The notes below the pieces were generated by a model. The model made no database searches, was not told the DNA's origin, and saw nothing but the letters and a program-made list of their open reading frames with translations. A DNA stretch of 64,000 nt, taken from positions 11,140,704 through 11,204,703 of the forward strand of contig NC_057727.1 in NCBI RefSeq assembly GCF_004010195.1. Direction: 5' to 3'. The DNA comes from Chiloscyllium plagiosum. Taxonomy: Eukaryota. Made by a program: the position numbers and the translations under genes. This document shows positions 1 through 64,000 of the stretch, in pieces (positions within the stretch are counted from its first letter, which is position 1; each line of letters opens with the position of its first letter).

Positions 1-462
1 TGGAGTGGCACCCCCATCTCTTCTCCCATGTGCACGGTTCTCCTGGTATTCCTGGAACCTCACATCTGGGCAACCAATCTTGACTATAGGGGATCCAACT
101 TTTGTAGTCCAATAATGTAATCCAATCATGAAATGTGATCAGATATTCAAGCTTCCATTGGTAACTCCTTGAATGTACATGGTCAGCATTTGCTCATTTT
201 CTGTATTGATATTTATGAATATGTCATTGCTACTATATTCTAAAACCAACAAGGTTATCTAAAGACCAACGCAACTGCCTTAGATGGCCATGTCATTTTG
301 TTCTTAAACAAAATTCAATTAATTGAGAATTCTTTTCCTTTAATTGTTTCAAAAATAGCATGCGACATGAAAAATTTACTACAAAATTGCTGTCAAAAAC
401 ATGATTTTTTTTGTTGGATGGTATCTAATTTAAAAATCACACAACACTAGGTTATAGTCCAA

Positions 463-653
463 CAGGCAGCATCCAAGGAGCAGGAAAATCGACGTTTTGG
501 GCAAAAAGCCGTTCAAATTCCTGATGAAGGGCTTTTGCCCAAAACATCGATTTTCCTGCTCCTCGGATGCTGCCTGACCTGCTGTGCTTTTCCAGCACCA
601 CTCTAAGCTCGAGACTGGTTTACAGCATCTGCAGTCCTTGTTTTTACCTTTAC
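463..653. mobile_element. Non-autonomous PLE 3'-end fragment (family 1), head-to-head inverted pair, flanked by a 13-bp TSD
   Basis: 463-516 is the reverse complement of ~524-578. TSD atagtccaacagg at 454-466 and 654-666. The sequence matches the terminus of the RT/GIY-YIG element at 52031-52160. Confidence 0.75.
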
Positions 654-921
654 ATAGTCCAACAGGTTTATTTATAAGTAAAAACTTTTGGATAGCTGTT
701 CCTTCGTCAGATAGCTAGTGGGGCAGGATCATTTGACAGGATTTATCTTTAAAAAAATCGAAGTTTCATACAACTGATGCAATGTATTGAACAAACCTAG
801 ATTGCAGTTAATTATTTAATCACTTAGAATCTGTAGGCAGTCAGTCCAGGTGACATTTTTAAAATTCCTACTTTGGAAATAGAACCAGACCGACTCAAGG
901 TTGGGATATAGACTGACTCTA

Positions 922-976
922 GGTACTGCTCCTCGGGTGCTGCCTGAGCTGCTGTGCTTTTCCAGCACCACTCTAC
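922..976 (+). mobile_element. Truncated PLE family-1 fragment with 15-bp TSD
   Basis: ctgctcctcgggtgctgcctgagctgctgtgcttttccagcaccactct is flanked by tatagactgactcta at 907-921 and 977-991. Confidence 0.7.
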
Positions 977-1245
977 TATAGACTGACTCTAACCTCACTC
1001 CTTTAATACATTGTCTGAACTGAGATGTCACTTTTTAAAAAAGTTTTAAAAATAAAAACTTAAGTTATCTTGGGACTGTGACTTGAAATAAGTTCTGGAA
1101 TTTACATGTTTATCAATCGAAACCTGCATCCCCCATTCTAAATGATTAAATAGCAATCTAGGTTTGTTCAATACATCACATCAGTTGCATGACATTTTGA
1201 TCTTTTCCTATAAATTCTGTCCTGTGTATCCTGAGCACTAGCTAC

Positions 1246-1274
1246 CTGATGAAAGAGCAGCGCTTCGAAAGCTT
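1246..1274 (+). ncRNA. Minimal hammerhead-ribozyme-like motif (PLE family 2)
   Basis: tac-CTGATGA-a-agagc agc gcttc-GAAA-gctt-gta: core boxes, imperfect stem II, AGCU palindrome, CUU triplet and a short stem I (tac/gta). Confidence 0.55.
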
Positions 1275-1389
1275 GTATTTCCAAATAAACCTGTTGGACT
1301 ATAACCTGATGTTTTGTGATTTTTAACTTTGTGCACCCCAGTCCAACACTGGGAATTCCATATCATTGGGAATTAATGTGAGAGATAAA

Positions 1390-1816
1390 ACGAAACGCGT
1401 TCTCGTTGCCAGGTAACTGTACTTTGTCTGTTCTCGGATACTGTAGTTGGAGCCGTTAACCTTCCATTCACATTGACAGATTCGCCATCAGTGAAGCCGG
1501 TTCGGTTTGAGATTCCACAAGAGATGAATGCTTGTTAAAAACAGGAATTTTCCATGCTCTCCCCAAAGATGAAATAAGATGTGTTAGAGGTGGTGGGTTT
1601 ATTGAGGAGGTTGGATTTTGTGGAATTTGTGTCGAAAGTGCGGTTGTCGGGAGAGGCCGTGTCGGTTGGTCATTCCCCCCATCCCCCTCCCAATCACCTC
1701 CTTGTCCCGGGTGGGTTCGGTGCTTCCAGTAGCGGCAGTGTCCCAGTCAGTGACTAGCGGACAGGTAGGAGCGAGGGAAGGTTCCACTCCCGAGTGATGC
1801 AGCTCCCGGAGCGGCG
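1390..1816 (+). promoter_or_regulatory. CpG-enriched promoter / 5' UTR of TCTA with an RFX X-box-like site
   Basis: Local rise in GC and CpG directly upstream of the TCTA ATG; GTTGCCAGGTAAC at 1405-1417. Confidence 0.55.
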
Positions 1817-2030
1817 ATGGATGCGCCGTCTTGGGATCTCGGGCTGTTCTCATTCTTGCTGGAGCGTCTCCTCTCCTTCTGCAGCGAGTTCGCTCAGGAC
1901 TGGAGCAGCAACGACATGAGGGTGACCATCTTCAAGATCCTACTGGGCTGGCTGCTGGGCAGCTTGGTGGCTATCCACATGGCCTGGAAGTTTTATGGGG
2001 CGACAGTCAATGACATGTACTACAGGCAAG
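1817..2030 (+). CDS. TCTA: T-cell leukemia translocation-altered protein, coding exon 1
   Basis: MDAPSW...SEFAQDWSSNDMRVTIFKILLGWLLGSLVAIHMAWKFYGATVNDMYYRQG matches the recalled TCTA family pattern (human [23 protein letters not shown]...AWGFYGNTV). Good Kozak context gcgATGG; donor GT at 2031, phase 1. Confidence 0.93.
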
Positions 2031-2259
2031 GTGTGTGTGTGTGTGTCGGGGGACGGTGTGCGGCGGCTGTTGTTGTTGGGAGTGTGTAGGGTGGGGATTC
2101 ACTCGAATTTTACACTTCCCTAGTCCGTGTTGTTGATATCAAGTTACTACTGCTAATTAAAGCTTCTGTACGATTTGGGCATCTCACGCTAATATCTGTG
2201 TCTCGCCAACGTTTTTGTAAATTATAATTGTGGTTAACGACCTAGATATTTTGTATGAT

Positions 2260-2662
2260 GTCGTTTGAGGGATAGATATTATCCAGGATACCAGGAATCA
2301 CTTGAGTTTCCAAGACTTTGGACTTGAAATATTAGCTCTGTTTCTCCCCTCCATAGATGCTACTGGATTCGAGCTTTCTTTTTTTTGTTTCAACTCTTCA
2401 GCATGAGCAATGCTTTACTTTTAATAACTGGGATAAATCATTTGCACTTCTTTGAAATAGTGCCAAAGATCTTTTATATTTGCCTGAACAAATAGATGGG
2501 ACCTGGGTTCATCTGAAAGATGGTATTTCTGGCAGTTGCCTGCTTCCTCTACTGCAGTGGAGTGTCAGTCTTGTTTTTTTTAATGTGCTGAACCCCTAGT
2601 TTGGGACTTTGTCCCAACACCTTGTAGTCTGGAGGTGAGTGCTTCCAACTGAGCCACAGCTA
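2260..2662 (-). mobile_element. Old tRNA-headed Deu-domain SINE (SacSINE1/AmnSINE-like), interrupted by a degenerate PLE-derived fragment (~2310-2425)
   Basis: Minus strand reads agctgtggctcagttggaagcactcacctc (tRNA A-box head) followed by a Deu-like tttcagatgaa...aaaagatc..tggcactatttcaaagaag. Confidence 0.5.
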
Positions 2663-2769
2663 GCACTGTAGCCCAGAAGTTGTTCACTTGGAAGGGCAGA
2701 TGACTTGAAACATTGAGAAAACAAATTGCTTAAAGTTTTGTGTTGCTGCTCACATAAAATCAGATAATT

Positions 2770-3078
2770 ATGCCAAGAGGCTATTCAGCCCATTGAGTCT
2801 GCACCAACTCGCTGAAGAACTCATCCCAACCAAACCCAGCACCCGAGCTATCCCTACTATTACCATGGCTAATCCACATAGCCTGCACGTGGATGAGTTG
2901 GACCGAAAGTTTGTTTCCGTGCTGTACATATTTGGACTGTGGAAGAAAACCGGAGTACCTGGCAGAGACCCATCCAGACACACGGAGAATGTAGAAACTC
3001 TACTCAGTTACTCAAGGCTGGAATCACACCCGGGTCCCTGGTGCTGTGAGGCATCAGTGCTAACCACTGAGCTGCCTG
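2770..3078 (-). mobile_element. HE1-type V-SINE
   Basis: Reverse complement of the tRNA head (gctcagtggttagcactgatgcctcacagcaccagggacccgggt) plus V-domain, similar to 12628-12945. Confidence 0.8.
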
Positions 3079-3794
3079 TGTGAACTCATTGTGAATTCTT
3101 GTCTTCATCTTTACCATTTTCACCAACAGTGGTTTCCTGTGCAATTGAAGGCTTTTTCTAAAAGTAAAAAGTCAATATTCTGTAACCTCTGTTCTCCTGC
3201 CCCAAAACTGAAGATGCTGACAGTCCCAAGAACATTGGTAATCAAGGAAGTGGTCACCTCTCACAAACACTTTGGGTAATAATTGCAGGTAATTTAAATG
3301 AACTTTTTTTTTGTCAGAACCAGGAATGTCAAGAACAGTAACTTGTCCCAGCCTTCTGCATAATAGCTAAAGCCAACTTTTGTCTCTTCTCAGATTCAGT
3401 AACATTTGTCTGTAATATTTTGCTAGCTGAGTTCAGCTAACTCTCTGTGAAGTTTGATATCCAAGCATGATATTTTTCTTTCCATGGTTCCATTGTTGAG
3501 CAGGTGCACTGATGTGTTTTACTCGTATGAAGTTGCTGACCAATTAATATTCCCTTTGCTTTAAGTTTATTTGAAGGTCAAGGCCATGTCCTGCAGGGAA
3601 AACGGTGTGTGAAGTATTCTCTAAATGGCCTCTCTGATCAGATTTTGGCTTGAACTCTACATTCCTACCTGTTCCCTTTAACCGTCGATTTCCCCTATGG
3701 TTCAGAATTATGTTTATCTCAACATTGAATGTCTTCAGTGACTCACCCTCTGTTCCCTGCAGAAGAGAATCCTAATCCTCTCTGAAACAACAAA

Positions 3795-4104
3795 TACAGT
3801 GGCTCAGTGGTTAACACTGCTGTCTCACAGCACCAAGGTCCCAGGTTCGATTCCAGCTTCAGGTGACTGTCAGTGTGGAGTTTGCACATTCTCCCCGTGT
3901 CTGCGTGGGTTTCCTCCAGGTGCTCCAGTTTCCTCCCACAGTCCAAAGATGTGCAGGTCAGGTGAATTAGCCATGTTAAATTGCCCATAGTGTTCAGTGC
4001 ATTATTCAGAGGGAAATGGGTCTGGGTGGTTTACTCGTCGGAGAGTCAGTGTGGACTTGTTGGGTCGAAGGGCCTGTTTCCACACTGTTGGGAATCTAAT
4101 CTAA
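3795..4104 (+). mobile_element. HE1-type V-SINE inserted into an old minus-strand CR1 fragment (~3580-4900)
   Basis: tRNA head, V-domain gtggagtttgcacattctccccgtgtctgcgtgggtttcctcc, LINE-derived tail gaagggcctgtttccacactg and (atcta)n. Confidence 0.88.
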
Positions 4105-4463
4105 ATTCTTCCATTTTCTCCTCCTCCCCCATGTTCTAGGTCCTCCCATGAGGGAAAACAGCCTGATCCCCTGACATGCGCTCTCATAATTTATGTTGTA
4201 AATTTTATCATTCTTCTGAATTACGATGAGAATGGGCTTACCATGCTCACATTTTTTTGAAAAGACTCCCTTCATCCCTATAATCAACTTTCTCTGACTG
4301 TCACCAATGCAATACATCCCTCCTTTAAATATGGAATCAAAACTATACATAGTACTTCAGGAGTGTTTTGTGCAACTTTCCGAGCAAAGACTTTGCAGTT
4401 TTAATGCTCCAATTCAGCTTGCAAAGAAGGCCACTATTCCATTTGTCTTCGTTGCTAGATGAT

Positions 4464-4777
4464 GACCTAGTGGTAGTATCGCTGGCTTGTTAAATCAGAG
4501 ACTCGGGTAATGTTCTGGGGACCTGGGTTCAAATCTGCTATGCCAGGTGATGAATTCCATAAAGAATCTGGAATTAAGAGACTGATGATTGTTGGAAAAA
4601 CTCACTTGGTTCACTAATGTCCTTCCGGGAGGGAAACTGTCTTCCTCACTTGGTCTGGCCTCTGTGTGACTCCCAACCCACAGCAATGTGGTTGACTCTT
4701 AACTACACTCTGGACAATTAGGAATGGGCAATAAATACTAGCCTAGCTAATGATGTCCTCATTCAATAAATGAATAC
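4464..4777 (+). mobile_element. tRNA-derived SINE with LINE-type tail (LF-SINE-like shark family)
   Basis: Head ctagtggtagtatcgctgg...gggttcaaatc, core ggttcactaatgtccttc..gggaaa...cccacagcaatgtggttgactcttaac and tail atgggcaataaata. Related pieces at ~14975-15160 and ~41000-41260 (-). Confidence 0.6.
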
Positions 4778-5056
4778 AGTAAAATACTTGCTGTATCTGC
4801 ATGCTAGCATTTTGTCTCATGTCTCATGTAAGGATCCCTCTGGACTGGAGCATTCTGTCTATCAATTGTAAAAAATATTTTACTTCACCAACTTGCCTAT
4901 CAGAGTGGATAACCTTTTTCCAGACTTTGCTTTTTTGCTCATGGTAATAATGCAGAACTTGTCACTTTTACAGATCTGTTTTATAATTTAGTTCCTAACT
5001 TCTCATTTTTTTCAACAGCCTCTTTTTTTTCTCCTCAGTGTTATTGATATGTATGT

Positions 5057-5120
5057 GGACCATAATAACCTGATCTTTCCTCTTCTATGGACCATAATAA
5101 CCTGATCTTTCCTCTTCTAT
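5057..5120. repeat. Perfect 32-bp tandem duplication
   Basis: ggaccataataacctgatctttcctcttctat occurs twice (5057-5088, 5089-5120). Confidence 0.95.
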
Positions 5121-5459
5121 TTCAAATTCCTCTCCGCTCAGACTAGATGCTCTTAATATTAGTACCAGACAAGCAGTGTGGTCTTGGCTACCGACAGTCA
5201 GTTGCAGAAAACAGTATCTGTCCCACTATAACCACACTATCCATAACCACTACTACAATCACCTTTACACCCTGCATCTCTCAAATGGCTTCTAGTCTTT
5301 TGTTTCCTCCCTGCCATCACTGCTGTTGCCCTATAGGCTAAAAATAAATATTTGTTCTTGTAAATCCAACTTAATTGAGCAACTGTTTGTTTGGTTATAT
5401 GTTCAGGATGGTCCATAACACCAAATTGTTTTTGGAATTATTTTACAGATAAAATATAT

Positions 5460-7735
5460 AGATTTTAAAAGACATCTGGATGGGTACATGAATAGGAAGG
5501 ATTTAGAGGAATATGGGCTAAGTACTGGCTAGAATCAGGGAGAGTTCCCAGAGGACTGGAAAATTGCTAACATGACACTCCCTGTTCAAAAATGGAAGAA
5601 GGCAAAAGACAGACAATTACAGACCAATTAGCCTAACTTCTGTCATGGTAAGATCCTGGAATCCATTGTGAAGCATGAGATTTCTAAATATTTGGAAGTA
5701 TATGGTAAAATAGGGCAAAGTCAGCATGGTTTCATCAAGGGGAGGTCATGTCTGACAAATCTACTAAAATTCTTTGAGGAGACCACTTTTGGAATAATGC
5801 ATGCAATTCTGGTCTCCTTCCTATTGGAAGGATGCTGTGAAACTTGAAAGGGTTCTGAAAATATTAACAAGGACATTGCCAAGGTTGGAGGGTTTGAGCA
5901 ATATGGAGAGGTTGAATAGGCTGGGGCTGTTTTCCCTGGAGCATCAGAGGCTGAGGGGTGACCTTATAGAAGTTTATAAAATCATGAGGGGCATGGACAG
6001 GGTAAATAGACAAGGTCTTTTCCATAGGGTGGGAGAGTTCAGAACTAGAGGGCATAGTTTAGAGTGAGAGGGGAAAGATAGGTAAGTTAGGTAAAGGGGC
6101 AGTACAAAGAGATCTGGGTGTTCTTGTACACCAGACAATGAAGGCAAGCATGCAGGTACAGCAGGTAGTGAAGAAAGCTAATAGCATGCTGGCCTTCATA
6201 ACTAGAGGGATTGAGTATAGAAGCAAAGAGGTTCTTCTGCAGCTGTACAGGGCCCTGGTGAGACCGCACCTGGAATATTGTGTGCAGTTCTGGTCTCCAA
6301 ATTTGAGGAAAGACATTCTGGCTATTGAGGGAGTGCAGCGTAGGTTCACGAGGTCAATTCCTGGAATGGCGGGACTATCATGTTGAAAGATTGGAGCGAC
6401 TCTGCTTGTATACCCTTGAGTTTAGAAGACTGAGAGGGGATCTGATTGAGACGTATAAGATTATTAAATGTCTGGACACTCTGGAGGCAGGAAACATATT
6501 TCCACTGATGAGTGAGTGCCAAACCAGAGGACACAGCTTAAAAATAAGGGGTAGACCATTTAGGACAGAGATGAGGAGAAACTTCTTCACCCAGAGAGTG
6601 GTGGGTGTGTGGAATGCTCTGCCCCAGAAGGCAGTGGAGGCCCAGTCTCTGGATTCGTTTAAGAAAGAGTTGGTTAGAGCTCTCAAGGACAGTGGAATCA
6701 AGGGTTATGGAGATAAGGCAGGAACAGGATACTGATTGAGGATGATCAGCCATGATCATAATGAATGGTAGTGCAGGCTCGAAGGGCAGAATGGCCTACT
6801 CCTGCACCTATTGTCTATTGATATAAAAGAGACCTCGGGGCAATTCTTTTTATGCAGGGGATGGTGCGTGAGTGGAATGGGCTGCCAGAGGAAGTGGTGG
6901 AGGCTGGTACAATTGCAATATTTAAGAGGCATCTGGATGGATATATGAATAGGAAGGGTTTGGAGGGATATGGGCCAGGTGCTGGCAGGTGCGTCTAGAT
7001 TAGGTTGGGATATCTGGTCATCATGGATGAGTTGGACCGAAGGGTCTGTTTCCATGCTGTACACCTCTGCGACTCTAAGTAATGAACAGGTTAAACCAAG
7101 GAGAACCAATGGATGTTACATCCCTGGACTTAAAAAAACAAACAAAGGCCTTTGAAAAGGCTCCGCAGAGGAGGCTGCTGAGTAAGGTAAGGGCTCACGG
7201 TGTTAGAGGCAAAGTGCTAGCATGGATAGAAGCTTGGCTGTCTGGCAGAGAGTGGGGATGAAAGGGCCCTTCTTAGGGTGGGGTGACAAGTGGTGTTCCA
7301 CGAGGCTTAGTGTTGGGATCACAACGTTTCACTTTATACATTAACAATCTAAATGAAGGTACTGAGGGCATTCTAAGTTTGCAGACGATACAAAGATAGA
7401 TAAGAGGACAGGTAGCACTGAGGAGATAGAGAGGCTGCAGAAGGATTTGGACAGCTTTGGAGAGTGGGCAAAGAAGTAGAGAGTAGAAGTAGGCAAAGAT
7501 AGAGTACAATGTGGGAAAATAAGAGGTTATACACTTGGGTAAGAAGAATAGAGGCATGGACTATTTTCTAAATGGGGAGAAAGTTCAGAAGTCTGAACTA
7601 TTTGTACAAAGAGACTTGGGAATTCTAATCCTGGATTCTCTCAAAGTAAACTCACAGGTTGAGCCAGTAGTTAGTAGGGGGCAAATGCAGTGATGGCATT
7701 TACTTTGATAGGACTTGAATATAAAAACAGGCATA
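5460..7735 (+). mobile_element. Mosaic of nested CR1-clade (HER1-like) LINE fragments
   Basis: ORFs 5801-6067, 6138-6386 and 6325-6735 encode CR1 RT C-terminal motifs (LYRALVRPHLEYCVQFWSP, RRLRGDLIETYKI, TRGHSLK, FFTQRVV..WN.LP). One copy (~6078-6820) interrupts another (5780-6077 resumes at ~6821). Confidence 0.9.
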
Positions 7736-7990
7736 TACTCTCTCCTGTGAGCTCTCTCTCTCCCCCGCCCAGAACCCTTCAGCTAGTGAATGTAATTTCA
7801 AGAAGAATGTTCTCTCACACTTATTCTCTCTCGCTCGCTCTTTGATAGGACTTGAATATAAAAACAGGCATATACTCTCTCCTGTGAGCTCTGTCTCTCC
7901 CCACCCCCACCCTCCCCCCGAACCCTTCAGCCAGTGAATGTAATTTCAAGAAGGATGTTCACTCTGTCGCTCGCTCTGTCGCTCTCGCGC
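7704..7990. repeat. ~137-bp imperfect tandem duplication ending in (tc)/(tcgc) microsatellite
   Basis: tttgataggacttgaatataaaaacaggcatatactctctcctgtgagctct...gaacccttcagc.agtgaatgtaatttcaagaag starts at both 7704 and 7841. Confidence 0.9.
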
Positions 7991-8111
7991 GCGCTAACTC
8001 ATTCCCCTCACCCCGGTCGAGTGCTTTCCTGCATCTCCTTAGCAGATGTAAGGCTACCAACTTTCTGCGGGGACAAAGCAGGAGAACGAGGTTCAGAAAC
8101 TTATCGGCCAT

Positions 8112-9425
8112 GGAGTCATAGAGATGTACAGCATGGAAACAGACCCTTCGGTCCAACCTGTCCATGCCGACCAGATCCCAACCCAATCTAGTCCTGCCTG
8201 CCAGCACCCGGCCCATATCCCTCCAAACCCTTCCTATTCATATACCCATCCACATGCCTCTTAAATGTTGCAATTGTACCAGCCTCCACCACATCATCTG
8301 GTAGCTCATTCCAAACACGTACCACCCTCTGTGTGAAAACGTTGCACCTTTGGTCTCTTTTATATCTTTCCCCTCTCACCCTAAACCCATGCCCTCTAGT
8401 TCTGGATTCCCCGATCCCAGGGAAAAGACTTTGTCTATTTATCCTATCCATGCCCCTCATAATTTTGTTAACCTGTATAAGGTCACCCCTCAGCCTCCGA
8501 CGCTCCAGGGAAACAGCCCCAGGCCTATTCAGCCTCTCCCTATAGCTCAAATCCTCCAACTCTGACAANNNNNNNNNNNNNNNNNNNNNNNNNNNNNNNN
8601 NNNNNNNNNNNNNNNNNNNNNNNNNNNNNNNNNNNNNNNNNNNNNNNNNNNNNNNNNNNNNNNNNNNNNNNNNNNNNNNNNNNNNNNNNNNNNNNNNNNN
8701 NNNNNNNNNNNNNNNNNNNNNNNNNNNNNNNNNNNNNNNNNNNNNNNNNNNNNNNNNNNNNNNNNNNNNNNNNNNNNNNNNNNNNNNNNNNNNNNNNNNN
8801 NNNNNNNNNNNNNNNNNNNNNNNNNNNNNNNNNNNNNNNNNNNNNNNNNNNNNNNNNNNNNNNNNNNNNNNNNNNNNNNNNNNNNNNNNNNNNNNNNNNN
8901 NNNNNNNNNNNNNNNNNNNNNNNNNNNNNNNNNNNNNNNNNNNNNNNNNNNNNNNNNNNNNNNNNNNNNNNNNNNNNNNNNNNNNNNNNNNNNNNNNNGT
9001 TCTGTATCCAAATGGCTAGTTCTCCCTGTATTCCATGAGATCTAACCTTGCTAATCAGTCTCCCATGGGGAACCTTGTCGAACGCCTTACTGAAGTCCAT
9101 ATTGATCACATCTATGCTCTGCCCTCATCAATCGTCTTTGTTACTTCTTCAAAAAACTCAATCAAGTTTGTGAGACATGATTTCCCACGCACAAAGCCAT
9201 GTTGACTGTCCCTAATCAGTCCTTGCCTTTCCAAATACATGTACCTCCTGTCCCTCAGGATTCCCTCCAACAACTTGCCCACCACCGAGATCAGACTCAC
9301 CGGTCAATAGATCCCTGGCTTGTCTTTACCGCCCTTCTTAAACAGTGGCACCACATTAGCCAACCTCCAGTCTTCCGGCAACTCACCTGTGGCTATCGAT
9401 GATACAAATATCTCAGCAAGAGGCC
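8112..9425 (-). mobile_element. Relatively young CR1/HER1-like LINE 3' portion spanning an assembly gap
   Basis: ORFs 9112-9300 (QHGFVRGKSCLTNLIEFFEEV), 8540-9109 (MDFSKAFDKVPH) and 8188-8568; 3' tail gaagggtctgtttccatgctgtacatctctatgactc. Confidence 0.9.
8569..8998. other. Assembly gap (N run)
   Basis: Run of N. Confidence 1.
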
Positions 9426-9684
9426 CTAATTGAATGGTAGAGCAGACTCGATGGGCTGAATGGCCTAATTTCTGCTCCTATGTTCTGTGGTCAAATTGGA
9501 CTGGATTAATTTAGGATATCTGGCTGGCATAGATGAGTTGGACCGAAGGGTCTGTTTCCATGATGTACAACTCGATGACTCTATAAATAGAGCAACCATT
9601 TTGAACTGAGCAGGATCCGATAAATGGCACTCAAATAAAAGCGAAATATTGCAGATACTAGGATTCTGAAATAAAAACTAAAGT

Positions 9685-10250
9685 AAGTATGTAAGTTAGC
9701 TTACTGAGCTGTAAGGTTTGTTTTCAGACGTTTTGTCACCATGACTTGGTAACATAACCAGTGAGAGTCTCCGGTGAAGCGCTGGTGGTATGCCTTGCCT
9801 CTATAGGTCTTGGTTTCTTAAGGTGGGTGATGTCATTTCTGTTTTTTTTTCAAGGCAATGTAGAAAGGGACTAAGTCGCTGTGTTTATTGATGGAGTGCT
9901 GGTTAGAATGCCATACCTCTAAGAATTCTTGTGCGTGTCTTTGTTTCGCCTGTCCCAGGATGTGTGTGTTGTCCCAGTCAAAGTGATGTCCTTCTTTGTC
10001 TGCATGTATGGAAACTAGTGATAGTACGTCGTGTCTTTTGGTGACCAGTTGGTGTTCGTGTATCCTGGTGGTAAGTTTCCTGTGTGTCTGATGTAGTGGG
10101 TTGTTTTTTACAGCTCTGCATGGTACTTTGTAAATGATGTTAGTTTTGCTGATAGTATCTAATCGATCCTTTAGGTTTATTCGTTGCTGTTTAATTGTGT
10201 TGGTAGGTTTGTGGGCTACCATGATACCAAGGGGTCTGAGTAGTCTGGAA
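9685..10250 (-). mobile_element. Penelope-like element family 3, 3' part with GIY-YIG endonuclease remnant
   Basis: ORF 9833-10288: KPTNTIKQ...KD......KTNIIYKVPC...RKLTTRIHEH...H...GHHFDWDNTHIL...FLEVW. Degenerate hammerhead core at 9725-9763 (-). Confidence 0.8.
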
Positions 10251-10379
10251 CAGAAACAAAGCCCAACAAGCAGGCACAGCGCAACCAAAATCTATAGCCA
10301 CATTACTTTACATCAAAGACATATCAGAAATGACTTCGAGACTACTCAGACCTGAGTTAAAATCTTCTCAAAAACTGAT

Positions 10380-10590
10380 AAAAACAATGTGTAGGAGAAC
10401 TTCAGGTCTGGCAGCATCTATGGAGAGAGAACGAGAGAGTTAACATTTCAAATCCAGTGTGACTCTTCTTTGGAATGGCCATAATCTCACACTGGACTCC
10501 ATTATAACTTTGTTTCTCTTTCCAAATATGCTGTCAGGCCTGCTCAAGTTCCCTAGCACTTGGGTCACTTTTGGCAATACAAACAGAGAA
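10380..10590. mobile_element. Old inverted-pair PLE-derived element
   Basis: caggtctggcagcatctatggagagagaac...gttaacatttcaaatccagtgtga is inverted relative to tcacactggactcc..ataactttgtttctctttccaaatatgctgtcaggcctg. Confidence 0.5.
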
Positions 10591-12382
10591 GGGGTGACCA
10601 GGTGTTGGTGTAGGTGTTGTTGAGGTTGACTGAGACTCCAGAAGAATTTCTGCTCCTTGAAAAGTGTGCCAACACTTGAATGGGACTGTTGATTTAATGT
10701 GTAATCTGAAAGACAACTAACTTTTCAGCTGTACACTGATAGTCAGCTGTATTAGATCCACAGGTCATGATGTACTGCTTGGATTTACAACTTTCTGGCA
10801 GTAGCAGTAATAGATATAAAGTAAATTAACACATCGGTCAGCTGGTCGCTTTCAGGATCTCTCCTATCATTCACATAATGCAATCAGAAATAAAAATGTG
10901 TAGTTGCCAATTTTCACCTTTCAAATGTGATATTTTGTGAATTGGCTACAATTATGGACAATGTAGTTTTAACGGAGAGAAAAAAATGTTAGGAGGAGTC
11001 CTGACTACTACTATGCATATGCCAAGTGACTGATGTCTAGGTAGCACTGTGTATTTGAGCCAGATTGTCTCGCCTTTTCACTTACTGAATAAATTGTAGA
11101 AAAAAATTTTTGATATATTCAAATAAATGTCAAAACAATTTCTCAACCTGCTTAGGAACATTTAATTAAATGTTCAGCAAATCTCCATCTACCCTCTGAC
11201 TCATTTTGGCTCTGTAATTAAACCATCTATACCAAGGTCATCTCCAGGGAAACAGTAGAAGATCTTGCATTAGCTTCAGTTGAGAGAGATTGATTAAAGT
11301 TGACTGTCGTTTTCTTCCCAAGTTGTTTTCCAATGACCCAGTCCTGCAAAGTGGATTAGTGTGGAATATGAATTGGAGGTTGACAGCTGAAAAATGTTGA
11401 ACTTACTGACTTTTAATAACAGCTTTTAAGAAAAATGAAAGGATGAACTTGAATATCTAAATATGGATATTTTTTAGATCTTTTTTAATAGTCTAAATAG
11501 TGCCTTTGGAATGGTATCTCAGGCTGAAGTTTGCCAGGAAATCATGAGATGGGTAAGAAATGGGCCTGGAAAGAGGATAGAATTTACTGTAATTCATTTT
11601 AGTTGAATTCAGAAAGCATGATGGCATTTTGGTTTTAGTTTAGTTTCCATGAGGGAAAAAGAATGATTGTGACTTTAACTTTTGTAAAGCTGCAAGATGA
11701 GAGCAGTATTTAAGATCTTCTAAAGATTTGAAGGACAAAGGAACACATTAAAGACAGCTGCTTTTTTGAACTGAGAAGAGAGAGAGAAACATATTTGAGA
11801 TTTAAAATCTGCCATTTTCATATTTCCAAGGAGACTGAACCAGAAGTGGTTCAAAGAAGACTTTGATGAAAAATTAGTCCTTCAGTCACTGGAAGAATAG
11901 AGTTTTTACTTGAACTACTTGAGGCAAGATAGTTACTTTTTGGCAACTTTCTGTGCATTAATCTGACATTGGTTGAAACATGAAACAAATTCAAACTTGG
12001 AGTCATGTGGAAAAGCTGACAGATTCTAAAAAAAATTATTTTAAAAAGTCATGAGATGTATGGGTATGTAGGTAAGGGAAAACTGTTTCTCTTGGTATAA
12101 AGATCAAGAGCAAGAGAGTGCAAGTTTAAGGTAACTGGCAAAAGAAGCAATGGCAATATGTGCAACAAGTGGTTGAGATTTCAAAGTTACTCATTCATTG
12201 GATGTGGGCATTGTTGGCTAGGCCAGCATTTATGGCCTCTCCTTAGTTGCCGTTAAGGTGCTGGTGAATTGCCTCTTTGAACATCTGTCCATTTGCTGTA
12301 GGTATACACAACAAATGTGGAGGAAAGATGGGGGATGGATAGATAGTGATGATTATTATATAGGGAAAATAGATACATTATA

Positions 12383-12555
12383 ATACAGACGGTCTGTGGG
12401 TTGCGAACGGGTTCTGTGCACAAGTCAGAACACAGTCCAGACAGTATAAAACAGCCGTTCATAAGTACAGATGGTTGTATTTTGGATATTTAAAATTACA
12501 TCCTTGTATAGGATTACATTTATAAGTTGAATGTCTGTAAACTGGTGATCCATAC
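12383..12555. mobile_element. Possible degenerate Tigger/pogo-like MITE
   Basis: TIR-like ends tacagacggtctgtgggttgcgaac ... gtctgtaaactggtgatccata, recognised by resemblance only. Confidence 0.35.
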
Positions 12556-12627
12556 TTAATACAGCTCTCATTAGTGATGCTGTTACGAAATTTTTGTGGT
12601 TGCCTCTGCCTTTTGAAACAAAATCAA

Positions 12628-12945
12628 GGCGGCACGGTGGCACAGTGGTTAGCACTGCTGCCTCACAGCGCCAGAGACCCGGGTTCAATTCCCGCCTCAG
12701 GCGACTGGCTGTGTGGAGTTTCCACATTCTCCCCGTGTCTGCGTGGGTTTCCTCCGGGTGCTCCGGTTTCCTCCCACAGTCCAAAAATGTGCAGGGTCAG
12801 GTGAATTGTCCACGCTAAATTGCCCGTAGTGTTAGGTAAGGGGTAAATGTAGGGGTATGGGTGGGTTTCGCTTCGGCGGGTCGGTGTGGACTTGTTGGGC
12901 CGAAGGGCCTGTTTCCACACTGTAATCTAATCTAATCTAATCTAA
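12628..12945 (+). mobile_element. Full-length young HE1-type V-SINE
   Basis: ggcggcacggtggcacagtggttagcactgctgcctcacagcgccagagacccgggttcaattccc (A and B boxes), V-domain, CR1-derived tail, (taatc)n end; CpGs intact. Confidence 0.92.
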
Positions 12946-13510
12946 AAAGTACATTTGAACAGAAATAGCTGAAGCAAAATTTGTTTGTGATTGGGTGTAT
13001 CAGAATAGGGGTGATGCGTTTATGTAATATAAGGTTGAAATCAGGACACACTTTCCCAGCAAGTCTATAACAGAAATCCAAAACGTGTTTCTTTCCTCAC
13101 CCCCCCTCATCTCTCCAAATGAAAGGCTGGGGCTGCTAAGCCAATCATTGCTTTTGAGACTGAGATGTATAGGATTTTTTTTGTGTAAGGGTATTGAAGG
13201 ATATGGATCAAAAGCAAGGTAAATGCTGCTGCAGGTACAGATTGATCATAATTTATGGAATGGCAGAACAGACTTCAGGGACTGGTCTCATGATATGTGA
13301 CAAAGTAATTATTTGTAAAGCGGTTTGGAACATTGAGGATTTTGAGAGGCAGGTTTGTACATTCATTTTTGTTTTCTTGTCTGCATTATTTCTAATATCA
13401 ATATCGGACTCTCTGCCTTATTCTAAACAAACTGACTGACTGAAATTCATTGCCAAGACATTTGGAATGTATAATGTAAGTTAAATTTTCACTTTCCTTA
13501 TCAAGATGTC

Positions 13511-13820
13511 ATAGAATCCCTACAATGTCAAAACAGGCCATTTGGCCCAGCCAGTCCACACCGACCCTCCAAAGAGTATCCCACCCAGACTCAATCCCCT
13601 ATCCTATTAATGCATCTAACCTACACATCCCTGAATACTATGGGCAATTTGGCATGGCCAGTTCATCTAACCTGCATATCTTTTGGATTGTGGGAGGAAA
13701 CACAAGCACCCGGAGGAAACGCATGCAGACATGGAGAGAATGTGTAAACTCCATACACACTCGTCCGAGGCTAGGATCGAACCTGGGTCCCTGGTGCTAT
13801 GAGGCAGCAGTGCTAACCAT
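13511..13820 (-). mobile_element. HE1-type V-SINE
   Basis: Reverse-complement similarity to 12628-12945. Confidence 0.85.
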
Positions 13821-13984
13821 AAAACAAATCATTGAACTTGTTTGAGGTGGTGCAGTGTAAGTGAGGTTCAAAGAATTGTGACACGGGGACTGGACAGTTG
13901 TACAGTCATTTTTTTTTTTCAAGTTATTTTTAATTAAACCAAAAATGTCCACAAACTATTAAGGATCCCGTGCAGAATATGATA

Positions 13985-14330
13985 ACTTTGAGCCTGTCAC
14001 AGCAAAGTAGCCCAGAGCAGTTTTTGAGCTCAGGACCGAGACTGAGGCTCCAGAACACTGCAGGTGGTGTCTCATAATTTCTCTGCTGGTGATTCAAGCT
14101 GGTCTGTAAAATATCCTATAGCATTATTTGAGCAGAAAGTTGTCTCAAGCAACCATTACCAATCTAAAGCATAAACTAATCATTCATCTCATGATTATTT
14201 CTAAGTGAGGCAGAATGACATCTTTGTTATCAGTTTGTTGATCACTGTCTGAAGCAAGTTGTTGTTTTTAAGTAGAAAACATCATTAAAATTTTATCAGA
14301 ACTTTGATATGTGTTACATCTCTGAAATGT
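13985..14330 (+). mobile_element. Highly degenerate Deu-domain SINE
   Basis: gtaaaatatcctatagcattatttgagcagaaag...tcattcatctc... resembles the Deu core seen at 2260-2662. Confidence 0.35.
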
Positions 14331-15308
14331 GCTCATGCCAATTTGTGTATCAATGTTTTTCATTTATATTATGCCTTTAAGATACAAAGTGTCCCATTAC
14401 ACTTTAGAAATTTCAACCAGAAAATGGGTGCCAAGCCAAAGAAGAAGCTCTTACGGAAAGTGCTGAAAAACTTATGGTCTGGGTTTGAGAGTAAGAGAGT
14501 GAAATTTCTAGTCAGCTGAAGGCATGGCCAATAAAAGTGGGGAAAAGTTAGGATAAGCATTCAGGGTGATAAGAGGAATGGAATTAATGTTCATCGAATG
14601 TAAATTGTGGATTATTCAAGACTGAATATCAAATGAGCAGTTGACAGTACAGATGCCATAGAGATCAAGACATGTGGAAGAGAAGTGGAGGTGGATATTG
14701 TCAAAGTACATGGGAGCTGATACCATGCTTATAGATGGTGTCACTGAGCACTGATAGGGAGATGCTCAAGTTTAGATCCTTAGAAGCTGTGGAGCTAAAT
14801 CTTTTTGAGGTATAGTTTAATTCTATTTTGACATTCTTGTTTACAATGCAGTTTACAAGTCCTTATGGCACAGAAGAGGTCATTTGCCCATTAAGCCCAA
14901 GTTATATGTCTCTAGTGCAATCCAGTGAGTCACATTCTCTTTTATACCTTACAGTTTATTGCCCTTGAATATCCATCTGGCTCAGTAATGTGCTTTAGGA
15001 AAGGAAATCTACCATCCTTACTCTGATAGCTTATGCGTAGCTCCAGACCCATAGCAATATTTCTGACTCTGAAACGGCCCAGCAAATTATTCAGTTGAAG
15101 AGAGATGCGCAGTGAATGCGACCCTTACAGGTGATGTCCTGTTCCTGCGAATGATTTTTTTTCTTTCAGAAGAAAATATTTTCCTGAGAAGAAAAAAGTT
15201 GTCAGAGATTTCTAGGGCTGCACAGTGCATTCCAGCTGTTAAAAAATACAAATTGTGATTTTTCGTCTGTGGTGGAACAAGCTATTTGACTTTGAGCTTA
15301 TTTTACAG

Positions 15309-15363
15309 GTATTGGAGGTCAGAATGGAGGTACTCCAGACAGCTCTTCAAACTTTACCAGTTG
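15309..15363 (+). CDS. TCTA: TCTA coding exon 2
   Basis: ttttacAG|gt att gga ggt cag aat gga ggt act cca gac... = (G)IGGQNGGTPDSSSNFTS(W), vs human GLGGQNGSTPDGSTHFPSW. Donor GTatgt at 15364; 55 nt; phases fit. Confidence 0.93.
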
Positions 15364-15774
15364 GTATGTTTTTCTTTTTAAAGAAACTTTTGTAAATGTG
15401 GTACATCACACATTGTGAAATGCTGATACAATAGAACATTTTTAAAACAGCTTTGTTGTTCAATTTCTACCTTGATCTGAAAGCTAATTTTGCTAAAGAT
15501 CTCAATATGTTTGTTCACGAAGTACGCAGTTAAAGTAAATCTGCTAGTCTCAAGGTGCTATTGCATTTGGGAACTTTATCTTATGATTTGAGTGCTTTTA
15601 GTAATTGAATTCCCATTAGAGCACATTTGTAAGTTGCTGAAAAATACATACATATGAACTCTGACTCAAACCTGTTTGATGTGAATGAGGCACTAAAAGA
15701 AAAGCCCAGTTGTATTGCCCCAACTAGCTCATAAATGAAATTAGCTTTTTGATCATAGTCTGCAGATTGATTGC

Positions 15775-16870
15775 AGTAGTAGAAGTCAGAGGATCATGGT
15801 AGATGGCCGTTTGTGTGACTAAAGACTGGTGTCCAATGGCATACCACAGACATTGGTGCTGGGTCCTTTATTGTTTATGAATATTTTCCATGTTATTTAT
15901 ATGTAATGTGGGCAGGAGGATGATAAGTAAGCTTGCTAATGACACAAAGATTGGCTGGATTGTTTACTGAGAGGAAGAAGGTCTTAGGTGAAAGGAGGAC
16001 ATAGATGGATTGGTCAGACGGGCAGATCAGTGGCAAATGGAATTTAACCTTCAGTGTAGACAGAATAAGGATGTACTCAGTGAATGGCAGGATGCTAGGA
16101 AGCGATCTTGGGGTCCTTGTCCACAGATCCCTGAGGTAAAAACAATGACTGCAGGTGCTGGAAACCAGATTCTGGATTAATGGTGCTGGAAGAGCACAGC
16201 AGTTCAGGCAGCATCCGAGGAGCAGTAAAATCGACGTTTCGGGCACAGATCCCTGAAGGCAGCAGGACAAGTTAATCGGGTGGTTAAGGTGGCTTACGAG
16301 ATACTTGCCTTTATCCATTGTGACAAAAATTATACGAGCAGGGAGGTTATTTTGGAGCTGTACAGGACTTTGGTTAGGCCATGGCTGGAGCACTGTGCAC
16401 ATTTTATGAGGAAATGGGGGGAGTGCAAAGGAGGTTCACCAGGATGTTGCCTGGATGGAGTAGTTTAGTTAAGAGAGGCAGGATAAGCTGAGGTTTTCTT
16501 TATAACAGAAGGCTGAGGGGAGACCTGATTGTGGGGCATGGACAAGTTGGATAAAAACCAGCTGATCCCCGAGTTGAAGGGTCAATAAAAAGGGGATATA
16601 ATTTTAAGGTGGAAAGGCCAGAGTTTTAGAAGGAATTGGTCGAAATGTTGCCCAGAGGTTAGTGGGAATCTGGGGGATGCATAGCTTGGAGGGTAGTTGA
16701 GGCAGAAAACCTCAACCTTTTAAAAAGTATTTTTAGCCCTTGTAGTATCATAACATTTGAAAGGAGTGGGCCAAGTGCTTGAAAGTGGGAGCAATGTAAA
16801 TTTAGAATAGTTTTTTTGGTGCAGACTTGATGGTCCAAAGAGCCTCTCTACTTTATAATTCTATGAACCG
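15775..16870 (+). mobile_element. Degenerate CR1 LINE fragment
   Basis: Decayed GVPQG-like and KFA.DTK-like regions; LYRTLVRP.LEHC motif; 3' tail. Confidence 0.8.
16135..16243 (-). mobile_element. PLE family-1 3'-terminal fragment with 13-bp TSD
   Basis: Near-identical to 52031-52139; flanked by cacagatccctga at 16122-16134 and 16244-16256. Confidence 0.85.
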
Positions 16871-17333
16871 TTGACTTTCCTCACTTGTACTCTCTGCCTT
16901 AATAAACAGCCATTCGAGTGGCCAGCCCCTAGAATTTGCTAACATGCTGGATTACTATCCGCACCTGGTCTTCCAGTATTTATCATAAAGTAAATTGAGA
17001 GTTTACAGGTAAATGTTGAACTATAGTGTGTTTCATAGTGATGTCAAATTATGTTCACAACTTTGCAACAGGATCTCTTGATAGCATTGAGAGGGCTTTG
17101 CTTCCCCTACCCTAAGGATGATGGGGCCAGTTGTAGACCTGCTAAATGTGTTTGTATTGTTAATCAAGTTTTGAAAATGCCTATAATGTGGAATTTGACT
17201 GAAACCATAAGCTCTTCTTCTGGAAATCTGAAGACCAAGTGTCGTATTACATTTTTTCAGAATGCAATCCTCAACCAGTGTAAGAAAATGATTCCAATTT
17301 TGACTCCTAAAATGTTTTTAATTGTTTCTACAG

Positions 17334-17376
17334 GGACAATGCCAGTGGCGAGTCAATTAAAAGTCACAGGGAGTGA
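17334..17376 (+). CDS. TCTA: TCTA coding exon 3 (to stop)
   Basis: tttctacAG|g gac aat gcc agt ggc gag tca att aaa agt cac agg gag TGA = (W)DNASGESIKSHRE*, vs human WEMAANEPLKTHRE*. Spliced CDS is 312 nt = 103 aa. Confidence 0.92.
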
Positions 17377-20300
17377 GTGATGAAGATGTGTGAAACCTGC
17401 AGCTGAGACATGAGGTGGCTTGCTGTGTGGAGTAAAGTTATTGAGACTGTGGAATGTTCAAACTGCTGTTGGGTGCTAAATTCTACAAAATATTGTATGT
17501 TGCGCCTGATGACTTGAAATGTGCCATTGTGACTCAGTGCCGTTATTTTATTTTTCTTTCCTAATATTCTTAGGCTTTGCTGAGAATCCAGGGAAGTATA
17601 TGTTGGCACAAGTCAATTGAAAGGTACCAGCAATGAAAATGTTGATTATTTAAATGTGTTGTGCTAACGCAACTCCCCAGGATTTTGAATAGTGCTATAA
17701 AATGGATCTTATCCGTAGGAGATGAAAAGAAACAATATGATTCTATTTGGAAAGATTAAAATCAAGTAGTGATGGGTGTCATTTGATGAGCCCAGAAGTG
17801 GATTATCAAAGAACTAACAAGGTTTTCGTAGCAATGACATGATGTTCTGCAGCAGTTTGTTGAGGATATACTAATTTGAATTGGGTAACATCAGGGAAAA
17901 CAGATCCTTCTGGTAAAATGTCTACATGCCAATCTATAAATTGTTTTCATGTTGATCCCAAAGTGCAATGCGATCGTTTTGTAGACCCAAAAGAGGCATT
18001 GGTAGGAATTAAAACAGACCAGTTTGAGTTTGCTTTTGTTTTGTCCTCTGTATGCATGCAAATAATGGCAGAACCCAAGCTGATTTGTGTATAGACATGG
18101 CCAAAACAGTTCTCTGCAGCATTATCAATGATGAGAATGGGATGACCTCTGAAGGAGCTAAATAAAGTGAAGTATTAATATCTGAGGCAATTGCTCAATC
18201 TTCCTGTGAACACATATCATTAATTCTTCATGCTGGGAACGCCTTTTGGCAACTGTATGTCCTGCAGGAAGTTAATGACCTGTAACCTGTTGAGGACCTA
18301 TAACAGCTGATTTCAATTTAAGTCTTTCAATTGGTGAGAAACTGAGGACCTTATTACCAATATCCAGTAAAATAATTATTGGGTGGCATGATTCTGGTAT
18401 GCCTGTATGATGTTCTATGTTAGAATGGTGAGCTCATGTCAGTAACTTGGCCTACATAGTATAATTCTAATCTTGATTTTGCTGTTGGGAAAAATATTTT
18501 TCAGGAGAAACTTTCAAATGATGGTACCCTGTCTCTCACATGAAATATTCATGACACCTTGCTTATAGTGTATCTTGTGTACTCATTTGCCTGACTGAAC
18601 CAACTTTTCAGGCATGCTGTAAAGTGAGAGCCCAGAACGGCTGAGAGGCTGTTCATCCATTCGAATCAGGATTCCATACCTGTTGTAAAACCCAGATTTT
18701 AACTTTTAAAAGAATACTGGGTGGACCTCCCAGAGCATGCAAGTACTTTTTGACTATACCTTAAGAGGCCTCATTGATTCTCTATAAAGGGATGCCCTTT
18801 CTGGAAATGTTATTTTTTTTAAAATTCAGAAAAGCAGGAGTGCTTAACTGGCTTACAATAATGATGTAGCCCGCTACGGACCCATTTCCTGAACTGTGTA
18901 AGCCAACATACTGACAAGCTTTACTTGCCAGCTGCATGGTTTTTCACCATGGAAAACTAGTAAACTGAACTGAACCCTCTGGTACCCCCAATTTAGCTAC
19001 CGAATGTTACTGAGACCCACATTAGGGCATGGTTTGTTTCCCAACAACCATGTTAGGTGCACACTGCATGAGCAGAACCAGTATTCGTACTGTTGACTGT
19101 CACATTGCTTTTCTACAGGGAGGTAAAGCATTACCTTGGCTTTGTCAAAGGTGTTGGTTTGGATAAGTCCTTGGTTCAGCTCACCCTGTTCCACAAAGCT
19201 TAACTAACACACTTCAATCTGCTGACTGGATTATCGTGCACTTACTACTCGCTTTAACATTATGTGAATGAAATAGACTTTACATACATAATGTCTAAGA
19301 AACCTGAAATGCTAAAGTCCACAATGTACCACAGAAAAATCAACTCTAAGTGGAAAGTCAGGACAAGAACCCATAATTTAAGTTAACTTTCCATCTTAAG
19401 AAATCAGTAGGAAGTTATAGTGAAGGACATTGTCATAGCAGAAATAGATACATAATGGTAGACTCTTCATCTCCATTAATCTTGATTTTTATGTCTCTAT
19501 TTAAATTCCAAATAAATCACAAGTTGCCATTTAGTTTTCTATATTTTGGCAATCTGTCTCCATGTTTTCTTTTGCCAGGCCTCAAAACTATTGGGAATAG
19601 TGATGCAATGTTATGTAACAATATAGAAACATGGTTACCTTGCACAGAATGAATATTTAAGTCCATGCAATCTGCCAGCTGGAGTGAAGTGATATTGTAT
19701 CTTTAGTTGCTGTCATGATACATTGTGTAATTTCAAAGCAAAAATTCTTGAAGGAAAATTTTATTTTGCCGTCCATACAAAGACCATCTAAGTTGAGAGC
19801 AACTCATGAAGTGTATGCCAAGCAATTTACCTTTGTTTTTCAACAGTGTACCAAAAGAAGGACTGAAGTTTAAGATGTAAACAGGCATCTTCTGTTTGTA
19901 TATTGCTTAAAAATCTCCAGGAGCAAACAGAACCATAAGTACATTTCTAATTTTGATGTTTTAGATTCTACTTGCATTTTTATTATTCTATGTTCTTTTC
20001 AGTTAGAATCACTTTGTTTCACTGGACTTAAGTTTACAAGATAGTATTGCATTCATGAAAATAAATCATTAACTATTTATTCCTTATTCAGTAAGTGGTG
20101 GGGTTGATTATTCTGACATAATATATAGCTGGTTTTGAGGTTGAGGTACGTGAAGAGAGAGAGAGTATGTAATGAGAGTTTTTTGTCAAAAAGTTAGTTC
20201 TACAAATTTGATTTATTTGTTCTATCCAAACCTAAAGCTGAGGATTCTCTTCTCTGCTGTGTAAACTTGAGCTCTGAGGAGCACAGCCCATTTCGTTGTA

Positions 20301-22810
20301 TGATGAATTACATGGGTGCATTGACAAATTTTTTTCCTTGAGTAAAAGGCCATTAGTATCCTTGAATAGTTGTGCTTAGAGCCAGCTTTCAATAAAATGT
20401 AAGGGTTGTGTTTGAGTTCAAAAGATAATTGGTGACATGATAGTACAATAAATCTTACTTCTGAAAATTTGTTAATGACAAGTGAGTATAATTAAGCTTT
20501 TTTTTACTGTATCAGGAGTGATCCGAATTCAAAATATGGTGGAATGAAAGAGATTACATATTTTAATCCAATTTAAGTGTTCATCTACACACACAAACAC
20601 ACCAAATTATGTTGGGTTGAATTGGACATTTTATTAATTAGACCATTCAGCTCAGAACAGAAAACTACAACTCCCCAGGTTAGCAGTGTAGTTGAGCAGT
20701 TACTCTGGGTTGGAGTCATATGTTGGCCCCACTACAGAGACTACAGTCCAGAGTCTGCTGATTCTCACACCTTAAGCCAATTCTCCGTCCAACGTACCTG
20801 ATGTTACAATTTTAGTCAGCATTGTGTCAGATATTGTCTATGTTAAAAGACATGGATTCTGTATCACTGACTGTGTTCATGATAGAAAAAAATCAGCAAA
20901 AGACACACCCTTGTCTTTCTATGTCATAGTAATGGAATGTGATGGAAGAAGAGTTTTGTTTTGTTAAATAGTCATATGAAGCTATTCAGTTTTCTTCTCT
21001 AAACCCTTTTTAAAAAATTGTTTGTAATTTGTTTCATGCTTTTTTCCCTCCCTGAAACAGATGGCCTTTAGCACTTGTACTTTGCTTGATTGAGCTTGTT
21101 GAATGTTCGTCCTCACATAAATAAAAGTTGGGTGATGGTTGTGATATTCTCTCACACCATGTTTTGTACTGATCTTACTTGTAATGAATTTCTCTCACTT
21201 ATATTTTCCTATGATTTCCTAGTACAATCCCCTATCCCAGTGCCCCAGCCCAAGAGGGTCAATTATATAATACCATCACTGAGCATGCGGACTGAGGTTT
21301 TTTTTGGATTCCAAGGCTCAGTATCACAATATTATGTATTTATATTTTCTTGATGCAGGAAAGCCTCACATAGCTGCTTCGATTCATTTTCTTTCCCTTT
21401 TAAAGTTCCTTTTAGATGTTCAGTGTAACAACAAGTGCAAGGAGAAAGGTGTTTGAGACTTCTAATGAAGCCTCCATTAACTGAATGCTAGTGTGCATGC
21501 AGTCCAGGGAGACTGATTCTTATTTATTTCTCTATTTCTCTGTCTCTCTACTCTGAAAGGAAGTGCTTGGCCTCTGCTTGTCAATATTGTTTGCAGTAGC
21601 AACAAGATTAGTCACTCAATACTTGCATGTATTCTGTGATTTGCGACCATGTTGCATACGTTTCTTGGGTGTTTTCTTTCCCCCACTGGCAATACTTAAA
21701 TGCTTCAGTAAATGTTGCTGATAGAAATGGTTGAAATAAATCCAAAAGTAAATGTTCTTTTTTTTAAGACAAGTAGCCATATTTTTCAGTTTTATGCAGA
21801 ACGTTTACATGAATACAAGGATAATTTATTTGTTTACTGGTCCCCTTTGAACTGCGGCATTGATACACCATTGCTATGTTACACTTTAAAAAATAAAAGA
21901 GGAACTTTGGATTTAGACAGCAGTTTGCCAAGAGTTAGTCTCAAATCTCTAGAGTCCCTGGAATAATTGTACTGAAGTAATTTATACTCTACTGAAATGC
22001 ATTTTTCTAATATAAATATTTTGTATATATACAGTAGATTTTGTAAATCACTGTAATCCTTAAATTGGATAATCTTTGTAAACATATGCCCCTAAAGTTG
22101 ATTAACTTCTATTTATGTTGAAAATGTAAAGGTTTCCTGACTGCTGTACATCAGAAAAACTGCTATATGTGTGTATGTATATATGTATATTTATCCTTAA
22201 TTTTGTTTTGGGAGGGACGGTACTAGATAGTTTTTAATTGTATAAAAGGAGTTGCAGAAACAAAACTTGACTGTTTGTACTTTATTCTTTCGCTGAAGAT
22301 CATTTGAAGGTTACTTCTTGTACTAATTACTAAAGTGCAAAATTTCTCAACTTCCAAAATTCTAACCACCTGGCACTAAAGAGGATTTGAGTTTCTAGCT
22401 CCTTCAGTGATTTAATCATATGTTTCTGAGGCTTGCTGCACTGGATGCAAGCTGTGTAGTAGGTCTGGCTGAATCGGAGAGCTGTAGTACATTGTGTCAC
22501 TGCTTGTTTATTGAACACAACTAATTTTAAAAAACAAGAAATTGGGTCCAGTGGAAGAAGGAGCTAAGAATCTTTGGAGAGCAAAATGACACTGTAGCAG
22601 GAGGGAATTTCTTTTATCACTTAATCTCTTTATGAGCTATTTTGAACTTGGTTGAGCATGAAATACTTTTGTTTTTAAAGTCACAGAGTGTTATCTCATT
22701 GTAAAGTTATATAAGCCTTACAATTGATATTTGTTTTATTGAGATTTGCACAAATGCAAAAATACTGTCAATTTTGCTTTTTCTAATTTACTCAGGTGGC
22801 TGATTGGATG

Positions 22811-22972
22811 AAAAGTCAGAGTGTGGTGCTGGAAAAAGCCTCATTCCTGATGAAGGGCTAATGCCCGAAACGTCGACTCTCCTGCTGCTCGGATGCTGCC
22901 TGACTGGCTGTGTTTTTCCAGCATCAAACTCTTTGACTCAGATCTCCAGCATCTGCAGTCCTCACTTTCTCC
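22811..22972 (+). mobile_element. Non-autonomous PLE family-1 fragment with a short inverted 5' piece
   Basis: agtcagagtgtggtgctggaaaaa (22814-22837) is inverted to tttttccagcatcaaactctttgact. Ends gatctccagcatctgcagtcctcactttctcc; approximate TSD attggat(g/a)aaa on both sides. Confidence 0.75.
22847..22874 (+). ncRNA. Minimal hammerhead-ribozyme motif, intact core (PLE family 1)
   Basis: CTGATGA-A-GGGC-TAAT-GCCC-GAAA-C-GTC: both conserved boxes, perfect 4-bp stem II, ACGU palindrome and GUC cleavage triplet. Confidence 0.65.
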
Positions 22973-24189
22973 TTATTGGATAAAAGGCCATTCATCTGAA
23001 ACTTTGCAACTCTGTGCACAGCTGCTTTGAGTTCTTCACCTGTTTTATTCTGGTTGACTCTTTCTTCACACAGTTTTCCCCAACCTCTTGTAAGGTGTTT
23101 GATTCAAGGGAGCTCACCAGCATCTTGTCTAAGTAATCAATCTTCATCAGACTCTTGGTCTACCAGGTGAAACTGTTCTGAAGCCCATCTCTGACAGGCA
23201 ATGGAGGTGACTTGCCAGTAAGTCCTAGAAGCTTATCACTATGCACTGTGTGCTAGGTTCTAATGATGGATGGTACAGGTCACTGACTGTTTGTTTGCAA
23301 CTGGACTGATCCTACAGACTAGTGATTCTCCTGTAGCTTGAGTGAAGTGGTATATGTATAGGTAGAGCTTTGAAACAACCAGGAGCAGAAAATGATATTG
23401 GCGACTGTGTGTAGACTCCCAAACTTTAGTGGTACTGCTGGATGCAATGGACCAGACCAAACCCCCCTCTTAATATATTTAGAAGTTAGCCTAGACCGTA
23501 ACATTTTCTTATTTTGCATCTAGCATTGCATTTCTAGATGCATTTTGATGGTCAAGCTACTTGACTTTAAGCAAAATGTTATTTTTACACCACAGGTAAA
23601 ATACAGACAAACTGAAAATAAAGAATTGGTTGACTGTCAAAGTGCTCAACAAAATAATACATTAATTACTACTGATGAACTGTTCCAATATTATAGTAAC
23701 ATTCCATAAACACACACTTAGGCAAATTCAGTAAAAAAGATTGTCTCATATGCAATTTTAGCAGCAGGAAGAGAACTCCAGAAAGAGAATTAAGAGCTTC
23801 CATATCCAGCTTCAAGACCCCAGGACCTGCTGAAAGCCACAAGGTCATAGTTCTGTGGAAGCTTGATCCCACCCATTCAGGCTGCTTCAATTATTCCTAC
23901 TTAAGAAAATAAAACAAGGCCTCACAAGCTGTTTGTTGGCATTTAACAGACCATTTGATACCCCTCTCAATCTTCCTTGATTTTTTTTTTAAAACACAGG
24001 ATAAAATCTCTAAAAGCCATTGTATTGTCACCTGGGGAAATTGGAAATTAGAGGCACAAGCAATAAGAGTACAGCTGAGTTCTGAGCAAACTTAATTTAT
24101 ATTTAAATTGGGCAAATAAAACCAGTAACAATATTGTTGAGGAGAATTTCTTGAAATGTGTATGGCATGGTTTTCTGCATCAATATATT

Positions 24190-25565
24190 GAGGAACAACT
24201 AAGATCAGGCCATTGCAGACTGGGTATTGTGTAAGGGGAAACAGATTTGACAGTCTAGCTGTGTAAGATCACATTATGATGAAGGGTGACTTATTTGATT
24301 CTGAGAATCAGGACCTGAATCTAAATAAAGGAAACTGCAATGATATGAGACGCAATATCATTTGAACTATGAACAATTGGAGAACATTGCTTAACAGAAT
24401 GTTGGTGGTTAGGCATTGGGGCGTGGATACACTGAAACAATTATTCATTTCTGTTTGGCCCAGAAATAAAGAGGGAAAGGTGATCTGACTGAGGCTAAAC
24501 AAGAAAAATTAGGAATACATTAGAACCAAGGAAGAGGCAAACAATTGGTCAAAAAAAAACAGCAGACCTTACGATTGGGAACAATTTTTAGATTTCAGCA
24601 AAGATGGCTTGATTTAAGAGAGAAAATAGTACGAGAGCAAGTTTGTGGGAAACATAAAAACTGATGGTGAGAACTTCTATAGGTATGTGAAGAGAGGAAG
24701 ATTGGTGAAGACAAATACAGTTTCCTGTTGGTAAGTTATAAAAGGGAACAAAGATGACAACTAATTAAATACAAACTTTATTTCTGCCTTGACACAGGAG
24801 GACACAAATAACTTCTCAGAAATGTTGGGGAACATAGGGCCTTGTGAGAGAGAGGAACTAAAGGAAACATTATTAGTATGGAAATAGTGTTGGAGAAATT
24901 AATGAGATTAAAGGCAATAAATTTCCATTGCCCAATAATCCCAGAATATTCAATGAAGTGGCCCTAGAAATAGTGGATGCATTGGTGATCATCTTGCAAG
25001 ATTCCATAGACTCTGGAGTAATTTGTATAGATTAGAAGGTAGTTAATGTATCTCAATATTTAAAAAAGAAAGTAGACTAAGTTATAGATCAGTTAGCCTG
25101 ACATCGGTAGTCGAAAAAAGCAGGGTGTGAGGGGGAACTGAGAAGGATGCAGAGATGCCGCAGTGTGATTTGGACAAGTTGAGTGAGTTGGCACATGCAT
25201 GGCAGATGAAGTATAATGTGGGTAAATGAGGTTGTACCAATAAAATTTGAGTGGTGATAGATTGAGAAAGGCTATGTGCAACCAGACATTAAATTAGTCA
25301 TTGAAAGTAAGAAAGCAGTACACTTGCAACCTGAGATTAAAAAGACCTTCATCTCGAGAGGGTTCAAGTACAGGAGTTAGGGATGTCTTGCTGCAATTTC
25401 TTTCAAGAAAAACTTGGGTATAGTTCTTAGGGCTAATGGGATGAAATAGTAGGGAGAGGAAGTGGGAACAGGGTACTGAGTTGGATGAACAGCCACGATT
25501 CATTTTGAATGGTGGAGCAGGTTCAAAGGGCCAAATGACCTACTTCTTACTTTCTTAGTTTTTTA
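24190..25565 (+). mobile_element. Degenerate CR1 LINE
   Basis: Decayed ORF2 (F.RYVKR.R, LNEVALEIVDAL..I.QDS, YR.VSLTSVV-like) and 3' tail ttgaatggtggagcaggttcaaagggcc. Confidence 0.75.
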
Positions 25566-26239
25566 TGTACCAATTTCTCCAAGGGCCACCGGATAACAAA
25601 TGGGAATAGAAATTCCGCTTTTGAATTGTTTTATTTTTCTTCCCTACCTCCCCACCCCTAGGTCACCCAGACCAAAAATAATGTAAAAACTTCCAAGAAG
25701 AATTAAACCTAAAACTTAGTGTTAGTTTTGCCTAGTGTTTCATCAGCTGCTGCCTTTATCCGTTAATTTTTTAATCTATTAACTTCTACCTGCTGATCCC
25801 AAGTTGAGGAATAAAAATAGGTCTTGGGTGTTAGCTAATGTCATTTTAAACATTCACAGAAAATGAATAAGGGAAGCTTGGGTGATCCAGACATTGACTG
25901 TATTTCACATATTCCCTTATATGTAACTCCAAACTCCTTATAATGATGTGTTTAAGATTGAAAACAGAAAAGTGTAATTCCTACCCCTAAAATAAACAAC
26001 TGGAAATGCTAAAGTTCTGTGACCTTGCTCAATTTTTGGACCTTTTTGTTATTGATTGGTTTACTCTGAAATTGTAATAATGTTTGGGACTAAATTGGAC
26101 AGTTGTTAAAAAGAGGTGAGGGGTTCTAATGGCTACTTCCATGCTGTAGATTTGTATGAATCTATAAGCAAAACCTATTTATATAATAAGGGTTCAATCT
26201 AACTGATTTAACACCAGATGTTTGGATCTTTTAAAAATG

Positions 26240-26680
26240 CTGTTAAAAGTGCATTCGTAGATTCATGCAGTGCAGTAAAGGCTCTTCATAAATGCCACTT
26301 AAAAAATGTGTTAATCCCAATTTCCTGCACTTGACTCATTTCCTTGAATGTTGTGATATTTGAAGTGCTTGTGCAAAATATTTAAAGGTTATAAGGTTTC
26401 CAGCCTCCATTACCTTCCCAGACACTGCATTCCAGATACCCACCACCTGCTGAGCGAAACTGTTTTTGCCAAATTCCCTCCATCTCCTGCCCCTTACCCT
26501 AAAACTGTACCCTCTTGTTGACTGATCCCTCAACCAAAGGGAACAGCTGCTCTCTATTCACCCTGATCATGCCCCTCATAATCTTATACACCTCAATCAT
26601 GTTCTCTTCCCCACCCCCCCCCCCCCCGCTCCCCCCAATAGTCCTCTCTGCTCAAAAGAAAACAATCCAAGCTTAACAAG
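26240..26680 (-). mobile_element. CR1 LINE 3' fragment
   Basis: ORF 26336-26533: TRGYSFRV...F.Q.VV.IWN. Confidence 0.75.
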
Positions 26681-29600
26681 GTTCAAGCTGCTGTTGCTTT
26701 GTAAAATCTACTTCATAGATTGTAGAGCTGAATCCCTCCGACCATATTTGCCATCTGATAAATGGCATAACTGTAAGCCTGACTCTAGGTTGTATCCTTT
26801 ATTTGGTGCCAAGAAAATCCGAGTTTTTTTCTTTAAGTTTGAAAAGTTCAATAAGTTGCAGTGTTGACAAACATTGGAAAGTTAAATTTACAAAATACAC
26901 TGGACTATTGTGAACTATAAACGACGTTGAATATTCCTGTATAATGAAACTTGTATAATAATTTATGTAGGTTTTTGTGGCAAGGGATCCTAGTTGTGGC
27001 TTTTGCACTGTTGTGTGTGATTTTTGCGTGCTTGAAGTCACTTTTGCACTGTTACTTGACATTATGCCTGTTTCAGCAAATGTTGGCAAATGAGTGCCAC
27101 TGTACTTACAAATGATTGTTCAATATGATTCAATGATAGCTTCATGTCATTGTTTAAACCTACTAAACTTAGCTTATGGTTTGAGTTCTGAATTTAGTCA
27201 CAAAAAAAAACTGGTGTTTCTGTTTTTCAAGGCTGTTTCTTGTATCCTAGTTCTGAAGACAAAGAGCTTCAACTTATGGTCTCCTTTTGGCAATGCTTAA
27301 GTTCTGTACTACCAAGCATTTAGGTCACAGGCTTGTAGTTCTTCCAGCAGAAAAATCCAGGTGCAAAGTTAAGTTGCAGAAAATATTTTTGTTGAACATA
27401 TTTACTATTAGACCATAAGAAATAGGAACAGGAGCAGGCTGTTCAGTGGCTCAAGCCACTTCTGCCATTCAATAGGACCATGACTGAGCTGATAATCCTC
27501 ACGCATATTTTCCTGTATTTTCCCTGTAACCCATAAGGTCTCTTAACGAGGTTACCATGAAGGACTCTCCTCAGCCTCTCCCCTTGTCTGAAGCATGGTG
27601 ACCCTTAGGTGAAACCACCACCAGCTGTCTCTTTCTGTAGAAATAGCAGCCCTGTGGTCCTGTAGGACTATGGTGACTTTGCCTTTCATGTGTTTGGTAG
27701 TGATGGGATTAAAACATTTTCACAGGAATTCTGTAATGTTAATCCTACACAACTTGTGCAAAATTAGTTAACTTTTATGTATATCAAGCTATTTCTGGGT
27801 TAATATCTGTATATTTGTCACTCGAGGTCTCAGCAAACAATGTTTTGAATGTGCAAGTGGCCAAGAAATAAAGGTCCATCAGGAACCTTTGTCTTAAAAA
27901 TTCTGGTAAGATTACACTACATGTGGATTATTTTCCATTGCAACATGGCAGGAATTGAGTAGACTAATAGAAGGTTATATGGCTATTTTAATTATAGCAT
28001 GGCTGTCATCACATCCTGACACAATACTCTTGAGTGTGCACCAAGAATTGCCTTTGCCAAAAGGAAGACTTAAAACTCATCACAATTTTATAGCAGATGG
28101 TATTTCAAGGCTGTAATCTTGTCTCAGTTTGGGTGACAATTATAAATTGACAGCTGCTCTATAGTTTTTTATTCTCTTTTTGGCTGTACTCCCAAACCAA
28201 AAAGGAAGAACAATTATCTTGTGTTGTGTCTACTGAAGATAAATATCACTGGCTAACTAACAATTGTTAGTAAGTAAGATGAAAATCGTTTAATTGCTGC
28301 TGTACTCAGCAGAAGGATGTTTAGAAATTTGGTTCGGTGATGTAAAAATCTGAATAACTTTTCCAAATGGTTAGCTCTGTTAATGAAATTTAAAAAGACC
28401 TATTTGGGAAGGAAATTTCCCTTTGAATACAGCCTTTACAATATATATTTATTATACTTGGAATTCACCCAAACACAATTAATGACAAAGACTTTAAGTA
28501 GATTCTTACACTGATCTGTTTTCACTAATGTTTAAGAATAACTAACAGTGTCAAACTCATGAGCCATTTTTTGTTGTTGCCTTTGATGTCAAAATACAAG
28601 TGAACCTGTGAATTAGATGCAGACGTAGGCTTTTCGGTGGCTTATTTCTCATTCAATAAATCATGGCTGATCTGATTGTGTTTTGAACTCAACATTTCTA
28701 TCTACTCCAATAAACTTAGATTCTTGTTAGGCAAAGGAATCTATGTAAAATCCACCTAATGTCTGCATAAGCTGCCCACAAATTTTGATCTTCAACAATC
28801 AGTAATTTGCATTAACGCCTTCATTTTTTACATTACAAGAAATCGTCACAATTAAGGACACAAAATAGTTTTGCCACATTTTGCAATCTCTGTATTTTTT
28901 TTCACACCTGCACATTGTTTACGCAATCTAAATTATTAATGCATGCTTTAACACGGCACCTATGTTCTGTGCATTTTTTGTGAACTCCATTTTCACATCG
29001 ATTTAATTCACATTTCAAAGAGTTGGGGATTTCTTAAAACTTAGCTTCAAAAGAAAGTGGGGGTTGTATCATTGTAAACATGAGTACTTCTGTACTTTTT
29101 ATGATCAACAGTCAACCTCATGGGACTCTGAGCCATGTACTGTTACCTATGTATGTTATGTGGGAATTACCAATCTGTACAAGTGGAACATCATTACTAA
29201 CAATTACTCGACTGCTAATTTGAGTAAGTATTGATTAATTTACATTAATACTTATTATTTTATAATGCTTTAAATTCGCTAATTTAAAAAAAGGAACATT
29301 TTACTTCACGTAAAATCCAACAGCTATATTGTACAATCCACATTGGTCATTCCTTCATCTTTAACCCTCCCTCCAGCCTCTTGAACCCACTACCCAATCT
29401 TTGGACTTTGCTGGGCTCCTGTTGTGGCGGCAGTTTCTGTAGCCCCAGCAGTAGCCACCACTCTCAGTAGGCACTGCTCGGCCTACAGAGCTGCCAGAGA
29501 AACAATTTGTCTGGGAGCTTTGTAAAGCAGCACTTCCTCCCACCGTTAAATTACAACAGCAGACTTCCCCCATCTTTGATTTTCAGCTGGGGTGGGCTGG

Positions 29601-30044
29601 CAATCCAAGATGGGCAAAATTGCTGGCCCAGCTAGCCATGTCCACATTCTACATAATAGCAATATTTACTGTTGTGATTTTATGCTTATGTAACAAATCT
29701 ATTTACACAGTTTCAATTACACAGGAAATGAGTTGTATGTGATTTCAATAATGTAATCTTACAAAAGGAAAGGTGTTCTTGTCCTTTAAACATGTGTCGA
29801 AGCCCCCAATGGCAGTTTTTAACACATTTTCTGTCAGTAAGCAGTAGGATATAGGTTTTTGAGTAGGAGCAATGTTAATAGCTGAATAATGGAAAATGCA
29901 GAGAGCTGGGTTTTGTGGAGTACTGGTGGTCCTTTCTGTCCCCTCCCTACCCCAGCTAAAATGTTGAGGGGGGAACTGCTCACATTCCCAAAAACTACCC
30001 TAATTTATTAGTGGAAACGGTGTTACACATCGGACTCTTATCAT

Positions 30045-30362
30045 AGAAGCATAGAATCCCTATAGCATGAAAAGAGGCTATTTGGCCCCTCAAGTTTGCA
30101 CTGCCCCTTCAAAAAAACATCTCACCTTGGCCCAGCCCTCCACCATATCCCTGTAATTCCACATTAACCATGGTAAACCATAGCTGAACTTGCACATCTC
30201 TGGACACTTCATAGCAATTTAGCATGGCTAATCCACCTAACTTGTACATCTTTGGACTGTGGGAAGAAACTGGAGGACCGGGTGCAAAATCCACACAGAC
30301 AGTCACCCAATCGAACCCAGATCCCTGACAGCAGGGCTAACCACTGAGTCACTGTGCTGCCC
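30045..30362 (-). mobile_element. HE1-type V-SINE
   Basis: Reverse complement of head gggcagcacagtgactcagtggttag and V-domain (tttcttcccacagtccaaagatgt). Confidence 0.82.
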
Positions 30363-30759
30363 AAATTGTTAACTTCGGTCAAGTCATCCTTCTGCCCCTT
30401 CCTGTGGAGAAAGCTTTACTTCTGTAGTTTTTAATTAAAATGGGAAAATATGTTTAACTTGATGCAAAAATACTTTTCCTTCACAAATCTCCTTTGGTTG
30501 AAAATGGCAGATTATTGCAGATGAATTAGTTGGTATTTATTTACTGGAAGGCTTTGCTGTTTTTAAACTTGGAAGTGAAAACAGAAGTCACATGCCAATA
30601 GAATACACCATGAAATTTCAGTGTGTTCTGATGTGAGTGTTGTGGTGCTTGTGAAGTTCAAGTCTTTTCACTTTGTCTAAAAATCGTATAAGGCTAGGTT
30701 CAAAGGACCACAGCTGAATGTATAATTTCTGATATAACTCTGAAGTCAGCAATTTCTGT

Positions 30760-31755
30760 TTTTGTCCCATGATTTCTTTTGCTATCTCTGTGTTCTATCT
30801 ACTATTTGGGAACTTGGATACTGGTGAGGAAAATGGGATTTTGTTTATTTAGTGCTGTGAAGATTTTTTTTTAATGGTCAGAAGGTTTTTTGAACAGACA
30901 ACGAAAGGCAGCCTTTCCAAGAAATATGTCAAATGACTCAACAAGCTACTCGGTTAGAGAACTGATGTTTATTGTTGACTTGAGTTTTTGTGAATTACAG
31001 AAAGAGTTGGCTGGGGCTAAGAAGCAGGTTGCAGTTTGGAAGACCCCTATCAGCAGATGTGCTTTCTTGCAACTTAAAAGTAAGTCAAATCCTTGAGTTT
31101 ATTTCTTCAAAAAATTAGTGAGAAAAAAGCAGTGATTGGGCATAAGTGGCTGTGTGTTTTAGAGGGTGGCAGCAGTGGAGGAAACCAAATCTGGTGTATT
31201 TGTAGAAAGTCCTTGAAAGGAGAGGTTTGTGATCTTGTTACCTGAGTAAGAAAATTTCAAGTCTGAATAGGAATGATACTTCACTGAACTTGAGTACTTA
31301 TCATGGTTATTGCTTTGAAAAGTGGTGGCTCTTCCTTTTGCTGTTCATAATCTATTTCTATTATGCTTTCAATAATGATACAAATTTTTTTCTTGTGGCT
31401 AAAGGATATAGGGAGAAAGCAGGAACAAGATACTGAGTTGGTTGTTTAGCCAAAGATCATATTAAATAGTGGGCCAGGCATAAAGGGCTGAATGGTCCAC
31501 TGTACCTATTTTCTGTTTCCAATTGTGTCCATATAATATCCGTTTGTTTTTTGTTTTACTTTCTTTGGTAAAATAAGCTTAGGTTCTTTTATTAAAAGAA
31601 CATTGACAACCTCATGTGTATATGTTCAATGACTGACTACCAGGTAACAATGACTGACTACCAGGTAAATTACAGAAATAAAATTTTTGATCCATCAAGT
31701 CAGGTTTCATCTGGAATATGTCTTGTCCAATGTTAGCATCAGATAGGATCATAAT
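30760..31755 (+). mobile_element. Possible degenerate solo LTR, containing a CR1 tail insert (~31390-31520) and a 21-bp tandem duplication (31627-31668)
   Basis: Ends ...cttgtccaatgttagcatcagataggatcataa, resembling LTR 3' ends; attaaa near the end. The duplication caatgactgactaccaggtaa x2 is directly visible. The LTR call is by resemblance only. Confidence 0.3.
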
Positions 31756-31844
31756 GATTTATGCACATGGAGAAAGAGTCACTGATTGCAATGAAGAGTG
31801 GGAAGTCAATTTAAGGGTGCTAATCCCAATTCCTAATTAATTAA

Positions 31845-32790
31845 CTATACAACATTAATGATCTGGTCAAAGGAACAGAGGGCATTGTTGTTAAGTTTGC
31901 AAGTAACACAAAGATAGGTGAAAGATGGGTAGTGTTGAGGAGGCAGGGAGACTGCAAAAGGACTTGAACAGGCTAGGAGTGTGGGAAAAGAAGTGGTAGA
32001 TGAATACACTGTGGGAAAGTGTGAGGTAGCTATACATTTTGGTAGGAGAGATGTAGACAATTTTCGAAATGGGGAAAGCTTTGGAAATCTGAAATGCAAT
32101 GTGACTTGGGAGTCCCTCGTTGAGGATTGTCTTCAGATTAACCTGCAGCTTCAGTTGGCAGTTAGGAAGTCAAATGCAATATTAGCATTCATTTCAAGAG
32201 GGCTAGAATACAAGAATAAGGCTTACTGCTGAGGCTGTAGAAGGCTCAGGTCAGACCAAATTGGGAATATTGTGAGCAGTTTTGTGCCCCACACTTAAGG
32301 AAGGATGTGCTGGCTTTGGAGGGGGTTCAGAGGAGGTTCACAAGAATGATCCTGGGTATGAAGGGCTCATCATATGAAGAGTGGTTGAGGACTCTGGGTG
32401 TGTAATCAGTGGAATTTAGAGAAAGAGAGGGGAATCTCATTGAAATGTATAGAATACTAGAAACCTGGATATAGTCGACATGGAGAAGATACTTCCACTA
32501 GTAGAAGAGACTCGGACCCGAGGGCACAGCCTCAGAGTGAAGAGACGACCCTTCAGAACTGAAATGAGAATGAATTTCATCAGAGGGTGGTTAATCTGTG
32601 GAACATTTTTTGCTGCAGAAGGCTATGGAGGCATTAAGACAAAGATAGATATGTTACTGATTAATAAAGGTTAAGGGGAGAAAGCAGGAAAATGAAGTAA
32701 AGAAACATATTAGCCATGACCGAAGGACTCAATGGTTATTTCTGGCCTAATAATTGGCCTAATTCTGCTCCTATATCTTATGGTCTTAAA
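31845..32790 (+). mobile_element. CR1 LINE 3' fragment
   Basis: ORFs 31981-32232 (KCEVAIHFG, ANAILAFISRGLEYK-like) and 32480-32674 (TRGHSLRVK..PFRTEMR). Confidence 0.85.
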
Positions 32791-33069
32791 ACAAGAGATT
32801 GAGTTTGAGTCCTTTCTGATCTATCTAAATGTACTCAACATGATGTTGCAAATAGGTATTGAAGGGTCTTCCCTAATACCATACATCAAAAACAATTCCC
32901 AGTAATCTGCTTTTTCTGCTGATTGTGGATATAAATTCCACTTCAATTTTGTTTTGGATTACTGGGAGTAACTTACAAACCCCTAAAAATCTTTAAAAAA
33001 TTACAAATATTGCAAAATGTTGACTACCTCTTAGTGCACTCATTTGAGAAATGCTTGAATATTTACATT

Positions 33070-33075
33070 TTTATT
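33070..33075 (-). terminator. Candidate GLYCTK polyadenylation signal AATAAA
   Basis: tttatt on + (AATAAA on -), about 245 nt past the GLYCTK stop. Confidence 0.45.
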
Positions 33076-33318
33076 TAAATAGCTTTGTTTGTAAGGTCAG
33101 CGATAATGGCTGTCAAAACGCTGCCGGCTTGTGGCACATATGATCCAACATTGTTTGCTTTAACTTGTAATGCCAGTGTTCAACACATTAAAATTATACA
33201 TGCATCCCTGTCCCCTATACTGATGATACAATACTATGTGAGCACAATATTATGTCCCTTTATAAAGAAATTAAATTCTTCTTCACCTCTCTTTGTTCAT
33301 GAAAGGCTAATATTAGAC

Positions 33319-34233
33319 TTAAATTTCATTGGGTTGAATAATAATTGCTTGCATATCCATGACGTTAGTGTTTGTCAGCCCTGTCACAATAAGGTCCACT
33401 CCATTATTAAACTTGTTAAAGAAGGTAAAGGAGTCGTTGTTGTTTAAAAAGTCCTCTGCGTTCAGCCCTTCAGCAAAGGCCTTGTCAACCAGGTCACTGT
33501 AAGCGAATGCACCAGCTGCTTCAGTGGGCCCATCTTGTCCGTCAGTCCCGCCACTAAGAAAAATAACTTCATACTTTGTAAGTAGATCTTGTGGAATCTT
33601 TGATTTTGCATGGTGAAGTTCCAAGGCTAGATGTAAGGCCAGCTCTTGATTTCGACCTCCTTTACCTTTACCCTGGAGTCGAACTGTAGTTTCCCCCCCT
33701 GCCAAAAGGCATATTGGTTTCTTGGAATGCTGTGTCTCCTCCAACAGTTCCAAACAGCCATCTAGTTGGAAATCAGGAAGCTCCATGTTTACGACCATCT
33801 GCAGGATCTCATCTTTCATTTTGCTTACATGTACATATTTTGAACTGGCAGCTGCCAGAACTGAACACACATATCTAATCAAAAGACTGTACAATTTAGC
33901 CACAGTCTTGACATCTCCACTGACTACACTAGATAGGACAGAAGTATTATAACCCAAGCTTTCTGATTTGCATTTTGCTTTCTCTAAGGCAATTGTATTT
34001 GATCCCACAATAAAATTACAAACATGAGCAAATGTTTGGGTCTCCTCTTTGTCCATTTTCATGCTGGACTGAGACAGAACTTCTTTTACAGATTCTGGCA
34101 TGGATGATAACAAGTTATATTTTAACAGTATCTTATGACAGTCGTCCTTGCTGTGTAAGGTAGGTACAGTTGGGCCACTGGCCACATACTCCAAATTGTC
34201 ACCTATAACATCAGACATGATGAGACTCACCAC
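33319..34233 (-). CDS. GLYCTK: Glycerate kinase (class II, MOFRL domain), last coding exon
   Basis: VVSLIMSDVIGD...ASGPT...LAGGETTV...GKGGRNQELAL...LSGGTDGQDGPTEAAGA...NNDSFTFF...TG.TNTNVMD. Acceptor ttggcAG|GTG at 34233, phase 0; stop at 33321-33319. Confidence 0.97.
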   Translation of the reverse strand: MVSLIMSDVIGDNLEYVASGPTVPTLHSKDDCHKILLKYNLLSSMPESVKEVLSQSSMKMDKEETQTFAHVCNFIVGSNTIALEKAKCKSESLGYNTSVLSSVVSGDVKTVAKLYSLLIRYVCSVLAAASSKYVHVSKMKDEILQMVVNMELPDFQLDGCLELLEETQHSKKPICLLAGGETTVRLQGKGKGGRNQELALHLALELHHAKSKIPQDLLTKYEVIFLSGGTDGQDGPTEAAGAFAYSDLVDKAFAEGLNAEDFLNNNDSFTFFNKFNNGVDLIVTGLTNTNVMDMQAIIIQPNEI

Positions 34234-35459
34234 CTGCCAAATAAAGAGTCATGTTTTATATTTCTGTATATTTCAATTTCTTGTCCAGTCAAATCTAATT
34301 ACAATACATTTAATTGAAATGTGTTTAGAATTATAACTCCAAAGATGAACTCAATTATTAATACAATTTCTGATCAAAAGGGACTATTGCATGGACACTT
34401 TACCTTGTATTTCTGATTATATGCAGTAATGTTCTGACCTTTATATTGAATTAACAGTCACCAAGTGTGTGTATATATAAATACTGTTTGCTTACTAAAC
34501 TTGTCATTAAATCATTTTGTAATCCATCAACAGAGACGTCCATAAGCAAAATGGGTGAACACTCTACATGGTATAGTACTGTGTCATACATTCCAATTTT
34601 AATTCCTAAATTATGTGGTGTAGGAAAAGAGATGGAAGGGCTACAAGTGAGCTCAGCATAGGTCAAACTAAAAAGGAGTAAACAAGTTTTTAATTCCTGC
34701 TCTTTACTGCAAGTACATCTCTATGACTGACAAAATTTTAAGAGTGGTTTCTCTGCTGCAATGAATTGTTCAGGTTCATCCAAAGATAATAGCTACCTGG
34801 TTCAGGAACTTAAGGCAGTCAGCACTGTGAATCATACCTGACCACAATTAGGTACCTAACTGAAAAGAGTGGGGGTCAGCAATAGAAAATAAACTAAAAA
34901 CTTCTCAGTTTCTAGACTCCACCAATTTCAAAGCAGGAGAAGATGCCTGTACGGAAGGAAAGTTTCAGATTTTATAGTTAGTACCTTTAACTTTAAGAGA
35001 TTAAGATGACACATGTTTCAGATTTCTGCACTTGAGTTATTGTGCCCAGTTTTGACCCCTGGATGTGAAGGAAATTGAATTAAGGGCCTTGAATGATAAC
35101 TCAGGCACCTTACATATGGGAACGGTTCCATGAATTCTGATTGTCACTTGGACATCAAAGAAATAGTGGGGTATATAGTTTTTAAAGAATGTAAAATTTC
35201 TGGATAACTTAGTTAACATGGTGGAACCAAATGAAGGTAAAGAATCAGGCTAGAAAGCAGGAAGCTTTTATTACAAGAATTCATTGCTCAGTATTAGAAT
35301 ATCCAAAAATGTAGTCCTTTAATGGAAAATGTGAGTGAGGATATATTCAGTGAGACAGGGTAAGGTGCTCATAGAAATGAGGATTTGTGAGCAGTAATCA
35401 AAAATCATTATTTTTTTAGCTGGGAAGTACAAAAGAAGTATAAGCTCAGGGATCACCTC

Positions 35460-35565
35460 TCCACCATCACCACTTCACCTGACAAAGGGACCAGGCTTCA
35501 AAAGCTTGTCATTTTAAATCAACCGATTGGACTATAACCTGGCACTGTGTAACTTCTGACTTTGA
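35460..35565 (+). mobile_element. PLE family-2 3'-end fragment with degenerate hammerhead core
   Basis: cacctgacaaagggaccaggcttcaaaagcttgt...ttggactataacctgg resembles 1243-1310. Confidence 0.6.
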
Positions 35566-35674
35566 CAGCATGAATAAGTATCACCAGCAGGGGTCACTGG
35601 CTGGGTGGGTGAGACAGAAAATTGGAATTTTCCTCTTTGTTACATACTAAGAAATTACATTTAATTCACCTCTT

Positions 35675-36590
35675 TTATATGGACTTCAGTAAGGCAATTA
35701 ACAAGGTTCCACATGGGAGTAAGGTTAGATCTCTTGGAATGCAGGGAAAAAAAGCCATTTGGATACAGAACTGGCTCGGAGGTGGAAGACACAGGATGGT
35801 GGTGGAGGGTTGTTTTTCAGACTGGAAGCCTGTGACTAGTGGAGTGCCACAAGGATTGGTGCTTTGTCCACTACTTTTTGTCATTTATATAAATGATTTG
35901 GATGTGAGCGTAAGAGGTACAGTTAGTAAGTTTGCAGGTGACATCAAAATTGGAGGTGTCGTCGACAGCAAAGAAGGTTACGATAGATTACAATGGGATC
36001 TTGAACAGATGAGCTGAGGAGTGGCAGATGGAGTTTAATTTAGATAAATGAGAGGTGCTGCATTTTGGGAAAGCAAATATTAGCTTAATGGCAAAGTATG
36101 CGGGAGTGTTGCTGGACAAAGAGACCTTGGAGTGCAGGTTCATAGCTCCTTGAAAGTGGAGTCACAGTTAGATGGGATAGTGAAGAAGGCGCTTGGTATG
36201 CTTTCCTTTATTGGTCAGAGTATTGAGTACAGGAGTCGGGAGGTCATGTTGCGGCTGTACAGGACATTGGTTTGGCCACTTTTGGAATATTGCATGCAAT
36301 TCTGGTCTCCTTCCTATCAGAAGGATGTTGTGAAACTTGAAAGGGTTCAGAAAAGATTTACAAGTATGTTGCCAGGGTTGGAGGTTTTGAGCTATAGGGA
36401 GACGTTGAATAGGCTGGGGCTGTTTTCCCTGGAGTGTCAGAGGCTGATGGATGACCTCATAGAGGTTTATAAAATCATGAAGGGCATTGATAGGATGGAT
36501 AGATAAATAAATAAATATGGGATATCTTGTCAGCATGGACAAGTTGAACTGAAGGGTCTGCTTCCGTTCCGTACATCTCTATTACTCTAT
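35675..36590 (+). mobile_element. CR1/HER1-like LINE fragment
   Basis: ORF 35622-36017 (YMDFSKA..KVPH, SGVPQG.VL.PLLF.IYINDL, KFAGD.K) and ORF 36132-36506. Confidence 0.9.
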
Positions 36591-36976
36591 AACCTCACAA
36601 CATCTCAATCACTTCACGTAATGTGATAGATATAATGTAGGAAAAATCGAAGTTAGTTGCACAAATAGCATCATGATAATAACTGAATAATCATTGAAGT
36701 GGTGATAAATATTGCTTAAGCCATTGGGAAACTCTTCATCTTATAGGGATTTTTTTGCATCCATTTCTCACGGACAGTATGGCTCTTGCTCTGAATTGCA
36801 TTGGAGTGTCTTTCTAGATTTTGTGCTCTGTACACTGGTGGGACTTGAACTTGTAATCTGGCACACAGCTGATATATTGACTACCCCTATTAGAGATTAA
36901 GGCTAAATATTGATCATAATCCCATTCAAAGTTTCATAATCAACACTTTCAGTCACGAAACAGAAAGGTTACAAAC

Positions 36977-37152
36977 CTGTGCAGGATAGGCAGCCCTTGC
37001 CAAACCTCCACCCTTCAACAACGACAGCATCTTGCGGACTGTATTGAGCTCCTGAATTGTTGCCCCCTTAGCAGCAAGTTGTTTGGTCAGGTATTGCTTC
37101 TCCTCTAAAGTGACAGGGGGGATTGGAGCTGGCAATAAAGCTGACCCTCCAC
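36977..37152 (-). CDS. GLYCTK: GLYCTK coding exon 3
   Basis: (G)GGSALLPAPIPPVTLEEKQYLTKQLAAKGATIQELNTVRKMLSLLKGGGLARAAYPAQ. Acceptor tttttAG, donor GTttgt; 176 nt. Confidence 0.96.
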
Positions 37153-38099
37153 CTAAAAAGCAGTTTTAAAAAGTTGTTATGGTCATGACCATACCATGTC
37201 TCCAGCACACTACCATTGCGTGGCATAATGCAAGTTTAAGAATAGAGTTCACTCAGGCTATGTTAGAATTGGAAAAAGAAAATCCTCTCTGAAACTAGTG
37301 GGCATGTGAACTTGTACAGAAGGAAGTTAAATTGTGGCCAACTGGAGCAGTTGAAAAGATTGAAACTTGTTAAAAATGGAATTATGATTTAAGATATTGA
37401 ACAATGTTTGATTTTCCCTTTTTACTGCAGGTAGAGGATGGAAATTATATTCCAGTGGAGGATCATCACATATTTGAATGAGCGTTTATGTTGAGATTCA
37501 TTAAATGCAAATTCTGGTTGGAAAGGTTTGATAAGCTGAATAGCCTATCCTTGTTCTATACCTCCTCATATAGCTTTGTGCCTGCAATTTTACAAACATC
37601 TATGGGACAGAGTGAACTGAAACCATTATCCTTGGAGAACAGAAAGGAAATTACATTGAGTGTCAAGTATTTCAGATACTTATCCACAGGTAGCTACAAA
37701 TAGAAGCAAAATACTACAAATTCTGGACATCTGTTAGCAAAAATTTGAAATCAGAATACAACTGCAATGCTCCTTTTTTTTTAACCCAAGGAATAATAGA
37801 TTGGTATTTAGTTAAGTATTTTGAGGTTACTGTTTAACTAGTTTATTTATTTAACTGGTTCATGTTTCTCATGTTAACTAAGCAGTTAAGCAAAACAAAC
37901 AAGGCTAAATAAGTGGAAGTCAACATAGCAGAATGGCTGGGCCATCCCTATACACATGCAGCCTATATATCCAATTGCTCCAATGTTATTTAAAGGCATG
38001 TAGTATTATCAGCGTGCACGTGAAAGAGAAAAAAAACCCTTAAGGCGCACTGAAATTTGCTTTTCTATTTAAAAAGATTAAGACAGATGCTCCACATCA

Positions 38100-38812
38100 A
38101 TACACTTTCTTACCCTATTCCTACATGCTGGTGTCCAAAACTCTTATCAGTCATGTCTTGAATATACTCAGTGACTGAGCATTTACAGCCATCTGTACTA
38201 GATAACTCCAATGATTCATGAACCTCGAGTGCATTTCTCCTTGTCTCAATCTAAAGTGGCCAGCTTATTATCCCAAGGCTATTAAGGGGGAAACAACAAT
38301 TCAGTATCTGCTCTGTCAAGCCCTAAGAATGAGAACTTTGTGGACAGCATGTTTCACTAAGGTTCACCATACTTATTCCTGGGATGGCAGGATTGATGTA
38401 TGAGGAAAGACTGGATTGATTGGGCTTGTAATCACTGGAGTTTAGAAAAATGAAGAGGGACCTCAGAAACACATAAAATTCTGATGGCACTGGACAGGTT
38501 TGATGCTGGAAGAATGTTCCTGATGTTAGGGAAGACCGGAACTAGGCATCAGAGTCGAAGAAGAAATAGTACGCCATGCAGGACTGAGATGCGAAGAATT
38601 TCTTCACTCAGTTGAGAACCTGTGGAATGATGTTGGGGCCAGTTCATTAGATATATTCAAGAGGGAGCTGGGCATGGCTTTTGTGGCTAAAGGATCAAGG
38701 GGTATGGAGAGAAAATGGGAGTGGGATACTGAGATTGCATGATCAGCCATGATCATATTGAACGGTGGTGCAGGCTAGAAGGAGCCTACTACTGCACCTA
38801 TGTTTCTATGAC
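38100..38812. mobile_element. Two CR1 fragments in opposite orientation (~38100-38330 -, ~38355-38812 +)
   Basis: Recognisable CR1 3' end gatcagccatgatcatattgaacggtggtgcaggct. Confidence 0.7.
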
Positions 38813-39469
38813 TACCCTGTGGCTACAGAGTTCAGAAGATTCGTTTAGGAATGTGGACCCCAAAGACTGGTACTCAGTGCTGAATGTCAGTGTAGGTGAC
38901 AATGTCTTCAGAAAGTACAGTTAGAATATTATCCACAATACAGAGAAATTTGGCTGCAGGGAGGGCAAGAAAGTGTCGAATGCATTATCAAGTCTTAAAA
39001 ACTATCAACTGCTCAAACAGCACCAACTCATTTTTCGATTCAGCACTTCAAAATTTCCATGACTCAACACTGGGTTCAACTCTTTCAGATACAACTCTTG
39101 TTTGGACCAGAGCTGCTGGTGGAAATGAGTCACTTTTCCCATTTAAACCTCATCTTGTTTCATCTTTTACTTTTCTTGTCTCAGTTTCATTTCATCTGAT
39201 TAGTCCTATCATTCCCTTATTCATTTATATCTCCTGTTTTTCACTTACTTTCTCTCTCTCATCCTTTCCTCCCTCCCCCCCCCCCTCCCCCCCCCAGTAC
39301 TTCATTTTATTATAAACAGCGATCGGATTTAGCACCAGTTCTATAGATGGTACTGCATTGCAGTCAGCCTGCTGTAGAACTGTTGGATATTGATCTGTGC
39401 TAAACTGTAGCTGGTGGATTAATCTCTGTAGTCAATTTGCTGTGACAATGAAAAAGAGAATTTATGTAC

Positions 39470-39621
39470 CTGAGATAAGCACAAATAGCAGGTCATCTGC
39501 AGTAAGTCCTTCCACTAAATGATGAATACTGTTGGCTGCCTTTAAAGAATTCTCATCAGGGAGGTTATGTTTGGCTCCTTCCATTGCTTGTATTTTTGTC
39601 TGAGGTTTCAAAAGCATGTCC
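39470..39621 (-). CDS. GLYCTK: GLYCTK coding exon 2
   Basis: Hand-translated (E)[50 protein letters not shown](G), vs human EMLLKPHSRVQVFEGAEDNLPD...[15 protein letters not shown]. Acceptor ccacAG, donor GTacat; 152 nt. Confidence 0.95.
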
Positions 39622-42056
39622 CTGTGGAATTACCCAGAGTGAAGTAATTAAACAGTGCGTGACAACATGGAATATGTCGATGAACTGCACTACTTCATAG
39701 ACGTTTGCAAAGCATAATGCAATAAAAATTTCTTCCTTTCCTGGAGGTTTTGATTTCTCTTGAATACAATTCATTGACCACAAGTACTTTGTCTAGGTAC
39801 ACATTTTGAATAGTGTGTGAATAATGCACAACTTTCATAGTGCTTATTAAACCATGGAGGGTATCACGACTATGATTAAGTTCACTTAATCTTAATTTCA
39901 AGGGCAATCAGGGTCAGGCAATAAATGCTGGCCAGCCAGCGAAATCCAATTCCCATGAGTGAATAAAAAAAATCCAAACATATTTACTTCAACAACAGTT
40001 CCACTCAACACCAAAGGCAACTTGATGCGATCCTAGTTAATATATGTCGGATTGAACCCACGTACACCGAGACTGATTGATTGTACTATCTCTATCAGTG
40101 GTATTGTTGAGATAATCAAACCCATTCCTGGAATTCCCTCCCTAATGGCATTGTGGATGCACCAGCAGCATGCAGACTGCAATGGTTCAAAAAGGTAGCT
40201 TGTCATCACCTTCTCATGGGCAATGGAATGGTCGCCATCTAGCGATGCCCATACCATACAAGGGAATAAAAACAAAATGAAAGGTCTGCAAATTGAGGTA
40301 TTCACTTAGCTACTGGGGAAACCTCATGCTGTTATTCTTAATTATGTTAAATATCTCAAGTGGACGAATGTGCAGGGATTTGAGAAGGATGGGAGGGTAT
40401 AGCAGTACATGAATTTTTTCCTTATGATAGCTAGCATGAATGAGGGGTTGAATGCCTTTTTCTGTGTTCTAACAATTCTAAGGTCTGTTTTATGCTGTGC
40501 ACAGTGGGAGACCAATCCTGTAAATTTTGCACCTGCATCGCTACAAGACTTTAACTGCACAAACAATTCTCGTGTAGTGTTTTTATTCATTCTTGGAAAT
40601 TTGAGCATTGCTGGTCAGGTCAACACATTGCCCATCCCCGATTTCCTCAAGAAGGTGGTGGTGGTGAACAATGTTCTTGTGACCTTGTTCCATGTTAATT
40701 AATGTACACAAAATGGTGTACAAAAAGATTGGAACAGAACACTGCACAGGAAAGAATTTTGGCCACCCACAACAACACATTATAATGGGAATGCTGTTGG
40801 TGATGTGCCAAACTGAATAATGTGCTTGAATTTTGAGGCACCTAACAGTCAATTACATTAAAAACATGTCCCAATGGAATCATCAAGGATGAAGCAGTTA
40901 TGCAGTATGGTTGATGTGAATTACATTGACCAACTCCACCCTTTCTATTCATTTACATTTCCAAATGTATAATTTGAAATGCAATTCAATTTTTGAATTG
41001 CTTCTCATCAACTAATTTCCTGGGTCCAGACTGGATAAGGATGGCTGATTTCCTCCGTAAAGGATGTCAATGAACCAGATGGGTTTTTATGACAATCAGG
41101 TTGTCTTACAGTACCCATTACAGCTTTTTATTGCAGATCATAATGTAAATAATTTAGTTTAAATTCTCCAGCAGCTATGATGGACTTGAACTCATTTCTC
41201 CAGATCAATAGCCCAGGTTTCCAGAGTGCTAGTTCAGTAACACAACTGTCATACTAATATGCTAGAAATGAATATGTTAATGTTTGCAGTTTCCAACATT
41301 TTACTGCAGATTTAAACGACAACAAAGTGTTGGTATTAAGAGATTTCACTTTGCATTATTATTTTAGTTACAGCATAAATTGGAGCTTAAATTTGGAGTG
41401 AAGGCAGGCTACATCGAATGTCTAGAGCCTTGACTTTCAATTTATCTGTGCAATGATGGTTTATTTGTAGCGCCTTTATTCATTGATTGCACTGGAATCA
41501 GGTATAGGATAAGACACAAAAGTAAGTTGGAGGGGTAGTGCAGAAGTAGATTAGACCACAAGGGGAAATATCCTCTTAGCATCTACCCTATCAAATCCTC
41601 AGAATCTTAGAAGTTTCAATAAGATCCAATTCCTGTCTTGAAGATGGTAACCAGTTGTAGTAAGGTTCAATGCTTATTGGGCATCCTCAGTACCATGTCA
41701 AAGTCTCAGTTTTTTTATAATTGGAGTGTGGACAGTGAGTGTTGAAAACCAGTTCAGTTTTCACAGGAATACTGAGACAAACTAGCTCCAAATTTTCTCC
41801 CCTCGCTGAGGTTACTTAAATCAGCAAGACCAGAAATTGAATCTGCAAAGATAGTGAGCAGAAAAACTATTTTATACTGGACAAAATTTACCGACTAAGT
41901 TATTTAAGCAATCACAAAATTAACAGATACTGTGCCTTCTGGCTTGATGTCAATGGGACGGATAGGGTGGTCATTAGGGAAGGATCAAGGGGAGCACTAC
42001 TAGTGAATAGAAAAGAAATAATCCACATGGTGATTTTATTTTTTTTTGTTTCTTAC

Positions 42057-42448
42057 TCTTTTCCTGTCTCACTAAGAATCTTTTGGATGCCAAGTGGAAC
42101 ACTGATCACGCCTTGCAGCAGATGGTCTCCCAAGATCTCTTCCATAGCAGCCGCCATTCCCAACACTGCCTTCCCAAATCCAACAAGGTAGACATTTTTA
42201 TGGACAGGGAAGCACTGATTTTGTATCATCAATCTGTCTCCTTCTATGTTAATGTTCTTCTTGATCATGTTTTGAGGCAAAACAGCATTGATTGCTGCCT
42301 GAAAGATCTGCAGACCGTGCTGTCGAAGGGACATTTCTTTGTTAATTACAGAGGCACTGTGAAGATGAAGCTTCTTTGGCTTCCAGGTCTTGTAAATGTG
42401 TTGATGGTTGAAATGAAGCCAGAAGTATCTTCCAAATGCAGTGATCAT
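42057..42448 (-). CDS. GLYCTK: GLYCTK coding exon 1 (ATG 42448; second in-frame ATG 42334)
   Basis: MSLRQHGLQIFQAAINAVLP...NVYLVGFGKAVLGMAAAMEEILGDHLLQGVISVPLGI...GK. Donor GTaaga at 42056, phase 2. Spliced CDS is 1635 nt = 544 aa. Confidence 0.93.
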
Positions 42449-43149
42449 CTTAATCACTGATATTAATCACTGAGATTGCTCTAAGTGATATCATCCTGCC
42501 AGAGAACAAATGGGAACCAGTAAGAAGTTATTCCGTTCTGCAGTGTAATAAGTCCATTTGCAGCATCACAACTTAAACCTGTAGAGTAAATTCCACAAGA
42601 GATGGTTAGATCGTAATTCTTCACAAGCTGTTTGTTTACCTTCTAATTTCCATATTCTCATCCCAGTGAATTTCAAAAACTTATATTTCCAAATATCATT
42701 TTTATTTCTTGTAATGTTACAAAAGGTGTTGGAAATTAGAAATGGGTGTGATTGACAACTAAGACTATATTTGTACTTTAACTATTTATACCATGTAAAT
42801 TACTGACTTGTACCTTCAATTCTCACAGCTGTTATTTCAGAGTTCTTGGATAAGAATTCATTCAGTGTTCATTAAGGTGACAAAGAAATAATAATTAAAT
42901 AATTGCAAGTGCAATAAATCACATAAAGTTAAAAATGTTCCCTTTCACAGCGGACTCATCGTCAGGTTGAGCTACTCCACAATGGTGTCAACATCTTTGC
43001 AAGTTAAAGTATGATCATAAATTCAGGAGAAATGTTATCATAAAACATATTGTTCTAATTTTGCAAAATACTTCAACGTAATTTACATGTGAGCTTGAAG
43101 AAGTTAAATGATCTTAGCAATGTAAAGCAAGGTATCAAAGACTTAAGTC

Positions 43150-43640
43150 CCTTGTGGCATAGTGTTGCTGATGTTACAAACAGGAGGCTTGGGTTCAAGT
43201 CCCATTTGCTTCAGATGTGTGTTATAGCATTTCTTAATAGATTGATAGAGAAAATATCTGATGAAGAGTCTTTAACAGGGAGATTTTGTGGCACAGTCCC
43301 TCCCTCTGAAGGCCTCGGTTTAAGTCTTGCATGCTTCAGAGGTGTGTTGTAACATGTTAATTTGAAAATATCTAATTCAAAGAATTACAAAGAACAAGCC
43401 ATTAGGAATTTATGTCCTTTCTCTTAAATTACCCCAATCTGCATATTCTTTTGCTGCTTTATTCCTCATCCAGTTTTTCCAAAATACCTGTATTTCCTAT
43501 GATACGAAAGAAGTCTTATGGCACAGTGGATAGTGTCTCTGTCTCTGACCCACTGAGGTTGAGTTTCACAACACAACAATGTTTTGAAGGCCGAAAGGTG
43601 AATAGGTAATGCATCTAAACAGGTTGAGTATCAACCTGCA
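43150..43640 (+). mobile_element. Cluster of short tRNA-head SINE-like monomers
   Basis: Units starting (c)ttgtggcatagtg / ttgtggcacagt / ttatggcacagtgg, with ggttcaagtc-like B box and gaaaatatct or aacaggttga tails. Confidence 0.45.
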
Positions 43641-44559
43641 AATCCTTCCAATGGCAGATAATGTTTCAAGTCATGCAATGTGAAGAACACCAGAGCCGCC
43701 TTCATTGCTATGTAGAATGCTGACTATGACATAGACATATAAATGCAAGTTACTGCAATATTTGAACTCTCTTCTTGAATTCTAACACCACCATCACATT
43801 GTAGTACTCTTAGTTAAAGGAAGTCTCCAGATTGTTGCAATGGAAGACAAAGGTTTACATGATTTATCACAAATGACAATTTAGAATAGGAATATATACA
43901 GCTTTAGAAGAGAAATGTCTTGGAAAATTAGCAAGTAAATATAGCTTAGATAAAAAAGACTGAAGAAGCAGCAAACCGGGAAAACCGTTGACTCCGTAGC
44001 CAAGCATCTAATTTGTATTTCCTTCAAGTTAGAGTGAGCAACAGGCATATGAAAATTAAGCTGAATTATTTGGAAAATTAAAACAAATTTATTTATAATA
44101 ACACTTAGAATATTGCTACTTAATTTGCAAAGCTGTTGAAATTATTCACTTTTCTTAAACACACTTCTATGAACATTCAAAGAACAGTTATAATCTTGTT
44201 AACATTGTAATAAGTATGCATTTTTATAAATATGCATTTTCATAATCTTGTATCATCCAAAACTATCTTACAGTAGATCAAGTCCTTTTCAATTGTAGTC
44301 ATTGTTGTAATGGAGGAAATAGTGCAAGTTGTTGTTAACATTCTCTTATATGGCACTGCAGGGATATGAAGAGAGAGGCTGTAATTGATTAAAATCTGAA
44401 CATTTTAAAAAATTTCTTGAATACGTAACCTCTATCCTGTTAAACTAATTTATCAGTGAAACATATGTACAGTAACAACCAAAGGTGATTACACTTACTG
44501 AATTAAGACAATGTAGATCAGTAACTGTACACCATACTCTGTGAGCCTACTGCTCATTA

Positions 44560-46160
44560 TTCACCGAGCATCATAATCAAAGATCTGGACTGCCTCCAAT
44601 GCCAGTATATCTTTCTTTTGATAATGGACCCAAGATTGTTCACAGTATTTCAACTCTAGTCCAACTCGTGCCTGGTATAGTTTTAACAAGGCTTCCCTAT
44701 TTCTTATCCTCCATTTCCTTTGAAATAAAGCGCAACATTCCATTTGCCTTCCCAATTACCTCTGTATACTAGCTTTTCGTGATTTATGCACAAGGACTAA
44801 GCTGGTCAGGGCATTTTAGAAGATGTTCAGTAGTCACAAAGCAAATACATGCATTTAAATAAAATTTAAATAGATAAATTTGTAACAAACAACCACAGCA
44901 CCAATCAAAAAGATTTATTTGAAGGTCTTACACTGAAGTATGTAGCTGTGAATCCCCAAGATAACATAGATTAGGATAATGAAAGGCTCAAAGTGTCAAA
45001 GGCAGCAGAGATTTCAAGTAACAGCAATACATGAGTAATCTCTTTATTTTACTATTGTTGTTCCACTGAAAAGAAATTGTTTCACTTCTATATTGTTCGG
45101 CCATAAAAATCTGACTAACACTGTTGTGTCAAGTTTCAGGATCCTTGAGATTCGGTAGGTATGTAGTTTTAAATATATGTAATAGGAATAAATACAATAA
45201 TTGTCACAAGAAAAAATGTTAGGGAAACTAATGGAACTAGAACTGATAAGTTCTCTGGACTGAGTGGAATGTAGAGGGATCAGTGCTAGGGTCACAATTA
45301 TTTACATTATATATTAATGACTTTGAAGCAAGTTTGAGGATGACACAAAAACAAATGGTATATAATATGGGAAAGTGTGAAATTGTACACTTTGGCCAGA
45401 ATACAGGAACTAAATATTATTAAAGTAGAGAAGCAGAGAGCGATTTGGGAGTCCTTGTGCATAAATTACTAAAAGCTAGTATACATGCAGGTAATAGGGA
45501 TGGCAAATTGAATGTTGGGCTTTATTTTGAAGGAAAAGAGGTATAACAAAATAGGGAAGCCTTGTTAAAACTACATAAGGCACTTGTCAGACCAGACTTG
45601 AAATACTGTGAGCAAATTTGAGCCTACTATCGAAAGAAATGTATAATGGCATTGTAGGCATTCCAGAGAAGGTTGGCGAGGTTGATCCTGCATTTGGAGG
45701 GGCAATCTTAGGAGGAGAGGTTGAGTAGGTTAGGCCTGTACTCTTTGGAATTTAGGAAAATGAAATGCAATCTTAAATAAAACATAGAAGATTCTTAGGG
45801 ATCTTGACAGGGTAGATATGGAAAGGTTGTTCTCCTTGTGGGAGAATCTAGGACCAGAAAGCATAATTTCAGAATGAGGATTGCACTTTTAGAACAGATG
45901 GAAAGAAATTTATTCTCACAGAAGATAGTGAATTTATGTAATTTTTCTTATCACAGGGAGGTGTAGAGGGGGCTAGATCATTAAGTACATTTCAAAGTTG
46001 AGATAAACAGATTTTTAAATAAATAAGGAATCAGGGTTATGGAGGAAAAGGCAGGAAAGTCGAGTTTGAGCATTACCGGATCAGCCATGATGCCACTGAA
46101 TGGTAGAGCAGACTCAATGGTCTGAATGGCTTGCTTCTGCCCTTACGTGTTATGGTCTTA
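44560..46160. mobile_element. CR1 LINE fragments (44560-44800 -, 45190-46160 +)
   Basis: NREALLKLY.A.V...L.YCEQ.W motif on both strands; CR1 tail at ~46080-46160. Confidence 0.8.
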
Positions 46161-47149
46161 CATGGACCTTCTGGTTCCTTTTAGTGGGTAAATGGACTAT
46201 GTGACACGATACTCAGATCCACAGATTGCTCACATCCTTGTGTCCATTACAAGCTGGACTTAATTAATTGATCTCAATGTCAAAGGATAGCTGTTGAACT
46301 GAAAAAGAGAGGAGATTTTGATTCTGATTGTATTCCAACTGCTGGTTAGTATTAATATATTTTCATGAAAGGGCTGTTGGGGTAGAGTGCGAAATTCCGT
46401 ATCTGTGAATCAGGAAACCTGGATTCCCTGTCAAAGGTGTCTCATAACATGTCCAAACAGGGGGTTGTCCTAAAGTAATTGTTGAATGTCTATGAATTTG
46501 GCCTCAGACTTGGTTCTCCTGTTCTGCCCTGTTAAACTATTGGCCAATACTCATTGTCTTGGATTTTATGCAAAGACAATGCACAAAAATAAAGGGAAAG
46601 GTCACTCAGCCCCTCAGACCTAACTATTCAGTTTCCTATATCTTAATTCTGTCTATTCTCCTCACTTCATAAACTCTTACCCAATAGAAACCACATTTTC
46701 GCATCCCCATTTACTGACAGGCACTGGAGGGTTAATAAAAACATCTGACACCTAGTCAGAGGGGCAGGTGAAGGACAAGAAAATCGTCTGGGGTTAAAAA
46801 TTTGAAAGGGAAGAACCGAAATCCCATTGGCTACCTTACTTCACTCCTTCCCTTTAGTTTTTTTTTGTTAAAAAAATCCACAATTTAAAAATCGCCACAA
46901 AATCAATTTGCTCAAAAAGTAAATTCAGAGTTGCTTCTAACAATGTAATTTATTATTTAACACTATAGGTCATTGCAGACTCAGAAAGGGACTGTAGGTA
47001 CAAAATAACAGGACACAGAAATAGCCAACGAAAATAAGCGATAATCTGTTGCCAAATCAAATGTTAATTATTAACAGAGTACTGGTCAACACTGGAATGT
47101 TAAACTTTTTCGAAAAAAAATCCTGATCCAAACTTATTCCAGACTTATT

Positions 47150-47480
47150 CCACACATCTAGAACTGCGAACTGGGCGTTTAAAAGCTGCCAGCTCTTGTT
47201 AGTAAAGGGACTTTGGAAATTTAGCACCTGGGTGTCAGTGAAGGTTTGAGTCTTCGCTTTGAGCTTCGCCTTGCGCCTCAGTGTGGAAACTCTTATCCCT
47301 TTCATGTTTCTGCCACAACACGGCCAATGTGCAACTGAGACGGAGGTCGATCTGCAGGAGCAACCGGCCCTTGGCTTATGCTCTTACCTATGGTCCAGCG
47401 ATGGCTGGCCGTTATCAGCGAAACTGAACCACCATTTCCACTGCGCGGAGCAAAGAGGCTATCGGCTCATATGTGGAATT
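47150..47480 (-). promoter_or_regulatory. Small CpG-enriched patch; candidate GLYCTK promoter or non-coding 5' exon with donor at 47388/47387
   Basis: Non-repeat cluster of CpGs; minus strand ...ggaccatag|GTAAGA is a strong donor. Confidence 0.4.
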
Positions 47481-47788
47481 ATAAGGATTGGACAGATACA
47501 TCCACCCCCCAATCCCACCAACTATCTGTCATCTTCCCAGCTCCACCTCCTCCTCGCAGGCTGTAGTAGCTCCTCCTCTTCCCACCAACTCTACTTCCCT
47601 CACAGGGGTTTTCAAAGCTAAATTATTTAATTATTAAATGGTATAGAGAAGATGGTTCATGGTTGGGGAGGAGAAGAGGGTGGGCGTGAGACCAAAACAG
47701 TTTATGAATATGCAGTACATAAAACATACAACAATGCAGTGCAGGCTTAATGAATATACAGAACATAGAACAATGAAGCACAGGAACA

Positions 47789-48288
47789 NNNNNNNNNNNN
47801 NNNNNNNNNNNNNNNNNNNNNNNNNNNNNNNNNNNNNNNNNNNNNNNNNNNNNNNNNNNNNNNNNNNNNNNNNNNNNNNNNNNNNNNNNNNNNNNNNNNN
47901 NNNNNNNNNNNNNNNNNNNNNNNNNNNNNNNNNNNNNNNNNNNNNNNNNNNNNNNNNNNNNNNNNNNNNNNNNNNNNNNNNNNNNNNNNNNNNNNNNNNN
48001 NNNNNNNNNNNNNNNNNNNNNNNNNNNNNNNNNNNNNNNNNNNNNNNNNNNNNNNNNNNNNNNNNNNNNNNNNNNNNNNNNNNNNNNNNNNNNNNNNNNN
48101 NNNNNNNNNNNNNNNNNNNNNNNNNNNNNNNNNNNNNNNNNNNNNNNNNNNNNNNNNNNNNNNNNNNNNNNNNNNNNNNNNNNNNNNNNNNNNNNNNNNN
48201 NNNNNNNNNNNNNNNNNNNNNNNNNNNNNNNNNNNNNNNNNNNNNNNNNNNNNNNNNNNNNNNNNNNNNNNNNNNNNNNNNNNNNNNN
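47789..48288. other. Assembly gap (N run), flanked by CR1-like sequence
   Basis: Run of N. Confidence 1.
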
Positions 48289-48799
48289 GGAGATTTTAAA
48301 AAATTGACAAAGGTGTGGAGAGGTGATGAGAAAATATTTTTCATGCAGAGCATTGACAGAATCTGGAATCCTCTACTTGAAAAGTGATGCAAGCTGATTC
48401 TAACAATAAGGTTAAAAGGGATTTCGTCAAATAGTTGAGAATGTGGAACTAGCAGGAAAGACAAGAAGCAGGAGCAGGGTCGGGAGCAAAAGCCAGAATA
48501 GGCATAATGGACTGAATGGCCTCCTGTTGTGCTGTAAATTTTAACGATTCCACGAAGGGCTAGATGCAATAAACTAGAAATGGTGGAAATACTCAATAAG
48601 GCAGACAGAATACCAGAGAGAAAGAAAGTTAAAGTTTAAAGTGAACCTTTTGTTTTCATTTGGGAAAGTGAGAGATGGAGCAGGTTTTCAGCAATCACAA
48701 AGGCAGGACAATTTGCAGGAGATGGTGGCACACTGCTAATGGCACTAGACTAACAATCCATCCGCCCAGGCTAATGCTAGGATTGTAGACGCTGGACTG

Positions 48800-49180
48800 T
48801 CAGATTTGAGAAGTGTGGTGCTGGAAAAGCACAGCCAGACAGGAAGCATCCAAGGAACAGGAGAATTGACATTTCGGGCATAAGCCCTTCATCAGGAATG
48901 TGGAGGGGGGAGGGGCTGAGAGATAAATAGAGGGGCTGGGGTAAAGGCAGGTGGGAATTCCCATTCTAAATGATGACTTTACAATCCAGGTTTGTTCAAT
49001 ATATCATTTCAGTCGCATGATACTGTAATCTTTTGCTTTCAGTTCTGTGTCTTATGATCTTATGCTCCTGATGAAGGAGCAGCGCTACAAAAGCTAGTGC
49101 TTCCAAATAAATCCGTTAGCCTATATCCTGATTTTATGATTTTTAACTTTGTTCACCCCAGTCCAACACTCCACTCCACA
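48800..49180. mobile_element. Adjacent PLE family-1 (-, ~48800-48955) and family-2 (+, ~48958-49180) 3' fragments, both with hammerhead-like cores
   Basis: Minus strand 48868-48895: CTGATGA A GGGC TTAT GCCC GAAA TGTC. Plus strand 49068-49096: CTGATGA A GGAGC AGC GCTAC AAAA GCTA. Confidence 0.7.
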
Positions 49181-49664
49181 TCATTAATAACAAAAGAAAT
49201 TGAGATACAGGTAAAAGGAGTGACAATTGGTTTGATATTACCAAAAAAAGCAAAATATGTATTTCGAAAAGCTCTAAATGGGAAAATGCAGAATCATCAC
49301 TTATGAATGCCATTTAAGATAATGGAGTTGAGGTTATAATTTGAAATTGATTAACTAAATGCTGAAGGTTGTAAAGTAACCTGTTGAGAAAGATATGAAA
49401 CTGTTCCTCAGTCTTATGTTTGAACTTCAGAGAAAAATCATGGCATTCCCCAAAGAACTGTGAAGTGTAAACTCTGGAAAACTGAGGTCAGTATTGAAGT
49501 GGAGAATTAAAATAAACAAGCACATCAGAACTTGCACGTTGCTTAAAAAAAGACATGTTGCTGAAGCTTTTTATCTTGTGCACTCATCAGGATAAATGGA
49601 AGAATGCCAAATTTCAAGTGGTCTTCATACTACAGAAGAAGGATTGGTTTGGCAAGCTCATTCT

Positions 49665-50730
49665 AGAGAAAGTGAGGACTGCAGATGCTGGAGATCAGAA
49701 CCGAAAAGTGTGGTGCTGGAAAAGCACAGCTGGTCAGGCAGCATCCAAGGAGTAGGCTAATCAACATTTCGAGTGCAAGCTCTTCATCAGGAGTAAGGGG
49801 GTGGCCCAAGGGGGCTGAGAAATAAATGAAAGGGAGGTAGGGCTTGGGAAAGATAGCTGGGAATAGGATAGTTAGATGGAAGTGTGGGGTGATGGTGATA
49901 GGTTGGAAAGGAGAGTGGAGCGGATAGTTGGGAAGGAAGCCGGACAGATAGGACAGTTCAAGAGGGCAGTGCCAAATTGGAAGGTTGGATTTGAAATAAG
50001 GTGTGGGAGGGAGGGGAAATAAGGTGTGGGAGGGAGGGGAAATGAAGAAACTGGTGAAATCTACATTGATCCTGTGTGATTGGAGGGTCCCAAGGCACAA
50101 GATAAGGCATTCTTCCTCCAGGAGTTAGATAGCTAGAGTTTGGTGGTGGAGAAAGACCAGGATTTGCATGTCCTTGGCAAAGTATTCAGCCACAGGGCAG
50201 TGGGGTTGTTTAGTGCATGTGTTCCAGAGATGTTCTCTGAAATGTTCTGCAAGTTAGCGCACTGTCTCCCCAATGTACAGGAGCCCACACATAGAGTAAC
50301 ACATACAGTGGACGATGTGTGTGGAAGTACAGGTAAATCTCTGTCAGATGTGGAAGGATGCTTTGGGCGTGGGATGGAGGTGAGAGGGGAGATGTGGGCA
50401 CAGGTTTTGCACTTCTTGTGGGGGCAAGGAAAGGTGTTGGGAGTGGAGGGTGGGTGGATGCGTGGGGACTGCGGACCCTACACGGGAGTCATGGAAGGAA
50501 TGGTCTCTGCAGAATGCAGATAGTGGTGAGGACAAAAATATATCCTTGATGGTGAGATTTGTTTTTAGTTGGTGGAAAGGGTAGAGGATAATATGTTGTG
50601 CCCCTCCCTTCCGTAGTCTCTCAGCTCTCTTGGACTACCCCCTCATTCCTGATGAGCTTATGCTCGAAAAGTCGACTGTCCTGACGGGCTGTGCTTTTCG
50701 AGCACCACGCGTTTTGACTCTGATTCTCGT
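49665..50730 (-). mobile_element. Degenerate Penelope-like element (family-1 relative): 3' UTR and GIY-YIG remnant on -, followed by an inverted terminal copy on + (~50600-50730)
   Basis: Colinear similarity to 52031-52686 (e.g. ccccaatgta, gggcagtggggttg, gagatgttc). Hammerhead-like cores at 49763-49790 (-) and 50649-50673 (+). Confidence 0.75.
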
Positions 50731-50859
50731 TGGCCAAAGTGTTGATGTGGAGAAAGCAATGGAGGATGCAAATGATGAAAAAGTATTTAGCAAAAAAAAA
50801 TTAAATTAAGCATTAAAGTAACAAAAGGAAGGAAAGTGTGTAAAATGGAAAAGCACTAT

Positions 50860-51460
50860 CATCACCCAGAATGGCCCTCTAGCGGATTTGCCCCTCAGGA
50901 AGATGGCGACCGAGTCGGCTCCGGCACATCGAACACACATGCGCAGCAAGTCTCCCTGACAATCAAGGCTGGGTATTATGGGTAACATCATACAGACATC
51001 CAAAGGTGGTTGACGTCATGGTCATTTACGTGTGGAATGTTTTACCTTGTGAAAAGGATGGCAGCTGTCTCGGGACACCGCCTCCACCGCTCGGTTGTCA
51101 TGGAAATGACGGGGGCGTTGCCCGCTATTTCCATGATCACCCGTCTGCGGGGAGGATTGGGTATTATGGGTAGTGGCGGGTTCCCGCCATCCGCGGCTGG
51201 GGATCCACAATGCCCTGCGATGAGGGGGAGGGGGCGAAGCGGCTGTGGCCTTTGAGTCTGGGACGTGCGTCGCCATTTTGGCCGCTGTGTTTAAATATCG
51301 AGGGAAGGGAAGAGAGACAAACTTTCTCCTCCCCGGGCGCTGAAAAAAAATTAAAGGCGCTTTTCGCAGCTTTCCCTCCCCTTTAAAACGTCCCATTCCT
51401 TCAATCTTCAACTTACCATCCCCCCCCCCTTCCCCGCAACCCCGGGTAAGGAAGGACGAG
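50860..51460. promoter_or_regulatory. CpG island / probable bidirectional promoter of WDR82 (and GLYCTK)
   Basis: High CpG density; CRE TGACGTCA 51011-51018; YY1-type CGCCATNTT at 51271-51279 (+) and 50900-50908 (-); ZNF143/Staf-like sites at 50970-50984, 51158-51172 and 51204-51219; RFX-like 51094-51107. Confidence 0.7.
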
Positions 51461-51621
51461 ATGAAGCTGACGGATAATGTGCTGCGCAGCTTCCGAGTGG
51501 CTAAGGTGTTCCGAGAGAACACGGACAAGATCAACTGCTTCGACTTCTCACCTAACGGAGAGACGCTCATCTCCAGCAGCGACGATGACTCCATCGTCCT
51601 TTACGACTGCCAAGAGGGCAA
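51461..51621 (+). CDS. WDR82: WD repeat-containing protein 82, coding exon 1
   Basis: [53 protein letters not shown](K), near-identical to recalled human WDR82. Donor GTgagt at 51622. Confidence 0.97.
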
Positions 51622-52128
51622 GTGAGTGATATTACCGCCCACCCACTCCCCCGGTTCATTTGTCGATGACCCTCTCCTCTCAGGGATGGCCTAGAAGCCC
51701 CCGGCCTTGATTTTTCACACAGATCCCGAGTTCGGTTCGCCTTGGGTGGGGTTGGGAGGGTGGTGCGGACTGCAGACTCAGTCAGCGATGAGGAGAAGAT
51801 AGAAAGTTGCCTTAGATTATTAAATGGTTTTAGGAAAAGGGCAGTCACGCGTTAGAGGCGGGAAGTAGTGATCTGCAATACCATAATTGTGGGGCCAGAG
51901 ATTATGCTCTTTCATTGTCTCTGATGTTCATTTTTTTTTGTAGCACAGAACGTGTCTGCAGGATTTCCTTCCGTAATATTGCAGGTAACAGCCTTTTAAG
52001 CTGGAAATAATAGCCGGAAAATTAAAAATGGGTAAAAACAATGACTGCAGATGCTGGAAACCAGATTTTGGATTAGTGGTGCTGGAAGAGCACAGCAGTT
52101 CAGGCAGCATCCGAGGAGCAGTAAAATC

Positions 52129-52156
52129 GACGTTTCGGGCAAAAGCACTTCATCAG
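52129..52156 (-). ncRNA. Minimal hammerhead-ribozyme motif in the PLE 3' terminal region
   Basis: Minus strand: CTGATGA A GTGC TTTT GCCC GAAA CGTC (one stem II mismatch). Confidence 0.6.
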
Positions 52157-52686
52157 GGTTAAAGGCAGAGAGCCTGAAGCGTGGAGAGATAAGCTAGAGG
52201 AGGGTGGGGAGGAAGTACCATAGAGTACAGTAAGTGAGTGGGGGAGGGGATGAAGGTGATAGGTCAGGGAGGAGAGGGTGGAGTGGATAGGCGGAAAAGG
52301 AGATAGGCAGGTCGGACAAGTCATGGGGACAGTGCTGAGCTGGAAGTTTGAGGTGGGGGAAGGAGAAATGAGGAAATTGGTGAAGTCCACATTGATGCCC
52401 TGGGGTTGAAGTGTTCCGAGGCGGAAGATGAGGCATTCTTCCTTCAGGCGTCTGGTGGTGAAGGAGGCCCAGGACCTCCATGTCCTCGGCAGAGTGGGAG
52501 GGGGAGTTGAAATGTTGGGCCACGGGGCGGTGTGGTTGATTGGTGCGGGTGTCCCGGAGATGTTCCCTAAAGCGCTCTGCTAGGAGGCGCCCAGTCCCCC
52601 CAATGTAGAGGAGACCGCATCGGGAGAAACGGATACAATAAATGACATTGGTGGATGTGCAGGTGAAACTTTGATGGGTGTGGAAG

Positions 52687-53272
52687 NNNNNNNNNNNNNN
52701 NNNNNNNNNNNNNNNNNNNNNNNNNNNNNNNNNNNNNNNNNNNNNNNNNNNNNNNNNNNNNNNNNNNNNNNNNNNNNNNNNNNNNNNNNNNNNNNNNNNN
52801 NNNNNNNNNNNNNNNNNNNNNNNNNNNNNNNNNNNNNNNNNNNNNNNNNNNNNNNNNNNNNNNNNNNNNNNNNNNNNNNNNNNNNNNNNNNNNNNNNNNN
52901 NNNNNNNNNNNNNNNNNNNNNNNNNNNNNNNNNNNNNNNNNNNNNNNNNNNNNNNNNNNNNNNNNNNNNNNNNNNNNNNNNNNNNNNNNNNNNNNNNNNN
53001 NNNNNNNNNNNNNNNNNNNNNNNNNNNNNNNNNNNNNNNNNNNNNNNNNNNNNNNNNNNNNNNNNNNNNNNNNNNNNNNNNNNNNNNNNNNNNNNNNNNN
53101 NNNNNNNNNNNNNNNNNNNNNNNNNNNNNNNNNNNNNNNNNNNNNNNNNNNNNNNNNNNNNNNNNNNNNNNNNNNNNNNNNNNNNNNNNNNNNNNNNNNN
53201 NNNNNNNNNNNNNNNNNNNNNNNNNNNNNNNNNNNNNNNNNNNNNNNNNNNNNNNNNNNNNNNNNNNNNNNN
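52687..53272. other. Assembly gap (N run) inside the PLE
   Basis: Run of N. Confidence 1.
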
Positions 53273-55408
53273 TATGTGTGCCCATGGCTACCCCTTTGGT
53301 CTGGAGGAAGTGGGAGGATTCGAAGGAGAAATTGTTAAGGGTGAGGACGAGTTCGGCCAAACGAATGAGAGTGTCGGTGGAAGGGTACTGTTGGGGACGT
53401 CTGGAGAGGAAAAAACGGAGGGCTTGGAGGCCCTGGTCATGGCGGATGGGGGTGTAGAGGGATTGGATATCCATGGTGAAGATGAGGCATTGGGGGCCGG
53501 GGAACCGGAAGTCTTGGAGGAGGTGGAGGGTGTGGGTGGTGTCTCGAACTTATGTGGGAAGTTCCTGGACTGGGGGGATAGGACAGTGTCGAGGTAGGTA
53601 GAGATGAGTTCAGTGGGGCAGGAGCATGCTGAGACAACGGGTCGGCCAGGGTGGTCAGGCTTGTGGATCTTGGGAAGGAGGTAGAACCGGGCAGTGCGGG
53701 GTTCCCGGACTGAGGTTGGAACCTGTGGGTGGGAGATCTCCTGAGGTGATGAGGTTCTGTATGGTCTGGGAGATGATGGTTTGGTGATGGGGTCATGGTT
53801 GAGGGGGCGGTGGGAAGAGGTGTCCTCGAGTTGGCGTTTGGCTTCAGCGGTGTCGTTTACCTGGATGGCTGAGCACATGCGATAGTTGAGGCAAATACCT
53901 TGCATCTCAACAATGCAAAGGTTAACTATATTTTATACATCGGTACAGAGCTGAAAGCTGATACTTAAAATGGAACCCAAAATCTGGGCATGGTTTAGGT
54001 CTTGTGGTATCATAGGTAGTGTCCATTCCTCTGAAGCAGCAGTCTGAATTTGATTCCAATCCCTGAACTTGTGGTAGCATCCCTAGCTCTGGGCCATTAG
54101 GTCTAGATTAAAGTCCTCCCTGTTGTGGAGGTGTGCCATTGCATGTCAGAACAGGTTGATTAACAAACATCTAAGAATAATGTTCCAGCTTTATGGGTTA
54201 TTGCAACATGATGGTTGTGCCCAAAGGTTGAGATCAAAATCCCACAGAGGTTGATTTAAATTATTTTAGAATTATGACTTGATGAAAAAGTTAGAGGCAT
54301 CAGTATTGAATTTCAGAATTTAAGTCTGAGATTACTGAAATCGCAGCTGTTTTTTGGAGTAAATTTTACACAGATTCTAGAGGTAGAAGGGACAAGACTG
54401 TAGAATGGTTACCACACAAAGAGAAGCTGTTTATATTTTAGTACCTTAGGTGTTCTCCTTTGAGAGCTGTATTAAGTTTTTAAGAAAATTGACTGATTTT
54501 TGCCATGTATTCTTTGAATTGTGTTTTTGCTGTGGCAGAGTTTTGTGGTCATTTTACATCAGTGTGTAAATGTTGGCAGGTTATTCCACTATTGCAGATG
54601 GCCTCAGTTCTGTCTGTCTGTTGTTGTTGTTTGTTTATTTTTCCTCCATGCTGATTTCCAGTCTGTTACAGCTAATTCTGGAAATTTGATGTATAGCTCT
54701 ATATTAATTTGGGCCACTCAGTTAATAAAAACTGTCATTTTGTCAGAGGGCACTGACTGCTAACAGGAAATGAGTTCTGTTTTGAAATAGTAAATTGTTT
54801 GATCTTCCTCAAGTCAAGTGGAGGGTGTAAGAACTGCTTCAGTACCTCCTGAACTGTGCAGTTGACACTTAACATGAAATTGAGGTTTGCCATTCGTTTT
54901 GTTTTCTTTTCACAGTGATAATGCATGTGGTTTGTGATTGTCATTGGTGTCTCTGTTACTGAAGTCAGGTCAGTTATTAATTAAGTCAGTCATAAGATAT
55001 CCGTTAGTTGACCTAGTTAATGTTCTCTTTTGGGTGGTCTTGTGACATAACAGTTGTATTTCTAACGCTGGATCGAAGTTCAAGTCCCACTGAACTCTGG
55101 GTGTGTCCAAAACATGCCTGAGCAGGCTTGTTTCTTTGTGGGTAAAGAAATACTTGACTGCTTTAATAAAATACAGCATTATATGTCAGTTATTTACTCA
55201 ATGACATGCAGAAACATGCATTGATGATTTTGTTGCCTTTTCTGATGTTTGGGCGCAACTAACTAAGGGAGGCCTTGCAAGTAGACAATGATAAAAGGTG
55301 GCAAACAACAGTTCTGTGAACCTCCGTGTAACTGTGTTGAGGTTAAGCTGGGCATCTTTTCTGATAAAGCTTAACATCATTTCATGTAATTTTTTTCTTA
55401 CCTGTCAG

Positions 55409-55506
55409 ACCAAAGAGGACACTGTACAGTAAGAAGTATGGGGTAGACCTGATCAGATACACACATGCAGCAAATACAGTGGTTTACAGTTCTAACAAAA
55501 TTGATG
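55409..55506 (+). CDS. WDR82: WDR82 coding exon 2
   Basis: cctgtcAG|a cca aag agg... = [32 protein letters not shown](D). Donor GTaagt; 98 nt. Confidence 0.97.
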
Positions 55507-58029
55507 GTAAGTTAGTTTGTGTTGTACAAATCTCTAGCTGTTTAGTTTCTCTTGCTCTGAACTTGTCAAAGACCGGGACATCCTTTGCATCTGTAAAATG
55601 AGTTGTTGTATAAAGTTTGTATTTCTCTGTTACCAGTGCATTAACACTTTTACAGAATTAATGTTTTGCATGCTTAATTAAATGTAGTTTTGTAACTTTT
55701 TGTTTTGTTTGGAAGTCTCAGCACCTCACCCATGTTGGATCCTTTTGTTCTCAGTTTCCCATTTGAAACCTGTGCTTTAGTCCTGCCTGATGATTACTGG
55801 GGGACAAGTGTGCATTTGAGCTTGCAATTTGGTTTTGAAAGCGTGTCAATCTTTTGATTTGTTATTTCAAAAAATCAAATAACTACTAAATTAAGTTTTA
55901 TATATCGATTGATCTTGAAGTTGAAAATTAGAGATTTAGTAGAGATGTTGAATCAATTTTTGAGGGGGGGAATAAACTGGTAAGAAATAGAGAGGCATGC
56001 TTTTTTTTAGGGCATTTGTTTTCTATACAAAGTGTTGATTGCTGGTCGGATACTGTTTGAAAGGAATGTAGCCAATCCTTTGCTTCATCAAAATGTGCAT
56101 TATTTACATGAGCCTCGCCACCAAATTGTTTTAGAGGAAAGAGCTGCATTCATCACAACGGAACCTTGTCTGATTTAGCTATTTTCCCTTTTATACACAT
56201 GGGCACTTTTCACAAGGGTGACTCTGACTCAGTGTGGTCTGATTCTTGTCATCCTTTCTTGTTCCTTTGATCTGGGCGTTGAGTATCAAGTGGATGACAG
56301 CCAGTTTTGTTCAGTGTCACACTAGTTGGGCTTAGCTTCTTCAGCACAGAACGAAAATAAAATCATGCACTTAATTACAAAAAGTTTTGCTCACGAGTTT
56401 TGGTAAGCTTTGAAATTAAAGAATCGTTGAGTGTAAAGAGATGGCGTACTGAGGTGCAATTCCGTAACTCATTTGTTTTGTTATCTTTTTGAGCATATTT
56501 CAAGTGTTATCAATGACCAATTTAAAGAGAAAACTAATGATAAATTTAAATATTATTTTGTCCTTATCTTGATATAGTGCATATTTTTTGTTACACTGAG
56601 TTCTATTGAAACACAAAGTACTGTTTCGGATGAGGGACTGAGCCTAACCATGTGAGAAATGGGAAGTCACTGAGTGAAGCTGAATTGCCTTGGGGGTGCT
56701 TGGAAAGTGAATAATGTTGATTCCTTTTTCTCATTCTGATCTGTAGTATAACACTTCTGAGAATAATTTGATCTGTAGGGACATGATTGTAGTGGAAAAT
56801 ATTTCCACAAACCAGTCAGTGTAGTATTATTATAAATAACTAGGTTTTCATCGAAAATCAGATTTATAGTACTGCAGCACCATAGTGCCTCTTACTGAGT
56901 GGAAAGTCTCATGCAATTGACTTAGATAGAATTAGCATTGATCATTGAAGTTGGTGTATTGTATTATATTATAATGGACAACTAAGTGTAAAATTTTATA
57001 AACTTGATTGCAATTTACATGAATTCTACAGGTTATTACAGTGAAACCTATAATCGAACGATGCTACCAAACAAATTGAAAAATTGCCATTTATGTCCTG
57101 TCCCTATAAAGCACAGCAAATCTAATCAGGTTAACTGTGGCCCCAATGGCCTTCACTCATCAGCAAAATGATGGGTGATGTCATCATCAATGCTGTCAGG
57201 CAGCACTCACTCACCCATAACATGTGCACTGTGCTTGGTTTGGATTCTACTACTCAGCTGTAGATCTCATTTGAGTCCAAGACCCAGCGAGAAAAGAGCT
57301 GAAAATCCAGAGGAATTAATTTAGTTGACATCGCAATAATTAATCTAGTGTAGCATTTAAGGAAATTTAGTAAAATAGAATTTAGTAGGAATCTGAATGG
57401 GGTCCCTTCACTGGTTACCTCACACAAGATGAAGGTAGTTCTGCTAATTGAAAGTTAACCATATTAAAAGAGGGTGTCATGATTGGACTGAGCCATCTTC
57501 AGCTGTTCATCACTGACTTTCTTTTCATCAGAAACAGTGATGCATCAATGCTCAATATCACTTGCAACTTCTCAGATTCAGTATTTTGAGCCTTTGTGCA
57601 ACACAAGGATGAAGTTTTGGCATTGGGTGAAAGTGGCACTTGAACAGTGCCTGCCCCTCGTGTAGTAAATCCTATCTGCAGCAAATGGGATTCTAATCAT
57701 CACCCACTGACATGTAATGAAATTGCTATTCCTAAATCCCTCATTGTCAGCATTTTTGTTGTGTATCATTTGATCAGATACCCAATTGCACCAACCATAT
57801 AATTGCATTGGCTATAACAGCAGGTCGAAGGTTGGGACTTTTGACTCTGCAAACTCTGTTCATTCACCAATGTGCAAGGTACATATTGGAAGTGTGGTGT
57901 AATACTCTGTTGAATGGAGCTGTTGAATAAACATCTGAGAAACCTAGCATCTAGGACAAAACTGACTTGATTGGTACCCACCCACTGCCTTAAACATATG
58001 TCACCCCATATGCTTAAGGCAGTGGATGA

Positions 58030-58390
58030 GGTTATGAAGTGATTTTTATGGAGGTTTATAATATCATGAGGGGCATAGATGAAGTGAGTGGCAAGGGTTC
58101 CTGTTTGCTATGGTGGGGGAGTTCAAAACTAGGGGGTTTACTTTTGAAATCTTTCTCCTCTCAACTTAAAAGGGCAACTTTTTTTTCCCCAAGAGTGGTT
58201 CATGTGTGGAATGAATTGCCAGAGAAAGTGGTGGGTGCAGGTGCAGTTGGAATGTTCAAAAGATGTTTGGATAAGTTAATGAATAGGAAAGATTTGGAGT
58301 GGTGTGGGACTAGTTTAGTTTGGGGAACATGGTTAGCGTGGACTGGTTGGTCCGAAGGGTATGTATCCATGCTATTTGACTCCATAGCTT
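58030..58390 (+). mobile_element. CR1/HER1-like LINE 3' fragment
   Basis: EVYNIMRGID...RVVHVWNELPEKVV and 3' tail. Confidence 0.8.
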
Positions 58391-58812
58391 GAATCAGAAG
58401 ACTTCAGTGCAATTTAAGATGAAAATGAGCATTGTGAAATCATAATCTGACAAGGCCGTTGTCTGCAGCCATCAATAGCCATTTTCTTCCCACTTTTGCT
58501 AAGTAATGAGAAGATTTTATAATCCGCTTGGTATTTGGAGCCAGCAGAATGAGTGAAGCAAATTGTGTAGTTATTTTGATTGTGGCCAGTCTTAAAACCT
58601 TTGTGCTTTTGAAATTGATGAGCATTCTTATTAGGAACAATTTTTTAAAAATGTAATTGTAACTCATGAGCATTTGTTGAACTTAGGTTTTGAATATCTA
58701 CTAAGAAATGAGTTACAGCTGCTTTCTATTTGCAGTTCAGTGGTGGCGTTTCATGTCCTTGTTCTTATTCATTCAGCCAGTACAACAGATATCCATACGC
58801 TATTCTGCCTGT

Positions 58813-58905
58813 GCCTGTGCAGAGGTAGTTGTTTGTACAGTTTGAGGGTTTGTGACACCACCCGGTTGATGGAGATAACTGTACAAGCCACTGCCTTGCA
58901 TGGGC
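58813..58905 (+). ncRNA. let-7g: let-7 family pre-miRNA (let-7g orthologue) in WDR82 intron 2; predicted 5p 58821-58842, 3p ~58879-58899
   Basis: AGAGGTAGTTGTTTGTACAGTT pairs with AACTGTACAAGCCACTGCCTTGCA. The loop tgagggtttgtgacaccacccggttgatggagat resembles human pre-let-7g; same host intron as in human. Confidence 0.93.
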
Positions 58906-59879
58906 CAGGGACCAGCATCGCCAATAATGGACCGTGAGCTGCTGCTTGGATGCATTCATTACCTTCGGAAGATTAAAGAATTCCACTCTTGATAAAGTTT
59001 TGTGAAGTTTTTTTTTCCCCAGCATGGAACTTTCTAAAACTTTTAAAAGTGTTATGTTACAAAGAGATTAGTGTTTTAATTCTTGTTGAATTATGCAGAG
59101 TGGGTAATCTTTTATAAAGTTAGTATTTTGTAGTATAAATTTATGATGAGGCTCCATTTCTTGTAGAAACTGTTTCTAATAAAAGTTTTTAATTAACTGG
59201 AGGGTAGATGATTGATTAGACCAACTTTAATTGATGGTGGATAAATGTAACTTGAGTTGTCAAAACTTAGTGTCCCATTTTGGGATGTTTATGATTCTCA
59301 AAAGGAAAATCCATTTTTGAAAGCTGACATTTCCCATTAGAAAGCCCTGTTCTTTAGAACTAAGGCACTAAATCAACCTTGCAAAATCTGCAGTTGTAAT
59401 TGGAAATAAGCAACTTCTTAAAATCAGTTCCCGTCCACTGTAAACAAAAGTTTTATCCATTATAGACCTAAAAAAAGGCATCAGATTTCAGAAATTATCT
59501 AAAGTAGCTGACTTTCTTGTTTTGGTGTACATTTTTTTTTATTTGCCATACCTAACTAGTCAGTGTTTCAGAAAATTAATTTGTGAAGCACTTGAATGTT
59601 TTGAAATTGCTGTTACACAAATACAATAACAATTTCCCCTAATGACAATGAAGAATGCCCAAGGAACCATTTCCATGAAGTAGTTTGTGATTGACATGAA
59701 AGGCCAGACTGAGGCAACTAGTTCCCGAAGAATAAACTGCATTTTGCCATCAACCTCCAACACCACCCCCCAACCCACCCACCCACCCAATTAATTTCAC
59801 TATCACTTCCAGGTGAAATGCTACCTCTAGGACCAAGCAACTGTGAACTTTGAAACAAACCAGTGAAACCAGACCTACC

Positions 59880-60190
59880 AGATTGGCAGCACTGCTGTCC
59901 TACAACACCAGGAACCTGGATCTGATTCCAGCCTTGGGTAACTTTGTGTGGAGTTTGCACATTCTCCCTGTGTTTGCATCAGTTTCTGCTGGCTGCTTCA
60001 GTTTCCTCCCACAATCCAAAGATGTGCCGGTTAGATGGATTGGCTATGCTAAACAGCCTGTAGTGTCGAGGAATATGCAGGCGAGGTGGGTTAGCCAGGG
60101 CAAATATGGGTTAGGGTGTGGAAGTGGGTCTGGCTGGGATACTCCTTGGAGGTTCAATGGGCTGAATGGTCTGTATCTGCACTGTGATCT
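59880..60190 (+). mobile_element. HE1-type V-SINE (5'-degraded)
   Basis: gtgtggagtttgcacattctccctgtg...tttcctcccacaatccaaagatgtgc V-domain. Confidence 0.8.
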
Positions 60191-60615
60191 GAGATCTTGA
60201 AGCTGCAACCATAATCCTTTGCATCATGTTCCAATACAATAACCAAGGACGGCTCAGGCTACAAGGTGATCCAAATTTGTCACTTGGGATATTTAATGGA
60301 GCAAGAATGACATGCAATACAGAGTAGTACTTTCATAAACACAACTCTTAACAAAATGTACAAACCAACTGAATTCATACAGAGCACAGTTCTGTTGCAA
60401 TTCCAACATTTTGCTGAATGAGTCAAGTACCAAAGGATAAACCCAGGAATAAACTATTCTACCATTCTTTGTACAAGAACAGCAAATGTTGTATTCTGTT
60501 AATGTAGGCAAGTTAGTTTTCTTCTAAGTCCTAATGAAGCATAAAAATGATCAAAATGCAGGAACTAAAATACTGCAAATGTTGCTTATTTTCACTTGTA
60601 TTACATCCTTTTTAG

Positions 60616-60682
60616 ATACCATCCGGTACTTGTCACTTCATGACAACAAATACATTAGATATTTCCATGGTCACAGCAAAAG
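60616..60682 (+). CDS. WDR82: WDR82 coding exon 3 (gene continues beyond the window)
   Basis: tttttAG|at acc atc cgg... = (D)[21 protein letters not shown](R). Donor GTaggt; 67 nt. Confidence 0.96.
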
Positions 60683-60754
60683 GTAGGTGAAGTATTTGTA
60701 TTGTTCTGCTCTACTAAGATTGAATTTTTCTGTGGGATAAACTTCAGTAATGAT

Positions 60755-63550
60755 GTACAAAGAGCAGTACAGAACAGGCCCTTCAGCCCACCAAGCCTGC
60801 CTTTCTAAACTAAAAAGCTTTTTGTCTTTATGCAGTCCATATCTCTCTTCCCCACCTTTTCATATTTTGTCAAGTTGCTTCTTTAAATGTTGCTACTACT
60901 ACGTCTGGCAGTACATCCTAGGCATTTACAACCCTCTGTTTTCTTAAAAAAGCCTCTGGCGTCTTCTTTAAACTTCTCCATTTTATCTTAAAATTATGTT
61001 CCCTGGTAATTGATCTTTATACCCTGGGAAAAAGACTCTGCCTATCCATTCTCTTTCAGCCTCTTGTAAACCTCCTATCAGATTGCCCCTCAAACGTTCA
61101 CATGGTCATAAACCAGTTCTCCCCCCCCCCCCCCCCCAATCTTTCCTCATACAAGATAGCCTCCAAACTTGGCAACATCCTGATAAACCTTTTCTGTACT
61201 CATTTTAAAGCCTCCAGATCCTCCTGGAGGTGTGGTGACCAGAAGTTCTGTCTGCCATTTCTTTACCCAAGTCTTCAGCCTATCTGTAGCCTGCTGTATC
61301 CTCTGATCTTCGTAAGTTACCACATCTTCCCCCAATCTGTGAGATGTGCAAACCTAGTAATCAGACCATGTCTACGTTTTCTTCGAAATAATTATCCCAG
61401 CAGAACATCTCTTTTCTCATCTCCAGTCAGAAAAAACCCTTCTACTGCTACTTTGTCTTCTATGACCATGCTAGTTCTGTATCTATCTTACCACCTCACC
61501 ATAGATCCCATGTGACTTCACTTTCTGTATCAGCCTGCCATGAAGGACCTTGCCGAAGGTCTTGCTAAACTGTGTATACAGCATTTATTGCTCTGCCCTC
61601 GATCATTTTTGACCCTTCTCAAAAATCTTGATCAAACTTGAGACGTAACCTCTCCAAGAAAGTAATGTTCTGCTGTCTGTCAATAATAAGCCCATTATTT
61701 TCCAAATGTGAGTAAATCCTGACTCTAAGAACCTTGTCCCATAATTTTCCTACCACTGACCTAAGACTTGCTGCCCTTAATTTAATGGATTATCCTTGTT
61801 GCCCATCTTAAAGGAACAATGTTGGCTATTCTCCAATCCTATGGGACCTCACTTGTGACTAAAGAAGATACAAAAATTTCATTTAAGACCCCAGTAGTTT
61901 CTTCCCTCTCTTCTGGGATAGATACCATCAGGACATGGAGACTTGCCTATCTTAATGCTTTTTAAAACATCCAACACAATTTTTTTAATATCGACATGTC
62001 TGACAATATCAATGTATCCCTCTTTAGACTCACCATCCACTGTCTCCTGCTTTGTGAATTCCAGTGCAAAACATTTAAGGACCTCACCCACTTCCTCTTA
62101 CTCCATGCATAAATTTTCTCCTTTGTCCTTGAGTGGATTCACCCTTTCCCTCTGTACTCTGTTGGTCTGTAGGTTCTCCTAATTCCCTGTTTAAGTTCTT
62201 CCCTGCTTTCTTTATGTTCTTTGAGACTCTGTCTTCAGTTTCCTAAGCCTTAGGTAGGCTTCCTTTTCCTTTGACTAAGCTTGCAGTTTCTCTTGTTCAA
62301 AAGTTCCCAAATTGTACCATCCTTATTGTTCATTTTCATGGGAATATGCTGGTGTTGAACACTAATCAACTGACCTTAGAAGCTACCCAGAAAACACATG
62401 TGAATTTGCCCTCAAGCAGCTGCCCCCAATCTACATTTACTAGTTCCTTCCTGGTCTTGTCACAGTTAACCTTCTACCAATTTAATACTTGCGCCTGAGG
62501 ACTGATCTTATCTATAACCAAGTTAAAATTTATGAAATTACTATCACTTCCCAAGGTACTTTCCCAATGACTCTTCAATCACCTGGCTGGGGTCATTGCC
62601 CAGAATCAGCCCTAATATGGCCTCTTCCTTAATTGAACTATTTACCAATTGCTTGTCATTTAACTGATTTGGATGAGAGTATGGAAGGCATGGTTAATAA
62701 GTTTACAGACAAAATTGGTGGCATAGATGTTGAAGGTTTTCTTGGGTTTTAAAGAGATTTTGATCAAATGGGTCAATGGGCTGAAAAATGAGCAGTTGAA
62801 GTTCAGTTTAGATAAATGCGAGAGATTGCAAGAACAAACGGGTCGGACTTAAATAATTAATGTTAGTATTGTTATAGGACAGAGGGGCCTAGGGGTTCAG
62901 GTTCATCATTCTTTGAAGTCCGCATCACATTTAGATTGTGGTTAAGAAGGCATTTAGCACACTTGTCGTCTTTGCTCACTCCTTTTGAGTATAGGAGTTT
63001 TAGGAAGACATTTCAGATTGTACAGGACATTGGTGAGGCCTCTTTTGGAGTACTGTGTCCAGTTCTGGTCACCTGTTATATGTGGGATATTATTAAGCTA
63101 GAGACTTATCAGGATGTTTCCAGATGTGGAAAGTTTCTTGGTATGGAAAGAAAGATTGGATGGGCTGGGACTTGCTTTACTTAAGCATAGGTTGAGAGGT
63201 GACTATTTATAGAATCATGAGAGGTATAGGTAGGGTTAATGGTAGGTGCCTTTTCCATAAAATGGGGATTTCAAAAACATGGGGCATATATTTAAGGTGG
63301 GAGGAGAGAGATTTAAAAAAGATGTGGGGCAAATTTTTAACACAGCGGATGGTGGTTTTAGTGTGGAATGAACTTCCTGAGGAAGTGGTGGATGCAAGCA
63401 AAGTTAGTGTTTTAAAAGACATTTAGGTAAGTGCATGAATAGGAAAAGTTTGGAGGCATGTGGACCAGGTCCAGGCAGATAGGAATTATTTAGTTATGTT
63501 CGGCATAGATTAATTGGATTGAAGGGTCTGTTTCCATGCTATATGTCTTT
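60755..63550. mobile_element. CR1 LINE fragments (~60755-62650 -, ~62660-63550 +)
   Basis: KSP.PDGIYPR motif (ORF 61879-62091), YRIMRGI.RV...WNELPEEVV (ORF 63199-63426) and HER1-like tail at ~63520-63545. Confidence 0.82.
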
Positions 63551-64000
63551 CTAAGAACCCTTGTGAACACACCTAACCCGGATGTTTCTTTTGGTCTGTG
63601 TCTCAAAGATGTTATCTTTGATTATTTTTTTAAAAAAAAGTTCTGACAGCCTTCAGAGACTTTGCTTGTTCTTTATTCGAGAGTCTGTGTGCTCAAGTTT
63701 GTTTTTTTTCACCAAAGCCCATCACTGTCCAGCTTGATGTTAATCATTGTTTGATATATTTCTGTATTTTGATCAGTGGTTGCTGAATATTTAGTATGAT
63801 GCAATAGTGCTTATGACCTTACTCCAAAACAATGCCCCCCCTGCCCCGCCCCTCTAGTTTTCAACTGCAACAAACTCATTTGGAAGATTGATTGTTTCAG
63901 GACTCTACAAGGAGATTCGATACTTTGAGAGATTTTAAGCAAATATTGTATTGCACTGTATAGAGATGTGAAAATGTATTTTGCAAACCTTACGTTGTAC

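Follow-up and report, generated by a model that had tools for sequence, protein, structure and literature searches.

We identified minimal type I hammerhead ribozymes (min-HHRs) dispersed in a 64-kb stretch of the Chiloscyllium plagiosum genome, the whole of which we call the window. Our account of them, which we hold to be very probable, is that they derive from the pseudo-LTRs (pLTRs) of three to four families of Penelope-like elements (PLEs), and that the scattered copies are likely inert leftovers of insertion. The only intact copy of the window, a family 1 min-HHR at 22847..22874(+), likely lies in the long tail (3' UTR) of the TCTA mRNA. It reads CTGATGA-A-GGGC-TAAT-GCCC-GAAA-CGTC, that is, a C3-A9 box, an extra A, a 4-bp stem II, G12-A15.1 and a loopless ACGU palindrome, with the predicted cut after C17 (22874). 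Among the eleven motifs listed in a preliminary description it alone combines both boxes, stem II, the palindrome, NUH and two helix I pairs. All eleven proved real, each interval holding the motif claimed for it on the strand given. The count itself was too low: a search with profiles built from real copies, which give 0 matches on reversed sequence, added five remnants and brought the total to 16.

The other ten listed copies are damaged by decay, each failing at least one feature, and the losses in the non-intact window copies (G12, G8, palindrome, stem pairs) are mostly CpG decay. G12 has become A in the copies at 521, 710, 35479 and 49068 and in the family 3 copy, which additionally lacks A6 and G8; the palindrome is disrupted at 521, 710, 48895, 49790 and 50649, and stem II carries a mismatch in the copies at 1246, 49790, 52156 and 49068. 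Near the left end of the window, the family 1 copy at 521-548(+) forms a head-to-head pair (460..640) with an inverted partner at 460-514(-), both decayed. This partner remnant had been overlooked, as had the family 1 remnants at 426-466(-) and 924..975(+), the latter consisting only of the part downstream of the ribozyme. Two family 2 hammerheads lie close by, one decayed at 683..710(-) and one at 1246..1274(+) in which the 10.1-11.1 pair is broken. The remaining overlooked copies are a decayed fourth-family hammerhead at 10387..10474(-) and a family 1 remnant at 16176..16247(-), which begins within stem II and is antisense in TCTA intron 2. Farther along, the family 2 hammerhead at 35479..35507(+) has lost G8 and G12 and is antisense in an intron of what we take to be the glycerate kinase gene (gene names in the window apart from TCTA are presumed from Pfam families and synteny). 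The family 1 hammerhead at 48868..48895(-) retains an intact core with palindrome and helix I broken, the family 2 hammerhead at 49068..49096(+) has lost G12, and the family 1 hammerhead at 50649..50673(+) carries a deletion that leaves G8-A9 and stem II vying for the same bases. Apart from 22847, the window copies lie upstream of TCTA, in TCTA or glycerate kinase introns, or, as is likely, in the first introns that flank the CpG island near 51 kb on both sides.

Taken alone, the window's strict motif count is only marginally above chance (3, against a mean of 0.43 and a maximum of 3 in 200 local shuffles); it is their repetition across the genome that decides that the motifs are real. Patterns requiring both boxes, stem II, the palindrome and NUH matched the 3.56-Gb genome exactly 94,687 times for family 1, 23,982 times for family 2 and 5,126 times for family 3, amounting to about 124,000 intact-pattern copies, and the reversed patterns of the same three families had 0 matches each genome-wide. 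A perfect-core descriptor gave 30 matches in 381 kb of unselected genome versus 0, 1 and 1 in three shuffles. The Rfam scan of the window returned no hammerhead family among its 10 matches up to E 5, which is expected because the motif has no stem III. In 73 unselected stretches of 10 kb (703,109 called bases) we counted 180 copies, or 256/Mb, from which roughly 0.9 million remnants can be extrapolated genome-wide. At the same threshold the window holds 15 copies (240/Mb); since its density equals the background, we see no link to housekeeping genes, near which a special spread of the motif had been proposed. The fourth family, which is older and has a 5-bp stem II, makes up about one fifth of all remnants in unselected sequence (32/180); besides 10387-10474(-), it occurs at L017, L085 and L147.

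Stem II was claimed to pair despite its family-specific sequence, and so it does. We anchored 188 distinct copies by nothing but their core (126, 31, 25 and 6 from families 1 to 4). In these, pairs 10.2, 10.3 and 10.4 are formed in 181, 177 and 173, exceeding the maxima of 144, 130 and 117 over 300 partner shuffles; in helix I, the first pair is formed in 160 and the second in 172 (shuffle maxima 138 and 124). The counts stand for three to four lineages rather than 188 events, and paired stems had served as seeds for the profiles that gathered the copies. The 10.1-11.1 pair is G-C or G-U in 174/188, and the third pair of helix I, a U.U in most of family 1, is paired in 73/188 overall. An extra nucleotide sits between 9 and 10.1, A in families 1 and 2 and U in family 3. 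The palindrome co-varies as proposed (ACGU versus AGCU): positions 15.2/16.2 are CG in families 1 and 3 and flip to GC in family 2, where 27 of the 31 copies have GC. CG is found in 14/25 copies of family 3 and in 74/126 of family 1, of which 47 more show the CpG-decay forms TG or CA. The claim that several PLE lineages have retained the ribozyme is upheld for at least three, with different stems and a co-varying loopless palindrome.

The proposed identity as PLE minimal type I hammerheads also stands, as families 1-3 sit behind GIY-YIG frames. The motif is located at the 3' pLTR ends of PLEs, with RT and/or GIY-YIG linked to it in each of these families. In two window copies, and likewise in 28 of the 195 that were fetched, the family 1 hammerhead lies 290-350 nt behind GIY-YIG, and its frames bear DKG, YIDD (RVT_1, E 5e-8) and a Cx4CxxC linker, seen in the window at 50133-50477 and at L168. 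In family 2 the spacing is about 750 nt, and the preceding 480-aa frame contains YIDD, a Cys linker (L250) and YIGET; its RVT_1 match (E 7e-6) is weaker than Pfam's cut-off. The family 3 hammerhead lies 70-80 nt behind an endonuclease frame without Cys linker; in the frame of L254 the GIY-YIG match has E 0.015, below Pfam's cut-off, and no Cys linker was found in the 115 aa preceding YVGQT. The fourth family is behind a GIY-YIG match at one locus only (L085). The criteria of Craig et al. (2021, PMC8557442) place families 1 and 2 with the Neptune/Nematis type and family 3 with the Poseidon type, an assignment from frame features and linker that does not separate Neptune from Nematis.

Three such elements can be recognized in the window. 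A 5'-truncated family 1 PLE at 52030..53860(-) contains RT pieces, an assembly gap and GIY-YIG (52455-52685), with its pLTR hammerhead, mismatched in stem II, at 52129-52156(-). A family 1 3' fragment at 49666..50480(-) retains the Cx4CxxC linker, a decayed GIY-YIG and a decayed hammerhead at 49763-49790(-). A family 3 (Poseidon-type) remnant at 9680..10352(-) retains an endonuclease (9836-10291) and a decayed hammerhead, for which the interval 9725-9763(-) had been given; the motif is present there, with C3 at 9761, two bases inside that end. A Pfam search of several decayed PLE pieces found no match. The RT piece at 53291-53548 has 100% protein identity to G000:C12:3513120-3513377, as would be expected of a young copy or of a duplication. 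In family 2 elements (L064 900-1180; L063) a long degenerate (CA)n tract lies between the endonuclease stop and the hammerhead, and AATAAA lies about 9 nt past the predicted cut.

The ends of the copies are informative as to how the short ones arise. For the analysis of starts we could anchor 101 out of 108 unselected family 1 hits: 42 start 0-12 nt ahead of C3, 21 within the first 21 nt of the ribozyme, 8 at most 6 nt from the cut site (2 exactly at it) and 3 farther down, while 27 extend farther up; an inverted partner is present in 47. The 3' ends, called in 97 copies, fall at +90-104 in 40 and at +125-144 in 45. Among 23 head-to-head pairs both ends were called in 17, and 16 of these combine one long and one short end. 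Tandem arrays were not seen: none of 135 core-bearing copies has a same-family, same-strand neighbour within 300 nt (17 have one within 3 kb), and the profile search found no tandem hammerhead units within the window. Genome-wide, 1,014 pattern matches begin at the cut site, 985 two bases downstream and 221 two bases upstream; the three patterns set different demands on flank and CpG, and the corrected counts are about 3,400, 2,600 and 1,400, forming a step rather than a spike and confounded by microhomology. The first 30 matches at the cut site comprised 5 mutated whole copies, 6 with unique flanks and 19 that adjoin an inverted partner, 7 of these 19 through a GA overlap equal to helix I. 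Six head-to-head family 1 pairs (L209, L213, L214, L226, L227, L235) contain one copy that starts exactly at the predicted cut and is joined to its partner through two helix I-forming bases; such joints could reflect either cut RNA or microhomology joining.

We infer that the short copies are for the most part cDNAs whose priming took place at either of two internal sites, some 95 and some 130 nt downstream of C3, on a template of uncut RNA that was copied to its 5' end 0-12 nt ahead of the ribozyme; the position of this 5' end of the PLE RNA comes from DNA junctions only. The products would often be head-to-head pairs with a tail on one side only, and the short derivatives, previously regarded as spreading units, look just as PLE insertions ordinarily do. 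In source elements that are active and in tandem, two ribozymes would co-fold via the 4-nt palindrome and helix I, perhaps aided by the element's protein, and the motif would be conserved between families because of this co-folding. The dimeric folding read from the palindrome would accordingly concern source elements only, and does not extend to the scattered core-bearing copies, 0 of 135 having a same-family, same-strand neighbour within 300 nt.

Once inserted, copies decay, and the scattered ones, including 22847, are likely inert. Fully intact are 17 of 82 unselected family 1 copies with a recognisable core, and 5 of 26 in the divergence class of 22847. The catalytic G12, the general base, decays like a neutral CpG (G12>A in 15/82 family 1 copies versus 14/80 for the G of a flank CpG). 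Non-CpG core substitutions number 31, versus 53.8 expected from base-matched flank (P 0.0005). Flank subfamily differences and the selecting of recognisable cores probably account for the fewer core changes; weak selection on genomic copies is also possible.

The intact copy had been placed in an intron or promoter flank; transcript contigs put it instead in the spliced last exon of TCTA. The gene (PF15128, E 2e-30) has coding exons 1 (1817-2030) and 2 (15309-15363) on the forward strand (1817..15363) and a last exon at 17334..22882(+) with the stop at 17374-17376, followed by a 3' UTR that runs at least into the element. A single 5,950-nt contig of run X1 bears the exon 2-3 joint and extends to 22882; run X2 has the same joint, and its contigs tile the region. 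That both runs represent RNA rests on this joint and on an intron depth of about 0.2-3.6 in repeat-free bins versus 15-24 in the exon, and the contigs are unstranded. The 3' UTR measures at least 5.5 kb (17334 to at least 22882) and is nearly repeat-free up to the element; coverage is continuous to 30000, and near 23-26 kb the UTR may meet or overlap a long 3' UTR belonging to the convergent glycerate kinase gene.

The insertion itself spans 165 bp (22810-22974) and is flanked by a 7-bp target duplication, ATTGGAT, at 22803..22809 and 22975..22981. It consists of an inverted 27-nt pLTR piece at 22810..22836(-), corresponding to about +66 to +92 and representing a short untailed end, and a direct pLTR fragment at 22837..22974(+), which runs from 10 nt before C3 to about 127 nt after it and ends in the long, tailed 3' end, 100 nt past the ribozyme. 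The copy would have inserted into what became, or already was, the TCTA 3' UTR, and it is transcribed. The inverted piece is predicted to pair with 22912-22938 and to enclose the ribozyme. Helix I has only 2 bp followed by U.C and 1 bp, and the preferred predicted fold pairs U4-G8 with the palindrome and the cut site, an inactive arrangement. A two-site dimer of 22847 was calculated to lie 13.7 kcal/mol above two free monomers, compared with 1.1-7.3 for three other intact copies, in energies that omit tertiary contacts and protein. The profile search found no other same-strand copy within the TCTA unit. Transcript contigs carry the copy uncut, and since it lacks a partner, has a broken helix I and prefers an inactive fold, it is predicted to remain so. 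The depth of locus-identical pieces (99% likeness) over the cut site is flat in X1 (17.9, 19, 17.7) and reads 20.8, 13.9, 16.1, 10.2 and 24.5 in X2, as steady-state contigs that cannot reveal cleavage products. Past the element, depth is lower in X1 (10.2) and X2 (14.2) than upstream (17.9 and 20.8), and not reduced in X3 (8.8 to 9.8); run X19 gave no locus-specific reads at 22401-22800 (99% likeness).

The neighbourhood holds several other features. A let-7 family precursor at 58815-58903(+) (Rfam, 63 bits) lies downstream of exon 1 of a WD40 gene, presumably WDR82-like, and is probably intronic. The CpG island at 50900-51600 apparently serves this gene (+), and seems to serve also a putative untranslated first exon of the glycerate kinase gene (-), the first coding exon of which has its acceptor at about 42580. 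From human synteny near TCTA, a head-to-head Rho gene and a miR-135-like sequence would be expected; searches of the window and of 20 kb upstream with short motifs found neither. LINE reverse transcriptase remnants, which we take to be CR1/L2-like, are present at 5464-9586, 35676-36593 and 58046-58379, and the assembly gaps (8569-8998, 47789-48288, 52687-53272) lie inside or beside repeats.

Could the RNA over 22847 be the antisense tail of the convergent glycerate kinase gene, the ribozyme strand being absent from mature RNA? The contigs are unstranded, coverage runs on to 30,000 and rises toward the glycerate kinase gene, and minus-strand poly(A) signals are present at 22507, 22735 and 23044. 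However, the contig that enters the element bears the TCTA splice joint. The 22001-22500 bin, which adjoins an A-rich tract at about 22520, is reached by stranded raw reads of TCTA polarity, although these are very few (mean depth 0.5). On the forward strand no AATAAA or ATTAAA occurs between 21892 and 23617, from where the next signals follow. We regard the antisense origin as unlikely. Far less credible is that 22847 has been co-opted as a ribozyme of the TCTA 3' UTR, cutting the mRNA when PLE protein or another hammerhead transcript is supplied in trans. Of the 16 window copies it alone is intact, and no other lies in sense in a spliced exon, those in TCTA introns (three) being antisense and damaged; its ribozyme sequence is identical in X1 and X2, under two organism codes; RNA of the family is plentiful, with a depth on shared words that sums to >10,000; and a lizard PLE hammerhead cuts solely with PLE protein (Frangieh et al., 2024, PMC11167929). 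Yet about one copy in five is intact by chance (the 17/82 and 5/26 given above), the 2-bp helix I, the favoured inactive fold and the dimer cost of 13.7 kcal/mol are predicted to disfavour cleavage, depth shows no dip at the cut site, and X1 and X2, at about 99.8% likeness to the window, are uninformative on deep conservation. The broader idea, that the roughly 124,000 intact min-HHRs, some of them in sense in host mRNAs as in the TCTA 3' UTR, might be latent half-ribozymes switched on in trans by PLE protein or RNA and so couple transposon activity to host mRNA cleavage, strikes us as a very long shot.

The short copies might also be read as a self-propagating non-autonomous family, retrozyme- or SINE-like, freed by ribozyme cleavage. 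They are very numerous and mostly short (74/101 start 12 nt or less before C3), and a pLTR origin has been proposed for non-LTR retrozymes, of which one chondrichthyan is reported to have some (bioRxiv 10.64898/2026.07.22.740005). Against this, there are no tandem arrays (0/135 within 300 nt), starts cluster ahead of the ribozyme and not at the cut (42 versus 2 of 101), the length of the inverted partner differs from copy to copy, and the 3' ends are common to short copies and long ORF-bearing ones. We think such a family improbable and retain the reading of the short copies as ordinary PLE insertion products.

Earlier publications cover the motif, its association with PLEs and the dimer model, and what is new at this locus is only the place of the intact copy in a spliced last exon. 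Min-HHRs were described in the pLTRs of metazoan PLEs by Cervera and De la Peña (2014, PMC4209133), in whose assays the monomer did not cut and dimers cut weakly. The copies described here share with theirs the type I layout, the extra base between 9 and 10.1, G10.1-C11.1, the palindromic 15.2-16.2 without loop 3 and a short helix I, as well as the occurrence of several families per genome, mostly as single dispersed copies of truncated PLEs, and of close pairs on opposite strands. As against those min-HHRs, family 1 has a 4-bp stem II and a 2-bp helix I, and the number of copies differs: about 124,000 with an intact pattern, in contrast to about 4,000 in coelacanth and about 9,000 in Xenopus. 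A known motif is hereby extended to a genome with at least 10 times more copies than the genomes of the defining paper, in whose text, as far as covered, and supplementary file 2 we found no cartilaginous fish. We found no published account of shark PLE hammerheads, nor one of a PLE hammerhead that has been domesticated; these families may be listed in Repbase, subscription papers or bioRxiv supplements, which lay outside our search.

With the EN+ PLE clades Neptune/Nematis and Penelope/Poseidon (Craig et al., 2021, PMC8557442), our elements share an RT with DKG (family 1) and YIDD, a C-terminal GIY-YIG, the CX2-5CxxC linker in families 1 and 2 and its absence in family 3, 5' truncation, the inverted 5' copy and a 30-40 bp tail at one end, a likeness drawn from fragments. 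Non-LTR retrozymes (bioRxiv 10.64898/2026.07.22.740005; PMC7229834) likewise have pLTR-related sequence with a type I hammerhead; unlike the copies here, which are single or head-to-head, they form tandem arrays with a ribozyme per unit. We rejected identity with such arrays, as 0/135 copies have same-strand partners within 300 nt and none occurs in the window.

The hammerhead in the 3' UTR of rodent Clec2 is reportedly a complete, active ribozyme. The 22847 copy resembles it as a hammerhead motif within a vertebrate 3' UTR (PMC6155905), but lacks stem III and is predicted to be inactive alone. Whether such motifs matter in host mRNAs can be asked concretely of the TCTA copy, for which the evidence here points to a probable no.

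Closest to the insertion model is the Poseidon element PAc of Anolis carolinensis (Frangieh et al., 2024, PMC11167929), for which two internal RT starts were found in vitro, uncut RNA was the main template and cleavage was protein-assisted. Our model agrees with these results and with PMC4209133. Common to PAc and the copies here are two 3' ends about 35-40 nt apart, copies with the whole uncut ribozyme and a target duplication starting with ATT (here at 22803), whereas the evidence there is from Poseidon in vitro and here from genomic junctions of a linker-bearing family. These junctions constitute a large natural record of PLE insertion ends, in agreement with that one in vitro study on two priming sites and an uncut template, and offer a cheap test of what PLE hammerheads do.
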